Below, one piece after another: positions 1-64,000 of a stretch of 64,000 bases of DNA; within the stretch, counting starts at the first letter, position 1; every line of letters begins with the position of its first letter. Source of the stretch: Candidatus Poribacteria bacterium (lineage in GTDB: Bacteria > Poribacteria > WGA-4E > WGA-3G). A model generated the notes under the pieces. That model saw only the letters and a program-made list of their open reading frames with translations, did not search any database and had not been told where the DNA came from. A program made the translations under genes and the position numbers. The stretch is from the NCBI GenBank assembly GCA_963663765.2, contig CAXXUA010000013.1, forward strand, positions 608,001-672,000. The letters are read 5' to 3'.

Positions 1-1
1 T

Positions 2-3000
2 CGTGCTGACAATAGAAAGCGATGAAGCATCTGTGCCTTCAAGGCTATATGTCAATGTATCTCCTTCATCATCATCTGTTGCAGTGATAGGGCTACCGAT
101 GTTTTCTCCAGATGGTGTATTTTCTGGGATTGAAAGGGTTGTGCTGTCATCAGCAAATATGGGAGGGTTGTTAATAACTTCATCCACATCATTCACATTG
201 ATGGTAACAGCAATCGTATCACTATCATTACTTGCACCACTATCATCAGTGACCTTGACAGTTACCGAATAGGAAGTCTTTGTCTCATAGTTCAACGTTA
301 CGCTGGTTTGCAGCTGACCACTTGTGCTGACAATAGAAAACGATGCTGCATCTGTGCCTTCAAGCGTATAGGTCAATGTGTCATCAGTATCATCATCTGT
401 AGCAGCGACAGGTTCACCGATATTTTGTCCTGATGCGGTATTTTCTGCGACGGATCGCGTTGTGCTTTCACCATCATCAAATACGGGTGGGTTGTTTGTT
501 ACCTGTTGCGAGACACGGGTAACAAATATCGTTCCTGATATTTCAGCAGTTGCACTATCAGGATCCGTAGCAATCACCTTGATTGAATAAGCGGAACTGG
601 TATGATCAATAAGAGACTGTGTGATTTTCAGTTGTCCTGAACTGCTATCAATATCAAACAGAGCCGCGTCATCACCACCGAGACTGTAGGATAAAGTATC
701 CTCATCAGCGTCGGTCGCAGTAACCTTATCACCGATGCTATCGCCTACAGAAGCGTTTGCAATGTCTGATATTCTGTAGGAGAAACTACTTTCTGAAAAT
801 GAGGGTGCGGTGTTCTCATTGACATCTGTAACGTTGATGGTTACGGCAATTGTGTTGGTCAATGTATCATCAGTTACCTTTACAGTTACCGAATATGAAG
901 TTGTTGTTTCATAATCTAATGCAGCGTTTGTTTGGAGCTGTCCACTCGTGCTGACAATAGAAAATGATGATGCATCTGTGCCTTCAAGTGTGTATTCTAA
1001 GGTGTCACCTTCGGGGTCTGTCGCGGAAACTGCACTGCCGATATTCTGTCCTGATGCAGTATGTTCAGCTATAGACCGGGTGGTTGGTGAACTTTCTGTG
1101 AATGTGGGTGCTTCGTTGACATCCGTAACATTGATAGTGACAGGGATTGAATCTGTTCCACCATTTCCATCGGAGACCGATACCGTCACGGAATATGTGT
1201 CTTTGGTTTCATGGTCAAGTGCAGCATTTGTTCTGAGCTGTCCATTTGTGCTGTCAATACTAAACGAAGCCGCATCTGTTCCACCGAGTGAGTATTCCAG
1301 TGTATCATCGGTATCGGGGTCGGTTGCTTCCACTTTATCTCCGATGTCAATACCGGTCCCTGTGTTTTCATTTACATTTAGGGTTATGCTTTCAGCCGTG
1401 CCAAACGAAGGGTCGTTGTTCTCATTCACATCATTAACATTGATGGTGACAGGGATTGAATCTGTTCCACCATTTCCATCTGAGACCGATACCGTCACGG
1501 AATATGTGTTTTTGGTTTCATAGTCCAGTGCAGCATTTGTTCTTATCTGTCCAGATGTGCTGTCAATACTGAAAGAGCTTGCATCTGTTCCACCGAGTGA
1601 GTATTCCAGTGTATCATCGGTATCGGGGTCGGTTGCTTCCACTTTATCTCCGATGTCAATACCGGTGCCTGTATTTTCATTTACATTTAGGGTCACGTTT
1701 TCAGCCGTACCAAACGAAGGGTTGCTGTTCTCATCAACATCGGTGACTTTGATGGTGACAGCGATTGAATCTGATCCACCATTTCCATCTGAGACCGATA
1801 CCGTCACGGAATATGTGTTTTTGGTTTCATAGTCGAGCGCAACATTTGTTCGGATTTGTCCAGATGTGCTATTAATACTAAAGGAAGCCGCGTCTGTGCC
1901 ACCAAGGCTGTATTCTAATGTATCATCATCCGCATCTGTAGCAGCGACAGCATCACCAATATCTACACCTGAGAGTGTATTTTCAGCGATGGATCGTTCC
2001 GTGCTTTCACCATCTGTGAAAACAGGCGCGGTGTTCTCATCAACATCGGTGACTTTGATGGTAACAGTGATTGAATCCGTTCCACCATTTCCATCCGAGA
2101 CAGAAACGGTTACGGAATATGTGCTTTTTGTTTCATAGTCCAGGGCAGCATTTGTTCGGATTTGTCCAGATGTGCTATTAATACTAAAGGAAGCCGCGTC
2201 TGTGCCGCCAAGACTGTAGTCTAATGTGTCATCATCCGCATCTGTAGCAGCGACAGCATCACCAATATCTACACCTGAGAGTGTATTTTCAGCGATGGAT
2301 CGTTCCGTGCTTTCACCATCTGTGAAAACAGGCGCGCTGTTCTCATCAACATCCGTGACTTTGATTGTAACAGTGATTGAATCCGTTCCACCATTGCCAT
2401 CGGAGACGGATACCGTAACAGAATATGCGTTTTTTGTTTCATAGTCCAGCGCAGCTTTTGTTCTGATTTGTCCGTTTGTGCTGCCGATTTCAAATGAAGC
2501 GGCATCTGTTCCACCGAGTGAATATTCCAGTGTGTCATCATCTGCATCTGTAGCGGTTATTGCTGTGCCGATGTTGACACCAGCCCCCGTATTTTCAGCG
2601 ATGGATCGTTCCGCGCTTTCACCATCTGTGAAAACAGGCGCTCGGTTCTCATCAACATCGGTGACTTTGATGGTAACGGTAATGGAATCCGTTCCACCAT
2701 TGCCATCGGAGACGGATACCGTAACAGAATATGCGTTTTTTGTTTCATAGTCCAGTGCAGCTTTTGTTCTGAGTTGTCCATTTGTGCTGCCGAGACTGAA
2801 AGAGCTTCTATCTGTTCCCCCGAGTGAATATTCGAGTGTGTCATCGGTATCGGGATCAGTAGCGGCTACTGCTGCACCGATGTTGACACCTGAACCCGTA
2901 TTTTCCGCAATGGATCGTTCCGCGCTTTCGCCATCTGTGAATACAGGTGCTCGGTTCTCGTCTACATCTGTAACATTGATGGTGACAGTGATTGTATCGG

Positions 3001-6000
3001 TGGCATCTCCTGTGTCGGTCGCTATAACTGTAACTGTATATGAATTTTTAGTTTCGTAATCAAGAGCTGCTTTTGTTTTTAATTGTCCAGAAGTGCTAAC
3101 AATGTCGAACGATGCAGCATCCGTGCCACCGAGACTGTAGGTTATGGTGTCCTCAGCGTCAGGATCTGTTGCAGTGATGACGTTACCTAAGTTTGTTCCA
3201 GCAGCAGTATTCTCAGCGACTTGACGTGTAATGGAGTCCCCATCGTTAAATACCGGTGCTTCGTTGACGTTTGTAACATTGATCGTGACCGTGATCTCAT
3301 CTTCCAACGTGCCATCAGAGACAGTAACTATTACCTCATAAGATGTCTTCGTTTCATAGTTTAGTGCCGCGCTGGTTTTCAACTGACCTGTGTCACCATC
3401 AATAGCAAATGAGGAGGCATCAGTGCCACTGAGTAGATAAGCAAGATTTTCACTATCTTCGTCAGTCGCAGCAATCGCAGTGCCGATGTTGGCATCAGCA
3501 GCAGTATTCTCTGCAATTGTCCGTGTAGCCTCGTCACCATCAGTGAACACAGGTGCAATGTTTGAAGGCGTCTCGTCTAAATCCCTGACATTGATTGTCA
3601 CTGCAATGGAATCCGTTAGACTGCCATCTGATACCGTAATGGTTACAGAATAGGATGTTTTTGTTTCATAATCAAGTGCAGCCTTTGTTTTCAATTGTCC
3701 GGTTGTGGATTCAATGTCAAATGATGCACCGTTCGTGCCACCGAGGGTGTAAGTTAATGTCGTGCTGTCAACATCCGTTGCTGACACAGCACTGCCGATG
3801 TTGATGCCAGAACCTGCATTTTCTGCGATTGTGCGGGTTGTGCTGGTGCCAGCAGTAAAAACGGGTGCTTCGTTGACGTTAGTTATGTTGATTGTCACAG
3901 ATATGCTGGAACTGCCGCCTTGATCATCGGAGACAGTGATGGTGACTGAATATGAAGATTTTGTTTCGTAATCCAGTGCTGCACTCGTTCGGAGTTGACC
4001 TGAACTACTATCAATACTAAAGGAAGCGGCATCTGCTCCACTCATCCTATAAGATAAAGTGTCATCATCAGCATCTGTCGCAGATACAACACTACCGATG
4101 TTCACATTAGAGGCAGTATTTTCAGCAATGGTACGTGTTGTGCTACTCCCATTTGTGAAGACGGGTGCGTTGTTGACAGGACTTTCGTCGATATCGTTGA
4201 CATTAATTGTGACCGTGATACTTGCACTCCCACCATTCCCATCTGAAACAGTGATGGTGACTGAATATGAATCTTTCGTTTCATAATCCAGTGCTGCACT
4301 CGTTCGGAGTTGTCCTGAACTACTATCAATACTAAAGGAAGTGGCATCTGTGCCACTCAGACTGTAGGACAACGTATCATCATCAGCATCCGTCGCAGAA
4401 ACAGCAGTGCTAATGTCTACACCAGATTTGGTATTCTCATCTACAGAGCGCGTAGTGGTGCTCCCATCTGTGAATGTGGGTGCTGTGTTCGTCGCTTCAT
4501 CAACATCCGTAACATTGATAGTGACACCAATAGTATCACTTCCTCCCTTTCCATCGGAGACGTTGATGGTGACTGAATAGGAAGATTTTGTTTCATAGTC
4601 AAGTGCTGCGCTTGTTCGCAATTGTCCGTTTGTGCTTCCAATGCTAAATGAGGATGCATCTGTTCCACCCAGACTATAAGTTAAAGTGTCATTGTCCTCA
4701 TCTGTCGCAGAAACAGCACTGCCAATGTCTACACCGGAACCCGTATTCTCTGCGACTGAACGGGATGCAGTCTCACCTTCTGTGAAGACAGGTGCTGTGT
4801 TCGTCGCTTCATCAACATCCGTGATGTTGATAGTGACAGCAATAGTATCACTTCCGCCTTTTCTATCTGAGACAGTGATAGTGACTGAATAGGATGACTT
4901 TGTTTCATAGTCAAGTGCTGTGCTTGTTCGCAATTGACCATTTGTACTTCCAATACTGAATGAAGCGGCATCTGTGCCCCCCAGACTGTAAGTTAAAGTG
5001 TCATTGTCAACATCCGTCGCAGAAACTGCACTGCCAATGTCTACACCGGAACCCGTATTCTCATCTATGGAGCGCGTAGTGGTGCTCCCATCTGTGAAGA
5101 CAGGTGCTGTGTTCGTCGCTTCATCAACATCCGTAACATTGATAGTGACAGCAATAGTATCACTTCCTCCCTTTCCATCGGAGACGTTGATAGTGACTGA
5201 ATAGGATGACTTTGTTTCATAATCCAATGCTGCACTCGTTCGGAGTTGTCCTGAACTACTATCAATACTAAAGGAAGTGGCATCTGTGCCACTCAGACTG
5301 TAAGATAACGTATCATCATCAGCATCCATCGCAGAAACAGCAGTGCCAATGTCTACACCTGACCCCGTATTCTCATCTACGGAGCGCGTAGTGGTGCTCC
5401 CATCTGTAAAGACAGGTGCTGTGTTCGTCGTTTCATCAACATCCGTGATGTTGATAGTGATGTTGATAGTATCGCTTCCCCCTTTTCCATCGGAGACAGT
5501 GATGGTGACTGAATAGGAAGATTTTGTTTCATAGTCAAGTGCTGCGTTCGTTCGCAATTGTCCATTTGCACTGCCAATACTAAACGATGATGCATCTGAG
5601 CCACTTAGACTATAAGTTAAATTGTCGTTGTCCTCATCCGTCGCAGAAACAGCGCTGCCAATGTCTACACCGGAACCCGTATTCTCTGCGACTGAACGGG
5701 ATGCAGTCTCCCCTTCTGTAAAGATCGGTGCCGTATTCAGTGCTTCTTCAACATCTGAGACATTTATTGTTACGGTTATTGTGTCGCTTCCATCGTTATC
5801 ATCAGAGACGGTAATAATCACTGAATAGGAGGTCCTTGTTTCATAGTCAAGTGCTGTGTTCGTTCGCAATTGACCATTTGTGCTAACAATACTGAATGAA
5901 GTCGCATCAGAACCACCGAGAATGTATGTTAAAGTATCATCGTCAGCATCTGTTGCTGATACAGGATTACCGATGTTAACACCAGACCCTGTATTTTCAG

Positions 6001-8554
6001 CAACTGTTCGTGTAGTGGTGCTACCTTCTGTGAAAACAGGAGCGTTATTCGGGGGATCAGTATCCTCCCCATCCGTTGTTTCATCGGTCGTTGGTGTTTC
6101 TACGATGTCGGTAATGTTGATCGTAACATCAATACTGTCCGTAAGGCTGCCATCAGAAACAGTGATCGTCACTGAATAGGAGTCCTTTGTTTCGTAATCA
6201 AGCGCGACCTTTGTCTGTAGTTGCCCCGATGTGCTATTTATGCTAAAGGATGCTGCATCGGTGCCTGAAACCGTATAAGTTAAGGTATCATTGTTAGCAT
6301 CTGTGGCAGTGACAGCGGAACCAATGTCTGATCCTGCATCAGTATTCTCGGCGATAGAACGGGTTGTATTTATCCCTTCGGTGAATACAGGTGGTGTATT
6401 GACTGCGCTGTAGATTTCCAAAGGTAACTCGTTAGATTTTGCCAGGGCATACCCAATATGGTTCGTCGGTAAATTGGGTAATGTGCCAAAGTCTACTGTC
6501 ACCGCAGCATAAATATCGGGTGTGCGGTTCACCATCAAGGGTTGGCTGGCTATACTTCCTCTCGGGATTGTAATAGATGTGGCATTATTATTTAAACTGC
6601 CGTTTGCAACAGTGATCGGCAGCACAATATCAAAAGGTGCACCTGTTGATATGACAACTTTGATTTGGTTTTCTCCAACTTTTAGAATTGTCATATTCAG
6701 GGATAATGGATCAACTGTATTGCCGCTCAAATCCAGTGATGTCAAGGATGATAAACCCTCAAATACACCATCAGGTAGACTTTGTAATTGGTTATTTGAT
6801 AGATTCAGTGTTGATAGTGACAGTAATCCTTCAAAATCATCTGCTTGGAGAGCACTTATTGAAGCACTGCTAAGATCTAAGGCAGTAATGGTAGCAAGGT
6901 CCGTTTCTGATATGTTTCGGCAATCTTCTATACCTTGTAGCGCGGATACTATTGCATCACTAACCTGTATTGTGCGGTTGCAGACAGTAGATTTTGCAAG
7001 GATATATCCGAAATGGTTAGGAGGAATGCTTGGTAAGTTACCGATATTTACATCTGTCGTTGTCGCAACAAAAGATCCACTTGTCACACTTCCTTTCGGT
7101 ATTGTGATATTAGCGACACTTGCCTCATTGATAGGTAACACGATGTCGAATGGCGCGCCTGTAGGAATGATGGCTCTGAACTCATTATCAGACACTTGTT
7201 GCAATGACACCATCAACGGCATTGGTGCAACAAGGTTGCCACCTAAACGAATTGAAGTGAGCGAGGTAAGATCTTCAAAGATACGAGCAGGCAGGTTACG
7301 CAACATATTTCCATATAGGTTTAAACTTGTTAAACTTGTCAATCCAGAAAAATCACCGCTTTTGAGTTCTGAAATACCAGCAGACCGAAGGTTTAGAGAA
7401 GTAATCGTTGCAAGATGCGTATCTGTTACATCTGCTGCTACACTTACATCCGGGATTGCTGCAACGATGGCATCACGCACCTTTGGTGTCCGATCACTGA
7501 CAGCAAGCATCGTTGAAACCGCTGGCGTGTCATCTAAATCAATGACAATTATGATGACAGAAATAGTTGATGTGAGTGTTTCATCGGAAGCATTTACAGA
7601 TACAATATAGATTCGTTTTGTTTCATAGTCTAATGCATTTTTTGTTTTCAGTTGTCCAGTTTCACTATCAATACTAAAAGAATCTGCGTTTAAACCACTA
7701 AGCGTGTATGCTAATGTATCGTTTTCAGTATCAGTCGCAGCAACGGCATTGCCGATATTCACATCAGCTGCACTGTTTTCGGACACTGAACGCAAAGTAA
7801 TATTGCCATCAGCAAAGGTCGGTGCGGTGTTTTCAGGTGTTTCAGGTTGTGTGGGAGTCTCTGGTTCCACTGGTGTTTCAGGTGTTGTGCTGGTGGCACT
7901 GATCACTTCAAGCGGCAATGTATCAGATTTAGAAAGAACATAACCGTAGTGATGACTCGGCAAACTGGATAGCGTTCCGATATTAGCTGTTACTGCTGCA
8001 GTCGTTCCTGCAGCGCGAGTTACCGTGACAGCAGTACTTTCTACTGCACCTTTAGAAATGGTCAGAGATGTCGTATTCCCGCTAATGCTGCCATTGGTAG
8101 GACTGATGGGAATACTCATAGTGAACGGTGCGCCTGTCGCGACAACGGCTTTAATCTGATCCTCTCCAACTTTTTCCAATAAGATGGTAATTTGCATAGG
8201 ATCAACAGTGTTCCCACCTAATCGCAGAGTTGTTAGTGCCGTGAGTCCTTCAAAGATTTTATCCGGCAGACTGCTCAGTTCGTTGCCATATAAGTTCAGG
8301 TTAGTCAGACCAGTCATCCCAGAAAAATCACCCGATTTTAGTGCTGTAATACCTTTGGAACGTAAGTTTAGATTTGTGATTGCGGAAAGTTGTGCATCGG
8401 TCACATCCGCTGCGGAATTGACGCCCGCGGCAGTCACGATGGCATCACGCACTTCTGTTGTGCGATCAACCACCGGAGTGATTTCCGCAAAACTTGTTAT
8501 TTGTAGACCGAAAATCAATAAAACTGAGAACAAAACAGGTACTCTTTGCATCAT
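2..8554 (-). CDS. Giant secreted LRR + cadherin-repeat protein, paralogue 1 (partial, C-terminus beyond window start)
   Basis: Missing from the ORF track because it has no stop in the window. ATG at 8554 with GAAAGG RBS gives MMQRVPVLFSVLLIFGLQITSFAEITPV (signal peptide). The frame at the window edge matches (YSLEGTDASSLSIVST). DNA is nearly identical to 8640..18296 over most of its length. Internal continuity was only spot-checked. Confidence 0.9.
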   Translation of the reverse strand, partial: MMQRVPVLFSVLLIFGLQITSFAEITPVVDRTTEVRDAIVTAAGVNSAADVTDAQLSAITNLNLRSKGITALKSGDFSGMTGLTNLNLYGNELSSLPDKIFEGLTALTTLRLGGNTVDPMQITILLEKVGEDQIKAVVATGAPFTMSIPISPTNGSISGNTTSLTISKGAVESTAVTVTRAAGTTAAVTANIGTLSSLPSHHYGYVLSKSDTLPLEVISATSTTPETPVEPETPTQPETPENTAPTFADGNITLRSVSENSAADVNIGNAVAATDTENDTLAYTLSGLNADSFSIDSETGQLKTKNALDYETKRIYIVSVNASDETLTSTISVIIIVIDLDDTPAVSTMLAVSDRTPKVRDAIVAAIPDVSVAADVTDTHLATITSLNLRSAGISELKSGDFSGLTSLTSLNLYGNMLRNLPARIFEDLTSLTSIRLGGNLVAPMPLMVSLQQVSDNEFRAIIPTGAPFDIVLPINEASVANITIPKGSVTSGSFVATTTDVNIGNLPSIPPNHFGYILAKSTVCNRTIQVSDAIVSALQGIEDCRNISETDLATITALDLSSASISALQADDFEGLLSLSTLNLSNNQLQSLPDGVFEGLSSLTSLDLSGNTVDPLSLNMTILKVGENQIKVVISTGAPFDIVLPITVANGSLNNNATSITIPRGSIASQPLMVNRTPDIYAAVTVDFGTLPNLPTNHIGYALAKSNELPLEIYSAVNTPPVFTEGINTTRSIAENTDAGSDIGSAVTATDANNDTLTYTVSGTDAASFSINSTSGQLQTKVALDYETKDSYSVTITVSDGSLTDSIDVTINITDIVETPTTDETTDGEDTDPPNNAPVFTEGSTTTRTVAENTGSGVNIGNPVSATDADDDTLTYILGGSDATSFSIVSTNGQLRTNTALDYETRTSYSVIITVSDDNDGSDTITVTINVSDVEEALNTAPIFTEGETASRSVAENTGSGVDIGSAVSATDEDNDNLTYSLSGSDASSFSIGSANGQLRTNAALDYETKSSYSVTITVSDGKGGSDTINITINITDVDETTNTAPVFTDGSTTTRSVDENTGSGVDIGTAVSAMDADDDTLSYSLSGTDATSFSIDSSSGQLRTSAALDYETKSSYSVTINVSDGKGGSDTIAVTINVTDVDEATNTAPVFTDGSTTTRSIDENTGSGVDIGSAVSATDVDNDTLTYSLGGTDAASFSIGSTNGQLRTSTALDYETKSSYSVTITVSDRKGGSDTIAVTINITDVDEATNTAPVFTEGETASRSVAENTGSGVDIGSAVSATDEDNDTLTYSLGGTDASSFSIGSTNGQLRTSAALDYETKSSYSVTINVSDGKGGSDTIGVTINVTDVDEATNTAPTFTDGSTTTRSVDENTKSGVDISTAVSATDADDDTLSYSLSGTDATSFSIDSSSGQLRTSAALDYETKDSYSVTITVSDGNGGSASITVTINVNDIDESPVNNAPVFTNGSSTTRTIAENTASNVNIGSVVSATDADDDTLSYRMSGADAASFSIDSSSGQLRTSAALDYETKSSYSVTITVSDDQGGSSSISVTINITNVNEAPVFTAGTSTTRTIAENAGSGINIGSAVSATDVDSTTLTYTLGGTNGASFDIESTTGQLKTKAALDYETKTSYSVTITVSDGSLTDSIAVTINVRDLDETPSNIAPVFTDGDEATRTIAENTAADANIGTAIAATDEDSENLAYLLSGTDASSFAIDGDTGQLKTSAALNYETKTSYEVIVTVSDGTLEDEITVTINVTNVNEAPVFNDGDSITRQVAENTAAGTNLGNVITATDPDAEDTITYSLGGTDAASFDIVSTSGQLKTKAALDYETKNSYTVTVIATDTGDATDTITVTINVTDVDENRAPVFTDGESAERSIAENTGSGVNIGAAVAATDPDTDDTLEYSLGGTDRSSFSLGSTNGQLRTKAALDYETKNAYSVTVSVSDGNGGTDSITVTIKVTDVDENRAPVFTDGESAERSIAENTGAGVNIGTAITATDADDDTLEYSLGGTDAASFEIGSTNGQIRTKAALDYETKNAYSVTVSVSDGNGGTDSITVTIKVTDVDENSAPVFTDGESTERSIAENTLSGVDIGDAVAATDADDDTLDYSLGGTDAASFSINSTSGQIRTNAALDYETKSTYSVTVSVSDGNGGTDSITVTIKVTDVDENTAPVFTDGESTERSIAENTLSGVDIGDAVAATDADDDTLEYSLGGTDAASFSINSTSGQIRTNVALDYETKNTYSVTVSVSDGNGGSDSIAVTIKVTDVDENSNPSFGTAENVTLNVNENTGTGIDIGDKVEATDPDTDDTLEYSLGGTDASSFSIDSTSGQIRTNAALDYETKNTYSVTVSVSDGNGGTDSIPVTINVNDVNENNDPSFGTAESITLNVNENTGTGIDIGDKVEATDPDTDDTLEYSLGGTDAASFSIDSTNGQLRTNAALDHETKDTYSVTVSVSDGNGGTDSIPVTINVTDVNEAPTFTESSPTTRSIAEHTASGQNIGSAVSATDPEGDTLEYTLEGTDASSFSIVSTSGQLQTNAALDYETTTSYSVTVKVTDDTLTNTIAVTINVTDVNENTAPSFSESSFSYRISDIANASVGDSIGDKVTATDADEDTLSYSLGGDDAALFDIDSSSGQLKITQSLIDHTSSAYSIKVIATDPDSATAEISGTIFVTRVSQQVTNNPPVFDDGESTTRSVAENTASGQNIGEPVAATDDDTDDTLTYTLEGTDAASFSIVSTSGQLQTSVTLNYETKTSYSVTVKVTDDSGASNDSDTIAVTINVNDVDEVINNPPIFADDSTTLSIPENTPSGENIGSPITATDDDEGDTLTYSLEGTDASSLSIVST

Positions 8555-8639
8555 AAATTTCCTTTCATCAATCAAGATACTTTCATTAAATCTTGTTGTA
8601 AATGTAAGACTGGAAGACACCAAAGTTCAATTTTGTTGT

Positions 8640-11600
8640 CTATTTCAGTATTAACATTTTCCGCGTTGCTGTAAAATCGTTTGCCTTGAATGTGGTGAAA
8701 TATACACCTGCTGCGACTTTCTCACCGTTTGCGTTTCTACCATCCCAATATGCAGCACGTTTGCGGTCAGTATAATATCCAGCGGTTTTATGTCCCAAAT
8801 CCAACTTCCGAATGACGACACCACGCATATCGTAGATCGTCAAGGAAACATCGCCTGCTTCAGATAACTGGTAGGGTATCCATGTTTCTGGATTGAAGGG
8901 ATTGGGATAGTTTGAAAGTAGTGCCGTCTCATCTGGTATGAGTTGGGTGTTGGTCGGGGCACCACTAACTTCAGGAATAAGTTCCAATGGTAGGTTAGCA
9001 TTATTTATGTCTAAATAATATCCATGATTATCTAAAGATCTTTCGTAAAAAACAATGTCAATAGTGACGGTAACAGCATCAGTTGTATCATCCAATCGTA
9101 CCACACTTAAAGCATCGGTTTCTGCTTCACCAACTGGTATTCTTATTTGAGGTCTTCTATTGTCTAAAGTGACTATGTATCCATATTCTTGGTCTGGATG
9201 CACTTTACCATTACTGATTGGGACATTAATACGGTTATTATTAATTGGCATACCTGTCGGACAAACAACCTTGAACTGTCCTTCTGCGACTTTTTCCAGT
9301 CCCACCTTGATGGGGACACTGTCTGGTTGCGGATCTTCACCTTGAAAACCACATTGAAATAGAGTTAGTTCTGTGAGACCTACAAATATGCCATCGGGGA
9401 ATGAGGTTAAGTTGTTCCTGTTCAAAAAAAGTTTGGTTAAGTTGGTTAATTCACTAAATAAACCTGACGGTAGAGAACTGATATTATTATTTTCCAGAAC
9501 AAGTGTTGTCAGCTTCGAGTTATTGTCAAAGATATTACCTGGTAAGGAAGTCAAACTGTTATATCTTAAAGATAGGGATGTTAAATTCGTCAATTCTTCA
9601 AATATATCAGCAGACAAAGTTGTCAATTCATTACCTTCTAAAGATAGTGTTTCTAAATTCGTTAGTTCGTCAAAAACATCAGAATTTAAGGAACTAATAG
9701 AATTATATGACAAACCGAGGTATTCTAATTGTGTGTTATTGTCAAATACATCATCTGGTAATGAAGTAATTCCGTTTGAACCAATGGCAAGGGTTTTCAA
9801 CAATGTGAGTTCATCAAATATTCCATCTGGTAATGATGTGGTACCGTTAGAATAGTAGAGTAGTTTAATGAGTGAAATGGTATTATCAAACAATCCATCT
9901 GGCAAGGTAGATATATTATGATCATACATTTCAAGATTTTCCAGAGAAGTGAGGTCGTCAAAAATCCCAGCTCTAAGTGATGTTAATTGATTGGTTGTTT
10001 CAGATGCGAAAGTGGCTAAGTAAAGCGTTTTGAGGGATGTAAGTCCGTCAAAAACACCACCCGATAGGGTCGTGAACTCATTCAGATTCAAGTCAAGTAA
10101 TTCCAATGATGTGAGTTGGTCAAAGATCCCGTCTGGTAATGAAGTCAGTCCATTGTATCCAAGCTCAAGTTTTGTCAGTGATGTGAGACTATCAAATATA
10201 CCGTCAGGCAGTGTTGTAAAAGCGTTTTCGTCGTCATGAAAGAAGTTATTAAATGATAAATCAAGCTCGGTTAGTGAAGTAAGACCGTCAAAGATATCAA
10301 CAGGTAACGAACTGAATTTATTACTGCTTATATTTAATAATGTTAAACCCGTGAGTCCATCAAAATCACCTGATATTAGACCTGTTAAGTTCTTATTTCT
10401 AATATCCAATGTAGTGATTGCAGCAAGCTGTGATTCTGTCACATTTTCAGCTGCATCTACACCTTCAATAGCATCTACAATCGCATCTCGAACCGCACCT
10501 GTACGGTTACTGACAGGTGTAATGGAGTCTGATTCTGTTACGTCATTTACATTGATTGTAACAGCAATCGTATCACTTTCATTACTTGCACCACTATCAT
10601 CAGTGACCTTTACAGTCACCGAATAGGAAGTCTTTGTCTCATAGTCCAACGTTACTCTGGTTTGCAGCTGTCCACTTGTGCTAACAATACTGAACGATGA
10701 TGCATCTGTGCCTTCAAGTGTATAGGTCAATGTGTCATCAGTATCATCGTCTGTAGCAGCGACAGGTTCACCGATATTTTGTCCTGATGCGGTATTTTCT
10801 GCGACGGATCGCGTTGTGCTTTCACCATCATCAAATACGGGTGGGTTGTTTGTGTTCTGCTGTGAGACACGGGTAACAAATATCGTTCCTGAAATTTCAG
10901 CAGTTGCACTATCAGGATCCGTAGCAATCACCTTGATTGAATAAGCGGAACTGGTATGATCAATAAGAGACTGTGTGATTTTCAGTTGTCCAGAACTGCT
11001 ATCAATATCAAACTTAGCTGCATCATCACCCCCGAGACTGTAGGATAACGTATCCTCATCAGCGTCGGTCGCAGTAACCTTATCACCGATGCTATCGCCT
11101 ACAGAAGCGTTTGCAATGTCTGATATTCTGTATGCGAAACTACTTTCTGAAAATGAGGGTGCGGTGTTCTCACTGACATCTGTAACGTTGATGGTTACGG
11201 CAATTGTGTTGGTCAAGGAATCATCAGTTACTTTGACCGTTACGGAATATGAAGTTGTTGTTTCATAATCTAATGCAGCGTTTGTTTGGAGCTGTCCACT
11301 CGTGCTGACAATAGAAAATGATGATGCATCTGTGCCTTCAAGTGTGTATTCTAAGGTGTCACCTTCGGGGTCTGTCGCGGAAACTGCACTGCCGATATTC
11401 TGTGCAGAAGCAGTATGTTCTGCTATAGACCGGGTGGTTGGTGAAGCCTCTGTGAACGATGGTGCTTCGTTGACATCCGTAACATTGATGGTGACAGCGA
11501 TAGAATCTGTTCCACCATTTCCATCGGAGACCGATACCGTCACGGAATATGTGTCTTTGGTTTCATAGTCCAGTGCAGCATTTGTTCTTATCTGTCCAGA

Positions 11601-14600
11601 TGTGCTGTCAATACTGAAAGAGCTTGCATCTGTTCCACCGAGTGAGTATTCCAGTGTATCATCGGTATCGGGGTCGGTTGCTTCCACTTTATCTCCGATG
11701 TCAATACCGGTACCTGTATTTTCATTTACATTTAGGGTCACGCTTTCAGCCGTGCCAAACGAAGGGTTGCGGTTCTCATCAACATCGGTGACTTTGATGG
11801 TGACAGCGATTGAATCTGATCCACCATTGCCATCAGACACAGATACGGTTACGGAATATGTGCTTTTTGTTTCATAGTCGAGTGCAGCTTTTGTTCTGAG
11901 TTGTCCGTTTGTGCTGCCGATTTCAAATGAAGCGGCATCTGTGCCACCGAGTGAATATTCCAGTGTATCGTCGGTGTCAGGGTCAGTAGCGGCTACTGCT
12001 GTGCCGATGTTGACACCTGAACCCGTATTTTCAGCGATGGATCGTTCCGTGCTTTCACCATCTGTGAAAACAGGTGCGGTGTTCTCATCAACATCGGTGA
12101 CTTTGATGGCAACGGTAATGGAATCCGTTCCATCATTTCCATCCGAGACAGATACCGTCACGGAATATGTGTTTTTGGTTTCATAGTCGAGCGCAGCATT
12201 TGTTCTTATTTGTCCAGATGTGCTATTAATACTAAAGGAAGCCGCGTCTGTGCCGCCAAGACTGTAGTCTAATGTGTCATCATCCGCATCTGTAGCAGCG
12301 ACAGCATCACCGATATCTACACCTGAGAGTGTATTTTCAGCGATGGATCGTTCCGTGCTTTCACCATCTGTGAATACAGGTGCGGTGTTCTCATCAACAT
12401 CGGTGACTTTGATGGTAACGGTAATGGAATCCTTTCCATCATTTCCATCCGAGACAGAAACGGTTACGGAATATGTGTTTTTTGTTTCATAGTCCAGGGC
12501 AGCATTTGTTCTGATTTGTCCGTTTGTGCTGCCAATGTCAAATGAAGCGGCATCTGTGCCACCAAGACTGTAATTCAATGTGTCATCATCTGCATCTGTA
12601 GCGGTTATTGCTGTGCCGATGTTGACACCAGCCCCCGTGTTTTCAGCGATGGATCGTTCCGTGCTTTCACCATCTGTGAAAACAGGTGCTCGGTTCTCAT
12701 CAACATCGGTGACTTTGATGGTAACGGTAATGGAATCCGTTCCACCATTTCCATCAGAGACAGATACCGTAACAGAATATGCGTTTTTTGTTTCATAGTC
12801 CAGGGCAGTTTTTGTTCTGAGTTGTCCGTTTGTGCTGCCAATGTCAAATGAAGCGGCATCTGTCCCACCAAGACTGTAGTTCAATGTGTCATCATCTGCA
12901 TCTGTAGCGGAGACAGCATTTCCGATGTTGACACCAGCCCCCGTGTTTTCAGCGATGGATCGTTCCGCGCTTTCGCCATCTGTGAATACAGGTGCTCGGT
13001 TCTCGTCTACATCTGTAACATTGATGGTGACAGTGATTGTATCGGTGGTATCACCTGTGTCGGTCGCTATAACTGTAACTGTATATGAATTTTTAGTTTC
13101 GTAATCAAGAGCTGCTTTTGTTTTTAATTGTCCAGAAGTGCTAACAATGTTGAACGATGCAGCATCCGTGCCACCGAGACTGTAGGTTATGGTGTCCTCA
13201 GCGTCAGGATCTGTTGCAGTTATGACGTTACCTAAGTTTGTGCCAGCAGCAGTATTCTCAGCGACTTGACGTGTAATGGAGTCCCCATCGTTAAATACTG
13301 GTGCTTCGTTGACGTTTGTAACATTGATCGTGACGTTGATCTCATCTTCAAGCGTGCCATCAGAGACAGTAACTATTACCTCATAAGAAGTCTTCGTTTC
13401 ATAGTTTAGTGCCGTGCTGGTTTTCAACTGACCTGTGTCACCATCAATAGCAAATGAGGAGGCATCAGTGCCACTGAGTAGATATGCAAGATTTTCACTA
13501 TCCGCATCAGTCGCAGCAATTGCAGTGCCGATGTTGGTATTCGCTGCAGTATTCTCTGCAATTGTCCGTGTTGCTTCGTCACCATCAGTGAACACAGGTG
13601 CGACGTTTGAAGGTGTCTCGTCTAAATCCCTGACATTGATTGTCACCGCAATGGAATCCGTTAGACTGCCATCTGATACCGTAATGGTTACAGAATAGGA
13701 TGTTTTTGTTTCATAATCAAGTGCAGCCTTTGTTTTCAATTGTCCGGTTCTGGATTCAATGTCAAATGATGCACCGTTCGTGCCACCGAGGGTGTAAGTT
13801 AATGTCGTGCTGTCAACATCCGTTGCTGACACAGCACTGCCGATGTTGATGCCAGAACCTGCATTTTCTGCGATTGTGCGGGTTGTGCTGGTGCCAGCAG
13901 TAAAAATAGGTGCTTCGTTGACATTCGTAACGTTAATCGTTACGTTGATGCTGGAACTGCCACCTTGATCATCTGAGACAGTGATGGTGACTGAATATGA
14001 AGATTTTGTTTCGTAATCCAGTGCTGTACTCGTTCGGAGTTGACCTGAACTACTATCAATACTAAAGGAAGCGGCATCTATGCCACTGATCCTGTAAGAT
14101 AACGTATCATCATCAGCGTCTGTTGCAGCGACAGCGCTGCCGACGTTCACATTAGATGCAGTATTTTCAGCAATGGTACGTGTTGTGCTACTGCCATTTG
14201 TGAAGACGGGTGCGTTGTTGGCAGGACTTTCGTCGATATCGTTGACATTAATTGTGACCGTGATACTTGCACTCCCACCATTCCCATCTGAGACAGTGAT
14301 TGTGACTGAATAGGAATCTTTCGTTTCATAATCCAATGCTGCACTCGTTCGGAGTTGACCTGAACTACTATCAATACTAAAGGAAGCGGCATCTGTTCCA
14401 CTCAGACTGTAGGACAACGTGTCATTGTCAGCATCCGTCGCAGAAACAGCACTGCTAATATCTACACCAGATTTGGTATTCTCATCTACGGTGCGCGTTG
14501 TGCTTGTCCCATCTGTGAATGTAGGTGCTGTGTTCGTCGCTTCATCAACATCCGTAACATTGATAGTGATGTTTATAGTATCACTTCCTCCCTTTCCATC

Positions 14601-17600
14601 GGAGACGTTGATGGTGACTGAATAGGAAGATTTTGTTTCATAGTCAAGTGCTGCACTTGTTCGCAATTGTCCGTTTGTGCTTCCAATACTAAATGAGGAT
14701 GCATCTGAGCCACTTAGACTATAAGTTAAAGTGTCGTTGTCCTCATCTGTCGCAGAAACAGCGCTGCCAATGTCTACACCGGAACCCGTATTCTCTGCGA
14801 CTGAACGGGATGCAGTCTCACCTTCTGTGAAGACAGGTGCTGTGTTCGTCGCTTCATCAACATCCGTGATGTTGATAGTGACAGCAATAGTATCACTTCC
14901 GCCTTTTCTATCTGAGACAGTGATAGTGACTGAATAGGATGACTTTGTTTCATAGTCAAGTGCTGTGCTTGTTCGCAATTGTCCGTTTGTGCTTCCAATA
15001 CTAAATGAGGATGCATCTGAGCCACTTAGACTATAAGTTAAAGTGTCGTTGTCCTCATCTGTCGCAGAAACAGCGCTGCCAATGTCTACACCGGAACCCG
15101 TATTCTCTGCGACTGAACGGGATGCAGTCTCACCTTCTGTGAAGACAGGTGCTGTGTTCGTCGCTTCATCAACATCCGTAACATTGATAGTGACACCAAT
15201 AGTATCACTTCCCCCTTTTCCATCGGAGACAGTGATGGTGACTGAATAGGAAGATTTTGTTTCATAGTCAAGTGCTGCACTTGTTCGCAATTGTCCGTTT
15301 GTGCTTCCAATACTAAATGAGGATGCATCTGAGCCACTTAGACTATAAGTTAAAGTGTCGTTGTCCTCATCCGTTGCAGAAACAGCGCTGCCAATGTCTA
15401 CACCGGAACCCGTATTCTCAGCGACTGAACGGGATGCAGTCTCACCTTCTGTAAAGAGCGGTGCCGTATTCACTGCTTCTTCAACATCCGAGACATTTAT
15501 TGTTACGGTTATTGTGTCGCTTCCATCGTTATCATCAGAGACGGTAATAATCACTGAATAGGAGGTCCTTGTTTCATAGTCGAGGGCTGTGTTCGTTCGC
15601 AATTGACCATTTGTGCTACCAATACTGAATGAAGTCGCATCAGAACCACCGAGAATGTATGTTAAAGTATCATCGTCAGCATCTGTTGCTGATACAGGAT
15701 TACCGATATTGACACCAGAACCTGTATTTTCAGCAACTGTTCGTGTAGTGGTGCTACCTTCTGTGAAAACAGGAGCGTTATTCGGGGTATCAGTATCCTC
15801 CACATCCGTAGTGGGTGCTTCTACAACGTCGGTAATGTTGATTGTAACATCAATGCTGTCCGTAAGGCTGCTATCAGAAACAGTGATCGTCACTGAATAG
15901 GAGTCCTTTGTTTCGTAATCAAGCGCGACCTTTGTCTGTAGTTGTCCCGATGTGCTATTTATGCTAAAGGATGCTGCATCGGTGCCAGAAACCGTATAAG
16001 TTAAGGTATCATTGTTAGCATCTGTGGCAGTGACAGCGGAACCAATGTCTGATCCTGCATCAGTATTCTCGGCGATAGAACGGGTTGTATTTATCCCTTC
16101 GGTGAATATAGGTGGTGTATTGACTGCGCTGAAGATTTCCAGAGGTAACTCGTTAGATTCTGCCAAGGCATACCCATTATGGTTCGTCGGTAAATTGGGT
16201 AATGTGCCAAAGTCTACTGTCACCGCATCATAAGTGTCGGGTGTGCGGTTCACCATCAAGGGTTGACTTTCTACGCTGCCTTTCAAAATTGTGATAGTGG
16301 TTGCATTATTATTCAAACTGCCGTTTGCAACAGTGATCGGCAGCACAATATCAAAAGGTGCACCTGTTGATATGACAACTTTGATTTGGTTTTCTCCAAC
16401 TTTTAGAATTGTCATATTCAGGGAAAATGGATCAACTGTATTGCCGCTCAAATCCAGTGATGTCAAAGATGTCAAACCTTCAAAAATCCCATCAGGTAGA
16501 CTTTGTAATTGGTTATTTGATAGATTCAGTGTTGATAGTGACAGTAATCCTTCAAAATCACCCGCTTGGAGCGCACTTATTGAAGCACTGCTAAGATCTA
16601 AGGCAGTAACGGTAGCAAGGTCCGCTTCTGATATGTTCCGGCAATCTTCTATACCTTGTAGCGCGGATACTATTACATCACTAACCTGTATTGTGCGGTT
16701 GCAGACAGTGGATTTAGCAAGGATATATCCGAAATGGTTAGGAGGAAGGCTTGGTAAGTTACCGATATTTACATCTGTCGTTGTCGCAACAAAAGATCCA
16801 CTTGTCACACTTCCTTTCGGTATTGTGATATTAGCGACACTTGCCTCATTGATCGGTAACACAATGTTGAATGGCGCGCCTGTAGGAATGATGGCTCTGA
16901 ACTCATTATCAGACACTTGTTGCAATGACACCATCAACGGCATTGGTGCAACAAGGTTGCCACCTAAACGAATTGAAGTGAGCGAGGTGAGATCTTCAAA
17001 GATACGAACAGGCAGGTTACGCAACATATTTCCATATAGGTTTAAACTTGTTAAACCTGTCAATCCAGAAAAATCACCGCTATTGAGTTCTGAAATACCA
17101 GCAGACCGAAGGTTTAGAGAAGTAATCGTTGCAAGATGCGTATCTGTTACATCTGCTGCTACACTTACATCCGGGATTGCTGCAACGATGGCATCACGCA
17201 CCTTTGGTGTCCGATCACTGACAGCAAGCATCGTTGAAACCGCTGGCGTGTCATCTAAATCAATGACATTAATGATGACAGAAATAGTTGATGTGAGTGT
17301 TTCATCGGAAGCATTGACAGAAACAATATAGATTCGTTTTGTTTCATAGTCTAATGCATTTTTTGTTTTCAGTTGTCCAGTGTCACTATCAATACTAAAA
17401 GAATCTGCGTTTAAACCACTAAGCGTGTATGCTAATGTATCGTTTTCAGTATCAGTTGCAGAAACGGCATTCCCGATATTCACATTAGCCGCCGTGTTTT
17501 CCGACACTGAACGCAAAGTAATATTGCCATCAGCAAAGGTCGGTGCGGTGTTTTCAGGTGTTTCAGGTTGTGTGGGAGTCTCTGGTTCCACTGGTGTTTC

Positions 17601-18296
17601 AGGTGTTGTGCTGGTGGCACTGATCACTTCAATGGGCAATGTATCAGATTTAGAAAGAACATAACCGTAGTGATGACTCGGCAAACTGGATAGCGTTCCG
17701 ATATTAGCTGTTACTGCTGCAGTCGTTCCTGCAGCGCGAGTTACCGTGACAGCAGTACTTTCTACTGCACCTTTAGAAATGGTCAGAGATGTCATATTCC
17801 CGCTAATGCTACCATTGGTAGGACTGATGGGAATACTCATAGTGAACGGTGCGCCTGTCGCGACAACGGCTTTAATCTGATCCTCTCCAACTTTTTCCAA
17901 TAAGATGGTAATTTGCATAGGATCAACAGTGTTCCCACCTAATCGCAGAGTTGTTAGTGCCGTGAGTCCTTCAAAGATACCATCGGGCAGACTGCTCAGT
18001 TCGTTGCCATATAAGTTCAGGTTAGTCAGACCAGTCATCCCAGAAAAATCTCCCGATTTTAGTGCTGTAATACCTTTTGACCGTAGGTTTAGTTCTGTAA
18101 TAGCTGTAAGGTCGTCTTCGGTGACATCTGCTGCGGAATTGACGCCCGCGGCAGTCACGATAGCAGCCTGTACCTCTGTTGTTCGCTCACTTACTGGTGT
18201 AATCTCCGCTGAACTTGTAACTGGTAAACCGAAGAAAACTAATGAACAAAGTAAAACAGATAGGACGGAACTCAGATTCTTGAGTTGTGTTTTCAT
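8640..18296 (-). CDS. Giant secreted LRR + cadherin-repeat protein, paralogue 2 (3218 aa), FlgD-Ig/T9SS-type-A-like C-terminal domain
   Basis: Signal peptide; about 19 cadherin repeats (xENT...ATDxD...LDYE...DxNxxPxF); three short and one long 24-aa LRR block (LxxLPxGIFxxLxxL); C-terminal NYPNPFNPETWIPYQL...RKMLILK. Confidence 0.95.
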   Translation of the reverse strand: MKTQLKNLSSVLSVLLCSLVFFGLPVTSSAEITPVSERTTEVQAAIVTAAGVNSAADVTEDDLTAITELNLRSKGITALKSGDFSGMTGLTNLNLYGNELSSLPDGIFEGLTALTTLRLGGNTVDPMQITILLEKVGEDQIKAVVATGAPFTMSIPISPTNGSISGNMTSLTISKGAVESTAVTVTRAAGTTAAVTANIGTLSSLPSHHYGYVLSKSDTLPIEVISATSTTPETPVEPETPTQPETPENTAPTFADGNITLRSVSENTAANVNIGNAVSATDTENDTLAYTLSGLNADSFSIDSDTGQLKTKNALDYETKRIYIVSVNASDETLTSTISVIINVIDLDDTPAVSTMLAVSDRTPKVRDAIVAAIPDVSVAADVTDTHLATITSLNLRSAGISELNSGDFSGLTGLTSLNLYGNMLRNLPVRIFEDLTSLTSIRLGGNLVAPMPLMVSLQQVSDNEFRAIIPTGAPFNIVLPINEASVANITIPKGSVTSGSFVATTTDVNIGNLPSLPPNHFGYILAKSTVCNRTIQVSDVIVSALQGIEDCRNISEADLATVTALDLSSASISALQAGDFEGLLSLSTLNLSNNQLQSLPDGIFEGLTSLTSLDLSGNTVDPFSLNMTILKVGENQIKVVISTGAPFDIVLPITVANGSLNNNATTITILKGSVESQPLMVNRTPDTYDAVTVDFGTLPNLPTNHNGYALAESNELPLEIFSAVNTPPIFTEGINTTRSIAENTDAGSDIGSAVTATDANNDTLTYTVSGTDAASFSINSTSGQLQTKVALDYETKDSYSVTITVSDSSLTDSIDVTINITDVVEAPTTDVEDTDTPNNAPVFTEGSTTTRTVAENTGSGVNIGNPVSATDADDDTLTYILGGSDATSFSIGSTNGQLRTNTALDYETRTSYSVIITVSDDNDGSDTITVTINVSDVEEAVNTAPLFTEGETASRSVAENTGSGVDIGSAVSATDEDNDTLTYSLSGSDASSFSIGSTNGQLRTSAALDYETKSSYSVTITVSDGKGGSDTIGVTINVTDVDEATNTAPVFTEGETASRSVAENTGSGVDIGSAVSATDEDNDTLTYSLSGSDASSFSIGSTNGQLRTSTALDYETKSSYSVTITVSDRKGGSDTIAVTINITDVDEATNTAPVFTEGETASRSVAENTGSGVDIGSAVSATDEDNDTLTYSLSGSDASSFSIGSTNGQLRTSAALDYETKSSYSVTINVSDGKGGSDTINITINVTDVDEATNTAPTFTDGTSTTRTVDENTKSGVDISSAVSATDADNDTLSYSLSGTDAASFSIDSSSGQLRTSAALDYETKDSYSVTITVSDGNGGSASITVTINVNDIDESPANNAPVFTNGSSTTRTIAENTASNVNVGSAVAATDADDDTLSYRISGIDAASFSIDSSSGQLRTSTALDYETKSSYSVTITVSDDQGGSSSINVTINVTNVNEAPIFTAGTSTTRTIAENAGSGINIGSAVSATDVDSTTLTYTLGGTNGASFDIESRTGQLKTKAALDYETKTSYSVTITVSDGSLTDSIAVTINVRDLDETPSNVAPVFTDGDEATRTIAENTAANTNIGTAIAATDADSENLAYLLSGTDASSFAIDGDTGQLKTSTALNYETKTSYEVIVTVSDGTLEDEINVTINVTNVNEAPVFNDGDSITRQVAENTAAGTNLGNVITATDPDAEDTITYSLGGTDAASFNIVSTSGQLKTKAALDYETKNSYTVTVIATDTGDTTDTITVTINVTDVDENRAPVFTDGESAERSIAENTGAGVNIGNAVSATDADDDTLNYSLGGTDAASFDIGSTNGQLRTKTALDYETKNAYSVTVSVSDGNGGTDSITVTIKVTDVDENRAPVFTDGESTERSIAENTGAGVNIGTAITATDADDDTLNYSLGGTDAASFDIGSTNGQIRTNAALDYETKNTYSVTVSVSDGNDGKDSITVTIKVTDVDENTAPVFTDGESTERSIAENTLSGVDIGDAVAATDADDDTLDYSLGGTDAASFSINSTSGQIRTNAALDYETKNTYSVTVSVSDGNDGTDSITVAIKVTDVDENTAPVFTDGESTERSIAENTGSGVNIGTAVAATDPDTDDTLEYSLGGTDAASFEIGSTNGQLRTKAALDYETKSTYSVTVSVSDGNGGSDSIAVTIKVTDVDENRNPSFGTAESVTLNVNENTGTGIDIGDKVEATDPDTDDTLEYSLGGTDASSFSIDSTSGQIRTNAALDYETKDTYSVTVSVSDGNGGTDSIAVTINVTDVNEAPSFTEASPTTRSIAEHTASAQNIGSAVSATDPEGDTLEYTLEGTDASSFSIVSTSGQLQTNAALDYETTTSYSVTVKVTDDSLTNTIAVTINVTDVSENTAPSFSESSFAYRISDIANASVGDSIGDKVTATDADEDTLSYSLGGDDAAKFDIDSSSGQLKITQSLIDHTSSAYSIKVIATDPDSATAEISGTIFVTRVSQQNTNNPPVFDDGESTTRSVAENTASGQNIGEPVAATDDDTDDTLTYTLEGTDASSFSIVSTSGQLQTRVTLDYETKTSYSVTVKVTDDSGASNESDTIAVTINVNDVTESDSITPVSNRTGAVRDAIVDAIEGVDAAENVTESQLAAITTLDIRNKNLTGLISGDFDGLTGLTLLNISSNKFSSLPVDIFDGLTSLTELDLSFNNFFHDDENAFTTLPDGIFDSLTSLTKLELGYNGLTSLPDGIFDQLTSLELLDLNLNEFTTLSGGVFDGLTSLKTLYLATFASETTNQLTSLRAGIFDDLTSLENLEMYDHNISTLPDGLFDNTISLIKLLYYSNGTTSLPDGIFDELTLLKTLAIGSNGITSLPDDVFDNNTQLEYLGLSYNSISSLNSDVFDELTNLETLSLEGNELTTLSADIFEELTNLTSLSLRYNSLTSLPGNIFDNNSKLTTLVLENNNISSLPSGLFSELTNLTKLFLNRNNLTSFPDGIFVGLTELTLFQCGFQGEDPQPDSVPIKVGLEKVAEGQFKVVCPTGMPINNNRINVPISNGKVHPDQEYGYIVTLDNRRPQIRIPVGEAETDALSVVRLDDTTDAVTVTIDIVFYERSLDNHGYYLDINNANLPLELIPEVSGAPTNTQLIPDETALLSNYPNPFNPETWIPYQLSEAGDVSLTIYDMRGVVIRKLDLGHKTAGYYTDRKRAAYWDGRNANGEKVAAGVYFTTFKANDFTATRKMLILK

Positions 18297-18313
18297 GTAT
18301 CATTCCTTTATAA

Positions 18314-19181
18314 CAGGGTTATTCAGTTTTAGTAGTTTTTGCAGATATTTATAACATTCGTGAATTAGATGCGTAGGTCGGGTAGAGCGTATGCGAAACC
18401 CGTAGGTGTCAACTTAAGAAAATATTGTTTGCATTTTCTCTTGTGGGAGGGGTTTTCAACCCCGATTTGAGCGGAAATGCACTAAAAAATCGGGGTTGAA
18501 AACCCCTCCCACAAGAGGTAAAATCCTTAAGTTGACACCTATGGGTAGAGCGTATACGAAACCCGACATGTATTGATTGTTTGCATTTTCTCTTGTGGGA
18601 GGGGTTTTCAACCCCGATTTGAGCGGAAATGCACTAAAAAATCGGGGTTGAAAACCCCTCCCACAAGAGGTAAAATCCTTAAGTTGACACCTATGGGTAG
18701 AGCGTATGCGAAACCCGACATGTATTGATTGTTTGCATTTTCTCTTGTGGGAGGGGTTTTCAACCCCGATTTGAGCGGAAATGCACTAAAAAATCGGGGT
18801 TGAAAACCCCTCCCACAAGAGGTAAAATCCTTAAGTTGACACCTATGGGTAGAGCGTATGCGAAACCCATAGGTGTCAACTTAAGAAAAAAGTGTTGGCA
18901 TATTCTCTTGTGGGAGGGGTTTGTAACCCCGATTTGAGTGGAAATGAACAAAAAATCGGGGTTGCAAACCCCTCCCACAAGAGGTCAGAATCCTTAAGTT
19001 GACACCTATGGGTAGAGCGATAGCGAAACCCTACATGTATTGATTGTAGTTGTCATGTCGGGTTTCGCTATCGCTCTACCCGGGGAATGCCTAAATGGCA
19101 TTCATACCGTTGATTTGGACCTACGATATAAACTTTAAGTAACACCCATCAACTGATAATTCTTAAAACTAAATAACCCTG
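18314..19181. mobile_element. 868-bp composite MITE with CAGGGTTATTYAGTTTTA terminal inverted repeats
   Basis: TIRs start at 18314 and end at 19181; 9-bp target duplication CCTTTATAA (18305-18313 / 19182-19190); the homologous intergenic region 29095-29284 lacks the insert. Confidence 0.9.
18401..19010. repeat. Array of 143-bp CATAGG-TIR MITEs (18401-18543, 18868-19010) plus a 152-bp tandem triplication, separated by 20-bp REP hairpin copies
   Basis: TIR CATAGGTGTCAACTTAAG; flanking direct repeat GGTAGAGCGTATGCGAAACC; CTCTTGTGGGAGGGG recurs at 18438, 18590 and 18742. Confidence 0.88.
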
Positions 19182-19230
19182 CCTTTATAAAATAAAGTTA
19201 TAGTAAAAATCATAATTATTTACACACTAC

Positions 19231-19301
19231 GGTAGGTTCGGTTTCCTAACCGAACCGGTGTTGTTCAGTCTCATAGATGCGGTTAGGAAACCTCGCCTAC
19301 C
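19231..19301. repeat. GTAG-type REP doublet (degenerate paralogue near 29170-29241)
   Basis: GGTAGGTTCGGTTTCCTAACCGAACC ... GCGGTTAGGAAACCTCGCCTACC inverted pair. Confidence 0.75.
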
Positions 19302-19344
19302 GTTGATAGAAAGTGTAGATATAATTCTATGCTTCACCATAAGT

Positions 19345-22300
19345 CTATTTCCTAATCAACATTTTCCGTATTTTCGTATAATTACCCGCCTTGAATTTGA
19401 CGAAATAGACACCTCCCGCCACCTTCTCACCGAGATTGTTTTTACCATCCCAATGCGCAGCACGAGGTCGGCTATAATAAACCCCAGCTGCCCGATGTCC
19501 CAAGGCTAACTCCCTGACGAGAACACCACGCACATTGTAGATTGTCAACGTGACATCTGAAGGTTTTGCTAACTGATACGGTATCCACGTTTCAGGATTG
19601 AAGGGGTTGGGGTAGTTTGGGAGTAGGGATGTTTGTATAGGAGGATTTGTTATCGAGGGGGCACCAGTAGAGGGAATTATAATATCAAGTTCTAAAGTTC
19701 TATTATCAGCTTCAATTGCAGCGACAAGTCTGCGGAGTGGGGCGTAATCTGAAATCGGATTATCAGAGAGAAATAAATACTCTAACGATGTTAGTCCTTC
19801 AAGAGGAGAGACATTGCTGATAGAATTCTCATACAGATTGAGCCCTGTCAACTTAGTCAACCCAGAAAGTGCCGATATATCGCTAATAGAATTCTGATTC
19901 AGATCGAGCTCTATCAGCGCAGTCAACCCAGAAACCGCTGATATATCACTGATAGAATTCCCAAACATACTGAGCTCTGTCAACTTAGTCAACCCAGAAA
20001 GTGCTGATATATCACTGATAGAATGATTGTTACCCAGATAGAGTTCTTTCAACACAGTCAACCCAGAAACCGCTGATATATCGCTGATGGAATTGACACT
20101 CAGACCGAGCTCTGTCAACTTAGTCAATCCAGAAACCGCTGATATATCGCTGATAGAATTGACATCCAGCCAGAGCTCTGTCAACGTAGTCAACCCAGAA
20201 ACCGCTGATATATCGCTGATAGAATTGCCCTCCAGATCGAGCGTTGTCAGAACGGTGAGATTATTAAAATCACCAGATTTCAAGGAGGAAATTGATTTAT
20301 CGAATAGATCAAGTTCCGTGATTGCCGCAAGGTGTGTTTCTGTTACATCGGAGGCAGAATTTATGCCATCAACAGCTGCCACAATAGCGTCCTGCACTTG
20401 TTGCGTGCGTTCACTGACTGGGACAAATATGGGAATTGTAATGTCAAGAGTTAAAGTTCTATCATCAGCTTCAATTGCAGCAACAAGTGTACGGAGTGGG
20501 ACGTAATTTGAAATCGAATTGCCACTGAGATATAAGGTATTTAAAGATGTCAAACCTTCAAGAGGAGACACATCGCTGATAGAATTGCTATCCAGAAAGA
20601 GCCTTGTCAACTTAGTCAACTCAGAAACCGATGATATATCGCTGATAGAATTCTCATCCAGACTGAGCCATGTCAGCGAAGTCAACCCAGAAACCGCTGA
20701 TATATTGATGATAGAATTCTCATACAGATCAAGACTTGTCAACGCAGTCAACCCAGAAACCGCTGATATATCAATGATGGAATTGTCACCCAAATCAAGA
20801 CTTGTCAACGTAGTCAACCCAGAAATCGATGATATATCGCTGATGGAATTGTCAGCCAAATCAAGACTTATCAGACTGGTGAGACCCTCAAAATCACCAG
20901 ATTTCAAGGCGGAAATTGATTTATCGTTTAGATCAAGTTCCGTGATTGCTGCAAGATGTGTTACTGTTACATCTTCTGCAGAATCTATGCCATCAACAGC
21001 TGCCACAATGGCGTCCTGCACTTGTTGCGTGCGTCCACTGACTGGGACAGAAACCAGAATTGTAATGTCAAGATCTAAACTTCCGCCAGCAGCTTTAATT
21101 GCAGCGACGAGTCTGCCGAGTGGGGCGTAATCTGAAATCGAATTACCACTCAGACGTAAGGTCCTTAAAGATGTCAAACCTTCAAGAGGAGAGACATCGC
21201 TGATGGAATTGTTATCCAGATAGAGTTCTTTCAACACAGTCAACCCAGAAACCGCTGATATATCGCTGATAGAATTGCCATCCAGATAGAGCTTTGTCAA
21301 CTTAGTCAAGCCAGAAACCGATGATATATTGCTGATAGAATTGTCATACAGATCGAGCTCTGTCAAGTTAGTCAACCCAGAAACCGCTGATATATTGCTG
21401 ATGGAATTGTTACCCAGAAAGAGCTTTGTCAACGTAGTCAATCCAGAAAGTGCTGATATATCGCTGAAGGAATTTTCAGCCAGATCAAGACTTGTCAGAG
21501 CGGTGAGACCCGCAAAATCACCAGATTTCAAGGAGGAAATTGATTTAAAGTTTAGATCAAGTTCCGTGATTGCCGCAAGGTGTGTTGCTGTTACATCGGA
21601 AGCAGAATCTATGCCATCAACAGCTGCCAGAATAGCGGTCTGCACTTGTTGCGTGCGTCCACTTAGTAGGGTAGGAGCCGGAATTGTAATGTCAAGCTCT
21701 AAACTTCTATTATCAGCTTCAATTGCAGCGACGAGTGTGCGGAGTGGGGAGTAATCTGAAATCGAATTGCCATTCAGACGTAAGGTCGTTAAAGATGTCA
21801 AACCTTCAAGAGGGGAGACATCGCTGATAGAATTGCCATTCAGATAGAGCTGTGTCAACTTAGTCAACCCAGAAAGTGCTGATATATTGCTGATAGAATT
21901 GCGACCCAGATCGAGCCCTATCAACTTAGTCAACCCAGAAAGTGGTGATATATCGCTGATAGAATTGCGACCCAGATTGAGCACTGTCAACACAGTCAAC
22001 CCAGAAAGTGGTGATATATCGCTGATAGAATTGCGACCCAGATCGAGCCACATCAGAGCGGTGAGCCCCCCAAAATCACCAGATTTCAATGAGGAAATTG
22101 ATTCATTGCTTAAATCAAGTTCCGAGATTGCCGCAAGGTGTATTTCTGTTATATCGGCTGCAGAATCTATCCCATCAACAGCTGCCACAATAGCGTCCTG
22201 AACTTGTTGAGTACGTCCACTTAGTAGGGTAGCAGCCGGAATTGTAATGTCAAGCTCTAAACTTCTATTATCAGCTTCAATTGCAGCGATAAGTGTGCGG

Positions 22301-25300
22301 AGTGGGGCGAAATCTGAAATCGAATTGCCACTCAGACTGAGCCATGTCAACTTAGTCAACCCAGAAACCGCTGATATATCGATGATAGAATTGCCACCCA
22401 GCCAGAGCTCTGTCAACGAAGTCAACCCAGAAACCGCTGATATATCGCTAATGGAATTGCCACTCAGAAAGAGCGATGTCAACGTAGTCAACCCAGAAAC
22501 CGCCGATATATCGCTGATGGAATTACCACTCAGACTGAGCCATGTCAGCGAAGTCAACCCAGAAATTACTGATATATCGCTGATGGAATTGTCTTCAAGA
22601 CTGAGGTGTGTCAACTTAGTCAACCCAGAAACTACTGATATATCGCTGATGGAATTGTCACCCAGAAAGAGCGATGTCAGTGCGGTGAGACCCTCAAAAT
22701 CACCAGTTTTCAAGGAGGAAATTGATTCATCCTCTAAATTAAGTTCCGTGATTGCCGCAAGGTGTGTTGCTGTTACATCGGCTGCAGAATCTATCCCATC
22801 AACAGCTGCCACAATAGCGTCCTGAACTTGTTGCGTGCGTCCACTTACTGGGTATGTCAGTTCGACAGTCGCAGCTGTGACAGTCACAGAAATAGTCTGT
22901 GTTACAGACAAACTCTCATCGTTTGCGGTAACCGTGATAGTAGCAGTTCCAACCGCTACTGCGCTAATCGACACTTGAGCACCGGAAACACTTGCTGTTG
23001 CCACACCGCTATTACTTGAGCTTGCTGTATACGTGAGATTATCGCCATCTGGATCAGTGAAATAACTTGAAACAGTCAAGAGTAGGGCAGAGTCATCCGA
23101 TTGCATCGTCTGTGCTGGAATAGAACCAACAGCAGTCGGCGCACGGTTCGCACCATTTACAGCTTCTGTGATATTGATCGTGACAGCCAGCGTATCTGTT
23201 GCCGAATGCCTATCCCTTGCGGTTATGGTGAGGGTGTACGTAGGCTTTGTTTCAAAATCATAAGAAGAAATACGCGTCAGTAACTGTCCAGTATGCGTAT
23301 TAAGTGTAAACCCATTCCAATCCTCGTTTGGTCCCGATTCGACATACAGCACAAAGTCACCATCTTGGTCGGTAGCGAGGACCGGTGTTCCAACTATTTG
23401 TCCTGAAGTAGTATTCTCAGGAATTGAATAAGTAACACTTTCAACAGGAAAGACAGGAGGATCGTTGACATCAGTAACCGTAATTGTTACTTGAATACTG
23501 GTACTGAGCTCACCATCTGAGGCTATGACTTCAACGGAATAAGTGCCTTTGGTTTCATGATCCAATGCATTCTTCGTTTTCAACTGTCCTGATTGTTCTG
23601 ATGTCGTAACAATACTAAAAGAAGCCGCATCTGTCCCGCCAAGACTGTAGCTCAATGGGTCACTATCAGGATCAGAAGCAGAGAAAGGTAGACCAATATC
23701 AGTGTTAGCGTCGGTGTTTTCAGCAATTTCTCGTGTAGCACTTGCGCCACCTGTAAACACTGGAGCATTGTTAACATTCTCGTCAATATTAGTGATTCTG
23801 ATTACTACTGGAAGAGTATCAGTTGCACCACTACTATCTTCAGCCCTTATCGTCACTCTGAAAACTGATTTGGTTCCAAAATCAAATGCTTGTTGTGTCT
23901 CGAACTTTCCGACAATTCCATCAGCGATGCTGAATGCTGAAGAATCCGACCCAGTGAGTGTTATTGATAACGACTCTCTTGTGTCATCTTGATCCGTTAG
24001 AGTCACTTCTGAACCAAAAATAGTTCCTATCGGCGTATTTTCAGGTATTGTATACGTTAAACTATCAACAGCAAAGACAGGCGGATCGTTGACATCAGTA
24101 ATGTCAATCGTCACTCCAGTAGAAACAATTAAGCCGAAATCAGAAATCCACAAGGTTAGTGAGTAAGAGTTTTTGATTTCGTAATCCAATGGACTCTTGG
24201 TTCTAAATTGTCCACTTCTGGGATCAATGTCAAACAACTCTTTACCAACCCCATCTATTACGTATTCTAAACAATCATTATCAGGATCAGAAGTTGTTAT
24301 TGGATTTCCGATGTTCACACCGGCAGGTGTATTTTCAGGAATACTCATGGTATAGGGACCTGGAACTGTAAACATAGGATCTCGGTTGTTTTCACGTACA
24401 TTCACTTCATTAACGTTGATGGTGACAACAATGCTATCTGAAAGTTTTCCATCTGAGACTCTGATAGTCACAGAATAGGACTTTTTATCACAATACGTTG
24501 TGCCTTTAGTTTGCAACTGTCCAGTTGTCCTAACAATGTCAAAGGATAGTCCATCGGTACCACCAAGTGTATATGTTAAGTTATTTTGATTAGCATCCGT
24601 TGCAGCAATAGGTAGACCGATATTCCTACCAGTATCAGTATTTATTGGAACGGTACGAGTCGCAGTTGTTCCTTCTGTAAACACTGGTGCTTTGTTAGCA
24701 GTACTCTCGACAATATCTATAATTCTGATTACTACCGGAAGTGTATCAGTTGCACCATTACTATCTTCAGCCCTTATCGTCACTCTGAAAACTGATTTGG
24801 TTTCATAATCAAATGCTTGTTGTGTCTCGAACTTTCCGATATTTCCGTCAGCGATGCTGAAGGTTGAAGAATCTGACCCAGTGAGTGTTATTGATAACGA
24901 TTCTCTTGTGTCATCCTGGTCCGTTAGAGTCACCTCTGAACCAAAAATAGTTCCTATCGGGGTGTTTTCACGAATTGAATAAGTGATACTTTCAACAGCA
25001 AAGACAGGCGGATCGTTGACATCAGTAACCGTAATACTTACTTGAATACTGCTGCTGAGATCACCATCTGACGCTATGACTTCAACGGAATAAGTGCCTT
25101 TGGTTTCATGATCCAATGCATTCTTCGTTTTCAACTGTACTGTTTGTTCTGTTGTCGTAACAATACTAAAAGAAGCCGCATCTGTACCGCCAAGACTGTA
25201 GCTCAATGTGTCACCATCAGGATCAGAAGCAGAGAAGGGTAGACCAATATAAGTGTTAGCGTCGGTGTTTTCAGCAATTTCTCGTGTAGCACTTGCGCCA

Positions 25301-28300
25301 GCTGTAAACACTGGAGCATTGTTAACATTCTCGTCAATATTAGTGATTCTGATTACTACCGGAAGTGTATCAGTTGCACCACTACTATCTTCAGCCCATA
25401 TCGTCACTCTGAAAACTGATTTGGTTCCAAAATCAAATGCTTGTTTTGTCTTGAACTTTCCGATATTTCCATCAGCGATGCTGAAGGCTGAAGAATCTGA
25501 ATCAGTGAGTGTTATTGATAACGACGTGTCATCCTGGTCCGTTAGAGTCACCACTGAACCAAAAATATGTCCTATCGGGGTGTTTTCAGGAATTGAATAA
25601 GTAACACTTTCAACAGCAAAGACAGGCGGATCGTTGACATCAGTAACCGTAATACTTACTTGAATACTGGTACTGAGATCACCATCTGACGCTATGACTT
25701 CAACGGAATAAGTGCCTTTGGTTTCATGATCCAATGCACTATTCGTTCTCAACTGTACTGTTTGTTCTGTTGTCGTAACAATACTAAAAGAAGCCGCATC
25801 TGTCCCGCCGAGACTGTAGCGCAATGTGTCACCATCAGGATCAGAAGCAGAGAAAGGTAGACCAATATCAGTGTTAGCGTCGGTGTTTTCAGCAATTTCT
25901 CGTGTAGCACTTGCGCCAGCTGTAAACACTGGAGCATTGTTAGTAGCATTCACGTCAATATCTATGATTCTGATTTCTACCGGAAGTGTATCTGTAGCAC
26001 CACTACTATCTTCTACCCTTATCGTTACGTTGAAAACTGATTGGGTTTCATAATCAAATGATTGTTGAACCACAAACTTTCCAACAATTCCATCAGCGAT
26101 GCTGAACCCCGAAGCATCTGACCCAGTGAGTGTTATTGATAACGACTCTCTTGTGTCATCCTGGTCCGTTAGAGTCACCTCTGAACCAAAAACATGTCCT
26201 ATCGGGGTGTTTTCAGGAATTGAATAAGTAACACTTTCAACAGCAAAGATAGGCGGATCGTTGACATCAGTAACCGTAATACTTACTTGAATACTGGTAC
26301 TGAGATCACCATCTGACGCTATGACTTCAACGGAATAAGTGCCTTTGGTTTCATGATCCAATGCACTATTCGTTTTCAACTGTCCCGTTGTAGAATCAAT
26401 ATCAAACACTGCAGCATCAGCACCGCTAAGGTTATAGGTAAGTATATCGTTATTCCCATCTGTTGCAGTGATTGCATCCCCGATGTTTATCCCCGCAACC
26501 GTATTCTCTGCAACAGAACGTGTCGTGTTGGCACCTTCTGTAATAACAGGAGCAACTTCAATACGGGAGAGAATTTCAAGTGGTAACGTATCTGATTTGA
26601 CCAATTCATAACCGGTATGCAGTGAGGGTAGACTTGGTAAAGTGCTAATATCTACTGAAACAGCATTGAATGTATTCGGTCTACGTGTGAGAGTATAAAC
26701 ATCACTTTCAACACTTCCTTTTGGAATGGTAATGCTGCCAATACCATCTGCGGTATTTGCGTTGTTTGCCACCACGTTGAGCACAATATCAAAGGGGGCA
26801 CCGGTCGGGACAACCGCTTTGAATGCACTTTCATCAACCTTTTCTAATAATACAGTCAAAGGTAACGGATCAATTGCGTTCCCACTTAGGTCTAAAGATT
26901 CTAAATTTGTCAGTCCCTTAAAAATACCATCTGGCAGTAACGCCAACCGATTTCCGCGAAAATAAATAGTGTCTAATGCATCTAAGCCAGCAAATATTTC
27001 AGCAGGTAGGTCTGTCAACGTATTATTATTTAGATACAGTGTTGTGAGTGACAGAAATCCAGAGAAATCATCTGTTCTAAGAGACACGATTCTCATTTCG
27101 TCCAAATTAAGGAACGTAATGGTAGCGATATCCACATTTGCTACGTTTTGACAATGCATGAGAAATGGATACATTGCTTCTATCGCTGAAACCACCTCCG
27201 GGGTGCGATAACAAGCTGTAGATCTCGTAAGAATATAACCGTAATGATTCAGGGGTAATCCCGGCAATGGACCAATACTTACTGACGCAGGTGTCAACGT
27301 GTCAGTAGTGGGAACGATTGTAAACGGTTGACTTGTTAGAGTTCCTGTCAGCACCGTTGCTGTTGATACGCCACTACTGATATGTCCGTTAGCAACCTGA
27401 ATTGGAACGACAATGTCAAACGGTGCCCCACTCGGGACATATACCTGAAACACGTTTTTCTCAACCTGTTGCAAAGAGACAAAAATCGGTAGTGGGTCAA
27501 GTAGGTTGTTCCCTAATCGAAGGGTTGTCAGTGATGTAAGTCCCTGAAAAATGCCAATCGGTAGTGCCGTCAGCATATTATCGTAAAGATTGATATCTGT
27601 AAGAGATGACATACCTGAGAAATCAGTCGATTGCAGTTCTGTTATACCGGTATCCCGTAGATTGAGTGAAGTAATCGCCGCTATGTGTGCCTCGCTTATC
27701 TCATCTTCACTGACGATATCAACGATTTGATCTTGTACTTGTTGGGTACGTTCATTAAGTGGTAGGAATTCAGATACAAAGGCAGTTTCTGCCAAATCTA
27801 TAACCTGGATGACCACAGTGATTATGTCGCTGAGGTCACCATCTGTAACCGTGATAGTTACCTTATATAAGGATTTCTTTCCGAAATCTAACGCTTCTTT
27901 TGTCTTGAGTTGACCTGTGTTACTATTGATGCTAAACGTTGCAGCATCGATCCCAGCAAGAGTGTATGTAAGGGTATCTGCTGCATTATCTTTATCTGTT
28001 TTTTCAGTTATATCTATTGCGACCACTGGTGTGCCGATGTTGACTTCTGCCTCACTGTTCTCTGCAATTTTACGGACAGTGATAGCACCCTCCGTGAACT
28101 GAGGGGCAGGGTTGTCAATTAAGTCGATGACGTTGACCGTGACAGTTATGGTGTCTGTGAGCAGACCATCTGAGGTAGTGATGGTAATAGAATAAAGAGG
28201 TTTTGTTTCGTAATCCAGAGATGTCTTCGTTTTTAGTTGTCCACTCTCAGAATCAATAGAAAACGCCGATGCGTCAATACCACCAAGTGTATACGTAAGT

Positions 28301-29094
28301 GGGTCGTCCTCAGTATCTGTAGCTGCAATCGGTGTGCCGATGTTGACATCTGTTTCAGTATTCTCAACGATCGATCGGGTAGCACTGGAACCCTCAACAA
28401 ACATCGGAGCAGTGTTACCTATGATTACTTCAGTAGGCACTGTTTCGGATTTGGATAACATATAACCGTAATGGTTCTGGGGTAGGTTGGGTAAAGAACT
28501 GAAATCTACGATGACAGATATTCTATCTATTGTTTGAGATACTGTGAGAGTTCCGCTATCTCTACTACCTTTTGCTATGGTTAAGGTGTTAGCATCAGTG
28601 TTAATACTACCGTTGCTGACACTGACAGGAACGACTATCTCAAACGGTGCCCCTGTCGGCACCACTGCTTTAAATTCGTTTTCTCCAACCTTTTCCAGTG
28701 TAACCGTAATAGGAAACGGATCAACAGTATTACGACCTAACCTCAATGATGTCAACGCGGTGAGACCATCAAAAATACCATCTGGAAGGCTGCTAAGTTG
28801 ATTATCATACAAGTTAATATTAGTCAGACCGGACATCCCAGAGAAATCACCCGATTTCAGTGCTGTAATACCTTTAGCTCGCAGATCGAGTGTCGTAACC
28901 GCTGCAAGGTGAGTCTCTGTTACATCTGCGGCAGAATCAACTGCTGCCGCCTCGACTATAGCAGTCTGCACCTCTGTTGTACGCTCACTGACTGGTGTAA
29001 TGTCCGCCGAACTTGCAACTGATAAACCAAAGAAAACTAATGAAAAAAGTACAATAGATATTACAGAATTCAGATTCTTGAGTCGTGTTTTCAT
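19345..29094 (-). CDS. Giant secreted LRR + cadherin-repeat protein, paralogue 3 (3249 aa), with five internalin-like LRR cassettes
   Basis: Signal peptide, three 24-aa LRR blocks, about 13 cadherin repeats, one Ig-like repeat, five cassettes of 22-aa LRRs (LTxLxLxxNSISDISAVSG), same C-terminal domain. Confidence 0.95.
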   Translation of the reverse strand: MKTRLKNLNSVISIVLFSLVFFGLSVASSADITPVSERTTEVQTAIVEAAAVDSAADVTETHLAAVTTLDLRAKGITALKSGDFSGMSGLTNINLYDNQLSSLPDGIFDGLTALTSLRLGRNTVDPFPITVTLEKVGENEFKAVVPTGAPFEIVVPVSVSNGSINTDANTLTIAKGSRDSGTLTVSQTIDRISVIVDFSSLPNLPQNHYGYMLSKSETVPTEVIIGNTAPMFVEGSSATRSIVENTETDVNIGTPIAATDTEDDPLTYTLGGIDASAFSIDSESGQLKTKTSLDYETKPLYSITITTSDGLLTDTITVTVNVIDLIDNPAPQFTEGAITVRKIAENSEAEVNIGTPVVAIDITEKTDKDNAADTLTYTLAGIDAATFSINSNTGQLKTKEALDFGKKSLYKVTITVTDGDLSDIITVVIQVIDLAETAFVSEFLPLNERTQQVQDQIVDIVSEDEISEAHIAAITSLNLRDTGITELQSTDFSGMSSLTDINLYDNMLTALPIGIFQGLTSLTTLRLGNNLLDPLPIFVSLQQVEKNVFQVYVPSGAPFDIVVPIQVANGHISSGVSTATVLTGTLTSQPFTIVPTTDTLTPASVSIGPLPGLPLNHYGYILTRSTACYRTPEVVSAIEAMYPFLMHCQNVANVDIATITFLNLDEMRIVSLRTDDFSGFLSLTTLYLNNNTLTDLPAEIFAGLDALDTIYFRGNRLALLPDGIFKGLTNLESLDLSGNAIDPLPLTVLLEKVDESAFKAVVPTGAPFDIVLNVVANNANTADGIGSITIPKGSVESDVYTLTRRPNTFNAVSVDISTLPSLPSLHTGYELVKSDTLPLEILSRIEVAPVITEGANTTRSVAENTVAGINIGDAITATDGNNDILTYNLSGADAAVFDIDSTTGQLKTNSALDHETKGTYSVEVIASDGDLSTSIQVSITVTDVNDPPIFAVESVTYSIPENTPIGHVFGSEVTLTDQDDTRESLSITLTGSDASGFSIADGIVGKFVVQQSFDYETQSVFNVTIRVEDSSGATDTLPVEIRIIDIDVNATNNAPVFTAGASATREIAENTDANTDIGLPFSASDPDGDTLRYSLGGTDAASFSIVTTTEQTVQLRTNSALDHETKGTYSVEVIASDGDLSTSIQVSITVTDVNDPPVFAVESVTYSIPENTPIGHIFGSVVTLTDQDDTSLSITLTDSDSSAFSIADGNIGKFKTKQAFDFGTKSVFRVTIWAEDSSGATDTLPVVIRITNIDENVNNAPVFTAGASATREIAENTDANTYIGLPFSASDPDGDTLSYSLGGTDAASFSIVTTTEQTVQLKTKNALDHETKGTYSVEVIASDGDLSSSIQVSITVTDVNDPPVFAVESITYSIRENTPIGTIFGSEVTLTDQDDTRESLSITLTGSDSSTFSIADGNIGKFETQQAFDYETKSVFRVTIRAEDSNGATDTLPVVIRIIDIVESTANKAPVFTEGTTATRTVPINTDTGRNIGLPIAATDANQNNLTYTLGGTDGLSFDIVRTTGQLQTKGTTYCDKKSYSVTIRVSDGKLSDSIVVTINVNEVNVRENNRDPMFTVPGPYTMSIPENTPAGVNIGNPITTSDPDNDCLEYVIDGVGKELFDIDPRSGQFRTKSPLDYEIKNSYSLTLWISDFGLIVSTGVTIDITDVNDPPVFAVDSLTYTIPENTPIGTIFGSEVTLTDQDDTRESLSITLTGSDSSAFSIADGIVGKFETQQAFDFGTKSVFRVTIRAEDSSGATDTLPVVIRITNIDENVNNAPVFTGGASATREIAENTDANTDIGLPFSASDPDSDPLSYSLGGTDAASFSIVTTSEQSGQLKTKNALDHETKGTYSVEVIASDGELSTSIQVTITVTDVNDPPVFPVESVTYSIPENTTSGQIVGTPVLATDQDGDFVLYVESGPNEDWNGFTLNTHTGQLLTRISSYDFETKPTYTLTITARDRHSATDTLAVTINITEAVNGANRAPTAVGSIPAQTMQSDDSALLLTVSSYFTDPDGDNLTYTASSSNSGVATASVSGAQVSISAVAVGTATITVTANDESLSVTQTISVTVTAATVELTYPVSGRTQQVQDAIVAAVDGIDSAADVTATHLAAITELNLEDESISSLKTGDFEGLTALTSLFLGDNSISDISVVSGLTKLTHLSLEDNSISDISVISGLTSLTWLSLSGNSISDISAVSGLTTLTSLFLSGNSISDISAVSGLTSLTELWLGGNSIIDISAVSGLTKLTWLSLSGNSISDFAPLRTLIAAIEADNRSLELDITIPAATLLSGRTQQVQDAIVAAVDGIDSAADITEIHLAAISELDLSNESISSLKSGDFGGLTALMWLDLGRNSISDISPLSGLTVLTVLNLGRNSISDISPLSGLTKLIGLDLGRNSISNISALSGLTKLTQLYLNGNSISDVSPLEGLTSLTTLRLNGNSISDYSPLRTLVAAIEADNRSLELDITIPAPTLLSGRTQQVQTAILAAVDGIDSASDVTATHLAAITELDLNFKSISSLKSGDFAGLTALTSLDLAENSFSDISALSGLTTLTKLFLGNNSISNISAVSGLTNLTELDLYDNSISNISSVSGLTKLTKLYLDGNSISDISAVSGLTVLKELYLDNNSISDVSPLEGLTSLRTLRLSGNSISDYAPLGRLVAAIKAAGGSLDLDITILVSVPVSGRTQQVQDAIVAAVDGIDSAEDVTVTHLAAITELDLNDKSISALKSGDFEGLTSLISLDLADNSISDISSISGLTTLTSLDLGDNSIIDISAVSGLTALTSLDLYENSIINISAVSGLTSLTWLSLDENSISDISSVSELTKLTRLFLDSNSISDVSPLEGLTSLNTLYLSGNSISNYVPLRTLVAAIEADDRTLTLDITIPIFVPVSERTQQVQDAIVAAVDGINSASDVTETHLAAITELDLFDKSISSLKSGDFNNLTVLTTLDLEGNSISDISAVSGLTTLTELWLDVNSISDISAVSGLTKLTELGLSVNSISDISAVSGLTVLKELYLGNNHSISDISALSGLTKLTELSMFGNSISDISAVSGLTALIELDLNQNSISDISALSGLTKLTGLNLYENSISNVSPLEGLTSLEYLFLSDNPISDYAPLRRLVAAIEADNRTLELDIIIPSTGAPSITNPPIQTSLLPNYPNPFNPETWIPYQLAKPSDVTLTIYNVRGVLVRELALGHRAAGVYYSRPRAAHWDGKNNLGEKVAGGVYFVKFKAGNYTKIRKMLIRK

Positions 29095-29284
29095 AGGATG
29101 AGTCCTTTATATAATAAAGTTATAGTAAAAATAAAGTTATAGTAAAAATCATAATTTTTCACACAGTACGGTGGGTTCGGTTTCCTAACCGAACCGGTGT
29201 TTGTTCAGTCTCATAGATGTGGTCAGGAAACCTTGCATACCGTTGATAGAAAGTGTAGATATAATTCTATGCTTCACCGTAAGT

Positions 29285-32200
29285 CTATTTTCGAATCATC
29301 ATCTTACGGGTAGCAGTGAAATCACCTGCTTTGAAGGTGACAAAGTAGACTCCCGTTGCAACCATCTCACCCAAAGAGTTCCTACCATTCCAATATGCAG
29401 CGCGCGCACGACTTTGGTAATATCCAGCAGGTTGATGTCCTAATGCCAACTCACGCACAACAACGCCACGCATATTGTATATCGTCATCGTAACATCAGA
29501 TGCTTCAGATAACTGATAGGGTATCCACGTTTCTGGATTGAACGGGTTCGGATAATTTTGATTAAATGATGTGAAATCAGGTATTGGTTGTGAATTCGTT
29601 GGAGCACCGAAAATAATTTGATTCGGTGGATTGAGGGTGATTGGTAAATTGCTCGATTTCACTAATGATAAACCAGTAAACCTTGAAGGCACTACGGCTA
29701 AATCATCAATATTTACACTAACCGAGGTTGGAGATAAAGCGAATTCTATCTCCTGCTCACTCTGAGTAGCTCCCTTTTTAATACCTAAAGTGTATGAAAT
29801 TTCATCATGTCCAATAGTAACGGTAACTGGGACATCCAATTGATACGGAATACCAGTATTAACTTCTGCAGTGAACTTAGTTTCACTTAATTTATTGAGA
29901 GATACCGTCATATTAAGTAGTGTAGTGCGATTATTAGCTGCCTTAATGGTATTAATAGAGGTCAACCCTTTAAAAATGTCATTTGGCAGTCTTTGTAAAA
30001 GATTATTCTCAAAATTCAGATGCGTTAGTGATGACAATTCCTGAAAGACTGATGAACTGAGACTGGAAATAGTGTTATAATGGAGATTTAACTTTTTCAG
30101 ACTGGATAGATCATCAAATATACCCGATGGCAAACCGGTAATGAAATTGTGATTCAAGTGAAGTTCTTTCAAGAGACTTAAACCATCAAATAGATCCGAT
30201 GGTAAAGTATGAAGATTATTGTTGTCCAAGTGTAGTTTTGTCAAAGAACTAAAACTATCAAACAGATCTACATGCAGACTTGTGAAACTATTATCACTTA
30301 AATTTAATTCTTCCAATGAAGTTAAGCCATCCAGATGATTAGAGGTGATTTCGGAGAGTGATTTATCTGATAAATCAAGCGTTTTTATACTCAACATATG
30401 TGCGTCTGTTACATCGCTTGCTTTATTTACCCCATTTATTGCCGCAACAATTGCATTACGCACTTTAGCTGGACGTTGGCTTAATGGGACGGATTCAAAT
30501 ACATCAGTGACTTGAATGGTAACGTCAATTGATTTATTACCGTCACTATTTGTAGCGACAACCCTTATGGAGTATGATTTCTTGGATTCATAGTCCAATG
30601 CAGCTCTGGTCCTTAACTGTCCAGATGTGCGACCAATTCTAAATCTATTCGCATCAGTCCCCCTAAGTGAGAAAGTAATTGGTCTTATCCCCCTCACTCC
30701 AAATGGGTCACCTATACTCGTATTTGCAGGGGTGTTTTCATCTACTGAAAGGGTAAGGTTATCTGTATCTATATCTAAAAAGATGGGTGGATTAACATCG
30801 GTCACATCATTCACATTGACGGTTACATCAATGGTGTCAGTGCTGTTGTCTGGATCAGTAGCAGTAATTGTCAAGGCGTATGATGTTTTTGTCTCATAAT
30901 CCAAAAAACCACTCGTACGTAACTGTCCAGAATCTTCAACCAAATCAAAATTGTTTGCATCTGTTCCACCGAGCGTATAGGTCAGGTCGTCGCCATCTTC
31001 ATCTGTTGCTGTAATAGGATCTCCAATGTTTGTATCAGCATCAGTATTCTCGTCTATAGACAGAGTTGTAGAATCATTTGCAAACACGGGTGCATCATTG
31101 GCATCACTCACATTTATAGTAATGTTAATGGTGTCTGATAGCGTTTCATCGGATGCAGTGACAACTACAGCATAGCTGCTCTTTGTTTCATAGTTGAGAG
31201 CTGCTTTTGTTTTTATTTGACCATTAGTTGTGTCAATGTCAAACGAGGCGGCATCTGTGCCACTGAGAGCATAAGTCAAGGTATCCTCATCTGCATCCGT
31301 AGCGGCGACAGCAGTTCCGATGTTCTGTGCTGTAGCGGTATTTTCAGCGACGGTGCGTGTTGCGCTTTCACCTTCAGTGAATTCGGGTGCATTTGCGACA
31401 ACTTCTTCCACATCTGTAATGTTGATAGTGACATTGATTGTATCCGAAGCGTCATCACCATCTTTAGCAGTAACCGTCACAGCATAGCTGCTCTTTGTTT
31501 CATAGTCCAGACTTGCTTTTGTCTTTAGCTGCCCATCAGTGCTGCCAATATCAAATGAGGCTTCATCAGTGCCACCGAGCGTATAGGTCAGGGTGTCTTC
31601 ATCTTCATCTGTTGCTGAAATAGGATCGCCAATGTTTGTATCAGCATCAGTATTCTCTGCTATAGACCGAGTTGCAGACTCAGCTGCAAATGCGGGTGCC
31701 TCGTTGACATCAGTAACATTTATGGTAATGTTAATCGTATCGGATAGATTTTCATCCGATGCAGTTACGACCACAGAATAGCTGCTCTTTGTTTCATAGT
31801 TGAGAGCTGCTTTTGTCTTTAGCTGCCCATCAGTGCTGCCAATATCAAATGAGGCTTCATCAGTGCCACCGAGCGTATAGGTCAGGGTGTCTTCATCTTC
31901 ATCTGTTGCTGAAACAGGATCGCCAATGTTTGTATCAGCATCAGTATTCTCTGCTATAGACCGAGTTGCAGACTCAGCTGCAAATGCGGGTGCCTCGTTG
32001 ACATCAGTAACATTTATGGTAATGTTAATAGTATCGGATAGATTTTCATCCGAAGCAGTGACAACTACAGCATAACTTTTCTTGTTTTCATAGTTGAGAG
32101 CTACTTTTGTCTTTATTTGACCATTAGTTGTGTCAATGTCAAACGAAGCGGCATCTGTGCCACTGAGAGCATAAGCCAATGTATCCTCATCTGCATCCGT

Positions 32201-35200
32201 AGCAGAGACAGCATCTCCGATGTTCTGTGCTGCAGCGGTGTTTTCAGCGACGGTGCGTGTTGCGCTTTCACCTTCAGTGAATACGGGGGCAGTTGCGACA
32301 ACTTCTTCCACATCTGTAATGTTGATAGTGACATTGATTGAATCTGAAGCGTCATCACCATCTTTAGCAGTAACCGTCACAGCATAGCTGCTCTTTGTTT
32401 CAAAGTCCAGACTTGCTTTTGTCTTTAGCTGCCCATCAGTGCTGTTGATATCAAAAGATGCTGCATCTGTTCCAGCGAGCGTATAGGTCAGGGTGTCTTC
32501 ATCTTCATCTGTTGCTGAAATAGGATCGCCAATGTTTGTATCAGCATCAGTATTTTCGGCTATAGACCGAGTTGTAGAATCATCTGCAAAGACGGGTGCA
32601 TCATTAACATCACTCACATTTATGGTAATGTTAATCGTATCGGATAGCGTTTCATCCGAAGCAGTGACAACTACAGCATAACTTTTCTTGGTTTCATAGT
32701 TGAGAGCTACTTTTGTCTTTATTTGACCATTAGTTGTGTCAATGTCAAACGAAGCGGCATCTGTGCCACTGAGAGCATAAGCCAATGTATCCTCATCTGC
32801 ATCAGTAGCTGAAACAGGATCTCCAATGTTTGTATCTGCAGCGGTATTCTCAGCTATAGACCGAGTTGCAGAATCAGCTGCAAAGGCTGGTGCCTCATTG
32901 ACATTAGTAACTTTTATGGTAATGTTAATGGTATCTGATAGACTTCCATCCGACGCAGTTACGACTACTGAATAGCTTTTCTTGGTTCCATAATCGAGAC
33001 TTGCTTTTGTCTTTAGCTGCCCATCAGTGCTATCGATATCAAAAGATGCTGTATCTGTTCCACCGAGCGTATAGGTCAAGGTGTCTTCATCTTCATCTGT
33101 TGCTGAAACAGGATCTCCAATGTTTGTATCTGCGGCAGTATTCTCGGCTATAGACCGAGTTGCAGAATCAGCTGCAAATGCGGGTGCATCGTTGACATCA
33201 GTAACATTTATGGTAATGTTAATCGTATCGGATAGACTTCCATCGGAGGCAGTTACAACCACAGAGTAGCTTTTCTTGGTTTCATAGTTCAAGTTCCCTT
33301 TTGTCTGTAGCTGCCCAGTGGTACTGACAATTCCAAACGAAGCGGCATCTGTACCACTAAGAGCATAAGTCAAGGTATCCTCATCTGCATCCGTAGCGGA
33401 GACAACATCTCCGATGTTCTGTGCTGCAGCCGTGTTTTCAGCGACGGTTCGTGTTACGCTTTCACCTTCAGTGAATACGGGGGCATTTTGGGTAGCCGCC
33501 TCTTCCACGTTTGTGATGTTGATAGTGACATTGATTGAATCTGAAGCGTTATCAGCATCTTTAGCAGTAATGGACACAGAATGTGATGTCTTTGATTCAT
33601 AATCTAAACTTGCTTTTGTCTTCAACTGTCCATTAGTGCTGTCGATATCAAAAGAGGCTGCATCTGTTCCACCGAGCGTATAGGTCAAGGTGTCTTCATC
33701 TTCATCTGTTGCTGAAACAGGTTCTCCAATGTTTGTATTTGCAGCAGTATTCTCTGCTATAGACCGAGTTGCAGAATCAGCTGCAAATACGGGTGCATCG
33801 TTGGCGTCAGTAACATTTATTGTAATGTTAATGGTATCTGATAGACTTCCATCCGACGCAGTTACGACTACTGAATAGCTTTTCTTGGTTTCATAGTTTA
33901 GAGCTGCTTTTGTCTTAATCTGCCCATCAGTGCTGCCAATATCAAATAAGGCGGCATCTGTTCCACTGAGAGCATAAGTCAATGTAACCTCATCTGCATC
34001 TTTTGCTGAAACAGGATCTCCGATGGTTGTATTTGCAGCGGTATTCTCGGCTATAGACCGAGTTGCAGAATCAGCTGCAAAGACTGGTGCCTCGTTGACA
34101 TCAGTAACATTTATGGTAATGTTAATGGTATCTGATAGCGTTTCATCGGATGCAGTGACAACTACAGCATAGCTTTTCTTTGTTTCATAGTTTAGAGCTG
34201 CTTTTGTCTTTAGTTGCCCATCAATGCTGCCAATATCAAAAGATGCTGCATCTGTTCCAGCGAGCGTATAGGTCAAGGTGTCTTCATCTTCATCTGTTGC
34301 TGAAACAGGTTCTCCAATGTTTGTATCTGCGGCAGTATTCTCGGCGATAGACCGAGTTGCAGAATCAGCTGCAAATGCGGGTGCATCGTTGACATCAGTA
34401 ACATTTATGGTAATGTTAATCGTATCGGATAGACTTCCATCGGAGACAGTTACAACCACAGAGTAGCTTTTCTTGGTTTCATAGTTCAAGTTCCCTTTTG
34501 TCTGTAGCTGCCCAGTGGTACTGACAATTCCAAACGAAGCGGCATCTGTGCCACTGAGAGAATAAGTCAATGTATTCTCATCTGCATCCGTAGCGGAGAC
34601 AGCATCTCCGATGTTCTGTGCTGCAGCGGTATTTTCAGCGACGGTTCGTGTTACGCTTTCACCTTCTGTGAATACGGGGGCATTTTGGGTAGCCGCCTCT
34701 TCCACGTCTGTGATGTTGATAGTGACATTGATTGAATCTGAAGCGTCATCACCATCTTTAGCAGTAATCGTCACAGAATATGATGTCTTTGATTCATAAT
34801 CCAAACTTGCTTTTGTCTTCAGCTGTCCATTAGTGCTGTCGATATCAAAAGATGCTGCATCTGTTCCACCGAGCGTATAGGTCAAGGTGTCTTCATCTTC
34901 ATCTGTTGCTGAAACAGGTTCTCCAATGTTTGTATTTGCAGCAGTATTCTCGGCTATAGACCGAGTTATGGATTCATTTGCAAACACGGGTGCATCATTG
35001 GCGTCATTAACATTTATGGCAATGTTAATGGTATCTGATAGATTTTCATCTGAGGCAGTTACGACTACTGAATAGCTGCTCTTAGTTTCATAGTTGAGAG
35101 AAGCTTTTGTCTTAATCTGTCCATCTGTTGTGTCAATGTCAAACGACGCTGCATCAGTTCCACTCAAACTATAAGTCAATGTATCCTCATTTGCATCCGT

Positions 35201-38200
35201 AGCGGACACAGCATCACCGATGTTCTGTGATGCAGCGGTATTTTCAGCGACGGTTCGCGTCGCGCTTGTGCCTTCAGTGAATTCAGGTGCTGCAGGGGCA
35301 ACCACCTCATTTACATCTGTGATGCTGATAGTAACATTGATTATGTCTGAGAGTCCATCCGGATCCGTGGCTGTAACAATCACGGAATAAGACGACTTGG
35401 TTTCATAATCCAACGCGCTACTTGTCTGTATCTGTCCTGATGAACTATCAATTGTAAAGGACGATGAATCTGTCCCACTGAGTGTGTAAGTTAATGTGTC
35501 ATCTTCAGCATCTGTTGCCGCAACAACACTCCCTATATTTTGACCAGATGCAGTATTCTCTGCGACTGAACGGGTGGTACTTGCACCATCTGTAAAAGTG
35601 GGGGCAGTGTTACTCGCTTCTTCAATCGCTGGGATAACACTCAAAGGTAGTAGGTTAGATGTGACTAAACTGTAACCATCATGTTCATCTTTTGGAGGTA
35701 TAGGTAATGTACCGATATCCACATCGACCGATCCAGTCGTTTCTGTTTCTCGGGTTACAGTGAGCGTAGTGTCGCTTTCAAGTTTACCCGTCTTGATCGT
35801 AATCGAAGTAGTTTCTCCGTCAATACTGCCATTGGTCACACTGACAGGTAATACAAGATCAAATGGTGCACCAGTATCTACAGTAGCCTTAAACTCACCG
35901 TCTTGAACCTTGACTAACGATACCGTGATCTGAAGTGCTGTACCTTGATGTATTTCAAGACTAATTAGTGATGTCAAACCCTCAAACAAACCAACAGGTA
36001 TACTCGTCAACTGATTAGAAGAAAGATTGAGTGTACCAAGCTTTGATAACCCATCAAATACATCTGCTGGTAGACTTGTCAGTTTATTCCTAAATAATAC
36101 AAGGTACTCAAGAGATGTCAATCCATCAAAGACATCTACTGGCAGACTGGTTATTTGGTTTTGTGACAATTCAAGCTCTTTCAGCGATGACAAACCGTCA
36201 AATATATCCTCTGGTAAAGAGGTAAGAGCATTGGCATGTAGACCAAGCTTCTCAAGAGATGTCAATCCATCAAAGAGATCTGCTGGTATACTTTCCAGTG
36301 AGTTGTTGGTCGAGAGCCTTAAAGTCTTTAAGAGTGTCAATCCTTTGAATAGATCCTCAGGAACGGTTCTCAATGATCTGTTGAACTGCACTCCAAGTTC
36401 TGTCAACGAAGAGAGCCCATCGAAGTCACCGTTTTTTAATGTGGTTATAGGTGTTGCGGCAATTCTGAGTGTTGTAATTGCAGCAAGCTGTGTATCCCTA
36501 ACTTCGGATGCAGTTGATACCCCATCAATAGCTTCAATGATGGCACTTCTAACGACTCCTGTACGTTCACTGAGAGGTGTCGATTCAAAAACATCAATAA
36601 TATTGATCTTAACAGAAATGCTTACACTACCGTTCTTCGAATCTGTAACGGTGACAGTAAGAGAATAAGTATTCTGCATTTCATAATCTATCGCACTATT
36701 AGTGCTGAGCTGCCCTGTTGTGCTGTCAATACTAAAGGCGGAGGAATCTGCACCAGACATGGAATATTCCAACGTATCACCATCACTGTCGGTAGCAGTA
36801 AGTGCTGCGCCAATAGATTTCTCAGCATCTGTGTTCTCTCTAACAGATCTTGTGGTCCTAATACCATCGTTGAACGTAGGATAATTGTTGATACCTGCCT
36901 CGTGAACGTTTGTAACACCGACTGTTACATCAATGGTATCGGTAAGTGATCCATCTGATGCAGTAATCGTTATAGTATAGATGTTCTTCGTTTCATAATC
37001 CAAACTGGTTTTTGTCTGTAGCTGCCCAGTTGTGCTCACAATATCAAACGATGCTGCATCCGTGCCACCGAGAGTATATGTCAACGTATCATCATTGTCA
37101 TCTATTGCAAAAACTGCACTTCCAATGTTTTGTCCTGATGTCGTATTCTCGGCAATACTCCGTGTTGTGTCTGATCCTTCAGTGAATATAGGCGGCACAT
37201 TTTCATCTGCCTCTACCACATTTGTCACATTGATCGTAACATTGGTGGTATCTGAAGAATCGTCACCATCTGTCGCAGTTACCGTCACCGAGTAAGTTCT
37301 CTTCGTTTCATAATCCAAACTGGTTTTTGTCTGTATCTGTCCAGATGAATTCACAATATCAAATGACGTTGCATCCGTACCGCCGAGAGTATATGTCAAC
37401 GTATCCCCATCATCATCTGTCGCAGAGACGGCACTGCCGATATTGACACTTGCGGCAGTATTTTCAGCTATGGTTAACGTAATGCTATTCGATGCATAAA
37501 CTGGTGCTTCATTCACATCGGTCACATTGATGGTAACACTAATGGTGTCTGAGAGTTCATCCGGATCCTTTGCTGTAATAGTGACAGAATAGGACGTCTT
37601 CGTTTCGTAGTCCAACGCTGCTTTTGTCTGTAATTGCCCAGAGGTGCTGACAATATCAAAGGAGGCAGCATCTGTTCCACTGAGACTGTAGGATAACGTA
37701 TCCCCATCATCATCTGTCGCAGAGACGACACTGCCGATATTGACACTTGCGGCAGTATTTTCAGCTATGGTTAACGTAATGCTATTCGATGCATAAACTG
37801 GTGCTTCATTCACATCGGTCACATTGATGGTAACACTAATGGTATCTGAGAGTTCATCCGGATCCTTTGCTGTAATAGTAACAGAATAGGACGTCTTCGT
37901 TTCGTAGTCCAACGCTGCTTTTGTCTGTAGCTGCCCCGATGTGCTGACAATATCAAAGGAGGCAGCATCTGTTCCACTGAGACTGTAGGATAACGTATCC
38001 TCATCATCATCTGTCGCAGAGACGGCACTGCCGATATTGACACTTGCGGCAGTATTTTCAGCAACACTTCGTGTTGTGCTTGTGCCGTCAGTAAATTCAG
38101 GAGCGACATTGTCGCTGGGTTCCACCACATTTGTCACATTGATCGTAACATTGATCGTATGCGCAGCACCGTCAGCATCTTTAGCTGTGATTGACACAGC

Positions 38201-39448
38201 GTAAGTTTTCTTCGTTTCATGGTCCAACGCTGCTTTTGTCTGCAACTGTCCGGAAGTGGTCACTATATCAAATGACGCTGCATCGGTGCCACCAAGACTA
38301 TATGTCACCGTATCACCCTCTGGATCTGTTGCAGCAACAGCACTGCCGATATTGACACCAGCGGCAGTATTTTCAGCAACACTTCGTGTTGGACTTTCTG
38401 ATGAGAAAACTGGTGCTTCATTCACATCGTTGACGTTGATCGTTACATCAATAGTATCTGATAGTTCACTTGGATCCTTTGCTGTAATAGTGACAGAATA
38501 GGAGGACTTCGTTTCATAGTCCAATGTTTGATTTGGCTTGAGTTGTCCTGAGTCGGTGTCAATAGTAAACGACGTAGCGTCAGTTCCACTGATGCTATAA
38601 GTTACTTCTTCATCCTCAGGATCTACAGCAATGATGGGATCCCCGATAATATCTCCGGAGCCAATATTCTCATCAACTGTCCGTGTTGTACTCGCACCTT
38701 CATGGAACACAGGAGGATCATTCACATCCGGATTATCCGTGACTTCTTCCTGTGTTGGGTCTGGACTACTGAGAACATGAAGAGGTAACGAGTCAGATTT
38801 TGATAATTCATAACCGTAATGATTGAGATTTGGTATACTGGGTAATGTGCCGATATCAGCGGTTACTGCAGCAGTTGTCCCTGCTGTTCGAGTTACTGTG
38901 ACGGTGCTGCTCTCTACTGTTCCTGTGGAAATGGTCAGAGATGTCGTATTATTGATAATGGTTCCATTGTTCACGCTGATGGGAACAATTATATTAAAAG
39001 GGGCACCCGTTGGTGCGACTGCTTTGAATTGATTTTCGTCAACTTTTTCCAATGAGATAATAATTGGCATTGGATCAACGGTGTTTCTACCCAAACGGAG
39101 CGTAGTCAAAGACGTTAATCCATCAAAAATGTCATCTGGAAGACTTTCAAGTGAATTCCCATATAGGTTCAGATTAGTGAGCCCGGACATGCCAGAAAAA
39201 TCACCAGATTTTAGTTCTGTAATACCGTTTGACCTTAGGTTTAGTTCTGTAATAGCTTTAAGGTCGTCTTCGGTGACATCTGAAGCAGAATTAGCACCCG
39301 TTGCAGTGACGATAGCAGCCTGTACCTCTGTTGTTCGCTCACTGACTGGTGTAATGTCCGCCGAACTTGCAACTGATAAACCAAAGAAAACTAATGAACA
39401 TAGTACAATAGATATTACAGAATTCAGATTCTTGAGTCGTGTTTTCAT
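29285..39448 (-). CDS. Giant secreted LRR + cadherin-repeat protein, paralogue 4 (3387 aa)
   Basis: Signal peptide almost identical to paralogue 3, about 24 cadherin repeats, three LRR blocks, same C-terminal domain; AAGGA RBS. Confidence 0.95.
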   Translation of the reverse strand: MKTRLKNLNSVISIVLCSLVFFGLSVASSADITPVSERTTEVQAAIVTATGANSASDVTEDDLKAITELNLRSNGITELKSGDFSGMSGLTNLNLYGNSLESLPDDIFDGLTSLTTLRLGRNTVDPMPIIISLEKVDENQFKAVAPTGAPFNIIVPISVNNGTIINNTTSLTISTGTVESSTVTVTRTAGTTAAVTADIGTLPSIPNLNHYGYELSKSDSLPLHVLSSPDPTQEEVTDNPDVNDPPVFHEGASTTRTVDENIGSGDIIGDPIIAVDPEDEEVTYSISGTDATSFTIDTDSGQLKPNQTLDYETKSSYSVTITAKDPSELSDTIDVTINVNDVNEAPVFSSESPTRSVAENTAAGVNIGSAVAATDPEGDTVTYSLGGTDAASFDIVTTSGQLQTKAALDHETKKTYAVSITAKDADGAAHTINVTINVTNVVEPSDNVAPEFTDGTSTTRSVAENTAASVNIGSAVSATDDDEDTLSYSLSGTDAASFDIVSTSGQLQTKAALDYETKTSYSVTITAKDPDELSDTISVTINVTDVNEAPVYASNSITLTIAENTAASVNIGSVVSATDDDGDTLSYSLSGTDAASFDIVSTSGQLQTKAALDYETKTSYSVTITAKDPDELSDTISVTINVTDVNEAPVYASNSITLTIAENTAASVNIGSAVSATDDDGDTLTYTLGGTDATSFDIVNSSGQIQTKTSLDYETKRTYSVTVTATDGDDSSDTTNVTINVTNVVEADENVPPIFTEGSDTTRSIAENTTSGQNIGSAVFAIDDNDDTLTYTLGGTDAASFDIVSTTGQLQTKTSLDYETKNIYTITITASDGSLTDTIDVTVGVTNVHEAGINNYPTFNDGIRTTRSVRENTDAEKSIGAALTATDSDGDTLEYSMSGADSSAFSIDSTTGQLSTNSAIDYEMQNTYSLTVTVTDSKNGSVSISVKINIIDVFESTPLSERTGVVRSAIIEAIDGVSTASEVRDTQLAAITTLRIAATPITTLKNGDFDGLSSLTELGVQFNRSLRTVPEDLFKGLTLLKTLRLSTNNSLESIPADLFDGLTSLEKLGLHANALTSLPEDIFDGLSSLKELELSQNQITSLPVDVFDGLTSLEYLVLFRNKLTSLPADVFDGLSKLGTLNLSSNQLTSIPVGLFEGLTSLISLEIHQGTALQITVSLVKVQDGEFKATVDTGAPFDLVLPVSVTNGSIDGETTSITIKTGKLESDTTLTVTRETETTGSVDVDIGTLPIPPKDEHDGYSLVTSNLLPLSVIPAIEEASNTAPTFTDGASTTRSVAENTASGQNIGSVVAATDAEDDTLTYTLSGTDSSSFTIDSSSGQIQTSSALDYETKSSYSVIVTATDPDGLSDIINVTISITDVNEVVAPAAPEFTEGTSATRTVAENTAASQNIGDAVSATDANEDTLTYSLSGTDAASFDIDTTDGQIKTKASLNYETKSSYSVVVTASDENLSDTINIAINVNDANDAPVFANESITRSIAENTAANTNIGEPVSATDEDEDTLTYTLGGTDAASFDIDSTNGQLKTKASLDYESKTSYSVTITAKDGDDASDSINVTINITDVEEAATQNAPVFTEGESVTRTVAENTAAAQNIGDAVSATDADENTLTYSLSGTDAASFGIVSTTGQLQTKGNLNYETKKSYSVVVTVSDGSLSDTINITINVTDVNDAPAFAADSATRSIAENTAADTNIGEPVSATDEDEDTLTYTLAGTDAASFDIGSIDGQLKTKAALNYETKKSYAVVVTASDETLSDTINITINVTDVNEAPVFAADSATRSIAENTAANTTIGDPVSAKDADEVTLTYALSGTDAALFDIGSTDGQIKTKAALNYETKKSYSVVVTASDGSLSDTINITINVTDANDAPVFAADSATRSIAENTAANTNIGEPVSATDEDEDTLTYTLGGTDAASFDIDSTNGQLKTKASLDYESKTSHSVSITAKDADNASDSINVTINITNVEEAATQNAPVFTEGESVTRTVAENTAAAQNIGDVVSATDADEDTLTYALSGTDAASFGIVSTTGQLQTKGNLNYETKKSYSVVVTASDGSLSDTINITINVTDVNDAPAFAADSATRSIAENTAADTNIGDPVSATDEDEDTLTYTLGGTDTASFDIDSTDGQLKTKASLDYGTKKSYSVVVTASDGSLSDTINITIKVTNVNEAPAFAADSATRSIAENTAADTNIGDPVSATDADEDTLAYALSGTDAASFDIDTTNGQIKTKVALNYETKKSYAVVVTASDETLSDTINITINVSDVNDAPVFADDSTTRSIAENTDADTNIGDPISATDEDEDTLTYTLAGTDAASFDINSTDGQLKTKASLDFETKSSYAVTVTAKDGDDASDSINVTINITDVEEVVATAPVFTEGESATRTVAENTAAAQNIGDAVSATDADEDTLAYALSGTDAASFDIDTTNGQIKTKVALNYENKKSYAVVVTASDENLSDTINITINVTDVNEAPAFAAESATRSIAENTDADTNIGDPVSATDEDEDTLTYTLGGTDEASFDIGSTDGQLKTKAALNYETKSSYSVVVTASDENLSDTINITINVTDVNEAPAFAAESATRSIAENTDADTNIGDPISATDEDEDTLTYTLGGTDEASFDIGSTDGQLKTKASLDYETKSSYAVTVTAKDGDDASDTINVTINITDVEEVVANAPEFTEGESATRTVAENTATAQNIGTAVAATDADEDTLTYALSGTDAASFDIDTTNGQIKTKAALNYETKSSYAVVVTASDETLSDTINITINVSDANDAPVFANDSTTLSIDENTDADTNIGDPITATDEDGDDLTYTLGGTDANNFDLVEDSGQLRTSGFLDYETKTSYALTITATDPDNSTDTIDVTVNVNDVTDVNPPIFLDIDTDNLTLSVDENTPANTSIGDPFGVRGIRPITFSLRGTDANRFRIGRTSGQLRTRAALDYESKKSYSIRVVATNSDGNKSIDVTIQVTDVFESVPLSQRPAKVRNAIVAAINGVNKASDVTDAHMLSIKTLDLSDKSLSEITSNHLDGLTSLEELNLSDNSFTSLHVDLFDSFSSLTKLHLDNNNLHTLPSDLFDGLSLLKELHLNHNFITGLPSGIFDDLSSLKKLNLHYNTISSLSSSVFQELSSLTHLNFENNLLQRLPNDIFKGLTSINTIKAANNRTTLLNMTVSLNKLSETKFTAEVNTGIPYQLDVPVTVTIGHDEISYTLGIKKGATQSEQEIEFALSPTSVSVNIDDLAVVPSRFTGLSLVKSSNLPITLNPPNQIIFGAPTNSQPIPDFTSFNQNYPNPFNPETWIPYQLSEASDVTMTIYNMRGVVVRELALGHQPAGYYQSRARAAYWNGRNSLGEMVATGVYFVTFKAGDFTATRKMMIRK

Positions 39449-39953
39449 AGGATGATTCCTTTATATAATAATGTTAAGTAAACTATATTGTGTAGACAAG
39501 ATGTTAACCACATCTACACTGTTGGAAAGCCGCACTTACCGAGGAATATAGTAGTCCCCGTAGTAACTAACCATTTAAGCGTATATCTATGACATCGGTT
39601 TTATAAACCACTTCAGATGTCAATAAAAAGATTGATTGTCATTAAAAGTCGCATCAGTTGATGCTTTATGTATCTATTGAGGAGAACTTTTACGAAGGGG
39701 GAATTTTTTCTTAAGTTCTTATAGGAAAGAATCATGTATGGGTCTGGTCCATTTGAATATAATATTAGGTTGCCCCTATTATCTCCTCTATCCAACCATG
39801 ATTTTAATATTCAAATATGATAAAAGACTGTTCTGTTTGCCAAAACTATATTAATTATAATAATGAGGACCAAATGCTATCGTCAGCAGTAGTAATATTA
39901 AGACGATAAAGAAATATATATAATGAGATATTTATTTCTCGCCTAAATACTAT

Positions 39954-39982
39954 ATTATAACTTGAAATTCCGTAAATGTCAA
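39954..39982 (-). promoter_or_regulatory. Consensus sigma70 promoter facing the giant-protein array
   Basis: Minus strand reads TTGACA-17 bp-TATAAT (39982-39977, 39959-39954). Confidence 0.75.
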
Positions 39983-39994
39983 AGAATATTTAGG

Positions 39995-40075
39995 CAGGGT
40001 TATTTAGTTTTCAATATTTTTGATATTATTTTGCTATGTCGTTAATTTTATGGGGTACCATCTTGTCCAGTTCTT
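39995..40075. mobile_element. One end of a CAGGG-TIR MITE (other end lost)
   Basis: Nearly the reverse complement of about 56990-57070. Confidence 0.8.
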
Positions 40076-40077
40076 TA

Positions 40078-40485
40078 GTGGTTCACTCGCTAAGTATTTG
40101 CGATATATCTTCAATTGAAGTTCCATAGGGTTCTAATACCATTTTCATGTGATAATGTCTCATTAGCAGCGGAAATCTGGTAGGAGCGACCTCCCGGTCG
40201 CGACCGGGAGGTCGCTCCTACCGAAGAGAGTAACCCCCTGCGAGTAAACAGTAGAATTCCTTAATGAGACAACATTTATTTGAATTGGTATAACAATCAA
40301 TTTCGCACGCTGCACCGTCCGAAACGGATGCGTGCGTGAACTCGCAAGTCTCCTCAATTCAGCGTTTTCTTCCTCATTGACCTCACGAATGTGATGTATT
40401 CGTTTTCCCATCTCAATTCTCCTCTCCATTTTTTGAATTCAATAGATAGAAGAATTTTACCATAATATCTTGACGAGTCAATCAC
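40078..40485 (-). mobile_element. Internally deleted IS630-family remnant
   Basis: Imperfect TIRs (TA)GTGGTTCACTCGCTAAG / (TA)GTGATTGACTCGTCAAG flanked by TA; N-terminal fragment EEENAELRRLASSRTHPFRTVQRAKLIV resembles IS630 transposase starts. Confidence 0.7.
40137..40290. mobile_element. 154-bp TACC...GGTA MITE with TAA duplication, carrying a REP palindrome
   Basis: TAA at 40134-36 and 40291-93; central GTAGGAGCGACCTCCCGGTCGCGACCGGGAGGTCGCTCCTAC palindrome. Confidence 0.75.
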
Positions 40486-40679
40486 TAAAGAGGGTGGTGG
40501 CATCGTATTTCTATAAACATATCGTCCCTACCAAATCAACGCCAAATGCGCCAAATCAACGGTATGAATGCCATATGAAGATTAATTTATTAATTCGGTA
40601 ATAAATATTTCTCTCACGGTAGGCGGGGAATGCCTAAAGAAGCATGCGCGTATGGCATGCTCCATGATTCATACCGTTG

Positions 40680-41191
40680 GGGTGTGTAAAGTTTTTGCAC
40701 AAACTGCACATTCTCCATTGTAGAGCGGGGTCTCTGTGCACCGCCGCATAGGTGTCAACTTAAGGATTCTGACCTCTTGTGGGAGGGGTTTGCAACCCCG
40801 ATTTTATGTTCATTTCCACCCAAATCGGGGTTACAAACCCCTCCCACAAGAGAATATGCCAACACTTTTTTCTTAAGTTGACACCTATGGGGTCTCTGTG
40901 CACCGCCGCAACTGATTAAATGAGAGATTGCGGGCACAGAGACCCATAGGTGTCAATATAAGGAAATATTGTTAATATCAACCATACTCTTCAGTCCCGT
41001 AGGGACGATATGTTTATAGAAAACAAGTACCCTTCCCAGTTCTTTAGTCCCGTAGGGACGATATGTTTATTCTTCTATGTCGTTCCTACGGAACTCAAGA
41101 GAGGGTGATTACACCTATCTATAAACATTGCGTCCCTACGTGACTAAAGAGAACAAAAGTTTGTACCTCTGTGCAAAAACTTTACACACCC
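40680..41191. mobile_element. 512-bp MITE with IS256-like ends
   Basis: Perfect 22-bp TIR GGGTGTGTAAAGTTTTTGCACA; 9-bp duplication ATACCGTTG (40671-79 / 41192-200). Family assignment inferred from GG-start TIR and 9-bp duplication. Confidence 0.88.
40747..40889. mobile_element. 143-bp CATAGG-TIR MITE
   Basis: Near reverse complement of 18868-19010; 19-bp duplication GGGTCTCTGTGCACCGCCG. Confidence 0.9.
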
Positions 41192-41333
41192 ATACCGTTG
41201 ATTTGGTGCTTTGTAAGCGCGCCCCCGATGGTAGGCGGGGAATGCCTAAATAAGCATGCGCGTATGGCATGCTCCATGATTCATACCGTTGATTTGGTGT
41301 TTTGTAAGCGTGCTGGCATATCAAGTTCCAATA

Positions 41334-41421
41334 GCGCGCTTACAAAGCACGCCTACCATCGGTAGGCGCGCTTACAAAGCACGCTTACCATCGGTAGGCG
41401 CGCTTACAAAGCACGCCTACC
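41334..41421. repeat. About three tandem REP palindromes, 32-bp period
   Basis: Unit GGTAGGCGCGCTTACAAAGCACGCCTACCATC. Confidence 0.8.
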
Positions 41422-41464
41422 GTGGGAAAATATATGGATACCCAATAAATAAATTAATCTTCAT

Positions 41465-41684
41465 GAAGAATGTGCTACAACTGACCGCACAATCTGGAAG
41501 AATGTGCTACAACTGACCGCACAATCTGGAAGAATGTGCTACAACTGACCGCACAATCTGGAAGAATGTGCTACAACTGACCACACAATCTGGAAGAATG
41601 TGCTACAACTGACCGCACAATCTGGAAGAATGTGCTACAACTGACCACACAATCTGGAAGAATGTCTATTATTGGCGAAGGTAT
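41465..41684. repeat. 32-bp tandem repeat x6 ending in the TGGCGAAGGTAT TIR (truncated CAATACC-MITE)
   Basis: Unit GAAGAATGTGCTACAACTGACCGCACAATCTG, no spacers. Confidence 0.92.
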
Positions 41685-41761
41685 CTAAAGGTAGGAACGA
41701 CTTCCTATTAATAATCGAAAGAAACAATTCAACATAAATAAATTAGAAAAAATGAATTTTA

Positions 41762-41788
41762 TGCAACCTTTTCCATTTTGCATGTATC
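41762..41788 (+). promoter_or_regulatory. Possible ECF-type promoter upstream of the ECF sigma gene
   Basis: TGCAAC-16 bp-GTATC about 40 nt upstream of the ATG; resembles the AAC/GT pattern of ECF promoters only. Confidence 0.3.
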
Positions 41789-41825
41789 ATGATGGTCATA
41801 AGGGAATTCCATTTAGGAGATACTT

Positions 41826-44645
41826 ATGAAAAACAACGATGTTACTTTAATTCAACAGATACTCAATGGTGACCAAAACGCTTTTACTGATTTGGTAAAA
41901 AAGTATCAGAAGCAGGTACACGCATTTGCATGGCGGAAGTTAGGTGACTTCCATCTCGCTGAAGAGATCACACAGGATGCCTTTCTTAAGGTATATAACC
42001 AACTCTGGACACTTAGAGACCATGATCGTTTTGGTGGATGGTTATTTGCTATTGTAAAGAATTGTTGCTTATTGTCATTTCGAAAAATGCAGCTACCCAT
42101 TGAATCTCTTGATGCAATACCTGAAGCAGAGGCAGAAAGAGTTTTCTATACCCAATATCTTGAGAAACAACGCGAAGATATTGCTGATGAAAATCGACAT
42201 GAGGTCGTGAAACGTCTTCTGATGAAACTGCCTGAGAATGAACATACAGTTATAACCCTTCACTATCTTGGTGATATGCGTTGCGAAGAAATTAGCGAGT
42301 TCTTGAGTGTTCCATTGAATACCATTAAAAGTCGTCTCCATCGGGCAAGGAAACGATTAAAGGAGGAGGAATCCATGGTACGCGAAACATTAGGTGGGTT
42401 TGAATTACCAGAAAATCTTACGAAGAATATTATGGAATGGATACAGATGAATGAACCGGGTGTAGCGGCTTCAGTAGGCACATTGGCTAAAACATCGGAT
42501 GGGACAGTCTTTGCAGTGTTGGGTTATAAGAACATCTACAAATTACTTGCGGATGAAAATGAGTGGCAACCCGTTAACTCGGATTTTTTCCCTGAAAAGA
42601 CCAAGGGTAGTATCCCTATTGCTGAGCACAATGGAACGGTTTATATTATCCCATCTCATGAAATGTTTGCCTCAACTGATGAGGGTGAAACTTGGAATTC
42701 TGTCAGCACCTGTCCTGAAGGGCATGTGAGGGAATTGTTGATCACAGAAGATGCATTTTTTATCGCTCTTAATCATGGTATTTTCCGTTCCGATGACGCT
42801 GGAAAGTCATGGGTAGACATGAACGAGGGCTTTGACAAACGGGTGACAGAGAATTCAGGTATTAGAACATTACGAGTCAGCCAAGACACCTTATTTGCTG
42901 GAACATCTCTCGGTGTATACCGTCATAACTCTGAAACTTGGGAACACCTTCAGTTACCGGTTGACAATATTGTGGTTGTAAATTCTCTGGAGGTGACCGA
43001 AAACCAAATAAATGCCGCAGTATCGGTAAATATAATGGAGGGTGACGGACCTCCTGAAGTAAATTACTATAATTTGTGTGATATTAGCAAGGATTCGTGG
43101 TGGGTATTTCGATCATCAGATGGTGGAAATTCGTGGACCGATATAACGCCTTCGGAGGCACGGGATATAATAATGAAATCCTTACCTCCGATAGTTCTTC
43201 TTGCATCTGGGAAATCACTCTTATTGGTAGGTGGCGAGGACGGTGTTGTTGCTCGCTCAGTTGATTGTGGGAACACCTGGAAAACTATAGAACAGTCTGG
43301 TATTGCACCATTGCAGTTTAGTGTAAACTGTGCTGTAGCATTAGACGAAAACACCTCTTATACCGGTGGAATGTCTGGTATTCATCGTACAACGGATGGT
43401 GGTGAAACTTGGCTCCGATTCAATACAAGGTTTGCGTGCCGTGTGGAAAACCTAATTAGCTTGAATGTGGATCCAGATTCAGATACACCAAATGCACTCT
43501 ACGCGACAGTGGCTGGGAGTGTGGTCAAATCAACAAACGCAGGTAGTTCATGGTCTACTGTGGGGATTGACCTGCCAAGGGTTACTACTGAAATACCAAA
43601 ATTCAATGCAAAATTCAAAGATACAGAATATACACCGAGAATTGTACAGATTACCGAAGACAACGGTGTTCTGTATGCAAAAGGAATTCGGCGCAATAAT
43701 GAAACGGCTTACTATCGTTTCGTTCCTGAAAAAAACTACTTAGTTGCTGTTGAGGGAGAATACTGTTTAAGTCCAGTTGAGGGAACGGCACCACCTTCGC
43801 GAGATTCTGCAAGACTGATGTGGACTGTCTTTGGCGAAGCAACATTTCCCTTTGATAATGACCGTCTAATGGGACAAGGGGTACTGCTTTCCTTCTCCTC
43901 TACCTTCTCTACAGATCCTGACGATTCTGAGTCTTTATCCACTCAGATAATACGGGATGATCCAAAATATGGTGCAGAACGCTTTTTAAAACTAATAGGT
44001 CAAGTTCAAGGTGATCATCAACTGGCTTACGAATTGATGTTGGAAGGTTTATACGGCAACTTCGCGGTGAGTGGAGAAACGTACTACATGGAGTACAACT
44101 ACAAACTCTTCCGATGGAAACCCGGTGATACAAGATGGTCCGATACAGGTGTAGAGGAAACTTGCGAACTCACACGTGAAAATATGGCGCGAGGCTTTAA
44201 ACTTGCTACATCGGGTGAAACAGTATACGTCGGTAAGCGTGATGGGCAACTTTTTCAATCCCTTGATGGTGGTGATAGTTGGAACGACAGGACATCATAC
44301 CTGCCGCAGCCGGTTGAACACTACAATCAGATTGTCCTTACCGATTCAACGGTTCATGTCGCAACAGACAAAGGGGTTTTCAATTCCATAGATGGTGCTG
44401 TTTGGCAAGCAATCACCGATAAAGCAGGGGAAACCGTAATCATTAAGTCGTTAGCAACAGCAGAGGATGCTGTTTATGGAGCGAATAATGACGGCATCTA
44501 TCACATAGAAAAGGAAACAGTAGTTTGGGAACAAATTGTACCTGAAATTCCAGATACGATTACTTCTCTGGTTGTTGATGGAGATACCTTTTTCGTTGGC
44601 ACTGAACATCGCGGTGTACTCCGTTTTGAACGTTCTGAGTCATAA
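41826..44645 (+). CDS. ECF sigma-70 factor fused to a large BNR/Asp-box (YCF48-like) beta-propeller region
   Basis: Region 2 (AEEITQDAFLKVY...FGGWLFAI), region 4 (EEISEFLSVPLNTIKSRLHRARKRLK), repeated Asp-boxes SxDxGxxW; AGGAG RBS. Confidence 0.9.
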   Translation: MKNNDVTLIQQILNGDQNAFTDLVKKYQKQVHAFAWRKLGDFHLAEEITQDAFLKVYNQLWTLRDHDRFGGWLFAIVKNCCLLSFRKMQLPIESLDAIPEAEAERVFYTQYLEKQREDIADENRHEVVKRLLMKLPENEHTVITLHYLGDMRCEEISEFLSVPLNTIKSRLHRARKRLKEEESMVRETLGGFELPENLTKNIMEWIQMNEPGVAASVGTLAKTSDGTVFAVLGYKNIYKLLADENEWQPVNSDFFPEKTKGSIPIAEHNGTVYIIPSHEMFASTDEGETWNSVSTCPEGHVRELLITEDAFFIALNHGIFRSDDAGKSWVDMNEGFDKRVTENSGIRTLRVSQDTLFAGTSLGVYRHNSETWEHLQLPVDNIVVVNSLEVTENQINAAVSVNIMEGDGPPEVNYYNLCDISKDSWWVFRSSDGGNSWTDITPSEARDIIMKSLPPIVLLASGKSLLLVGGEDGVVARSVDCGNTWKTIEQSGIAPLQFSVNCAVALDENTSYTGGMSGIHRTTDGGETWLRFNTRFACRVENLISLNVDPDSDTPNALYATVAGSVVKSTNAGSSWSTVGIDLPRVTTEIPKFNAKFKDTEYTPRIVQITEDNGVLYAKGIRRNNETAYYRFVPEKNYLVAVEGEYCLSPVEGTAPPSRDSARLMWTVFGEATFPFDNDRLMGQGVLLSFSSTFSTDPDDSESLSTQIIRDDPKYGAERFLKLIGQVQGDHQLAYELMLEGLYGNFAVSGETYYMEYNYKLFRWKPGDTRWSDTGVEETCELTRENMARGFKLATSGETVYVGKRDGQLFQSLDGGDSWNDRTSYLPQPVEHYNQIVLTDSTVHVATDKGVFNSIDGAVWQAITDKAGETVIIKSLATAEDAVYGANNDGIYHIEKETVVWEQIVPEIPDTITSLVVDGDTFFVGTEHRGVLRFERSES

Positions 44646-44678
44646 GTTTCTAATACCAAATTAACGCGATTCATTCAA

Positions 44679-45030
44679 GTAGGTGTGGCTTCCTAACCGC
44701 ACCATAAGCGTCAATTTAAGGATTTTGACCTCTTGTGGGAGGGGTTTTCAACCCCGATTTTACGCGCTTTTCCTCTCAAATCGGGGTTGAAAACCCCTCC
44801 CACAAGAGAAACACCAACACTTTTTTCTTAAATTGACGCCTATGGTGTGGCTTCCTAACCGCACCATAAGCGTCAATTTAAGGATTTTGACCTCTTGTGG
44901 GAGGGGTTTTCAACCCCGATTTTACGCGCTTTTCCTCTCAAATCGGGGTTGAAAACCCCTCCCACAAGAGAAACACCAACACTTTTTTCTTAAATTGACG
45001 CCTATGGTGTGGCTTCCTAACCGCACCTAC
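44679..45030. mobile_element. Two tandem 142-bp CATAGG-family MITEs (44703-44844, 44865-45006) inside a GTAG...CTAC REP
   Basis: 20-bp GTGTGGCTTCCTAACCGCAC present three times (44683, 44845, 45007). Confidence 0.92.
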
Positions 45031-45053
45031 TTGGATGGAAAACGTTTAGTGAA

Positions 45054-45464
45054 TTAATGGGATTCACCCACATGTTCATGTTCACATGCGGGGCAAGTTT
45101 TACACAAATGTCGGTTTAAGAGATGTGCTGTCGCAAGTAGGATACCACCTGTGCCATGCAAGATCACCTCAAAAGTTCCTTCGGCTGTAATATGGGCAGT
45201 AGCAATAAACGCCAAAGCTACGACGAGTACAAGGAACGCTCTCCAACTACGGTGATGGCGAACACCCCAAACGATACTTCCAACGGCAAGCACAACTGCC
45301 ACGCCAATGATGACTAATTCCGAGGGTTCACTGACAAGGAAACCGAGTCCAACCAATGGTAATAAAGTTATCAATAGTGGCATCGCCATGCAATGAATAG
45401 CACATGCAAAAGATATACATGCACCAGTTTTATCAACGAATTCTTGATTTATGATCTTGTTCAT
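45054..45464 (-). CDS. MerC-domain membrane protein
   Basis: DKTGACISFACAIHCMAMPLL motif, four hydrophobic segments, His/Cys-rich tail. Confidence 0.85.
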   Translation of the reverse strand: MNKIINQEFVDKTGACISFACAIHCMAMPLLITLLPLVGLGFLVSEPSELVIIGVAVVLAVGSIVWGVRHHRSWRAFLVLVVALAFIATAHITAEGTFEVILHGTGGILLATAHLLNRHLCKTCPACEHEHVGESH

Positions 45465-45517
45465 AATTCTCCAATAATTTTATGGACAACTGCAAATATT
45501 CGTCCATACAGTATATA

Positions 45518-47785
45518 CTAATAATTCAGTTTGTACAGAAATTTTACATTCCTACCCGGTTCCGGCATCACTGATTTGATGCGAGAAAGATGTTCACGGT
45601 AGACTTTATCAAGTATGTTCTCTACCTCAAACACAAATAGATTTTCAAGCTGCCACCACATAAAATTGAGATAAATTCCAGCATCATAGACAATATATTC
45701 ATCTGTCGGTTCCTCGAATTCACCGAGTCTAGTTTGACTTGCTGAGTAGCGGGAAGTCAGGTGAACATGAAACGGAGATAAAGTATAGTTGAAAACAAGT
45801 TTGCCGTTTAGTGGTGGAATTCGTTCTAACGGTTGCCCAACGGCTTCAACCGTTCCGTTGACGTAACTCATATCTATTTGCACATTAAAGCGAGGTAGAA
45901 TTTCCGTTTCAATACTTATCTCCGCACCATTCATGACTACGTCGCTTCCTGTGTATTGATATATCCACAACCATCCAGCAGCACCGCTTCCCCACTCTTT
46001 CTCACCCGTGTTCGTTGGAATCAGGTAGCCATATATAAGATTCTGGAAAAGTGAAAGGTTGAGTTTGAAACTGTCATTTGAAAATTCAGCGAAAATCTCG
46101 CTACCAAGTCCGATTTCTGGTTCCAATTCCGCATTTCCGATTTCGTAAGAATAGACAGCGAGATGTGGTCCATCAGAAAAGAGTTCTTCTATGCCAGGGG
46201 CTCGAAAAGTCTTCATGATTGTAGCGCCAGTGCTAACATTGTCATGCCACTGGTAGATACCAGAGACTGCACCAGATATACCACCAAAGTCACGTCTTTG
46301 GACAGTTCCAGCTTGGATGACAGTACCAGATGTGAATGGTTCCACTCGCCTGATGTCGTAGCGGATTGCCTCCTGAAACGTTAGCCGATCAAACTCCTGC
46401 TGGTTCAGAAAGAAGCCAGCCAAAGCGAATTCACGGGTATGTGGTGTCCAGTAAAATCCACCCGTATCATGATCTCTATATTCTCCCCATATTCCCGTGA
46501 TAACATTGTCAAAAAGGTATGCCATCGCAGAGAAATTGTAGGTGAGAACTCCAAATTCTACACCGAGTGAACCGTTGGACTCCAACTCCTGATGTTCATA
46601 ACGAGTATACGCAGTTTGAAATTTGATTTTATCAATCCAATCTTGATTGAAACGAAACTCCATCTGCGCATCGTATCGTTGACGGTCAAGTACAATATCA
46701 ACACCTTTGATATGTCCTTCCGGTGATCCAGGAATACCGTAATTAGAACGGTAACGTCCCCCCGATGCACCGACAAAACCCCACGGCTTGACAAGCGATG
46801 TCCCCACAGAATAATTATGGTTGGAAAGCTCTGTGTTTTCAAGGACACCGATCGGAGTATGTGTATCTGACGCAATGCGGCGATTCCACTCAAGATTACC
46901 TGCAAAGATTCCAATTGGGATTGTAAATCCTGTAGTGGCAGTTAAACCCGTATTCATAGACTCACTTTGAAGTTTAAGTTTCATGACAGGACGATTTGGA
47001 AGGAAATTTGGTATGTTGTCCCTTTTGACGTTGATAACACCACCTAACGTGCTTGATCCATAGATAAGCGAGGCAGGACCGCGGGTAACTTCAACACCTA
47101 TAGCAGAAGATGGGTCAATTGCGACGGCGTGGTCAGCACTGGATGCGGATTTATCCCCAGTGCGTTCACCATTTTCAAGGATAAGCAGTCTATCTCCACC
47201 TAAACCTCTAATCACCGGCCGCGCAGCTGCTTGTCCCATTGTTCGTTGTGAGATTCCAACTTCTTTGGACAGTGTCTGTGCAAGTGTCATTCCCAACTGT
47301 TTATCCAAATTAGTTTCATCAAGATCAATATCAGTTGTATTGTTATATTGATCAAGAGACCTGCCTGGTCCAACCACAGTAATCGTTCCAAGTTGATAAT
47401 CTACGGTTTTCATATATATCTGAAGAAAACTTATGGATTTTTTCACCGCCACAACTTGTTCTACAGACTGAAAGTTAATTCGGGTGAAACGAATCATATA
47501 CCGTCCTTCTGGAACATCCTTGAAATTGAATTGTCCGTTTTTGTCAGTAACCGTCGACAAATCAGTGTCAATAATACTGACAATTACGCCATCAATACGG
47601 GAATGCGTCCGACGATCAATCACTTCACCATGTATCGGATAAGATGAGACTTGGTTACTATGAGCGTTTCTGATAAAGCAGGATATACAACATATTCCCA
47701 ACGCAAGTACATACAGGCAGGTACGCTTGATAAGCGCACCTGCAGTACTAATTATACGTTTGTATGTGTTACCATCAATGCGCAT
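45518..47785 (-). CDS. TonB-dependent receptor, ZnuD-like metal transporter
   Basis: N-terminal carboxypeptidase-regulatory-like domain; plug RPVIRGLGGDR...SADHAVAID; EELFSDGPH; C-terminal PGRN...Y. Confidence 0.9.
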   Translation of the reverse strand: MRIDGNTYKRIISTAGALIKRTCLYVLALGICCISCFIRNAHSNQVSSYPIHGEVIDRRTHSRIDGVIVSIIDTDLSTVTDKNGQFNFKDVPEGRYMIRFTRINFQSVEQVVAVKKSISFLQIYMKTVDYQLGTITVVGPGRSLDQYNNTTDIDLDETNLDKQLGMTLAQTLSKEVGISQRTMGQAAARPVIRGLGGDRLLILENGERTGDKSASSADHAVAIDPSSAIGVEVTRGPASLIYGSSTLGGVINVKRDNIPNFLPNRPVMKLKLQSESMNTGLTATTGFTIPIGIFAGNLEWNRRIASDTHTPIGVLENTELSNHNYSVGTSLVKPWGFVGASGGRYRSNYGIPGSPEGHIKGVDIVLDRQRYDAQMEFRFNQDWIDKIKFQTAYTRYEHQELESNGSLGVEFGVLTYNFSAMAYLFDNVITGIWGEYRDHDTGGFYWTPHTREFALAGFFLNQQEFDRLTFQEAIRYDIRRVEPFTSGTVIQAGTVQRRDFGGISGAVSGIYQWHDNVSTGATIMKTFRAPGIEELFSDGPHLAVYSYEIGNAELEPEIGLGSEIFAEFSNDSFKLNLSLFQNLIYGYLIPTNTGEKEWGSGAAGWLWIYQYTGSDVVMNGAEISIETEILPRFNVQIDMSYVNGTVEAVGQPLERIPPLNGKLVFNYTLSPFHVHLTSRYSASQTRLGEFEEPTDEYIVYDAGIYLNFMWWQLENLFVFEVENILDKVYREHLSRIKSVMPEPGRNVKFLYKLNY

Positions 47786-47796
47786 GGTAATATTCC

Positions 47797-48366
47797 TTAT
47801 TGGACAGTGACAGGTATTGGGAGTGCCGTGAAATCAGGATGTTCCCCATGCATTAGTTGAAGTTTTATTGTTGTTTCACCTGCCTTTAGTCCAACCACTT
47901 CAAAGCTAAGATGAGAATCTTCATCATGATCATCATCTTCATCTTCATCATGATCATCTTCTCCCTCCTCATCTGACAAGTGAATATCAATAATCTCTTC
48001 ATCGTCTGCAGAGATTGCTAAATTAAAAACTTCTTCATCATCGTGTTCCTCGTGATCGTCTTCCTTTCCAGAAAGTGCATCAAGATCCACTTCTTCCTCC
48101 TCATGATCAAGAAAAACAACCTCAACCTTAACTTCGTCGTTCACAGATAAGGTTATACCTCCAGTTTGTGATTCTTCAAACTGACGATAAATTTCCACAT
48201 CATCTACAAATAGAACGACACCATCTGCGTCAGCATGGATTGTTTCTTCTGAATCATGGTCATCTGCACCACATCCACCAAATAAGGGTAGGATGGCAAT
48301 AAAAACAGTTAGTATAAGTCGTGAAATCGTTACAGAAATGTTCTGTTCAAAATAATAGGTAAACAT
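47797..48366 (-). CDS. His/Asp/Glu-rich metal-binding lipoprotein
   Basis: Lipobox-like LFGG-C; DDHDEDEDDDHDEDSH tracts; start moved to 48366 because of a GGAG RBS. Confidence 0.8.
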   Translation of the reverse strand: MFTYYFEQNISVTISRLILTVFIAILPLFGGCGADDHDSEETIHADADGVVLFVDDVEIYRQFEESQTGGITLSVNDEVKVEVVFLDHEEEEVDLDALSGKEDDHEEHDDEEVFNLAISADDEEIIDIHLSDEEGEDDHDEDEDDDHDEDSHLSFEVVGLKAGETTIKLQLMHGEHPDFTALPIPVTVQ

Positions 48367-48562
48367 AGTATTCTCCAATTTAATATACAGCACATACACG
48401 TGCTAATAAGATATGAGTTGCAGAAGATAGATATAAAGGCGCGCAAAACTATGCAAAACACCATACCCATTGTCATGTTCGCAATGGTAATTTTATACGT
48501 ATCTATCCTCTACATAGAAAGATACAAAATTAAATGTTATTTTAACTATGGAAATTATAGAA

Positions 48563-48952
48563 TTAGATTGAATTGGAAAAAACAGGAGGAGCGCGACTCT
48601 GGATGGAGGCTGTAGGACTGAAAGTCCAAATAAATTCTTCGCTTAGTGGGAGTGTCTCACGGTAAAACGTAGGGGATTTGATTACATTCGATTGGATTCC
48701 AATTTGGATGTGTGTGTTGAGAAATACACACGCAGCACAACTTTCTTCTGTATGTGATTGTTCTGAGTGTTCATTTTCATGCTCATGCTCATCTTCATTT
48801 TCATGACATGCATCATTTTCATGCCCATTACATGCATCATGATCATGTATATGAATATGATCATGCAACAGTGGTGCAAAACTAAGCAGCACTATGTAAC
48901 AGAATATCCCACTCAAAATTAGTAATTTTGTATTGGAATTATACAATTTCAT
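48563..48952 (-). CDS. DUF2946/CruR-like leader protein with His-rich linker, CxxC and RAPP motif
   Basis: N-terminal hydrophobic segment, HDHIHIHDHD tract, CAAC, C-terminal QSRAPP; first gene of a TonB-receptor operon. Confidence 0.8.
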   Translation of the reverse strand: MKLYNSNTKLLILSGIFCYIVLLSFAPLLHDHIHIHDHDACNGHENDACHENEDEHEHENEHSEQSHTEESCAACVFLNTHIQIGIQSNVIKSPTFYRETLPLSEEFIWTFSPTASIQSRAPPVFSNSI

Positions 48953-48985
48953 GAATTCAAATCAACATGTTTTCTGTGTGTTATA

Positions 48986-49020
48986 TGTAATAGTATACTA
49001 TACAAATCTTAGGAATGCAA
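48986..49020 (-). promoter_or_regulatory. sigma70 promoter of the metal operon with an overlapping palindrome
   Basis: TTGCAT-17 bp-TATACT; perfect palindrome ATAGTATACTAT (48990-49001) covers the -10. Confidence 0.6.
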
Positions 49021-49045
49021 TTATTTCTAATGAGATGAGTAGGAT

Positions 49046-50497
49046 TTATGGAAAAATTCCGAGTTGCATATAAGACTGTGCGATTTTATGAATAGCAGTG
49101 ATAAACGCAGCAGTGCGATTGTTCACTTCGTTATTTCCGTATTTCAGTCGCGTTTCTCGTATTTCTTGATAAGCGTTTATCATCGTGTCTTGAAGTCCCG
49201 AATTGACCAAATCTGTTTCATCTGCTCCGTGTACCGTTCGTCTTTCTTTTTCGGAAAATTGATAACCCGTTGCACTTTCTACGGCACGGAACATTGCATT
49301 ATATGTGCTTTCTTCAAATCGTCTTGCTAACCTGCCGAATCCGACATGGGATAGGTTCCTCAGCCATTCAAAATAGGAAACAGTAACACCGCCCGCGTTT
49401 AGATAGGTATCTGGTATAATCAAAGCACCTCTTTTACGTAGTATTGCATCTGCTTTTGCTGTAGTGGGTCCATTTGCTGCCTCCCCGATAATACGTGCCT
49501 TGATGCGCGGTGCGTTTGCTGCAGTTAATTGGTTTTCAAGTGCCGCGGGGACCAAAATATCGCATTCCAATTCTAAAGAATCGTATGGATTTTCAAAATA
49601 GGTGGCATCAGGATAATGCCGTATTGATCCCGTTTCTTCTCGATACGCGACTACCTTTTCAACATCTAAGCCCTTCTGATTATAAACTGCTCCATCAATC
49701 TCCGCAATGGCGATAATGTTAGCGTCCGTTTCGGTTAAATACTTCGCAGCATGGTACCCAACATTTCCAAAACCTTGTATGACAATAGACTTCCCTCTCA
49801 AACCGGGTTCAAGCCCGACCTGTTTCATATCATCTTTATGGCTACATACCTCTTCTAATCCGAAGGCAACTCCGCGTCCTGTGGCTTCTCTTCGTCCCTG
49901 AATTCCGTTCTGTTCAATCGGTTTACCTGTCACACAAGCAATAGCATCAAGTTTGTCTGGTGACATTGTGAGATAGGTATCCAATACCCATGCCATCTCG
50001 TTTTCGCTTGTTCCAAAGTCAGGTGCAGGTACATCTATACCTGGACCGATGTAATTTTTCTGGATCAGTTCATAAGTATAACGACGTGTGATTCGTTCCA
50101 ATTCACTTTCTGAATACTCTTTCCTGTCCAGTTGTATCCCACCTTTCGCTCCACCAAATGGAATGTCTACAATTGCACACTTATATGTCATCAAAGCTGC
50201 GAGTGCCATGATTTCATCTTCATTCACCAAAGTGCTGTAACGGAGTCCTCCCTTCGTTGGTAGATTATGGTGGCTATGTTCAGCACGCCATCCATGGATC
50301 GTCTGAATAGACCCATCGTCCCGTTTTATTGGAAAGGTAAAATGACAAGAACTGTTACAAACCTTGATTTGTTCCAGTAAGCCTTGTGGATAATCTGTAA
50401 ATCGTGCAGCTTTATCAAAGTTCGCGTTGACTTTCTCAAAGAAAGACTGTTTTTCTAACATTTGCGTCATACCTTGATAGAATCTGTTGCTATGCAT
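49046..50497 (-). CDS. gdhA: Glu/Leu/Phe/Val dehydrogenase, probably glutamate dehydrogenase
   Basis: KGGLRY, MTYKCA, PFGGAKGG, DVPAPD, ATGRG, QGFGNVG, NAGGVTVSYFEW motifs. Confidence 0.92.
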   Translation of the reverse strand: MHSNRFYQGMTQMLEKQSFFEKVNANFDKAARFTDYPQGLLEQIKVCNSSCHFTFPIKRDDGSIQTIHGWRAEHSHHNLPTKGGLRYSTLVNEDEIMALAALMTYKCAIVDIPFGGAKGGIQLDRKEYSESELERITRRYTYELIQKNYIGPGIDVPAPDFGTSENEMAWVLDTYLTMSPDKLDAIACVTGKPIEQNGIQGRREATGRGVAFGLEEVCSHKDDMKQVGLEPGLRGKSIVIQGFGNVGYHAAKYLTETDANIIAIAEIDGAVYNQKGLDVEKVVAYREETGSIRHYPDATYFENPYDSLELECDILVPAALENQLTAANAPRIKARIIGEAANGPTTAKADAILRKRGALIIPDTYLNAGGVTVSYFEWLRNLSHVGFGRLARRFEESTYNAMFRAVESATGYQFSEKERRTVHGADETDLVNSGLQDTMINAYQEIRETRLKYGNNEVNNRTAAFITAIHKIAQSYMQLGIFP

Positions 50498-50560
50498 TTG
50501 TGAAATATCCTTTATGAAGAACTCAAACGGGTTGATTCCAAGAAAAGTTTACCCTATAAC

Positions 50561-51433
50561 TTACCTTTGTCGTATATATTTTTGTAATCTCGCGTCTGCT
50601 TGAACTTCCCCAACATAAATGTCCCCGTGAGAATCTAACCAGATACCGTGCGGACAAGCGAAAAATTCACCAGAGACAGTACTTCCTCTGTCACTACCCC
50701 ATTGTGAAACAACATCCCCATCCAATGTCATAATAGTAACCCGCTGTTGCAGTTCTGCGATATATACAAGTTCGTCATCATCAATAAATATAGTATCAGG
50801 TTGTAGCAGGTTGTCCCACTCCTCAATATAGTCACCATCTAATGTGAAAAACTGAATGCGATTATTTTCACGGTCAGCAACCATGAGTCTATTACGCGGG
50901 TCAACTCGGACACAGTGCGGGAGATCAAACTCTGCTGGACCTGTACCCGGCTGTCCCCATGACTTTATCAGTTCACCATCTGGTGAAAATTTATGAATAC
51001 GTGCATTACCGTAACCATCGCTGATGAACATCTCACCTTCAGGTCCAAGTGCTAAATCTGTTGGTAGATTAAAAGGTTCTCCTTCTGCTCCCGGTTTATC
51101 CATTGTGCCAAGAGTCATCAGCAGGTCGCCATCTGTAGTGAACTTATGTATGACGTGTGTTTCACGTTCAGTGCAGTAGATGTTATCTTCCGTGTCAATA
51201 AAAATGCCGTGAGCGTCTTTCAGGATGTTCTCTCCCCAAGAGGATAAAAAATTACCATCACGGTCGAAGACAACCATCGGATGTTCACTCCGACTATAGA
51301 CATAGACACGATCCTGTGAATCTACTGCAACTGCTGGAATCCATCCGAATTCATAACCATCAGGCAGTTTCCACCAATTTTCTTGCACCTTATATTTATG
51401 TGTTCCTTGTCCAAATATCATTAGGGTCTCCAT
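50561..51433 (-). CDS. NHL-repeat protein (peptidyl-alpha-hydroxyglycine amidating lyase-like)
   Basis: FNLPTDLA, SDGYGNARI, FDLPH, VADRENNRIQ, PHGIW motifs. Confidence 0.88.
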   Translation of the reverse strand: METLMIFGQGTHKYKVQENWWKLPDGYEFGWIPAVAVDSQDRVYVYSRSEHPMVVFDRDGNFLSSWGENILKDAHGIFIDTEDNIYCTERETHVIHKFTTDGDLLMTLGTMDKPGAEGEPFNLPTDLALGPEGEMFISDGYGNARIHKFSPDGELIKSWGQPGTGPAEFDLPHCVRVDPRNRLMVADRENNRIQFFTLDGDYIEEWDNLLQPDTIFIDDDELVYIAELQQRVTIMTLDGDVVSQWGSDRGSTVSGEFFACPHGIWLDSHGDIYVGEVQADARLQKYIRQR

Positions 51434-51509
51434 TTTTCAACTATATTGTGAGTTATTCTAACAAATAGATTACCATATATCAAGTAGAATCTGTTTGATT
51501 GGTAAAATC

Positions 51510-51775
51510 CAGGGTTATTTAGTTTTGGGTGTTTGAATGCAATTACACACCATGTTTAAGGAGCAGTAGTGGATAATTACAAAAAAGTTTACCCTCTACA
51601 ACATATCCCAATTGCAGGAGGAACTGAAAAAATGTTATAATTTTTATTAGGTAGGACTAACGAAGTTTTGATATTTTAATCAAGAATTATGTCGATAATG
51701 ATGTAATTTTCGGCATTTTTTAGATTTCCAGTGCGTTTACAAGGCACGCCTACCGTTCGGTGCGTAAGTCTTGTT
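51510..51775. mobile_element. Degenerate MITE/REP remnants
   Basis: CAGGGTTATTTAGTTTT end at 51510; TAGGACTAACG...TGCGTAAGTCTTG imperfect inverted pair; REP copy near 51732-51755. Confidence 0.5.
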
Positions 51776-51829
51776 AGGAATTCTTATACTGAATAGGCAT
51801 ATTTTCTATAGGATAATGGTATATTCTAA

Positions 51830-52317
51830 CAATACCTTCGCCATTTTTGAGTTCTTCAGTTGAATGAGTATATAGAGTTGATTTACCATTGCTCTCTGAT
51901 ATTGTTAGGATTACATAAATAATAATAACTTCAGGTTTTCGTTGAAGTATTATTAATTATCATAGCGTCTAATTTGACAATCTAAATGCCTATATCCGCA
52001 ATATGACAGAATAATTTATATGCACAATCTGGCAGAATGTGCTACAACTGCCCGCACAATCTGGCAGAATGTGCTACAACTGCCCGCACAATCTGGAAGA
52101 ATGTGCTACAACTGACCGCACAATCTGGAAGAATGTGCTACAGTTACCCACACAATCTGGAAGAATGTGCTACAGTTACCCACACAATCTGGAAGAATGT
52201 GCTACAACTGACCGCACAATCTGGAAGAATGTGCTACAACTGACCGCACAATCTGGAAGAATGTGCTACAACTGACCGCACAATCTGGAAGAATGTCTAT
52301 TATTGGCGAAGGTATTG
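51830..52317. mobile_element. 488-bp MITE with CAATACCTTCGCCA TIRs containing a 32-bp tandem array (about 8.6 units, 52022-52296)
   Basis: Perfect 14-bp TIRs; flanks TTCTAA / TTTAAA; second copy inverted at 56676-57565. Confidence 0.88.
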
Positions 52318-52374
52318 TTTAAAGTATATATCATCAATTTGCAAGAATTGAAAATTGATTCAAATTATAAGCGA

Positions 52375-52403
52375 AGCCTACCGTCAAACGGCGGTAGGCT
52401 TTT
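52375..52403. terminator. Hairpin, terminator-like or REP-derived
   Basis: AAGCCTACCG-TCAAACGG-CGGTAGGCTT followed by T residues on the plus strand. Confidence 0.4.
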
Positions 52404-52537
52404 ATCTTAGTTCGCTTTTTAGTTCTGTGACAGTGCTGATAGGTATGTTCTTTTTGATGTCGTTGATAGATTCATTCTGTTAAACTTGAGATATTTCCCA
52501 CCTCACGACGACATTAGATATTCCTCTGTTCTGCGGG

Positions 52538-52599
52538 GAGACACAATCCACAACGTACGGTACCGCAGTGCTTTAGTGCGTTGTGGATTGTGTCTCTAC
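52538..52599. repeat. Long hairpin / GTAG-type REP doublet downstream of the sigma gene
   Basis: GAGACACAATCCACAACG ... CGTTGTGGATTGTGTCTC(TAC). Confidence 0.7.
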
Positions 52600-52628
52600 G
52601 TTGTGCTCTAAACATTTATATATGCGGA

Positions 52629-53273
52629 TTACGATTCAGTGTGCTGAGTAGCAAAAAAATATGCCTTGCGGATTTTTTCTAATGTGTTTTTGCTTATTTG
52701 GCTGACTCGTCCTTGTGAGATACCAAGTTTTATTGCGATCTCCACCCCGCTTTTTTCTTCAAAAAACTTGAGTTCAATGAGGGTGCGTTCCTTATCGGTA
52801 AGTCTATTTAGCAGTATCGGCAGAGCGTCGCGTAGTTTTTCAACTTCAAGCTGTTGGATTACTTCATTTTCCATGGGTTCTTTCGCACATGCTTGTCTAT
52901 TCAACTCAGCAACTAAGGGATTTTGTTTACAAGCGTGCTGACACTCATGACAAGAGAAGTCTTCAGCATAGGAAAATGGAATATAAGCTAACTCTTTTCT
53001 TCGCTCTGTCCACAACCGTGTGCAGACGCGTGCCTTGATAAATGTTGTCAAACTTGCACCACTGGGGTGATTCGGGTCATATTCTGGGAGGGATTCCAAT
53101 AGCGTGAGATATGCACTTTGATAAAGGTCTGCTTTCAGTCCTTGTAATCTCTCATTATTTCCGATTATAGAGTCGACACAGTGTTTGATGGAATCATCCG
53201 CTGAGAGCGGGTCATTCGCAACAATATGAAACGGACATTTACCACGTTCTTGAGGACTTGATGGACAGTTCAT
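52629..53273 (-). CDS. Sigma-70 family alternative sigma factor (FliA/SigB-like region 4), Cys-rich
   Basis: DLYQSAYLTLLESLPEYDP...SLTTFI region 2; LTDKER...EIAIKLGISQGRVSQI region 4. Confidence 0.85.
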   Translation of the reverse strand: MNCPSSPQERGKCPFHIVANDPLSADDSIKHCVDSIIGNNERLQGLKADLYQSAYLTLLESLPEYDPNHPSGASLTTFIKARVCTRLWTERRKELAYIPFSYAEDFSCHECQHACKQNPLVAELNRQACAKEPMENEVIQQLEVEKLRDALPILLNRLTDKERTLIELKFFEEKSGVEIAIKLGISQGRVSQISKNTLEKIRKAYFFATQHTES

Positions 53274-53282
53274 ACGTGCCTC

Positions 53283-53675
53283 CTAATAGTCACCATATTT
53301 GTAATACGGACGAGCGATTGATGTTTCCCTTGAAAGTTCCTTTACTGCGACGGTTTCCGTCTTAAAATGTTCAAAAATGTTTATCAAACGGCTCCGTATA
53401 ATCAAGTTCTTTATGTGTCTACCGACATGAACGACACCGATACGTCCGTGTTTCTGCTTGACTGTGCGATTTGCACTGACAAGTAATCCGAGTGCTGCAC
53501 TGTCCATCCGGCTCACATGTTCCAAATTTATCAAGATACGGGGTGTCTCTGCCGATATGATTTCGGTTTTCAGCAGGATCCGCAAGTCCAACACGCCCGC
53601 ACCAATAAGCTTGCCGTGTGGTTCAAGTATACATACACCATATTTATAGTCAAGTTTAATTTTCATTATGTTCAC
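53283..53675 (-). CDS. STAS-domain anti-sigma factor antagonist
   Basis: ILINLEHVSRMDSAALGLLV with the conserved DS phosphorylation-site serine. Confidence 0.88.
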   Translation of the reverse strand: MNIMKIKLDYKYGVCILEPHGKLIGAGVLDLRILLKTEIISAETPRILINLEHVSRMDSAALGLLVSANRTVKQKHGRIGVVHVGRHIKNLIIRSRLINIFEHFKTETVAVKELSRETSIARPYYKYGDY

Positions 53676-53912
53676 CTTCGTTTATAATTTTGCGAAGACG
53701 CAAAAGGGTATATTAACTATATACACTTCACCCTAAATTCTTTAGTTTTTTTTTGCGAAGGTGTCGGCATATCGGTTTTAGGCACACATAAACTCTTGCT
53801 GTCACTCTGGTGAAATCTCAATATTAACGACTTGTGCCGGTTAATTGAGGGGTGTGCATAAATAAATTTGTTTTAAGCTTAAGTCGTCCGTCGGGTAGAA
53901 CGCGGTGAAACC

Positions 53913-54099
53913 CATAGTTGTCAATTTAGGGATTTATTTCAAGGTATTGTTCAGTTTAGCACAACCAACGCCGCCGTCTTGATTGTAGGGGCGCGGGTCT
54001 CTGTGCCCGCCCATTGTTTTCTTTTTGAATACATGTCGGGGTACAGAGACCCCGCCCTACAATGTGTGACGGGATTTGTCGCTTAAATTGACACCTATG
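53913..54099. mobile_element. 187-bp CATAGG-family MITE with a different internal REP doublet
   Basis: Ends CATAGTTGTCAATTTAGG / CTTAAATTGACACCTATG; 19-bp duplication GGTAGAACGCRGTGAAACC. Confidence 0.85.
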
Positions 54100-54349
54100 G
54101 GTAGAACGCAGTGAAACCCGACACAATCGTATCCAGTCTTGCATGTCGGGTTTCGCAAGTTCTACCCGACCTTCAAAATCTTGTCCTTTTTTGCACTAAG
54201 AATGGTGTCCATCCACATGAAGAAGATTGTGACGTGTGTCACCATCTATGTTGATCCGCCAATTATGTATGCACACCCCTTAGTTATTTCAGAGTGTGAG
54301 GTGAGGATATGCGTAAATAGTATATCGGTAAGCTGATTGTCAATAACAT

Positions 54350-54643
54350 TTAGCCAAGGCTTGGAGTGTTCACAGATGTACGAGTAAATCCTTCAACAAC
54401 AGGTTCCAAAGCCCCAACTGGATCCCAATTGCCTAATAGTTGTAAGGAAGTACCTAAAGACACATTCCCATGTCGTTTGGCGCGATGGAACGAAAAATCT
54501 ACGTACTTCTCTCCTTGTATTATCTGCTCCTCTTGACGTTTGAGGACGAATTCAAAGTACGCTTCAACACTACCGAAGCGATCAATAATTCTTTCGTGAG
54601 TCTCATGTTTTTCTTGAACAAGATCCAAGTTGTTGATAGACAT
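54350..54643 (-). CDS. Small hypothetical protein, possible partner of a PIN toxin
   Basis: ORF; its ATG at 54643 overlaps the reconstructed stop (TAATG) of the upstream remnant. Confidence 0.5.
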   Translation of the reverse strand: MSINNLDLVQEKHETHERIIDRFGSVEAYFEFVLKRQEEQIIQGEKYVDFSFHRAKRHGNVSLGTSLQLLGNWDPVGALEPVVEGFTRTSVNTPSLG

Positions 54644-54815
54644 TAGCATACCTCTAATACCAAATTAACGGATTTTATCTTTTTCCAACGGTAGGTGCGG
54701 TTTCCTAACCTCACACTTAGCAAGACGGATTACGTTAATTGGGTATAACATAATCTCTGGTGAGTCTATGTAGGTAGGTGAATATCCAGCATCCCTACAA
54801 ATCTTATCATTTGTT
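54643..54815 (-). pseudogene. C-terminal remnant of a probable PIN-domain protein
   Basis: After removing the 88-bp MITE it reads DKICRDAGYSPTYIDSPEIMLEVC*, resembling the ICRxxGYxxPxIxTPEEL tail of a PIN family. Confidence 0.45.
54658..54745. mobile_element. 88-bp TACC...GGTA MITE, TAA duplication
   Basis: Inverted second copy at 56344-56431. Confidence 0.88.
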
Positions 54816-54952
54816 ATCTCCTTTGAAATAAAAAACGTTCAGAATGTCCTGTAACTCATTTTCTTTGCTTCTCCTGTCAAAGACCCTCCTTGTAGAAAAC
54901 TTTCTGTTGTTCACATTCGCATTTGTTCATTTTTTACTCTAATTCGTGTGGT

Positions 54953-56017
54953 TCACATTGCCTTTTTAATTTTAGGATCAAACACTTCTTTGAGTTTAAG
55001 TGCATTTTCAATGCACCATCTGTGGATTTCATTCAATGCATCAGTATCCTCCCAATTAACGTCTCCTTCTCGGGCAAAAATAATTTGAGCCTCTTGTTTT
55101 TCAGGGGATCAAAGCCATTCAAATGAACTTCCAAATGCTTCTTCAATTGCTGCTTTGTCCTGTTCGAGTGCGTCAAAGAGTGCAAGCCTGTTTTCATTGC
55201 CCCTTTATATATTCTTACGTATACAATCACTTGAGAACCTCGGTGAAACCGAACACAATATGTTACGCCTCTATGTCCTGATGAAAAGTAATGCCATGTA
55301 TCCGGTTGCGCAGCTCTGGCATTGGTAAACTCATGGTCTTCACGTAGTTCATCAATTAATTTTTCATAAAAGTTTCTATAACGTTTCTGTCTCTCTGTTT
55401 CTCCAGTAGGTTTGACAGACTTTTTCCATTGATTCGGGGCAATAACAGGTTTAAATTCAAGCGCAACCGGTGAGTCTTCTAAACACTCTATTTGTAATAG
55501 TTCCACTATGACCGCGAAGAAACCGATATCTATAGGCGTTTGCTCATTAATCCATTCTAATACTTGGCGATATTCATCTCTAAACTCATCCGCAATCCAA
55601 ATTACAATCTTTACATCTAAACCCGCAGCATAGGCAAGAAGTTGTCCAAGATGACTATGATCGGCTCCCCCTAACTGAGTTTCAATAATGACTGTTTTTG
55701 AGCTGGTATCGTCTTTTGCTTTTGCAAGCAAATCAAGTGATAATTTGCCTAATGAAGTTTGACAATCAAAATCGGTAGTTGAATTCGTAGGGGTTGGGTC
55801 CCCCAACCCGTTTGGTTTTTGAGTTTGCGTAGATCATGTGTGGAAACCACGCCCCTACGAATACCCAACTTGAACGTCAAAACTCATTAGGGTATTCTGT
55901 ATCTGTTACTTCAAGGTCAAGGTCTTCTGAAAAACTATCAATATTTTCTGCTAACCACGGGGTGAAATCCCTTGCTTCATTTGGGAAGTGTTTACGCAAT
56001 TTAACTCTTTTTTGTTG
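54953..56017 (-). pseudogene. DUF4268-family (nuclease-like N-terminus) pseudogene
   Basis: LRKHFPNEARDFTPWLAEN, IIETQLGGADHSHLGQLLAYAAG; split by an insert at about 55750-55890, frameshift near 55200, in-frame TGA near 55110, no in-frame start. Confidence 0.8.
55750..55890. mobile_element. About 140-bp MITE carrying a REP doublet
   Basis: CTAATGAAGTTTGAC ... GTCAAAACTCATTAG inverted ends; internal GTAGGGG ... CCCCTAC. Confidence 0.75.
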
Positions 56018-56120
56018 AACTTGTAGCGAGTAAGAGCTAAGAATTCAAAGTAAATGGAGATCTGAAGCAGTAAGAAAAGGATACAAATAATCTCTCTTTC
56101 TTTCCCATTTGACCACATCC

Positions 56121-56640
56121 TTATGTTTTACTCACTATGACTTCCCCATCAACAGTTTTAGCTGTGGTCTGGAACCATTGACCTTTGTTTAAGGTGCTGT
56201 GAAAAACTCCATCGGTGGTTACGTACTTTCCAAAAGGACATCCAATTGCTTTAATGGTTTCACCTTTCTCAACCAGATCGCCATCGTAGATTGGAAAAGG
56301 GGTTCCTTGACCTTCAACTTTAAGTATGACAAGATCGTTGTTATACCCAATTAGCGTGATTCGTCTTGCTAAGTGTGCGGTTAGGAAACCGAACCTACCG
56401 TTGGAAAAAGATAAATTCCGTTTATTTGGTATTAGAATCAAACGCCGCAATACCTTCCACAACGTACTCTGTATTCGTGGGTGAATGGTTGGCTAAAACT
56501 GATGTCGCACCAGCGACACAGTGGATATTTGTTGCAATTAAGTTCTCAGTAACGAAAAACCCAGTACCGTTACCGACACCTTCCGATTTAATTGATACGA
56601 CCATAGGTTTACCTATGGTTTGTTTATTGTCTTGCTGCAT
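56121..56640 (-). pseudogene. Trypsin-like serine protease pseudogene
   Basis: GTGFFV...ATNIHCV (His); removing the MITE restores FDSNNDLVILKV (Asp); the GxSG serine motif is missing. Confidence 0.8.
56344..56431. mobile_element. 88-bp TACC...GGTA MITE, TTA/TAA duplication
   Basis: Excision with one 3-bp repeat restores the protease frame. Confidence 0.9.
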
Positions 56641-56675
56641 AGTTTTCTTTTCTCTATTAAAGTCCTTACTTCAAA

Positions 56676-57565
56676 CAATACCTTCGCCAATACTACAGGG
56701 TTATTTAGTTTTAAGAGTTTTCTGTTATTGAGATTTACTGAAAATTAATACCCAGGTTCGATTTCCTAACCGAACTTTCCGCATCAGTTTTAGATTATTG
56801 AAACATGAACATCGCTCTTTAGTCCCGACAAATGCCTTATGGGGAATGCCTTAATGGCATTCATACCGTTGATTTGGCGCATTTGGCGTTGATTTGGTAG
56901 GGACGATATGTTTATTATTCTATGTCGTTCCTACGGAACTCAAGAGGTGTGGAAAACATTTTCTATAAACATATCGTCCCTACGGGACTAAAGAACTCGA
57001 CAAGATGGCACCCCATAAAATTAACGACATAGCAAAATAATATCAAAAATATTGAAAACTAAATAACCCTTGCCAATAATAGACATTCTGCCAGATTGTG
57101 TGGGTAACTGTAGCACATTCTGCCAGATTGTGCGGGCAGTTGTAGCACATTCTGCCAGATTGTGCGGGCAGTTGTAGCACATTCTGCCAGATTGTGCGGG
57201 CAGTTGTAGCACATTCTGCCAGATTGTGCGGGCAGTTGTAGCACATTCTGCCAGATTGTGCGGGCAGTTGTAGCACATTCTGCCAGATTGTGCGGGCAGT
57301 TGTAGCACATTCTGCCAGATTGTGTGGGTAACTGTAGCACATTCTGCCAGATTGTGCGGGCAGTTGTAGCACATTCTTCCAGATTGTGCATATAAATTAT
57401 TCTGTCAGATTCTATTGTCAAATTAGACGCTATGATAATTAAAAATACTTCAACGAAAACCACAAGTTATTTTTATTTTTGTAATCCTAACAATATCAGA
57501 GAGCAATGGTAGATCAACACTATATACTCATTCAACTGAAGCACTCAAAAATGGCGAAGGTAATG
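56676..57565. mobile_element. CAATACC-TIR MITE (inverted copy) with a 32-bp tandem array (about 9.6 units, 57083-57389)
   Basis: TIRs; 6-bp duplication TTCAAA; 57390-57565 is homologous to 51830-52021. Confidence 0.85.
56696..57071. mobile_element. 376-bp CAGGG-TIR MITE nested in the CAATACC MITE
   Basis: TIRs; 10-bp duplication GCCAATA(C/A)TA with one mismatch. Confidence 0.82.
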
Positions 57566-57737
57566 TTCAAAAACATGTCTTTTGTAATGCTTGAATATTT
57601 TTTGCATCAGATGAAATAAATTACTTTCCATATCGCCGTTGGTCTTTAAAATCGACTCACCATTTAAAATTGCTTTCTTCAATTTTAAATGGTGAGATAG
57701 AATCCTTATGGCATTGGGAAACTATATAATGAATCAA

Positions 57738-60383
57738 CTATTTCTCAGTCGTATAATTCTCATCTATCGTTTCATTTACTGTCTCGCGCCAAGTGTCTTC
57801 CAACAACATGCGAAAAGACATCGGTTTGTCATTGGGTCCAGCAGCTTCCATCGTGCCGTATTCTGTGGCGTTTTTATACGCTGACTCTAATGTTTTGATA
57901 AGTTTCTGTTTGTAAGTAGTGTCGCTGTTGCCTTCAAGGTGTTGTCCTTTTGTTTCAAAAATGAGTAGACGTTGCTGTCCCTCTTTGGTTCCTTGCACAC
58001 AAGCGATAAAGTCGGGATAAACACGGTCACGCCGCCAACCTTGTAAAAAATAGCCTTGCCTCGCGGCGATGCGATGCCACCACTGAATTGCACCTTTTTT
58101 GTCCAAATAGATCGCGAAATCTTTTTCCAAATTGTTGAATTCTGCTTCATACACCGGGTTAAAGAGGTTGAGTTGTACGGGACTTGCATCCGAATGTGTC
58201 AGACGTTTTGCGTCTTTTGAGATATTGACTTCAATTGTCTTTTCCAATTCAAAATTCAACGGGACATCTGTTTCAAGACTAAACCTAATTTTGTTATTAT
58301 CCAGTTTCTCTCGGAAAATAGTTTCGGCAAGAGAATCTATCTGTATGCGGAGTTTGTTTTTCAGAACTTCGGACAGATATAACCGATTTGCAAATAACGG
58401 TCCTTCATCAGTGCCTTGTTTTCGATACGCTTGCAAGGTGGCTTTGACGATACGCGCTGCTTGCCAAGGATTCGGAATAACATCATTTAAACGTCTAACA
58501 AAAAACGATATTTCCAAATTTTGCGAAGTATTTTCTAATATAATTTTTTCTGGTTCGTCATGGTCTTGTAAATGGATAGTAGCGCGAATTTCTTGTAGGA
58601 GTTCTTGGTCATCTAAATTTACAGGCTCCACTGCTCCGAGTTGACTCCAATCAATCGCACTGAGAATGTCACGCTCATAATTTAGCATATCCCAACTACG
58701 TCCTTGTTTGTGCAGGACTTGTGGTAAGAAAATATCCATCTTTTGATATTTCTTTCTACGGTGTATCTTTTTCTTTTCACGGTCTGCATCCGTGCTCTCA
58801 ACGTACTCCGCAAGTCCTGTTAAACCTTCTGCCTCTAAACCCTTTTTTACTTTATCAACGGCATCACCGACTTTCTGATTGAAGCAGTAGATATAACAAC
58901 TGTCTAATTCTGTTTGATTCGTTGCGCGTGCCTGCGGTTGGCGCATGACTCTACCGATAAGCTGCGTCATAGCGGTTTGTGCTGTGGTGTTATCAAGTAG
59001 TACCAATTGGTAGGCAAACGGACAATCCCATCCTTCCTTTAGTGCGTCTTTCGTAATAATGTAGCGGACAGGGCAAAACGGACTGAGCAGATCAATGCCC
59101 GCGAGTTCATCTTGTTCAGAAGATTTCACCTTGATGTGTTCCTCTGGAACTCCAAGTACTTTGACCAGTTCGTCGCGGGCATCTAATGCATGCACCTTAA
59201 CACCGTCACGTTGCTTTTTACCCGTGCGATCAACCCGAATCACTGCTATAGGACGGATGTAGCGGTTTTCTTTTTGTTGGAATTGCTTGGCTGCTTCTTC
59301 CATTTTATCACGTTCAGTCTTTGCTTCTGCAAGTGTCCGTTTCCAATCAGAATTGGGAAAATTTCGGAGTTGAATTGGTATTTTAATCATTTCTTCTTCT
59401 TTAAGTGCTGTGCCAGAGATATTGACAAGGATGTTGCTAATACGGAGCTGCGGCGTAGCAGAAAGTTCTAACACAAAGCGCGGATTAAGGCGATTCACTG
59501 CTTTGACAAACTCTTGATTGTTTTCGACTGTTTTGCTGCCATAAGCCTTATGTGCTTCGTCTAAAATCACCGTGGGTCTGACCAACTTTAGCACATTGAA
59601 GAGACTCTGCTTAATCAGTCTATCTGCAGAATTTGCTGCGAACATGCCCCGCATTTGCCCTGGCTCATTAATATTTACTGTCTCAAGGTCTGGGTGTTCC
59701 TCCGATAATGCCTGATGTTTTCTAATATCGTCTTCAATTGGGAAGAAAGAGTCGTAACCGCTGCTATCACGAAATATTTTGAGAAATTCTTTGTTTTTTT
59801 CTCGGTTTGCGGAGGGTAGCATCAGAAGCATCACGCAGAGGTGATTTTCAACATCTTGTTTTGTAAATCTATCGTCTTTTTCAAGGAGTTTGACGCGGTC
59901 GCCAGAGGCGCGATCCAAAATCTGTCGGTAGGAATGTTCTTGGTCGCGAAAAGCATCATGCGTTTGTGAATAGATGGCTTTGGTTGGCACAATCCATAGC
60001 AGAAATCCTGTGCCGATTTTGAGTCGCCGCGCCGCCTCAACACCTAACAACGTTTTCCCACCACCTGTTGGTACTTTTAGACAAACATGCGGGATCGGTT
60101 CGCCAGAGGTGGATTCACGTGAAATATATTCTGGAATATGGTTCTCACCGTTTTCATTTCGCACGCCCGGCAACCCCGATTTTTTGCGTAAAGTTTCCCA
60201 TGCGGCGCGCGGAAAATCCTTCGCAGCAGTGGCAAAGGTTTCAGATTGTTCTCTTAAAACTGGTGGAAGTGCACTGAGATCAACTGCAGCGAATTCTTCT
60301 ACTTGCTGCCGTGCATCCTTCAATGCCCCAAGGTAGCCGTCTAAAGTCTCTAATGCTTGTTTTTGATAATCTTTCAGTTCCAT
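57738..60383 (-). CDS. res: Type III restriction enzyme Res subunit
   Basis: Walker A PTGGGKT, DEAH, SAT, LKEGWD, QLIGR, C-terminal PDF...ETKG nuclease; 2 bp downstream of mod. Confidence 0.9.
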   Translation of the reverse strand: MELKDYQKQALETLDGYLGALKDARQQVEEFAAVDLSALPPVLREQSETFATAAKDFPRAAWETLRKKSGLPGVRNENGENHIPEYISRESTSGEPIPHVCLKVPTGGGKTLLGVEAARRLKIGTGFLLWIVPTKAIYSQTHDAFRDQEHSYRQILDRASGDRVKLLEKDDRFTKQDVENHLCVMLLMLPSANREKNKEFLKIFRDSSGYDSFFPIEDDIRKHQALSEEHPDLETVNINEPGQMRGMFAANSADRLIKQSLFNVLKLVRPTVILDEAHKAYGSKTVENNQEFVKAVNRLNPRFVLELSATPQLRISNILVNISGTALKEEEMIKIPIQLRNFPNSDWKRTLAEAKTERDKMEEAAKQFQQKENRYIRPIAVIRVDRTGKKQRDGVKVHALDARDELVKVLGVPEEHIKVKSSEQDELAGIDLLSPFCPVRYIITKDALKEGWDCPFAYQLVLLDNTTAQTAMTQLIGRVMRQPQARATNQTELDSCYIYCFNQKVGDAVDKVKKGLEAEGLTGLAEYVESTDADREKKKIHRRKKYQKMDIFLPQVLHKQGRSWDMLNYERDILSAIDWSQLGAVEPVNLDDQELLQEIRATIHLQDHDEPEKIILENTSQNLEISFFVRRLNDVIPNPWQAARIVKATLQAYRKQGTDEGPLFANRLYLSEVLKNKLRIQIDSLAETIFREKLDNNKIRFSLETDVPLNFELEKTIEVNISKDAKRLTHSDASPVQLNLFNPVYEAEFNNLEKDFAIYLDKKGAIQWWHRIAARQGYFLQGWRRDRVYPDFIACVQGTKEGQQRLLIFETKGQHLEGNSDTTYKQKLIKTLESAYKNATEYGTMEAAGPNDKPMSFRMLLEDTWRETVNETIDENYTTEK

Positions 60384-60385
60384 TT

Positions 60386-62008
60386 TTATGCGTTTGCTAT
60401 TTGATAGATGCTATAGGGGAGTTGGCAAAAGGTAATACCCATCGGTGTAAGTTCTTTTTGACTCATAAACTTATGAGATGCATAGACATAGGCTTTTTTG
60501 CCTACCGCTTTGCATTCTTCAGCTATCTGCTCAGCACGTTTTGCATCTAAAGCAGACTTGTTGCTCTCTAAAAATTCAAGTGTCGGTTCATAGATGAGAT
60601 AGAAGCGGATGTCCTTCGTTTCACCGAAGCAGTAATTTTTCTGTTGTGCTTTGACTTCAAGTTTACTGCCGGTAGCAGCATAAGCGACATAGTTCGCTAA
60701 GGTGTGGTATGTGGGAAGTGAGTCGCCTGTGAGCATTCCCTCAGTATCAATCGTTTCACCAAGCGTGCAGTAGGTGAATGACCCGCCGAGTCCTTTCTGC
60801 AAGTTTTCATCTTTGGCATTTCCAACACCGTTTATGACGCGGCGGACGCGTTCAGCAGTGATGTTGTCAGCGTAGTTTTCACATTCAACGAGAATAAACT
60901 TTCGGTTGCCGCCATCCTGTTTGTTGAGCGCAAGCACAGCATGGGCAGTGGTACCGCTGCCTGCGAAGGAGTCAAGGATGATGTCGTTTTTATCTGTAGA
61001 TACTCTGATTATTTTTGCAATTAAATCTGTTGGTTTTGGAGTTGGAAAGAGTTGACCACGTCCAAAAATGTTAATAAGTTCTTTAGTCCCATCGGTAGCA
61101 GTTCCTACATCACTCCATATTGTGAAGATATTGACTCCTTTTTCACGTGCTTCGCTGAGAAACCTTTTATATTGTGGTTTGGAAGTTCCTCTTTTACCAA
61201 AGATAATTCGCTTTTCTTTCAGTGCGGCTACGTACTTTTCTTTAGAAAATCTCCAATGTCTACCTGCTGGAGGAAGATAGACTTTACCAGTGTTGGGGTT
61301 GCTAATTTCGTACGTCAAATTTTTCCTGATGTGAGGTGCGTCCATTGGATCTGCCACCCACGGACCACGAGGGTCTTTATCGGGATTCGAGAATTTACTT
61401 TCATCAACATCTCCAGCGTTGAAAGAAAATGCGGACTTTTCAAGGGCATAGCAAAGTATGTGATTATGAGAAAGCGAAACATCTATATCGTTTTGACTTG
61501 ATTTTCTGTGATGCCACACAATATTAGCAACAAAGTTACTTACTCCAAAAATCTCGTCCATCAACATTCGCAAGCGATGCACTTCATTATCATCAATTGA
61601 GATAAAAAGTACACCATCCTCGGATAACAACTCACGTAATAGGTGTAGACGGGGCCACATCATACACAACCATTTATCGTGTCGCTCTAAATCTTCAACG
61701 TCAATAGGACTATTTTTTTCAAGCCACGTTTTCATCATCGGACTGTTAACGTTATCGTTGTAAACCCAATTTTCGTTGCCAGTATTGTACGGTGGGTCAA
61801 TATAGATACACTTGATTTTGCCAGCGTATTTCGGGAGGAGTGCTTTTAAGGCGTGCAGGTTGTCACCGTGAATGATAAGGTTGTCGTCTAATGATGGTGG
61901 GTTTTCGCCTATATGTGATTTATCTTTGTCTATTTCAAGCGTGCGGAAGGGTACGGTGAGGTGGTGTGCGTATATGAATTGTTTGCCTTTGAAGTCGAGG
62001 GTGGGCAT
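60386..62008 (-). CDS. mod: Type III N6-adenine DNA methyltransferase Mod subunit
   Basis: IYIDPPYNTG preceding DSFAGSGTT (beta-class order), TPKP. Confidence 0.93.
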   Translation of the reverse strand: MPTLDFKGKQFIYAHHLTVPFRTLEIDKDKSHIGENPPSLDDNLIIHGDNLHALKALLPKYAGKIKCIYIDPPYNTGNENWVYNDNVNSPMMKTWLEKNSPIDVEDLERHDKWLCMMWPRLHLLRELLSEDGVLFISIDDNEVHRLRMLMDEIFGVSNFVANIVWHHRKSSQNDIDVSLSHNHILCYALEKSAFSFNAGDVDESKFSNPDKDPRGPWVADPMDAPHIRKNLTYEISNPNTGKVYLPPAGRHWRFSKEKYVAALKEKRIIFGKRGTSKPQYKRFLSEAREKGVNIFTIWSDVGTATDGTKELINIFGRGQLFPTPKPTDLIAKIIRVSTDKNDIILDSFAGSGTTAHAVLALNKQDGGNRKFILVECENYADNITAERVRRVINGVGNAKDENLQKGLGGSFTYCTLGETIDTEGMLTGDSLPTYHTLANYVAYAATGSKLEVKAQQKNYCFGETKDIRFYLIYEPTLEFLESNKSALDAKRAEQIAEECKAVGKKAYVYASHKFMSQKELTPMGITFCQLPYSIYQIANA

Positions 62009-62064
62009 GGGGTTTCCTTACAAAATATCAGTTGTGGTAAGTTTAGTAAAATCTTCTGAATGGA

Positions 62065-63183
62065 CTAAATTACCCCTTCGCGCTCTAAGACTTGACGGAT
62101 TTCCTCAAATGCTGCCTTTATATTCCTTTTCGGAAACCGAATCTGGACGAGTCCGTGAATATTGCTAAACTCTTCACATCCCTCTTCAAGCAAAATGATT
62201 GCCTTTTTAAAACCGAGTTTACCTTGAAATAACCCTGCTTCGTGGATAACGTTTTCACGCGCATGCAGTGTGCCATCTGTTTGTTCATCCTCAGCTGTCA
62301 ACACTAAAAATGCCATACAAGCCTGATCTAACATTTCAGCAAGACGTGCAATGTTTGTCACACCAGCAACTGGAACTCGATTAAATTCATCCCAAGGCAG
62401 TCTAAGTTTTTCGCTTATAAAATCTTTAAGTTCGCGCCAGTCTTGTGAACGTCCATGTCCGATAAAAATATTTGTTCCAATTCTATTCAATTTAGCAGTG
62501 CTTCTTTCAAGGTTTTGTATGTGGTTAGCCAGTGTTACAATCTGCTTTTTTAATTCTTTACAAGATTGGAAAGGTTGTTTTACGGCATAAATTTGCGTTA
62601 AGATTTGTACGTGTGGAGGGATTTGTTGACCTTCAGCAACAGCTCTTTTGTCCCTAGTTATCTTTTTACCTTGCGGTAGGTGTTCTTGTATGATAGATTT
62701 ATGAAGTAGTATTTCTAATACTTCGATTTTTTCGATCAAACTTTTTAAGTGTGTATCATTTTCAAAATGATTTCCGGACGCTATAGAAAGAACTGAAGAC
62801 TTTACTCTTTCAAATACTTCCTGAGCCTTTTCAGCATCAGCATTAGATATCTCACTAGTAAGGATTCCAGCACTTTCTCTTATGTATTTTTCTACATCCT
62901 CAAAACTGTATTCAACCCAACCTTTAAGAGATTGTGAAGGAATACCAAATAGACCGTCCAATCCCCATTCAAAGTCAAAAGACACTCCTGGTGGAGGTAC
63001 ATGAAAGTTGGAATAGTATACCCGAGAGTGGTAACCAAGCATAGACCTTGACCATGATTTTCCAACATTTTCCGCTGCTTCTGCAAGTGCATCTAATTCC
63101 GGAGTCTCATAGTCTACAAATTTATCTAGTTGGCTTGCGATATCAAGTAATTCTTTTGAAATTGACACGGCAACCTCTTTCAA
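62065..63183 (-). CDS. TIR-like domain protein (CAP12/Pycsar-type TIR) with an unknown N-terminal domain
   Basis: IFIGHG...AFLVLTAED...ARENVIHEAGLFQG; true start may be GTG at 63168. Confidence 0.85.
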   Translation of the reverse strand: MKEVAVSISKELLDIASQLDKFVDYETPELDALAEAAENVGKSWSRSMLGYHSRVYYSNFHVPPPGVSFDFEWGLDGLFGIPSQSLKGWVEYSFEDVEKYIRESAGILTSEISNADAEKAQEVFERVKSSVLSIASGNHFENDTHLKSLIEKIEVLEILLHKSIIQEHLPQGKKITRDKRAVAEGQQIPPHVQILTQIYAVKQPFQSCKELKKQIVTLANHIQNLERSTAKLNRIGTNIFIGHGRSQDWRELKDFISEKLRLPWDEFNRVPVAGVTNIARLAEMLDQACMAFLVLTAEDEQTDGTLHARENVIHEAGLFQGKLGFKKAIILLEEGCEEFSNIHGLVQIRFPKRNIKAAFEEIRQVLEREGVI

Positions 63184-63293
63184 CTGTTTATTGGAAAAGC
63201 GGTTTCTTCAATTGAGAAATTAATTTTTCATTCATTTAGTGTATTTTCAAGTCAAAGAGATTTTAGGTCTGAAAAGGTTTGTCTTTGAATAGT

Positions 63294-64000
63294 CTAAATC
63301 ACTTCTTCACGCTCCAAGACTTGACGGATCTCCTCAAATGCTGCCTTAATATTCTTTTTTGGAAACCGAATCTGACAGAGTCCATGAATGTTGCTAAATA
63401 CTTCACAACCCTCTTCAAGCAAAATGATTGCTTTTTCAAAGCCGAGTCTGCCTTGAAATAAACCTGCCTCGTGAACGACATTTTCGTGTGCACGCATCTT
63501 GCCATCGGGTTGTTCATCTTCTGCTGTCATTATTAGGAATGCCATACACGTTCGATCTAACATTTCTTTAAGGCGTTCCTGGGTCCCTATACCTGCTGCC
63601 GAAGCACGATTAAACTCATCATAAGGCAGATCAAGTCTCTCACTTATAAAATCTTTGAGTTCACGCCAGACGTAGGAATGTCCATGACCAATAAAAATAT
63701 GTTTTCCATTTTCCATAGGGGTATGTGAAGGTGTTTCTAATAGTTCTTCAAACAGTTCAAGTCTGTCACGGATTCCTTCCAGACTGCTGAGACTATTTGC
63801 CATATATTTCCTAAACTGTTCAATTTTATATTGCACATAACCTTCGTAGTCGTTTACGTAGTTCATAATTAGATGACTGTCAAAATCATCATGACTAAGA
63901 TCTTCATAGATATAATCTTCATAATCCTTTGCAATCACTGAACTTTCAAATAAGTTAACTAAAAGATCTTTGTTGTATATTGACCAATTGATGGTTTTTT
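63294..64000 (-). CDS. Second TIR-like domain protein with a different N-terminal domain (5' partial)
   Basis: IFIGHG...AHENVVHEAGLFQG; the frame stays open to the window edge (KTINWSIYNKDLLVNLFESS...). Confidence 0.85.
   Translation of the reverse strand, partial: KTINWSIYNKDLLVNLFESSVIAKDYEDYIYEDLSHDDFDSHLIMNYVNDYEGYVQYKIEQFRKYMANSLSSLEGIRDRLELFEELLETPSHTPMENGKHIFIGHGHSYVWRELKDFISERLDLPYDEFNRASAAGIGTQERLKEMLDRTCMAFLIMTAEDEQPDGKMRAHENVVHEAGLFQGRLGFEKAIILLEEGCEVFSNIHGLCQIRFPKKNIKAAFEEIRQVLEREEVI

Follow-up and report, generated by a model that had tools for sequence, protein, structure and literature searches.

A family of ultra-small insertion units is restricted to a single genus of Candidatus Poribacteria. 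We lean towards the explanation that these units are genus-restricted, gene-less modules transferred as single strands, in an HUH-like manner, to positions after C-G, and that many of the copies are passengers borne by their hosts. Units enter DNA with a single orientation, adjacent to a C-G on its 3′ side or behind the TTGG that closes a resident unit, and no target duplication accompanies them. They are among the smallest apparently mobile DNA elements, and a length of 34–36 bases is near the lower size limit for mobile DNA that carries its own recognition signals. The window, a stretch of 64,000 nucleotides from a Poribacteria sponge symbiont, contains units together with filled and empty host sites (Table 1). 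A preliminary description of the window had located units and nests at 19083-19118, 41238-41297, 40626-41206, 56842-56877, 56828-56897 and 40531-40574, and all of these coordinates and the sequences given for them were correct on re-reading.

Table 1 Units, host sites and an interrupting element in the 64-kb window. The sign ^ marks the point of insertion
Feature	Position	Strand	Details
Host long hairpin (REP2) plus G at 19082	19010..19082	+	arms 19010-19031 and 19060-19081
A-type unit, 36 nt	19083..19118	+	GG, 7-bp stem GAATGCC/GGCATTC, loop TAAAT, linker ATAC, tail CGTTGATTTGG
B/A nest, inverted and truncated	40531..40574	-	3′ 20 nt of B plus 3′ 24 nt of A
Second 60-nt unit, 5′ part	40626..40679	+	broken within tail; whole interrupted unit 40626-41206
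512-bp composite element	40680..41191	.	inverted ends (GGGTGTGTAAAGTTTTTGCACA...); sits in tail of second 60-nt unit; outside the unit family
Empty B-host site	40992..41007	+	cagtcccg^tagggacg
Second empty B-host site	41045-41060		
Second 60-nt unit, 3′ remainder	41192..41206	+	ATAC plus tail
60-nt version in REP1	41238..41297	+	ggtaggcg^tgttttgtaagcg; lies between ggtaggcg and tg
Three empty REP1 copies	41340..41422	.	GGTAGGCGCGCTTACAAAGCACGCCTACC; opposite-strand target gtaggcg^tgctttgt
Nest	56828..56897	+	B-type 34-nt unit (56828-56841 plus 56878-56897) in tagtcccg^tagggacg

The units share one plan, N followed by a 7-bp stem with a 7-nt loop (CAnACGC), the second stem arm, N and the tail, which together make 34 nt; A-type units are 36 nt long. 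The 11-nt tail CGTTGATTTGG is invariant in all unit families and the loop is mostly CAnACGC, while the stems co-vary between families. Changes on both sides were found in seven of eight stem pairs, and the covariation score was 0.395 versus 0.134 for shuffles (reached by none of 500) and at most 0.065 for slid partners. Thus, the sequence of the hairpin stem is free, yet pairing is required, and it is the structure that is under selection. This comparison of families bears out the plan of a hairpin plus a fixed tail proposed in the preliminary description. On the opposite strand the A type reads CAACG-GTAT-hairpin and the local REP1 reads CAACG-GTAG-hairpin; a GTAG-like tag is absent from the B, C and D types. 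Wobble asymmetry across the stems was inspected as well, with mismatched stems too few to tell the folding strand. No Rfam family matched the units, and among the papers listed in literature searches by unit sequence and on Poribacteria repeats none deals with them.

In the window, the A-type unit at 19083..19118 folds as DNA with -7 kcal/mol (z -2.9) and lies between ctctacccg and acctac, one base past the 3′ foot of the host hairpin (ctaccc-g^). In the nest at 56828-56897, the A-type 36-nt unit (56842-56877) occupies the loop of the B unit, after cttatg. The inverted nest at 40531..40574 is cut off on its 5′ side by an element ending in ...attaatcttcat, and the same truncation occurs elsewhere in the genome. 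A 60-bp version with an extra hairpin had been reported earlier. Its length and positions hold, but it has lost its own outer stem and is not simply a 36-nt unit with a hairpin added; it looks like a relative of a long-stem family. The copy at 41238..41297 consists of the inner hairpin AGCATGC-GCGTATG-GCATGCT, then CCATGATTCATAC, then the tail. The inner loop GCGTATG is the reverse complement of the usual CATACGC, and the 3′ part, CATGATTCATAC, has 84 copies in the genome. The 512-bp element within the second 60-nt unit is bordered by a 9-bp duplication (ATACCGTTG at 40671-40679 and 41192-41200), and its right junction is the same at four places in the genome.

A genome-wide search for the tail, as proposed in the preliminary description, gave 428 exact copies in the 6.35-Mb genome, compared to 3.0 expected from base composition. 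Within the window, the tail occurs 7 times exactly and 12 times if one mismatch is allowed (100 shuffles: mean 1.6, maximum 6). Across 38 genomes of the genus the number of tails per genome ranged from 13 to 519 (reversed control 0–8), with enrichment in all 38, single-contig assemblies among them; genomes of the sister genus have 1–24 tails each. When one genome per species was scanned, at least six of the seven stem pairs were present in 41 of 47 matches from records titled Poribacteria and in 1 of 36 matches from other records. The GC skew is weak and the orientation of the units is unrelated to it (190 forward and 138 reverse in negative-skew bins, 128 and 124 in positive-skew bins), which counts against the favoured explanation.

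The A type was found with identical boundaries in at least ten unrelated flank contexts; in the commonest of these, CG closes the left flank, with TTGG instead where another unit precedes. The commonest unit sites are CCCG, GGCG and ACG, often the loop or foot of another hairpin, and the same kind of left flank is seen in other species and other unit families. A 330-bp alignment of paralogous hosts shows the boundaries: the window copy and C5:1808019 are filled, while C2:253539 and C3:14317 show a gap of exactly 36 nt. The two filled hosts differ in the loop (TAAAT versus AATAA), with flanks about 96% alike. The two junctions of a unit have one ambiguous G in common and nothing longer, and inverted ends as well as target duplication are absent. 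The earlier claim of no TIRs and no duplication beyond one ambiguous G was thereby confirmed, and nests and filled REP sites throughout the genome likewise agree with the claim that units land in REPs and in each other. With clean one-unit gaps, they behave, as had been suggested, as discrete insertion modules far smaller than MITEs.

Alignment of empty and filled REP sites, another comparison proposed at the outset, revealed hundreds of paralogous empty sites. Genome-wide, 598 empty and 132 filled sites were counted for the B host, 358 and 13 for the C host, 52 and 3 for the REP2 host (empty form CTACCCGACCTAC), and 426 and 215 as well as 688 and 45 for two REP1 forms. The filled B-host sites comprise 67 B units without and 65 with a nested unit. 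Nevertheless, not all junctions are clean. CG...C stands in place of one target base (G or T) within A-into-A nests and within one REP of genome G017, and in several REP contexts the flanks are one to three bases off the commonest empty form or chimeric between REP types; both observations speak against the favoured explanation. A single cut-and-paste rule for all junctions was rejected after several unit phases and core models had been tried by hand; canonical sites and nests fit together only with rare C-variant targets or base replacement. A rare form, CATACCCTTGATTT, is present in four copies and may be an excision footprint.

Differences between species were found at orthologous sites of G013 and G017, where flanks are about 93–95% identical and nested units differ. 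At one orthologous A unit, G013 is 60 nt longer than G017 and carries the long version plus an inverted A unit, which is placed in the inner loop at CATACG^C; at a second site the difference is one head with nested content. In G022, B-type units and units with CAGCATGC stems alternate in tandem arrays with a tail spacing of 34–35 nt. A search for an empty orthologous counterpart of the window copy found none, the locus not being conserved in the 39 other genomes of the genus, which also weighs against the favoured explanation. Identity of purA to the nearest species is only about 87%; the closest genome pairs are G049/G012 (98.5%) and G017/G013 (96.6%). Unit regions of G012 and G049 differ by whole repeat blocks in two alignments not clean enough for counting. 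A scan of the metagenome collection for the window locus did not find a close relative. Public runs containing the locus are sponge metagenomes with short contigs that break at repeats, and three of these runs match long stretches of the window without a difference. One metagenome contig has a joint that skips 56827-56896; with only 45 nt on one side, it is indistinguishable from another copy of the host repeat.

In the mechanism that we favour, the moving or recognised form would be single-stranded, so that the hairpin could fold. A trans-acting nuclease-transferase would recognise hairpin and tail, make one cut behind the flanking C-G and another behind the terminal G-G, and paste the excised piece after another C-G in the 'peel and paste' manner of HUH enzymes. 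A unit that has landed in a REP or MITE multiplies along with this host, many copies being passengers, and unit arrays are later reshaped by slippage and recombination between copies. The anatomy of the units, with a co-varying hairpin, a fixed flank, insertion 3′ of a motif in one orientation and neither TIR nor TSD, fits an HUH-like enzyme that reads hairpins in single strands. Entry after C-G and after TTGG without duplication accounts for nests in loops and tails and for tandem arrays.

The preliminary description had considered the units as substrates of an HUH enzyme of the IS200/IS605 or RAYT type. The anatomy agrees with this, but the ends of the resident elements are unrelated and neither RAYT nor Y1 genes follow the units in their distribution. 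Ends were read for three resident IS200/IS605-type families and for an IS607-like family, and their hairpins, where present, are unlike those of the units. Around tnpB, the 1.8 kb upstream and the 0.7 kb downstream contained no tail-like sequence (39 examined of 43 matches). The sole RAYT of the genome (G000:C4:621598-622074) is flanked by other REPs; RAYT genes occur in 24 of 39 genomes of the genus and also in 41 of 54 of the unit-lacking sister genus. Matches to Y1_Tnp were obtained in 36 of 40 genus genomes and not found in G001, G024, G010 and G042. Two of these four genomes are near-complete and have about 100 well-kept units each; G001 has 102 and G024 104 tails, both without a Y1 match, while G009 has 21 Y1 matches and only 13 tails. 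All these observations count against the favoured mechanism, and a Y1 HUH protein may not be involved in moving the units. A search for Y2 and Rep-helicase domains gave no match in the genome and none in any control genome either.

An autonomous element with the same ends, which the preliminary description had proposed to look for, was not detected via orphan tails or tnpB neighbourhoods. Hairpin-less orphan tails turned out to be 60-nt or long-stem versions, units cut by small elements, or chance matches. No genes flanked by unit ends were found, a further point against the favoured explanation; the 29 open reading frames with units on both sides are, as judged by eye from the first residues, ordinary genes and a few DDE-type transposases without a pattern. 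Unit-dense regions of the genome did not reveal a candidate enzyme gene either. Tentatively, the units might be substrates of an undescribed insertion activity, distinct from Y1 HUH transposases, from IS110 and from reverse transcriptases, which would read a hairpin of free sequence plus the 11-nt tail and place a single strand of 34–36 nt after C-G, sometimes replacing one target base. If so, they would represent the smallest self-contained transposition substrate known and offer a handle on a new enzyme. Complete genomes permit copy number to be set against gene content in order to find the enzyme that moves the units.

Alternatively, the units may not be mobile by themselves: composite REPs and MITEs would have arisen from a few ancient insertions or fusions, and host amplification, gene conversion, unequal recombination and array slippage would have produced the rest. 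We regard this as unlikely, though several observations favour it. The B, C and D types each occur in essentially one host context in this genome, which counts against the transfer explanation, and their copy numbers could stem from one insertion each followed by amplification of the host. Many A copies lie inside a MITE of about 150 bp with CAGGACTTACGC ends, and some units have chimeric flanks, in which REP1 forms the left side and a different REP the right. In A arrays, the numbers of heads and tails vary semi-independently ((1,1) 216, (1,2) 73, (2,2) 53 and (2,1) 4); an orthologous (2,2) versus (1,2) difference amounts to CG plus one head, as slippage of head repeats would yield, and at one orthologous site 36-nt and 60-nt versions are swapped. 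Recombination alone, however, gives no reason to expect that orientation and end point are fixed in non-homologous hosts. The same boundaries and clean one-unit gaps in at least ten unrelated hosts, the constant left-flank rule across families and species, the inverted unit placed exactly in the inner loop in one species only, and the arrays of alternating families all argue for insertion of the units themselves.

Spread through RNA, in which a transcript of hairpin and tail would be converted back to DNA at C-G sites, appears improbable. The combination of a co-varying hairpin and a fixed single-stranded tail would be as appropriate for RNA as for a strand of DNA, but a reverse transcriptase (RVT_1, PF00078) was not found in the 97.8%-complete genome, control genomes being matched, and the units are without an Rfam match. 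Even less credit can be given to site-specific recombination of a circular unit by an IS110-type (bridge RNA), serine (IS607-type) or tyrosine recombinase. Insertion by such enzymes involves no inverted ends and leaves at most a small duplication, and the genome has five IS607-like elements consisting of a serine recombinase and a 550-aa TnpB. Their ends, however, do not resemble the units, and the IS110 DEDD domain (PF01548), which had to be present if the preliminary suggestion of an IS110-type enzyme were right, had no match in the genome, while six control genomes were matched. Serine and tyrosine recombinases require a crossover core of at least 2 bp. Such a core misfits the empty sites, as the junctions share one ambiguous G and C-G is the only thing common to the targets; the recombinase reading is therefore close to refuted by the junctions. 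An assembly artefact or adapter, named as a threat in the preliminary description, can be dismissed, since the tail is enriched in all 38 genus genomes including single-contig ones, the pattern recurs in many independently titled Poribacteria records, and the repeat-rich bins of the window are deeply covered by contigs from sponge metagenomes.

The closest known analogue of the units are the SDR elements of cyanobacteria. Elhai et al. in 2008 reportedly described SDR1-8 of Nostocaceae as hairpins of 21–27 nt with compensatory changes, which are said to occur within their own copies and within other repeats; movement through RNA is also said to have been proposed for them. To our knowledge, only these SDRs are comparable among mobile DNA of this size, and their mover has remained unknown since 2008. 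Modules of both groups are dispersed, carry no genes and measure a few tens of bases, far below MITE size, and the units match the very small size, the self-nesting and the hairpin with compensatory changes reported for SDRs. As stated in passages of the SDR literature, the elements are lineage-restricted and SDR5 inserts exactly between bases 3 and 4 of GCGATCGC, i.e. after G-C-G (PMC5861425, PMC4390886, PMC2884548, PMC3116915); the Poribacteria units enter after C-G. In contrast to the reported 21–27 nt, the latter are 34–36 nt long (up to 60), have an 11-nt tail common to all families, do not involve HIP1 and reside in a genome without a reverse transcriptase match. Since Poribacteria belong to another phylum than the SDR hosts, the units are an analogue and not a member of the SDRs. 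They make Poribacteria a second, unrelated lineage with the same behaviour, namely precise entry at C-G, self-nesting and lineage restriction. A defined architecture (free stem, fixed loop and tail) in many families and at 13–519 copies per genome in 38 species makes this behaviour testable.

The units are similar to REPs and REPINs in being small extragenic hairpins with a fixed short flank motif and hundreds of copies. Their hosts are GTAG-tagged REPs, and the A type has GTAT after CAACG on the other strand, where REP1 has GTAG. Unlike REPINs, they are not REP doublets but are inserted into REPs, the B, C and D types are untagged, and the local RAYT has other REPs as flanks. IS200/IS605 elements insert 3′ of a short sequence in one orientation, without inverted ends or duplication, and end in a hairpin plus a 3′ tail of about 10–15 nt. 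The units share the fixed-site 3′ insertion, the single orientation and the lack of duplication with these elements and with PATEs, and local IS copies do show hairpin-plus-tail ends. Those elements, however, have two end hairpins and more than 100 nt, whereas the units have one hairpin and are unlike the resident ends, and Y1 was not found in some unit-rich genomes. From classical MITEs they differ by the lack of terminal inverted repeats and of a target-site duplication in the 330-bp alignment. The 3′ termini of IS91 and Helitron elements have a hairpin about 10–12 nt before a fixed 3′ end and neither inverted ends nor duplication; the units are reminiscent of these in the hairpin near a fixed 3′ end and in the absence of inverted ends and duplication, but differ in being without a distinct sequence at the 5′ end. 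The units illustrate growth of REPs and MITEs by accretion, and they account for a large part of the repeats that clutter and break up Poribacteria assemblies.

The best reading of the repeats is that they form a superfamily, specific to Poribacteria, of ultra-small insertion modules that are non-autonomous, carry a defined hairpin-plus-tail signal and enter a C-G target. Each unit consists of a hairpin and the fixed tail CGTTGATTTGG. The preliminary description of the units in the window proved correct when each site was read again. Within the window 7 tails are exact and 12 match with at most one mismatch (100 shuffles: mean 1.6, maximum 6), and the unit pattern is real, far beyond chance. 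The proposed genome-wide search, run with the tail, bore this out with 428 exact copies in the genome holding the window (G000; 6.35 Mb, 15 contigs, ~41% G+C), compared to 3.0 predicted from base composition.

Units, associated elements and host sites. A slash marks the point of entry; positions are those of the window, counts of sites are genome-wide.
Feature	Position	Structure or context	Empty	Filled
A-type unit, 36 nt	19083-19118	GG, stem GAATGCC with GGCATTC, loop TAAAT, linker ATAC, tail CGTTGATTTGG		
60-nt version	41238-41297	located in REP		
60-nt version, second copy	40626-41206	tail entered by 512-bp element		
Sister unit, 34 nt	56828-56897	interrupts tagtcccg/tagggacg; 36-nt unit within its loop		
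Inverted copy of 56828-56897 nest	40531-40574	cut off by yet another element		
Composite element, 512 bp	40680-41191	inverted ends GGGTGTGTAAAGTTTTTGCACA..., 9-bp target duplication ATACCGTTG, inside unit tail		
Element with ends like ATGAAGATTAATTTATTAAT	40575-40620	also genome copies; enters A-type loops after ...gcct(a)a		
Hairpin-less tail near-copy	44656-44666	shorter spacer, CTAC-TTGAATG		
Hairpin-less tail near-copy	54660-54670 (-)	~20 nt past GTAG-type REP hairpin, after CTAC-CGTTGG		
Hairpin-less tail near-copy	56419-56429	~20 nt past GTAG-type REP hairpin, after CTAC-CGTTGG		
B host		agtcccg/tagggac	598	132
C host		aaccccg/atttt	358	13
REP2		ctacccg/acctac	52	3
REP1		gtaggcg/	426	215
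REP1 variant		gcaggcg/	688	45

When tails lying next to a perfect stem were parsed and excised in two rounds, 386 units were obtained. The families follow a common plan of 34 nt: a single base precedes a hairpin with a 7-bp stem and a 7-nt loop, and after the hairpin come another single base and CGTTGATTTGG. Loops are mainly CATACGC, CAAACGC or CACACGC, the observed stems are CAAATGC, CAGAAGC, CGAATGC, TGAATGC, AGCATGC and AGCGTGC, each with its complement, and often an eighth pair forms between the first and the last flanking base. In the 36-nt A type the loop has 4-5 nt and ATAC separates the hairpin from the tail. The 60-nt version no longer has the A stem; it contains an inner hairpin with the reverse complement of the usual loop. 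Related copies have a 16-bp stem (GGGAATCATGGCGAATGC... pairing with ...GCATTCGCCATGATTC), which suggests that a long-stem family exists and that the window 60-mer would be its chimera. Hairpins of one stem family occur with the loop either way round (CATACGC or GCGTATG; window 41253-41273 and L154:186-219, a locus from another Poribacteria record), which suggests loop inversion through the palindromic stem.

The cross-species scan used one genome per species; its pattern combined the end of the usual loop with a stem of any sequence and the tail. At least 106 stretches matched, and the figures rest on the 80 listed. Among the matches listed, Poribacteria-titled records (Candidatus or uncultured) account for 45 of the 80 loci with 47 matches, of which 41 show 6 or more of the 7 stem pairs; in other records this holds for 1 of 36 matches, and this one stems from an untitled 'uncultured bacterium' record. 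Covariation was scored for 27 distinct full units of several species plus a 14-nt 5′ piece of the window B unit. In these rows, pre-selected for at least 6 pairs, 7 of 8 stem pairs showed changes on both sides; the unbiased pairing figure is the 41/47 among the matches listed. The score was 0.395 compared to 0.134 for shuffles (0 of 500 reached 0.395) and at most 0.065 for slid partners.

The tail is enriched in all 38 genus genomes searched (13-519 copies compared to 0-8 for the reversed control). In 57 sister-genus genomes 1-24 copies were counted, and in more distant genomes at most 17. The A-type 3′ part was present in all 24 same-genus relatives drawn (1-171 copies; 257 in G000) and was not found in any of the 16 genomes that represented seven other genera of the order. 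The sequencing runs containing the window locus are sponge metagenomes.

In every family and species examined the commonest left flanks end in C-G, chiefly CCCG, GGCG or ACG, the exception being TTGG, which is the end of a preceding unit. The right flanks are free. The unit at 19083-19118 has ctctacccg to its left and acctac to its right and starts one base past the 3′ foot of a long hairpin. Its host is a composite repeat of ~330 bp, four copies of which provided the alignment of empty and filled sites that had been called for: the copies in the window and at C5:1808019 are filled, and the paralogous sites at C2:253539 and C3:14317 are empty with a gap of exactly 36 nt. The loops of the two filled copies differ (TAAAT vs AATAA) although the C5 copy is 96% like the window over 335 bp, which speaks for two separate entries into one site. 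This unit lies in the gap between two of three consecutive very large ORFs (8640-39448, minus strand; 3218, 3249 and 3387 aa). Their size and the many internal paralogous matches in relatives suggest a non-ribosomal peptide or polyketide synthetase cluster.

The A type occurs in at least 10 unrelated contexts, and many of its copies are carried within a MITE of ~150 bp with CAGGACTTACGC ends. The B, C and D types have essentially one context each in G000, so that host-repeat amplification may account for much of their number. Copies would multiply through insertions of their own and also passively, along with their hosts. B units without an insert number 67, and in 65 an A-type head follows the G of the loop directly.

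An A-type array has m heads and, after them, n tail modules; the most frequent (m,n) combinations are (1,1) 216, (1,2) 73, (2,2) 53, (1,3) 15, (2,3) 8 and (2,1) 4; higher orders exist. Tail arrays were seen only in this type (200 of 507 A tails vs 0 of 157 for B to E). Since another unit comes next in 120 of 122 heads ending CATACCCG, these heads are split outer units and not a tail-less element. The nest joint is odd: where the outer sequence reads CATACC-G-TTGATTT, the nest reads CATACC-CG-(inner unit up to TTGATTT)-C-TTGATTT. Joints read CCCG in 119 cases vs CCG in one, and the spacers between tail modules are C (258), T (13) and G (0). In genome G017 a REP shows this replacement too: 99 of its empty copies read GCGAGG-T-TTCCTAACC and one has C, and filled copies of the form GCGAGG-CG...C-TTCCTAACC number at least 18. 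Either a G...C unit enters after the C of rare C-variant sites, or entry replaces one base. In some REP contexts the flanks are 1-3 bases off the commonest empty form or combine halves of different REPs, which shows recombination between copies. The element with ATGAAGATTAATTTATTAAT-like ends is the cause of the truncation of the 40531-40574 nest. The 512-bp element is packed with REP-like repeats, and its right junction is present at 4 places in the genome.

No close relative was found in the metagenome scan, and the window copy has no orthologous site, the NRPS-flanked intergenic region not being conserved in 39 other genus genomes. For this reason genomes G013 and G017 (purA 96.6% identical) were compared, using 30 G013 unit loci against 1.6 Mb of G017. 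The unit-bearing intergenic stretches are mostly non-homologous, and two loci align through. At the first an A-type unit is located at the identical place in both, as short form in G017; G013 has 60 nt more, comprising the long form with an inverted A unit exactly at CATACG/C in the inner loop. At the second both genomes have two tail modules, and the heads number two in G013 and one in G017; the extra sequence is exactly CG and a head together with the content nested in it. At a further site nearby the 36-nt and 60-nt versions swap between the genomes. Thus, the two species have gained, lost or exchanged units and nests since they split. Repeat blocks also turn over in their entirety. A block of ~700 bp of REPs with units lies downstream of purA in G000 (G000:C5:1739800-1740420; L197), and at this place the two nearest species (L198, L199) have apparent tRNA genes and another gene.

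As to the enzyme moving the units, the earlier suggestion of an HUH type (IS200/IS605/RAYT) stands as the best mechanistic analogy, but every test for a matching enzyme failed. G000 has 6 Y1_Tnp matches, of which four are IS200/IS605 tnpA, one is a RAYT and one is a fragment lying at a contig end. The hairpins of the resident IS200/IS605 ends (CCCCATGC-TTTA-GCTTGGGG and similar) are unrelated to the units, though these ends do have the same layout of hairpin and ~10-nt 3′ tail. The tail of the units was not found up to 1.8 kb upstream or 0.7 kb downstream of 39/43 tnpB matches examined; the search for autonomous elements around such genes was negative. The RAYT gene is flanked by arrays of another REP. 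With the G000 protein as query, RAYT matched in 24 of 39 genus and 41 of 54 sister-genus genomes and was not found in G001, G055, G021, G024, G014 and G045, which have 69-231 tails. The Y1 family was detected in 36 of 40 genus genomes. Those without a match include G001, 97% complete with 102 tails, and G024, a single contig with 104 tails; each of these two has ~90-110 A-type 3′ parts that differ from the consensus by at most one mismatch. Genome G009 has 21 Y1 matches and 13 tails. From these results the unit anatomy fits a hairpin-reading single-strand enzyme, but no known enzyme is tied to the units. The IS110-type enzyme, also suggested, was not supported, as the DEDD domain had no match in G000 and matched in 6 control genomes. 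Reverse transcriptase (RVT_1) gave 0 matches in G000 and matched in 3 control genomes; Y2 gave 0 in G000 and likewise in the controls and is uninformative. Serine and tyrosine recombinases need a crossover core of at least 2 bp, which does not fit the one-base junction overlap.

The 5 resolvase matches of G000 lie in IS607-like elements, each with a 202-aa serine recombinase and a 550-aa TnpB. The 43 TnpB-type matches belong to several families, compared to only 4 IS200/IS605 tnpA. The RAYT-like Y1 gene at G000:C4:621598-622074 (L021) has its own REP arrays GTAGGAGGGAACTCCGATTCCCGA... on both sides.

The nearest described system is that of the SDR families of Nostocaceae, reportedly described by Elhai et al. 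in 2008. According to excerpts of the respective papers, SDRs have ~20 bp and may be mobile (PMC2884548), and repeats resembling SDRs were not detected in HIP1-rich cyanobacteria outside Nostocaceae (PMC5861425). SDR5 is stated, in part of another paper, to insert exactly between base three and base four of GCGATCGC, i.e. after G-C-G (PMC4390886), which parallels the C-G rule of the Poribacteria units. A section of the REPIN paper counts SDRs among unexplained short palindromic repeats (PMC3116915), and the searched passages of a review on small bacterial repeats do not mention them (PMC3184786). Neither the tail sequence nor Poribacteria combined with repeats gave anything relevant in the literature searched.

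Upstream of a 939-aa ORF at 41826, the window contains ~6 head-to-tail copies of a 32-nt repeat, ggaagaatgtgctacaactgaccgcacaatct (~41660-41880). The hairpin-less near-copy of the tail, CGTT[GA]ATTTGGTATTA, has 33 copies in the genome. The order of parts at the three window sites is that of the A type, and the near-copies may point to the origin of the tail.

Follow-up and report, generated by a model that had tools for sequence, protein, structure and literature searches.

Five capped internalin-type leucine-rich repeat cassettes with variable predicted binding faces in a giant poribacterial protein

A giant LRR/cadherin protein with a sorting domain

The window analysed here is a 64,000 nt stretch of DNA from Candidatus Poribacteria, a sponge symbiont. 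It contains the gene P0001 (19345..29094, minus strand), a single uninterrupted ORF of 3249 aa. On the basis of this ORF and its Pfam matches (LRR_8, LRR_4, Cadherin in 11 stretches, Cadherin_4 and FlgD_ig), the product is annotated as a secreted LRR/cadherin giant protein. The closest loci are found in Candidatus Poribacteria MAGs. All features described below lie on the minus strand.

Read by eye from the translation alone, aa 1–30 (29005..29094) form a probable Sec signal peptide, with a K/R-rich start, a hydrophobic run and ASSA before D31. The N-terminal part that follows (aa 31–2007; 23074..29004) holds LRR_8-type modules with caps, together with some 11 cadherin domains, as identified by Pfam and by a diverged RTQQVQ-type cap at aa 449. 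Next comes an Ig-like (Big_2-like) domain (aa 2008–2066; 22897..23073), for which PF02368 scored 22.5 bits, slightly below its cut-off of 22.8. The C-terminal third of the protein is made up of the five LRR cassettes that are the subject of this study, the first of which directly follows the Ig-like domain.

The protein ends in a C-terminal sorting domain of the FlgD_ig/T9SS type A CTD kind (aa 3161–3249 and the stop codon; 19345..19614), which scored 28.8 bits with PF13860 (FlgD_ig; cut-off 27) and 19.4 bits with PF18962, below the cut-off of 27. The score of 25.1 bits with TIGR04183 exceeds the curated cut-off of 23, as expected of T9SS type A cargo. T9SS machinery in the source genome is only hinted at, by sub-threshold matches to a SprA-like frame of 2162 aa (64.8 bits; cut-off 200) and a PorV-like frame (108.8 bits; cut-off 250), and the sections of Kamke et al. 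(2014; PMC3909097) drawn on here report that Por structural genes were not found in Poribacteria. The giant protein most likely either remains exposed at the cell surface or is released from it.

Five cassettes of 22-residue repeats

The original prediction placed five capped LRR cassettes at 19670..22860, and our analysis located them at 19666–22854, with the predicted 6, 5, 6, 6 and 8 units. Cassette 1 (aa 2081–2288; 22231..22854) comprises a cap, six units and a helical C-cap, and its last unit, 1.6, is chimeric. Cassette 2 (aa 2289–2474; 21673..22230) has five units, of which 2.1 to 2.3 are all of the GRN/ISPLSG type. Cassettes 3 (aa 2475–2682; 21049..21672) and 4 (aa 2683–2890; 20425..21048) have six units each, and cassette 5 (aa 2891–3143; 19666..20424) has eight, including the chimeric unit 5.4. 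The RTQQVQ caps are located at aa 2086, 2294, 2480, 2688 and 2896 and the AAI[E/K]A ends at aa 2270, 2456, 2664, 2872 and 3125. The proposed end motif, APLRxLxAAIEA, was exact in two of the five cassettes and near-exact in the other three. All five cassettes are in direct orientation inside the ORF, and Tandem Repeats Finder reported them as five 66-bp arrays with 80–90% matches.

Beyond the first repeat, which is embedded in the cap, there are 31 units; 30 are 22 aa long, and unit 5.4 has 23 aa owing to an additional His. The unit register is LTxLxxLxLxxNSISDISxxSG, in which L1, L4, L7 and N12 are invariant in all 31 units and L9 and I14 are each present in 30. The SDS22-like or internalin-type LRR class has the 22-residue consensus LxxLxxLxLxxNxIxxIxxLxx, and the units conform to it. 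Matches to sequences in the PDB included SDS22 (PP1 regulatory subunit 7) and internalins, and phmmer gave E-values of 7.7e-66 for Roco LRR and 1.9e-58 for InlA. Each cassette runs from an N-terminal helical cap through 7 to 10 rungs of 22 aa to a C-terminal helix and strand, with short linkers between cassettes.

Cassette 4 was chosen for modelling, and AlphaFold2 predicted a confident single domain (pLDDT 96.8, pTM 0.92). Strands recur every 22 residues in the model, at unit positions 6–8; two helices (residues 8–17 and 29–34) lie ahead of the first strand, and the last rung is followed by a 12-residue helix and one strand, with the next cap about 10 residues further on. Foldseek aligned the model with the InlB LRR domain (1otm, 1oto) at TM 0.85–0.87 in both directions over 197–207 columns, and the other top matches were InlC2, InlA, InlH and Roco LRR. 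In a two-cassette model, each half was confidently predicted (mean pLDDT 93.3), but the pTM fell to 0.58 and the pLDDT dropped to 70 at the junction, so that the cassettes look like separate domains in the prediction.

Because such repeats are 80–90% identical, near-identical copies could have been mis-assembled, and the true gene could have fewer or reordered cassettes. Within the array Logan contigs are broken, and a handful of joints inside single contigs jump back by 492–616 bases or omit 2320. However, these odd joints have sides of 24–51 letters at 90% likeness, and joints of this sort are typical of repeats. The unique variable blocks of cassettes 1 to 4 occur as exact contig pieces in at least three of four runs, whilst cassette 5 is touched by one listed piece only (run X7). 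Furthermore, Logan pieces 20374–20688 and 20880–21194 bridge the cassette 4/5 and 3/4 boundaries, and the ORF is intact across 9.7 kb. A single assembly underlies the cassette number and order given here; the short Logan contigs confirm two of the four boundaries, and none spans the array. Even so, we regard an assembly artefact as very improbable.

Variation is concentrated on the predicted binding face

The original prediction held that the residues of the binding face change from repeat to repeat, and all eight face motifs it quoted were found in the protein. The six-residue face, made up of unit positions 3, 5, 6, 8, 10 and 11, differs in every one of the 31 units, and 63% of the total residue entropy falls on these six positions out of 22. 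In the cassette 4 model, the variable residues map to the predicted β-strand of each rung and to its immediate flanks. If the protein is displayed or released as proposed, the cassettes would be its ligand-binding modules, in which 31 different rungs would build five different concave faces.

The claim that the framework is nearly constant in DNA applies to part of the array. Pairs of the 17 internal units were on average 90.6% identical in nucleotide sequence over the 16 framework codons and 56.7% identical over the six variable codons, and amino acid identity was 71%. Across all 31 units the figures were 75.0% and 50.9%, and the first, penultimate and last unit of every cassette have framework variants of their own. 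Each framework position has its own, almost invariant codon (AAT for N12 in 31/31, ATA for Ile17 in 22/22 and TCT for Ser21 in 22/22). At the variable positions, NNT occurs in 29 of the 31 units at codon 8 and likewise at codon 10, and NNC occurs in 22 at codon 11.

Variable codons departed from the unit consensus 14.0 times per column in their first two bases and 6.3 times in the third; for framework codons, the corresponding values were 3.7 and 7.6. As base-3 deviations are no more numerous in the variable codons, these are no older than the framework. Framework dS was 0.24 among the internal units and cap dS was 0.17 among the five cassettes; these low values, together with the position-specific synonymous codons, suggest that the repeat units share a recent common descent.

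Repeat-level recombination and turnover between species

Recombination at the level of the repeat had been proposed, and several lines of evidence bear it out. In unit 1.6, markers of internal type (5′ half) are joined to markers of terminal type (3′ half), whilst unit 5.4 has 35 of 36 nt in common with the 5′ half of unit 3.5 and a 3′ half of internal type. The PHI test was significant on nucleotide sites (p=0.0002) and with codons as characters (p=0.0002–0.03). The syntenic gene has five cassettes here, three in G048 (locus L010) and two in G043 (locus L169), a comparison across three species. Cassettes 1 and 3 are orthologous to L010 cassettes A and C, respectively (92.4 and 95.1% nucleotide identity), and the L010 counterpart of cassette 2 has three units versus the five found here. 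Between G043 and the source genome, the LRR framework dS (0.34) exceeded that of the cap (0.07) and the upstream region (0.13), and the nearest relatives of the G043 units were their own neighbours, which points to lineage-specific replacement or duplication of units. Cassette 4 itself has 169 matches within the source genome, a large pool of paralogues, and was matched in 30 of 31 related genomes. The chimeric units, the PHI results and the differing cassette numbers support the view that repeat-level recombination has shaped the array.

Selection on the variable positions

The dN/dS analysis of aligned units that the original prediction called for gave a variable-position dN of 0.85 against the framework dS of 0.24 among internal units. 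For the colinear cassettes 1, 3 and 4, variable dN was 0.55–1.0 and overall dS 0.18–0.29; variable dN in paralogous units exceeds framework or overall dS by a factor of 3 to 5. Three things confound this excess: units taken from different cassettes do not necessarily correspond in position, the variable sites approach saturation, and gene conversion may depress the framework dS.

At L009, in another genome, a recent duplicate of two eight-unit cassettes (93.7% nucleotide identity) showed nonsynonymous change enriched at variable positions (odds 3.2, p=0.003), with a variable dN of 0.13 and a dS of 0.088. Between the source genome and G048, the two orthologous cassettes had variable dN of 0.10 and 0.086 and overall dS of 0.093 and 0.060, and 5/36 (cassette 1) and 7/36 (cassette 3) variable residues differed; enrichment over the remaining cassette was weak (odds 1.7, p=0.07). 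In these cleanest comparisons, variable positions change at about the synonymous rate, which neutrality would fit as well as weak positive selection.

The array could be explained by purely neutral repeat evolution, in which six surface positions are unconstrained, slippage and unequal crossover make the arrays grow and shrink, and differences between faces bring no adaptive benefit. The orthologue rates and the weak enrichment speak for this explanation, and the dN/dS of caps between cassettes, near 0.8, suggests that constraint is relaxed generally. Against it stand the twofold excess of changes at bases 1 and 2 over base 3 in the variable codons of paralogous units, the elevated paralogue dN, the distinctness of every face despite about 91% framework identity among internal units, and the significant enrichment in the L009 duplicate. 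We therefore consider neutrality alone an unlikely account. Diversity-favouring selection is probably a cause of the variable faces, a reading drawn from sequence comparisons in which recombination is a confounder.

Tests for active diversification

An invariant scaffold with variation focused on the binding face is also what a programmed system would produce, whether a DGR, VLR-like somatic assembly or pilin/vlsE-type conversion from silent cassettes, and the face would then be hypervariable within the population. The genome's many paralogous cassettes might, in principle, serve as donors. DGR targets have an AAY codon design, which the NNT and NNC codons at positions 8, 10 and 11 superficially recall.

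However, the reverse transcriptase and adenine-biased change expected of a DGR were both sought and neither was found. A profile search with RVT_1 (PF00078) gave no match in the source genome, which is 97.8% complete, whilst the control search was positive in 3 of 14 genomes. With the unit consensus standing in for a template repeat, deviations averaged 6.4 per column at A, 6.5 at C, 10.2 at G and 4.4 at T, and so lacked an adenine bias.

Variants within populations were likewise absent from the Logan contigs of four runs (four samples from two studies, one possibly the source sample), in which exact pieces of 165–320 nt that include variable codons contained no other letters; such contigs drop rare variants. 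In a second species, cassettes 1 and 3 keep 31/36 and 29/36 of their variable residues. No recombinase or silent copies were seen within the window, no donor fragments were found in the flanking intergenic DNA, and the gene is one complete ORF rather than an incomplete expression site. These findings speak against active VLR- or DGR-like diversification, and we consider this alternative close to refuted. The diversification is germline and proceeds on the timescale of species.

The most probable explanation is that the five domains are capped internalin-type LRR domains whose pattern arose by ordinary duplication, repeat recombination and selection, without a dedicated hypervariation system; we hold this with high confidence. 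Cassettes and single units would have been duplicated recently, and in-register unequal recombination or gene conversion would then have produced chimeric units and altered the numbers of units and cassettes. Amino acid change would build up at the solvent-exposed x positions of LxxLxLxxN through relaxed constraint and, probably, diversity-favouring selection, whilst purifying selection would keep the hydrophobic framework.

Comparison with known systems

The description of the cassettes as VLR/internalin-like holds for the internalin-type LRR, given the predicted fold and PDB matches, but not for VLR-like diversification. As in the Listeria internalins InlB and InlA, a predicted N-terminal helical cap precedes a solenoid of 22-aa LxxLxxLxLxxNxIxDIxxLxx repeats, the arrangement of class 1 internalins, and variable residues are located at and near the concave-face strand. 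Unlike in internalins, the model has a helix and strand cap after the LRR instead of an Ig-like inter-repeat domain, five such domains stand in tandem within a 3249-aa cadherin-rich protein, the C terminus is a T9SS-type CTD and not LPXTG or GW modules, and the organism is a sponge symbiont and not a Firmicute pathogen. The whole protein scored below the NCBIfam cut-offs for internalin_A (545.5 bits; cut-off 1600) and internalin_H (372 bits; cut-off 1050).

Lamprey VLRs arise somatically, when donor cassettes that flank an incomplete germline gene are assembled into it. They resemble the array in their capped LRR solenoid, concave-face diversity and LRR-sized modules; here, in contrast, the germline ORF is complete and has the same sequence in four samples, the units are of 22 aa, and there is no sign of donor cassettes or a deaminase-linked mechanism. 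Known DGR targets, mostly of C-type-lectin or Ig fold, share a fixed scaffold with change at ligand-binding residues (putative here), and three variable codons are NNY, but the reverse transcriptase, template repeat and adenine-specific pattern are missing.

The sections of Kamke et al. (PMC3909097) drawn on here describe abundant LRR (pfam12799) and signal-peptide cadherin genes and TIGR04183 tails in Poribacteria, and our protein matches these eukaryote-like repeat proteins in genome of origin, LRR, cadherin and Ig-like domains, signal peptide and TIGR04183 tail. Those sections make no mention of a 22-aa cassette with a cap, of its multiplication in tandem, of the pattern at codon level or of copy-number turnover between species.

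Fungal NLR repeats offer a parallel in mode. The HNWD WD40, ANK and TPR repeats, in the parts of Dyrka et al. (2014; PMC4986451) drawn on here, show high internal conservation (about 85% amino acid identity, versus 71% among the internal units here), variation at a few interaction-surface positions of closely similar repeats, and shuffling by concerted evolution with repeat numbers that vary between relatives. The array shows the same combination of internal conservation, surface nonsynonymous excess and shuffling, with a selection signal confounded by recombination and with repeat-number differences (5, 3 and 2 cassettes) known between species only. The fold here is LRR, the domain of life is another, and the protein is predicted to be extracellular and adhesin-like, not an intracellular STAND receptor.

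Possible implications for sponge symbionts

The evolutionary mode is ordinary birth-and-death and concerted evolution in a known class of sponge-symbiont eukaryote-like proteins. We also entertain a broader interpretation, speculative and of low probability, in which the source genome's capped LRR cassettes, about 170 in all and distributed among dozens of giant surface proteins, constitute a recombining germline recognition repertoire under selection for new faces. Were this true, bacteria would possess an equivalent of the repeat arrays of fungal NLRs or the NLR clusters of plants. Face blocks of 27 nt, each set between constant blocks of 39 nt, would be exchanged in register, and cassette and unit numbers would be polymorphic within populations. 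Each symbiont lineage, perhaps each strain, would then have its own set of binding surfaces, and these might recognise molecules of the sponge host, possibly cadherin repeats of host or bacterial origin, as in the pairing of InlA with E-cadherin.

Gene context and protein architecture

The repeat-rich region forms the C-terminal third of a single ORF of 3249 aa on the minus strand (window 19345..29094), whose translated N-terminus, judged by eye, reads as a Sec signal peptide. Pfam models matched LRR_8 and LRR_4 in 19 and 26 stretches of the protein, respectively, and Cadherin in 11, together with Cadherin_4, a borderline Big_2 domain at aa 2008-2066 and a C-terminal FlgD_ig domain (28.8 bits, cut-off 27). 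The tail of the protein matched the T9SS type A sorting domain TIGR04183 of NCBIfam (25.1 bits, cut-off 23), and the LRR part scored far under the cut-offs of the NCBIfam internalin models.

The gene is the third of four giant LRR/cadherin genes arranged in tandem on the minus strand, which lie at window 2..8623 (>2874 aa), 8640..18296 (3218 aa), 19345..29094 and 29285..39448 (3387 aa). The FlgD_ig/T9SS-type tail is common to three of the four. Cassettes of 22-aa ISDIS-type units are found in the third gene only; the other three carry 24-25-aa LRR_8-type modules behind a similar cap.

A 152-bp element with a long internal inverted repeat is present in four tandem copies between two of the giant genes (18424-19047), and has 139 matches dispersed in the genome, many of them 90-100% identical; it resembles hairpin elements of the MITE or REP type. 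Searching the intergenic hairpin repeats against Rfam gave only far sub-threshold matches to microRNA hairpins, which we regard as noise. Elsewhere in the window, a 939-aa ORF (41826-44645) fuses an ECF-type sigma-70 factor (regions 2 and 4) to BNR/sortilin-like beta-propeller repeats, and what looks like a defence-like cluster (57738-63938) encodes a type III restriction helicase (ResIII), an N6/N4 DNA methylase and two proteins with CAP12/Pycsar-type TIR domains.

Anatomy of the LRR cassettes

Tandem Repeats Finder reported five 66-bp arrays, and the five capped cassettes of the original prediction were recovered with the same unit counts. On the minus strand, each is delimited by an RTQQVQ cap and an AAI[E/K]A end: cassette 1 (aa 2081-2288, window 22231-22854) has 6 units, cassette 2 (aa 2289-2474, 21673-22230) has 5, cassettes 3 (aa 2475-2682, 21049-21672) and 4 (aa 2683-2890, 20425-21048) have 6 each, and cassette 5 (aa 2891-3143, 19666-20424) has 8. 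Units were counted after the cap-embedded first repeat, giving 31 in total, one of which is 23 aa long. All eight face motifs quoted in the prediction are present in the units.

In the register LTxLxxLxLxxNSISDISxxSG, positions 3, 5, 6, 8, 10 and 11 hold 63% of the residue entropy of the 31 units, and the six-residue face is unique in each of them. Nucleotide identity among the 17 internal units was 90.6% in the framework (16 codons per unit) and 56.7% at the six variable codons, bearing out the predicted combination of invariant framework and variable face. The framework also has a position-specific choice of codons: serine is encoded by TCT/TCC at position 13, AGC at 15, TCA at 18 and TCT at 21, and isoleucine by ATC at 14 and ATA at 17, which indicates common descent of the DNA and not codon bias. 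Distinct framework variants mark the first, penultimate (...DVSPLEG) and last (...DY.PLR.) unit of every cassette, so that the cassette, as well as the single unit, is a unit of duplication.

On the plus strand, several ORFs of 100-200 aa, repetitive themselves, run antisense to the cassettes (20087-22825; for example 20519..21130 and 22247..22825). These are most likely by-products of the codon pattern of the repeat and no genes.

Predicted fold

An AlphaFold2 model of cassette 4, built from a 14-row alignment of cassettes, had a pLDDT of 96.8 and a pTM of 0.92, and comprised two cap helices, eight short strands at a 22-residue spacing (unit positions 6-8) and, towards the C-terminus, a helix (183-194) and a final strand. 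The top Foldseek matches were Listeria internalins, led by the LRR domain of InlB with a TM score of 0.85-0.87 in both directions (1otm, 1oto), and followed by InlC2, InlA, InlH and the LRR domain of Chlorobium Roco. Sequence searches against the PDB returned the Roco LRR (7.7e-66) and InlA (1.9e-58). In LRR solenoids, the x residues of the xLxLxxN motif face solvent on the concave side. Taken with the predicted strand positions, this geometry would place the variable residues of the cassettes on the concave face.

When cassettes 3 and 4 were modelled together, each half was confident (mean pLDDT 93.3), the pTM was 0.58 and the pLDDT dipped to 70 at the junction. Confident halves combined with a low pTM and a weak junction favour a view of the five cassettes as separate domains joined by short linkers, rather than as one long solenoid.

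Tempo of change and recombination within the gene

As duplicates the cassettes are young: the caps have a synonymous divergence of 0.17, and the framework of the internal units one of 0.24. Change at the variable positions is far greater by this measure, with a dN of 0.85 among internal units and, when the colinear cassettes 1, 3 and 4 are compared with one another, of 0.55-1.0 against an overall dS of 0.18-0.29. Deviations from consensus per column in the variable codons amounted to 14.0 at bases 1 and 2 and 6.3 at base 3, compared with 3.7 and 7.6, respectively, in the framework codons. As the base-3 deviation of the variable codons does not exceed that of the framework, the variable codons are no older than their surroundings; it is their amino-acid-changing bases that have evolved faster.

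Three of the variable codons favour one third base, with NNT in 29 of 31 units at codon 8 and again at codon 10, and NNC in 22 of 31 at codon 11. Despite its resemblance to the design of a DGR target, this pattern is explained by duplicates so young that they have kept their third bases.

The proposal that half-motifs recur in new combinations was supported by two chimeric units. In the 5' half of unit 1.6 (the sixth of cassette 1), the synonymous markers ACT, TTG and CTC are those typical of internal units, and in the 3' half the markers are those of terminal units; the variable block of unit 1.6 differs by 3 nt from that of unit 1.3. The 5' half of unit 5.4 has 35 of 36 nt in common with the penultimate-type unit 3.5, and its 3' half is of internal type with one extra codon. 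Both units are what in-register unequal exchange is expected to produce, a process that accounts for missing and extra units. The PHI test was significant for nucleotide sites (p=0.0002) and for whole codons as characters, a coding that takes out within-codon effects (p=0.0002 to 0.03). We also asked whether unit 2.4 combines parts of a 3.4-like unit and a 3.5-like one, but unit 4.5 is an equally good match to it as its positional homologue.

Comparison between species

A DNA search with the upstream region and cassette 1 covered 40 genomes of the genus, the source genome included, and gave matches in 14. Near-full-length matches were obtained in only two of the 40, at 92% identity in relative G048, where the coordinates coincide with locus L010 of OZ243938.1, and at 90% in relative G043. 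Both loci are syntenic with our gene, sharing with it the domain that precedes and the gene that follows.

The G048 locus has three cassettes of 6, 3 and 6 units, corresponding to our cassettes 1, 2 (shortened) and 3, and differs from our gene by a 3-codon indel before the cap. DNA identity is 92.4% for cassette 1, where 5 of 36 variable residues are changed, and 95.1% for cassette 3, where 7 of 36 are changed. Given a dS of 0.06-0.09, this is about the count expected under drift at the synonymous rate, and the faces are neither frozen nor hypermutating. Enrichment of change at variable positions was weaker in this comparison (odds 1.7, p=0.07) than between the two 8-unit cassettes of L009, a paralogous locus in the same genome as L010, which are 93.7% identical and show nonsynonymous change enriched at variable positions (odds 3.2, p=0.003).

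The G043 locus has two cassettes of 5 and 6 units. It is close to our gene in the cap (dS 0.07) and upstream (dS 0.13), but its LRR framework is diverged to the level of paralogues (dS 0.34), 16 of 24 variable residues are changed, and the closest relatives of its internal units are neighbours within one cassette. This combination indicates that units were replaced or re-duplicated locally in that lineage. At the same locus (L169, G043:C4:411500-420500), four consecutive units of the second cassette have Gly at face position 8 (HLGLHD, QLGLNE, SLGLYE, HLGLYD), a local homogenization of which none was seen in our gene.

The closest loci in public genomes belong to Candidatus Poribacteria MAGs. 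Cassette matches were found in 30 of 31 genomes (the source genome and 30 relatives), including all 18 sampled members of the genus. Within the source genome (6.35 Mb, 15 contigs, 97.8% complete), cassette 4 has 169 matches, in open frames of 245 to 6570 aa. The closest paralogous ISDIS-type locus there, at G000:C3:564297-566432 (77-79% identical in nucleotides, 58-67% in amino acids), may be a broken copy, given one frame with an in-frame TAG. Capped LRR modules of 28-48% identity also occur at L029, L030, L033, L036, L039, L058, L084 and other loci, in MAGs labelled Dehalococcoidia, Vicinamibacterales, Nitrospirales, Latescibacterota, Longimicrobiales and Candidatus Rariloculus, which hints that the module may be common to several phyla.

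Search for active diversification and comparison of samples

The original prediction had proposed a check for adenine-biased change and for a DGR reverse transcriptase elsewhere. No reverse transcriptase (RVT_1) was found in the source genome, 97.8% complete, by a search that was positive in 3 of 14 control genomes, and deviations from the unit consensus had no adenine bias; we therefore rejected the reading of the cassettes as a DGR target. The cassettes all lie in direct orientation inside one intact ORF. The flanking intergenic DNA held hairpin repeats and short ORFs instead of LRR fragments, and no recombinase was seen among the larger ORFs of the window.

One scan of metagenome contigs yielded no close orthologue, the best matches being 33-60% identical and mostly other LRR proteins. 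The sequencing runs that contain the stretch trace to one host, and a small share of it is present in a sponge metagenome. We compared Logan contigs from four runs, representing four samples of two studies, one of which is possibly the source sample of the assembly. Exact pieces, with no other letters, were found at 20374-20688, 20880-21194 (20926-21194 in one run and 20903-21103 in another), about 21312-21543, 22014-22182, about 22341-22560 and 22536-22721. Between them, these pieces take in variable codons from each of cassettes 1 to 4 and span the 3/4 and 4/5 boundaries; our conclusions are confined to such pieces, and the 1/2 and 2/3 boundaries lie outside them. All four samples thus have the same major sequence, minor variants aside, as contigs drop rare variants; Logan contigs are too short for counting cassettes. 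Judged by the refuting condition set in the prediction, invariance of the cassettes among strains, the predicted hypervariation fails as far as these contigs reach.

Differing letters clustered near contig ends, for the most part identically in all four runs, as would be produced by paralogous units aligned to the wrong copy; a few clusters (20910-20983, 22789-22916) appeared in one to three runs only. Odd contig joints (steps back of 492 or 616 bases, a jump over 2320 bases, and others) occurred in one run each, with short sides and 90% likeness, and were treated as repeat or paralogue artefacts.

Discussion

We are confident in an evolutionary account of young duplication, repeat recombination and fast change of the face. 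It is improbable that the cassettes form a recombining germline recognition repertoire with within-population polymorphism. With less confidence than we hold the evolutionary account, we propose that the protein is exported by Sec, that its C-terminal domain may sort it to the cell surface or the medium, and that the portion made of cadherin and LRR_8 domains serves as a long stalk.

Sub-threshold matches to a SprA-like frame of 2162 aa (G000:C4:1173509-1177468; 64.8 bits, cut-off 200) and a PorV-like frame (G000:C15:37447-38436; 108.8 bits, cut-off 250) hint at a possible divergent T9SS-like export system in the source genome. A 2014 study reports that Por structural genes were not found in Poribacteria (PMC3909097). 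The same study describes Poribacteria as rich in LRR domains (pfam12799), in cadherin genes with signal peptides and in TIGR04183 tails (Kamke et al. 2014, PMC3909097). Variability at LRR x positions, bacterial internalin-like folds and Poribacteria proteins with LRR, cadherin and TIGR04183 domains are already known. No literature joining Poribacteria and internalin was found, and supplementary tables S7-S9 of PMC3909097 may list similar genes; no work on sponge-symbiont LRR proteins under diversifying selection was found by title or abstract. Closest in evolutionary mode are the repeat arrays of fungal NLRs, which likewise combine high internal conservation and a few surface positions under diversifying selection with repeat shuffling and differences in repeat number (PMC4986451).

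To this the present analysis adds a precise anatomy of five capped, InlB-sized domains in tandem, evidence at the codon level that the duplicates are young and their faces change fast, and a documented case of cassettes turning over rapidly between species. The rate of this turnover is seen in syntenic genes, about 90% identical in DNA, that have five, three and two cassettes. The locus also counsels caution: variable x positions set in an invariant framework are what young LRR arrays show by default, and a semblance of programmed hypervariation can come from duplication, recombination and selection.

Eukaryote-like repeat proteins are thought to serve sponge symbionts in their dealings with the host. 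As a proposal held less firmly than the evolutionary account, the five cassettes would be putative binding modules with different specificities for molecules of the host or of neighbours. The locus provides an InlB-sized module, well defined and modelled with confidence, for expression by itself, and its five natural variants in one gene would be useful for binding screens.

Follow-up and report, generated by a model that had tools for sequence, protein, structure and literature searches.

The short TIR-bounded elements of this Candidatus Poribacteria genome are probably MITEs of an IS4-family IS whose transposase would join its ends to target DNA about two helical turns apart and read a short half-site at each joint, with no hairpin needed in the target. 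Judging from sequence comparisons, we give this reading a probability of about 0.78. The window (the whole 64-kb stretch of DNA that was analysed) holds six such elements; the family was followed through the rest of the genome and into congeneric genomes, where full-length IS copies with the same TIRs were found.

Elements in the window

The TIR pattern CATAGGTGTCAACTTAAG, allowing up to three mismatches, matched 15 times in the window compared with 0.08 matches expected from shuffles. Reading of the sequence together with a repeat finder delimited five elements of 141-143 bp and one of 187 bp, with direct repeats of 19-20 bp around each. An earlier note on this DNA had described six complete TIR-bounded elements between repeats of this length; all six were found where it had placed them, and the repeats were confirmed around every one (19-22 bp under another definition of the element ends).

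Two 143-bp MITEs lie close together on the reverse strand. The first (18401-18543), complete with both TIRs, is preceded by the left copy of a 20-bp target duplication, GGTAGAGCGTATGCGAAACC (18381-18400), inside a REP of the form GTCGGGT..ACCCGAC, and is followed by the right copy with one mismatch (18544-18563). Next to it is a rearranged stretch, also on the reverse strand, of two 152-bp tandem units (18564-18867; spacing 152 and 152 in the repeat finder), each made of 15 bp of REP flank, a MITE without its first ~30 bp and a REP copy; from 18544 to 18867 there are truncated MITE units only and no complete elements. The second complete MITE (18868-19010) is followed by the REP copy GGTAGAGCGATAGCGAAACC (19011-19030), which has an inverted partner REP at 19057-19082.

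A complete 143-bp MITE on the forward strand (40747-40889) separates the left (40728-40746) and right (40890-40908) copies of a 19-bp duplication, GGGTCTCTGTGCACCGCCG; the left copy is one arm of an inverted REP pair and has no centred hairpin. A solo TIR-like end, CATAGGTGTCAATATAAG (40945-40962), adjoins the inverted REP partner and marks the start of another repeat family, present in ~17 copies whose ends resemble AATATGTGTCAACATAAG; the opposite end of this family could not be located.

Near 44.7 kb, three copies of a 20-bp duplication, GTGTGGCTTCCTAACCGCAC (44683-44702, 44845-44864 and 45007-45026), alternate with two 142-bp MITEs on the forward strand (44703-44844 and 44865-45006), which are 100% identical and form copies 1 and 2 of a 162-bp tandem unit. 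A congeneric genome has a single copy of the repeat and no MITE at this position. The sixth element (53913-54099, 187 bp) differs in its interior and represents a second non-autonomous family that shares the TIRs; it lies between the left copy of a 19-bp duplication, GGTAGAACGCGGTGAAACC (53894-53912), and a right copy with one mismatch (54100-54118). The window also contains blocks of 7.7-8.8 kb (~186-8940 and 10540-18233) that are repeated within it and just upstream on the same contig; the self-BLAST intervals on contig 13 are 595061-604423, 608186-616940 and 618540-626233.

Genome-wide family and target duplications

The assembly of this genome comprises 6.35 Mb in 15 contigs and is 97.8% complete. 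It contains 444 TIR matches, among them 161 adjacent +/- pairs, of which 114 have a length of 141-144 bp. Repeats of 18-21 bp flank 110 of the 161 pairs (one of 18, 60 of 19, 47 of 20 and two of 21 bp), and the other 51 had none at the mismatch limit used. The MITE family claimed from the window is therefore real: it is small, non-coding and multicopy, with 18-bp TIRs, 18-21-bp duplications and ends in common with a 1.45-kb IS. Because many targets read G|GG...CC|C, the duplications could also be read as 21-22 bp, with element ends at ATAGG...CCTAT. Sites whose duplication does not start with GG or end with CC assign these bases to the duplicated target rather than to the element, and thus place the ends at CATAGG...CCTATG to one base.

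Among the 106 duplications from pairs of at most 700 bp, 38 unrelated sequence clusters were distinguished. By BLAST, the duplicated sequence is unique in the genome in 25 cases, is present in 4-9 copies in 14 and in at least 10 copies in 67. At the 44.7-kb locus, a congeneric genome aligns to both flanks at ~95% identity and carries GGTGTGGCTTCCTAACCGCACC once, compared with three times, together with two MITEs, in the window. This orthologous empty site with its single repeat copy shows that the flanking repeats are true target duplications, as unusually long as the earlier note had supposed, and that they do not travel with the element, the outcome that would have told against it.

It is thus extremely improbable that the repeats are part of the mobile unit, that is, that REP-MITE-REP composites are spread by REP/REPIN mobilisation, by recombination or by duplication through a Cas1-type integrase. 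Such composites would be compatible with arrays that expand by duplication of MITE plus repeat, with a slightly higher MITE identity within a target family (0.897, 293 pairs) than between families (0.876, 1233 pairs), and with Y1-transposase homologues in the genome; the target repeats have stems and GTAG or GTCG heads, and the six Y1 matches are at most RAYT candidates. The single repeat copy at the empty site contradicts this explanation, however, and the 38 unrelated repeat clusters and 25 unique duplications argue against it. So do the mixed orientation of MITEs relative to asymmetric REPs (both directions in all seven target families tested) and the IS4-type gene present between the same TIRs in 88 of 88 full-length elements, all of which were collected by a match to that gene.

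Copies of the MITE that are 100% identical occur at different loci with different duplications, for example at contig 5, 564861 and 1505933, and further ones at contig 5, 1718053 and 1751842, and at contig 6, 218964; the median identity genome-wide is 88%. Their presence in a genome without a detected cognate enzyme (see below) tells against the preferred reading; the enzyme may have been lost recently, its gene may be missing from the assembly, or it may have been supplied in trans. Elements with AACTTAAG ends had 14 duplications of 19 bp and 30 of 20 bp and those with AATTTAAG ends had 38 and 12, respectively; no conclusion follows from this association because TIR variant is confounded with target family. 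Some TIR-bounded elements of 1.0-1.5 kb with 20-22-bp duplications have interiors consisting of long tandem REP arrays whose units contain GTGCTTTGTAAGCGC (contig 2, 50379-51526; contig 4, 650664-651783; contig 6, 305681-306703; contig 14, 3957-5432). It appears that REP arrays have expanded within elements that are not autonomous.

The cognate IS and its transposase

The TIR was found in all 24 other sampled genomes of the genus, and 3 of 16 genomes from other genera of the order gave a single match each, with one mismatch. Sequence taken from inside 20 TIR matches of a complete congeneric genome revealed an element of 1461 bp that has the same TIRs, an ORF of 439 aa and a perfect 20-bp duplication, and a 1445-bp relative without a duplication. 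The cognate IS are 1.45-1.49 kb long and have one transposase ORF of 438-459 aa each. Of 40 genomes of the genus, 26 have homologues, with as many as 43 matches in a single genome, and public records with relatives of at least 44% identity are all titled Candidatus Poribacteria.

Matches to the IS4-type transposase led to 118 loci, of which 97 had a TIR pair 1400-1520 bp apart, giving 88 unique full-length copies (1445-1512 bp). A duplication of 17-20 bp flanks 69 of these 88 copies (seven of 17, 10 of 18, 23 of 19 and 29 of 20 bp). In several of the 19 copies without a repeat, an indel distinguishes the flanking REPs or the REPs are in inverted orientation, as recombination between copies would produce. 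MITE and IS remain similar past the 18-bp TIR, up to ~35 nt from one terminus and ~22 nt from the opposite one. The long TIR-bounded copies that the earlier note had wished to see sought for the sake of the transposase thus exist, in congeners.

The enzyme that the note had left unidentified is an IS4-family DDE transposase with a Tn5-like fold. Two of the proteins scored 211 and 202 bits against NF033592 (IS4_1; cut-off, 115) and 79 and 68 bits against PF01609 (cut-off, 23). Residues D119, D191, E324, R320 and K331 do not vary among 12 aligned sequences, and the resulting D-72-D-133-E spacing in a single ORF falls within the D(60-110)D(100-150)E definition of IS4. Of the Y(2)R(3)E(6)K motif, R320, E324 and K331 are invariant; the tyrosine position is Y in five of the 12 sequences and A, F or T in the other seven, multi-copy lineages among them. 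This position (residue 317) is Y in distant relatives with an 11-bp duplication. An AlphaFold model built from only 12 sequences had a pLDDT of 80.5, and its five best Foldseek matches in the PDB were Tn5 transposase (E 5e-10 to 5e-9; TM 0.46-0.53), with a chain of the TnsABCD transpososome at rank 15 (E 0.012). A phmmer search of the transposase against PDB sequences gave nothing useful. Membership of the IS30 family was rejected, as NF033563 had no matches in this genome and the gene between the TIRs is of the IS4 type.

The absence of a cognate enzyme from the window, also claimed earlier, extends to the whole genome. A tblastn search of this genome with two such proteins found no cognate transposase, and the best match to NF033592 in it was 75 bits, below the cut-off of 115. 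When TIR pairs with flanking repeats were sought under relaxed conditions at distances of 700-6000 bp, all that emerged were MITEs enlarged by REP arrays or by repeats nested in them, and a self-BLAST inventory of other IS families in the genome included none with CATAGG ends. Only one long TIR pair here encloses a transposase (contig 4, 1180654-1182460). It proved to be a MITE with an unrelated Tn5-like IS nested in it, which has its own ends and an 8-9-bp duplication and is therefore not the source of the cognate enzyme. This nested IS4-family element (contig 4, 1180689-1182347) has an ORF of 436-470 aa, ends CTTaCTTTTACCCATAAGTT and the 8-9-bp duplication CTTGTGGG; with three to four copies elsewhere in the genome, it illustrates the classical duplication length within this same genome. 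An IS1595-like gene close to a TIR was also rejected, as it sits in a different repeat.

Target choice

Palindromes were assessed at the 74 MITE sites without a neighbouring element and at 5000 random places. A perfect stem of at least 5 bp within 1 nt of the centre of the duplication was present at 31 of the 74 MITE sites and at 387 of the 5000 random places, and a stem of at least 7 bp at 20 and 36, respectively. The preference for REP palindromes put forward in the earlier note is therefore strong. Its further statement that the target is always a REP stem-loop does not hold, since it fails in the window at 40728-40746, where the target is an arm of an inverted pair, and since fewer than half of the sites genome-wide (the 31 of 74 above) have a centred stem.

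One explanation for the preference is structure-specific: the transposase would recognize the extruded REP hairpin or cruciform and cut at symmetric points of the stem, so that the duplication is the hairpin. The 5- to 38-fold enrichment of centred palindromes over random places fits this explanation, as do cuts that are symmetric about the dyad on palindromes with a length that follows parity, unlike a rigid ruler, and several genomes in which at least 9 of 13 identical IS copies lie in one REP type. We nevertheless consider it unlikely. No centred stem of at least 5 bp exists at 43 of the 74 non-array MITE sites or at 20 of 62 full-length IS sites, yet these have 19-20-bp duplications; the stemless IS sites include unique sequences entered by copies identical to those resident in REPs. 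Identical IS copies within one genome duplicated 19 bp whether the target was a REP or unique sequence, and copies in another genome duplicated 20 bp in either case. On palindromic targets, 0-9 stem base pairs lie within the duplication and the loops are 1-26 nt, which leaves no fixed distance to the loop or junction, and the length stays at the value of the lineage. With stem and loop variable and length constant, the cuts must be fixed relative to the dyad centre, not to the loop or the base of the stem. Tabulation of duplication length against folded position thus bore out a constant length but no fixed position in the stem. Symmetric duplex targets with G...C ends and the REP-centred ISRm22 have, moreover, already been described in the IS4 family, according to the extract available from PMC1525189.

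A half-site, GTnG|GK, was recovered at both junctions over all sites, consisting of G-T-n-G in the flank and then G-(G/T)-(G/T). It is common to palindromic and non-palindromic targets: at the 63 non-palindromic sites, G occupied the first duplicated base in 81%, T position -3 in 68% and G position -1 in 68%. Together, the constant 19-20 bp, the stemless sites and the common half-site do not support the proposal that hairpin structure rather than sequence is recognized. Duplications on palindromes are 19 bp if the total length of the palindrome is odd and 20 bp if it is even, and one IS lineage made duplications of 18, 19 and 20 bp on a single REP type, from which we conclude that the spacing wobbles by ~1 bp. 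The strong enrichment of palindromes means that DNA structure may still contribute to capture.

Survival offers another account of the bias, in which insertions occur anywhere that G...C ends lie ~20 bp apart and only the harmless intergenic ones in REPs persist. REPs are abundant intergenic sequence here, the old MITE copies (median identity, 88%) could have been filtered by selection, and other IS families also occur in high-copy short repeats (15 of 64 flanks overall, and 7 of 12 for one family). Against this, 67 of 106 MITE duplications have at least 10 genomic copies, compared with those 15 of 64 other-IS flanks in an only roughly matched comparison; the same bias appears in young, identical IS copies; and the half-site, as GTnG, reaches 4 nt beyond the duplication. 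These observations make selection alone a very unlikely source of the pattern, less likely than structure-specific cutting.

Targets other than REPs were also recorded. An unrelated 1461-bp IS with a 464-aa ORF (contig 2, 165876-167336) ends in GGGGTGTGTAAAGTTTTTG, and this terminus has been struck by the MITE five times (e.g., contig 15, 416830); the termini of a different IS are thus targeted repeatedly. Elements with the TIR also lie inside the internal hairpin of other MITE copies, GGGAGGGGTTTTCAACCC (contig 5, 1800023-1801427; contig 6, 53429-54170), indicating that the palindrome of the MITE itself serves as a target.

Arrays

The genome contains 16 arrays, 12 with two elements, two with three and two with four. 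Thirteen of the 22 neighbouring pairs have the same orientation and 97.9-100% identity, compared with the genome-wide median of 88%, which fits duplication of a unit via the 19-20-bp repeats. The remaining nine pairs combine different families, lengths or orientations and are re-insertions into a duplicated copy, or nested events. The CRISPR-like arrays of the earlier note appear to be mostly tandem duplications of the unit of MITE plus duplication.

Proposed mechanism and its meaning

In the reading that we prefer, the MITEs would be internally deleted, non-coding derivatives of the 1.45-1.49-kb IS resident in congeners. We infer that a two-fold symmetric transpososome captures duplex target DNA, reads two inverted half-sites, 5'-GTnG|GK, and joins both 3' ends to opposite strands 17-20 bp apart, or about two helical turns; in the rest of the family the distance is about one turn (7-13 bp). 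Gap repair would then produce the 17-20-bp duplication. The spacing would be set by the enzyme lineage, with modes of 17, 18, 19 or 20 bp, and a wobble of ~1 bp would allow cuts symmetric about the dyad on palindromes. REPs would be struck often because their GTAG-G or GTCG-G heads provide both half-sites at the right distance, and the hairpin itself would not be required for targeting. Unequal recombination or slippage between the 19-20-bp repeats would generate the tandem arrays of MITE plus duplication, with a minority of arrays arising by re-insertion into a duplicated copy.

A more speculative variant, which we regard as possible although improbable, is that the ruler is matched to the REPs of the host: the spacing of a lineage (17, 18, 19 or 20 bp) would track the length of the resident REP, and capture would proceed via transient extrusion or bending of the palindrome. 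If so, a DDE transposase would be co-evolving with another selfish repeat and partly reading its shape, and extrusion or bending would allow a Tn5-like pair of active sites to engage two positions separated by two turns.

To our knowledge, Tn5 provides the only solved transpososomes of the IS4 family, and these are consistent with a stagger of 9 bp. Relatives with duplications of 11 bp and of 17-20 bp, all within one lineage with IS231-like ends, form a natural series for studying how a DDE transpososome spaces its strand-transfer sites. The family accounts for a large part of the repeat load in these sponge-associated genomes, with the 444 TIR matches of this genome as an example, and its long duplications seed tandem arrays that could pass for CRISPR-like loci. 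For annotation, 'orphan' MITEs whose enzyme exists only in a sister species are to be expected.

Comparison with known systems

What sets this family apart is the departure of its long duplications from the hallmark of the IS4 family, in combination with IS231-like ends; long duplications and REP-centred targeting are each already known elsewhere. No report of an IS4-family element with ~20-bp duplications was found in a literature search that left most subscription journals outside, and ISfinder may already list one; a search for Poribacteria MITEs or REPs found no report either. Direct repeats in the IS4 family are 7-13 bp, and a duplication of about one helix turn is given as its main hallmark in the extract consulted (PMC2266710), compared with 17-20 bp in the IS and 18-21 bp in the MITEs described here.

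The ends of the IS, CATAGGYGTCAAYTTAAG, fit the signature CAT-------AA--TAA given for the IS231 subgroup in the same extract (PMC2266710); in CATAGGTGTCAACTTAAG, CAT occupies positions 1-3, AA 11-12 and TAA 15-17. Both groups have one DDE transposase, a symmetric target with G-rich and C-rich ends, and non-autonomous derivatives; MIC231 derivatives of IS231 in the Bacillus cereus group are moved in trans, as excerpted from PMC6199540. The IS231 subgroup differs in its 10-12-bp duplications, compared with 17-20 bp here, and in its protein identities, with many pairs inside the subgroup above 50% compared with ~28% between the present transposases and the B. cereus-group elements. The YREK tyrosine has also been lost in several lineages here, and the phylum differs. 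The target consensus of IS231A is reportedly GGG(N)5CCC, attributed to Hallet in 1994.

The nearest named relatives are two Chloroflexota plasmid elements with 32-33% identity, followed by B. cereus-group IS4-family genes with ~28%; Bacillus contributed 699 of the 1156 matching plasmid records. The Herpetosiphon element (one copy) is 1430 bp long, with ends beginning ATAGGCATCAACC and a 19-21-bp duplication, and the Chlorohelix element (one copy) has ends CATGGTCGTCAATTTAA and the 20-bp duplication GGGTGCTAAAACCAGTGCCC. More distant relatives, with 26-30% identity, share CATAGC... ends and show 11-bp duplications of the GGGN5CCC type; one from a Clostridium record has GGGTTAGACCC and another, from a Prolixibacteraceae record, has GATGATTATCC (one copy each). 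A relative in a Sarcina record had only a 7-bp repeat (one copy), and the ends of the B. cereus IS4-family element were placed only roughly.

A mobile element reportedly described by Calcutt in 1999, IS1630 of Mycoplasma fermentans (IS30 family), is said to duplicate inverted repeats on insertion. In the portion of PMC3317919 consulted, its junction lengths are 16, 23, 25 and 26 bp, and duplication of inverted repeats of 16-26 bp is thus shared with the present family. The transposase of IS1630 is of the IS30 type and its lengths vary, whereas here the transposase is of the IS4 type and the length is fixed per lineage to ~1 bp. ISRm22, an IS4-family element of Sinorhizobium meliloti, is closer in its targeting: within the extract of PMC1525189, all of its copies lie in REPs with the insertion centred on the axis of the palindrome, and GC pairs are noted at the ends of Tn5 duplications. 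It makes 6-bp direct repeats according to the same source (PMC1525189), whereas the present elements duplicate nearly a whole REP (17-20 bp) and also use non-REP sites. The IS1202 group has duplications of 16-28 bp that, according to PMC10132070, arise by no known mechanism. Membership of this family was rejected: it has a TnsB-like transposase and TGT...ACA ends, whereas the present elements have CAT...ATG ends and a Tn5-like fold, with Tn5 as the best fold match.

The arrangement in the window had also been likened to the products of Cas1-Cas2. As an IS4-family DDE transposase is the enzyme, this likeness is one of geometry only, and the enzyme class is unrelated. Cas1-Cas2 and casposons perform staggered joining at both ends of a repeat of ~20-30 bp, which is often palindromic and is duplicated in the process. 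Casposon membership was rejected on the DDE gene present in 88 of 88 full-length elements, all collected via the IS4-type transposase match, and the arrays described here would grow mainly by tandem duplication.
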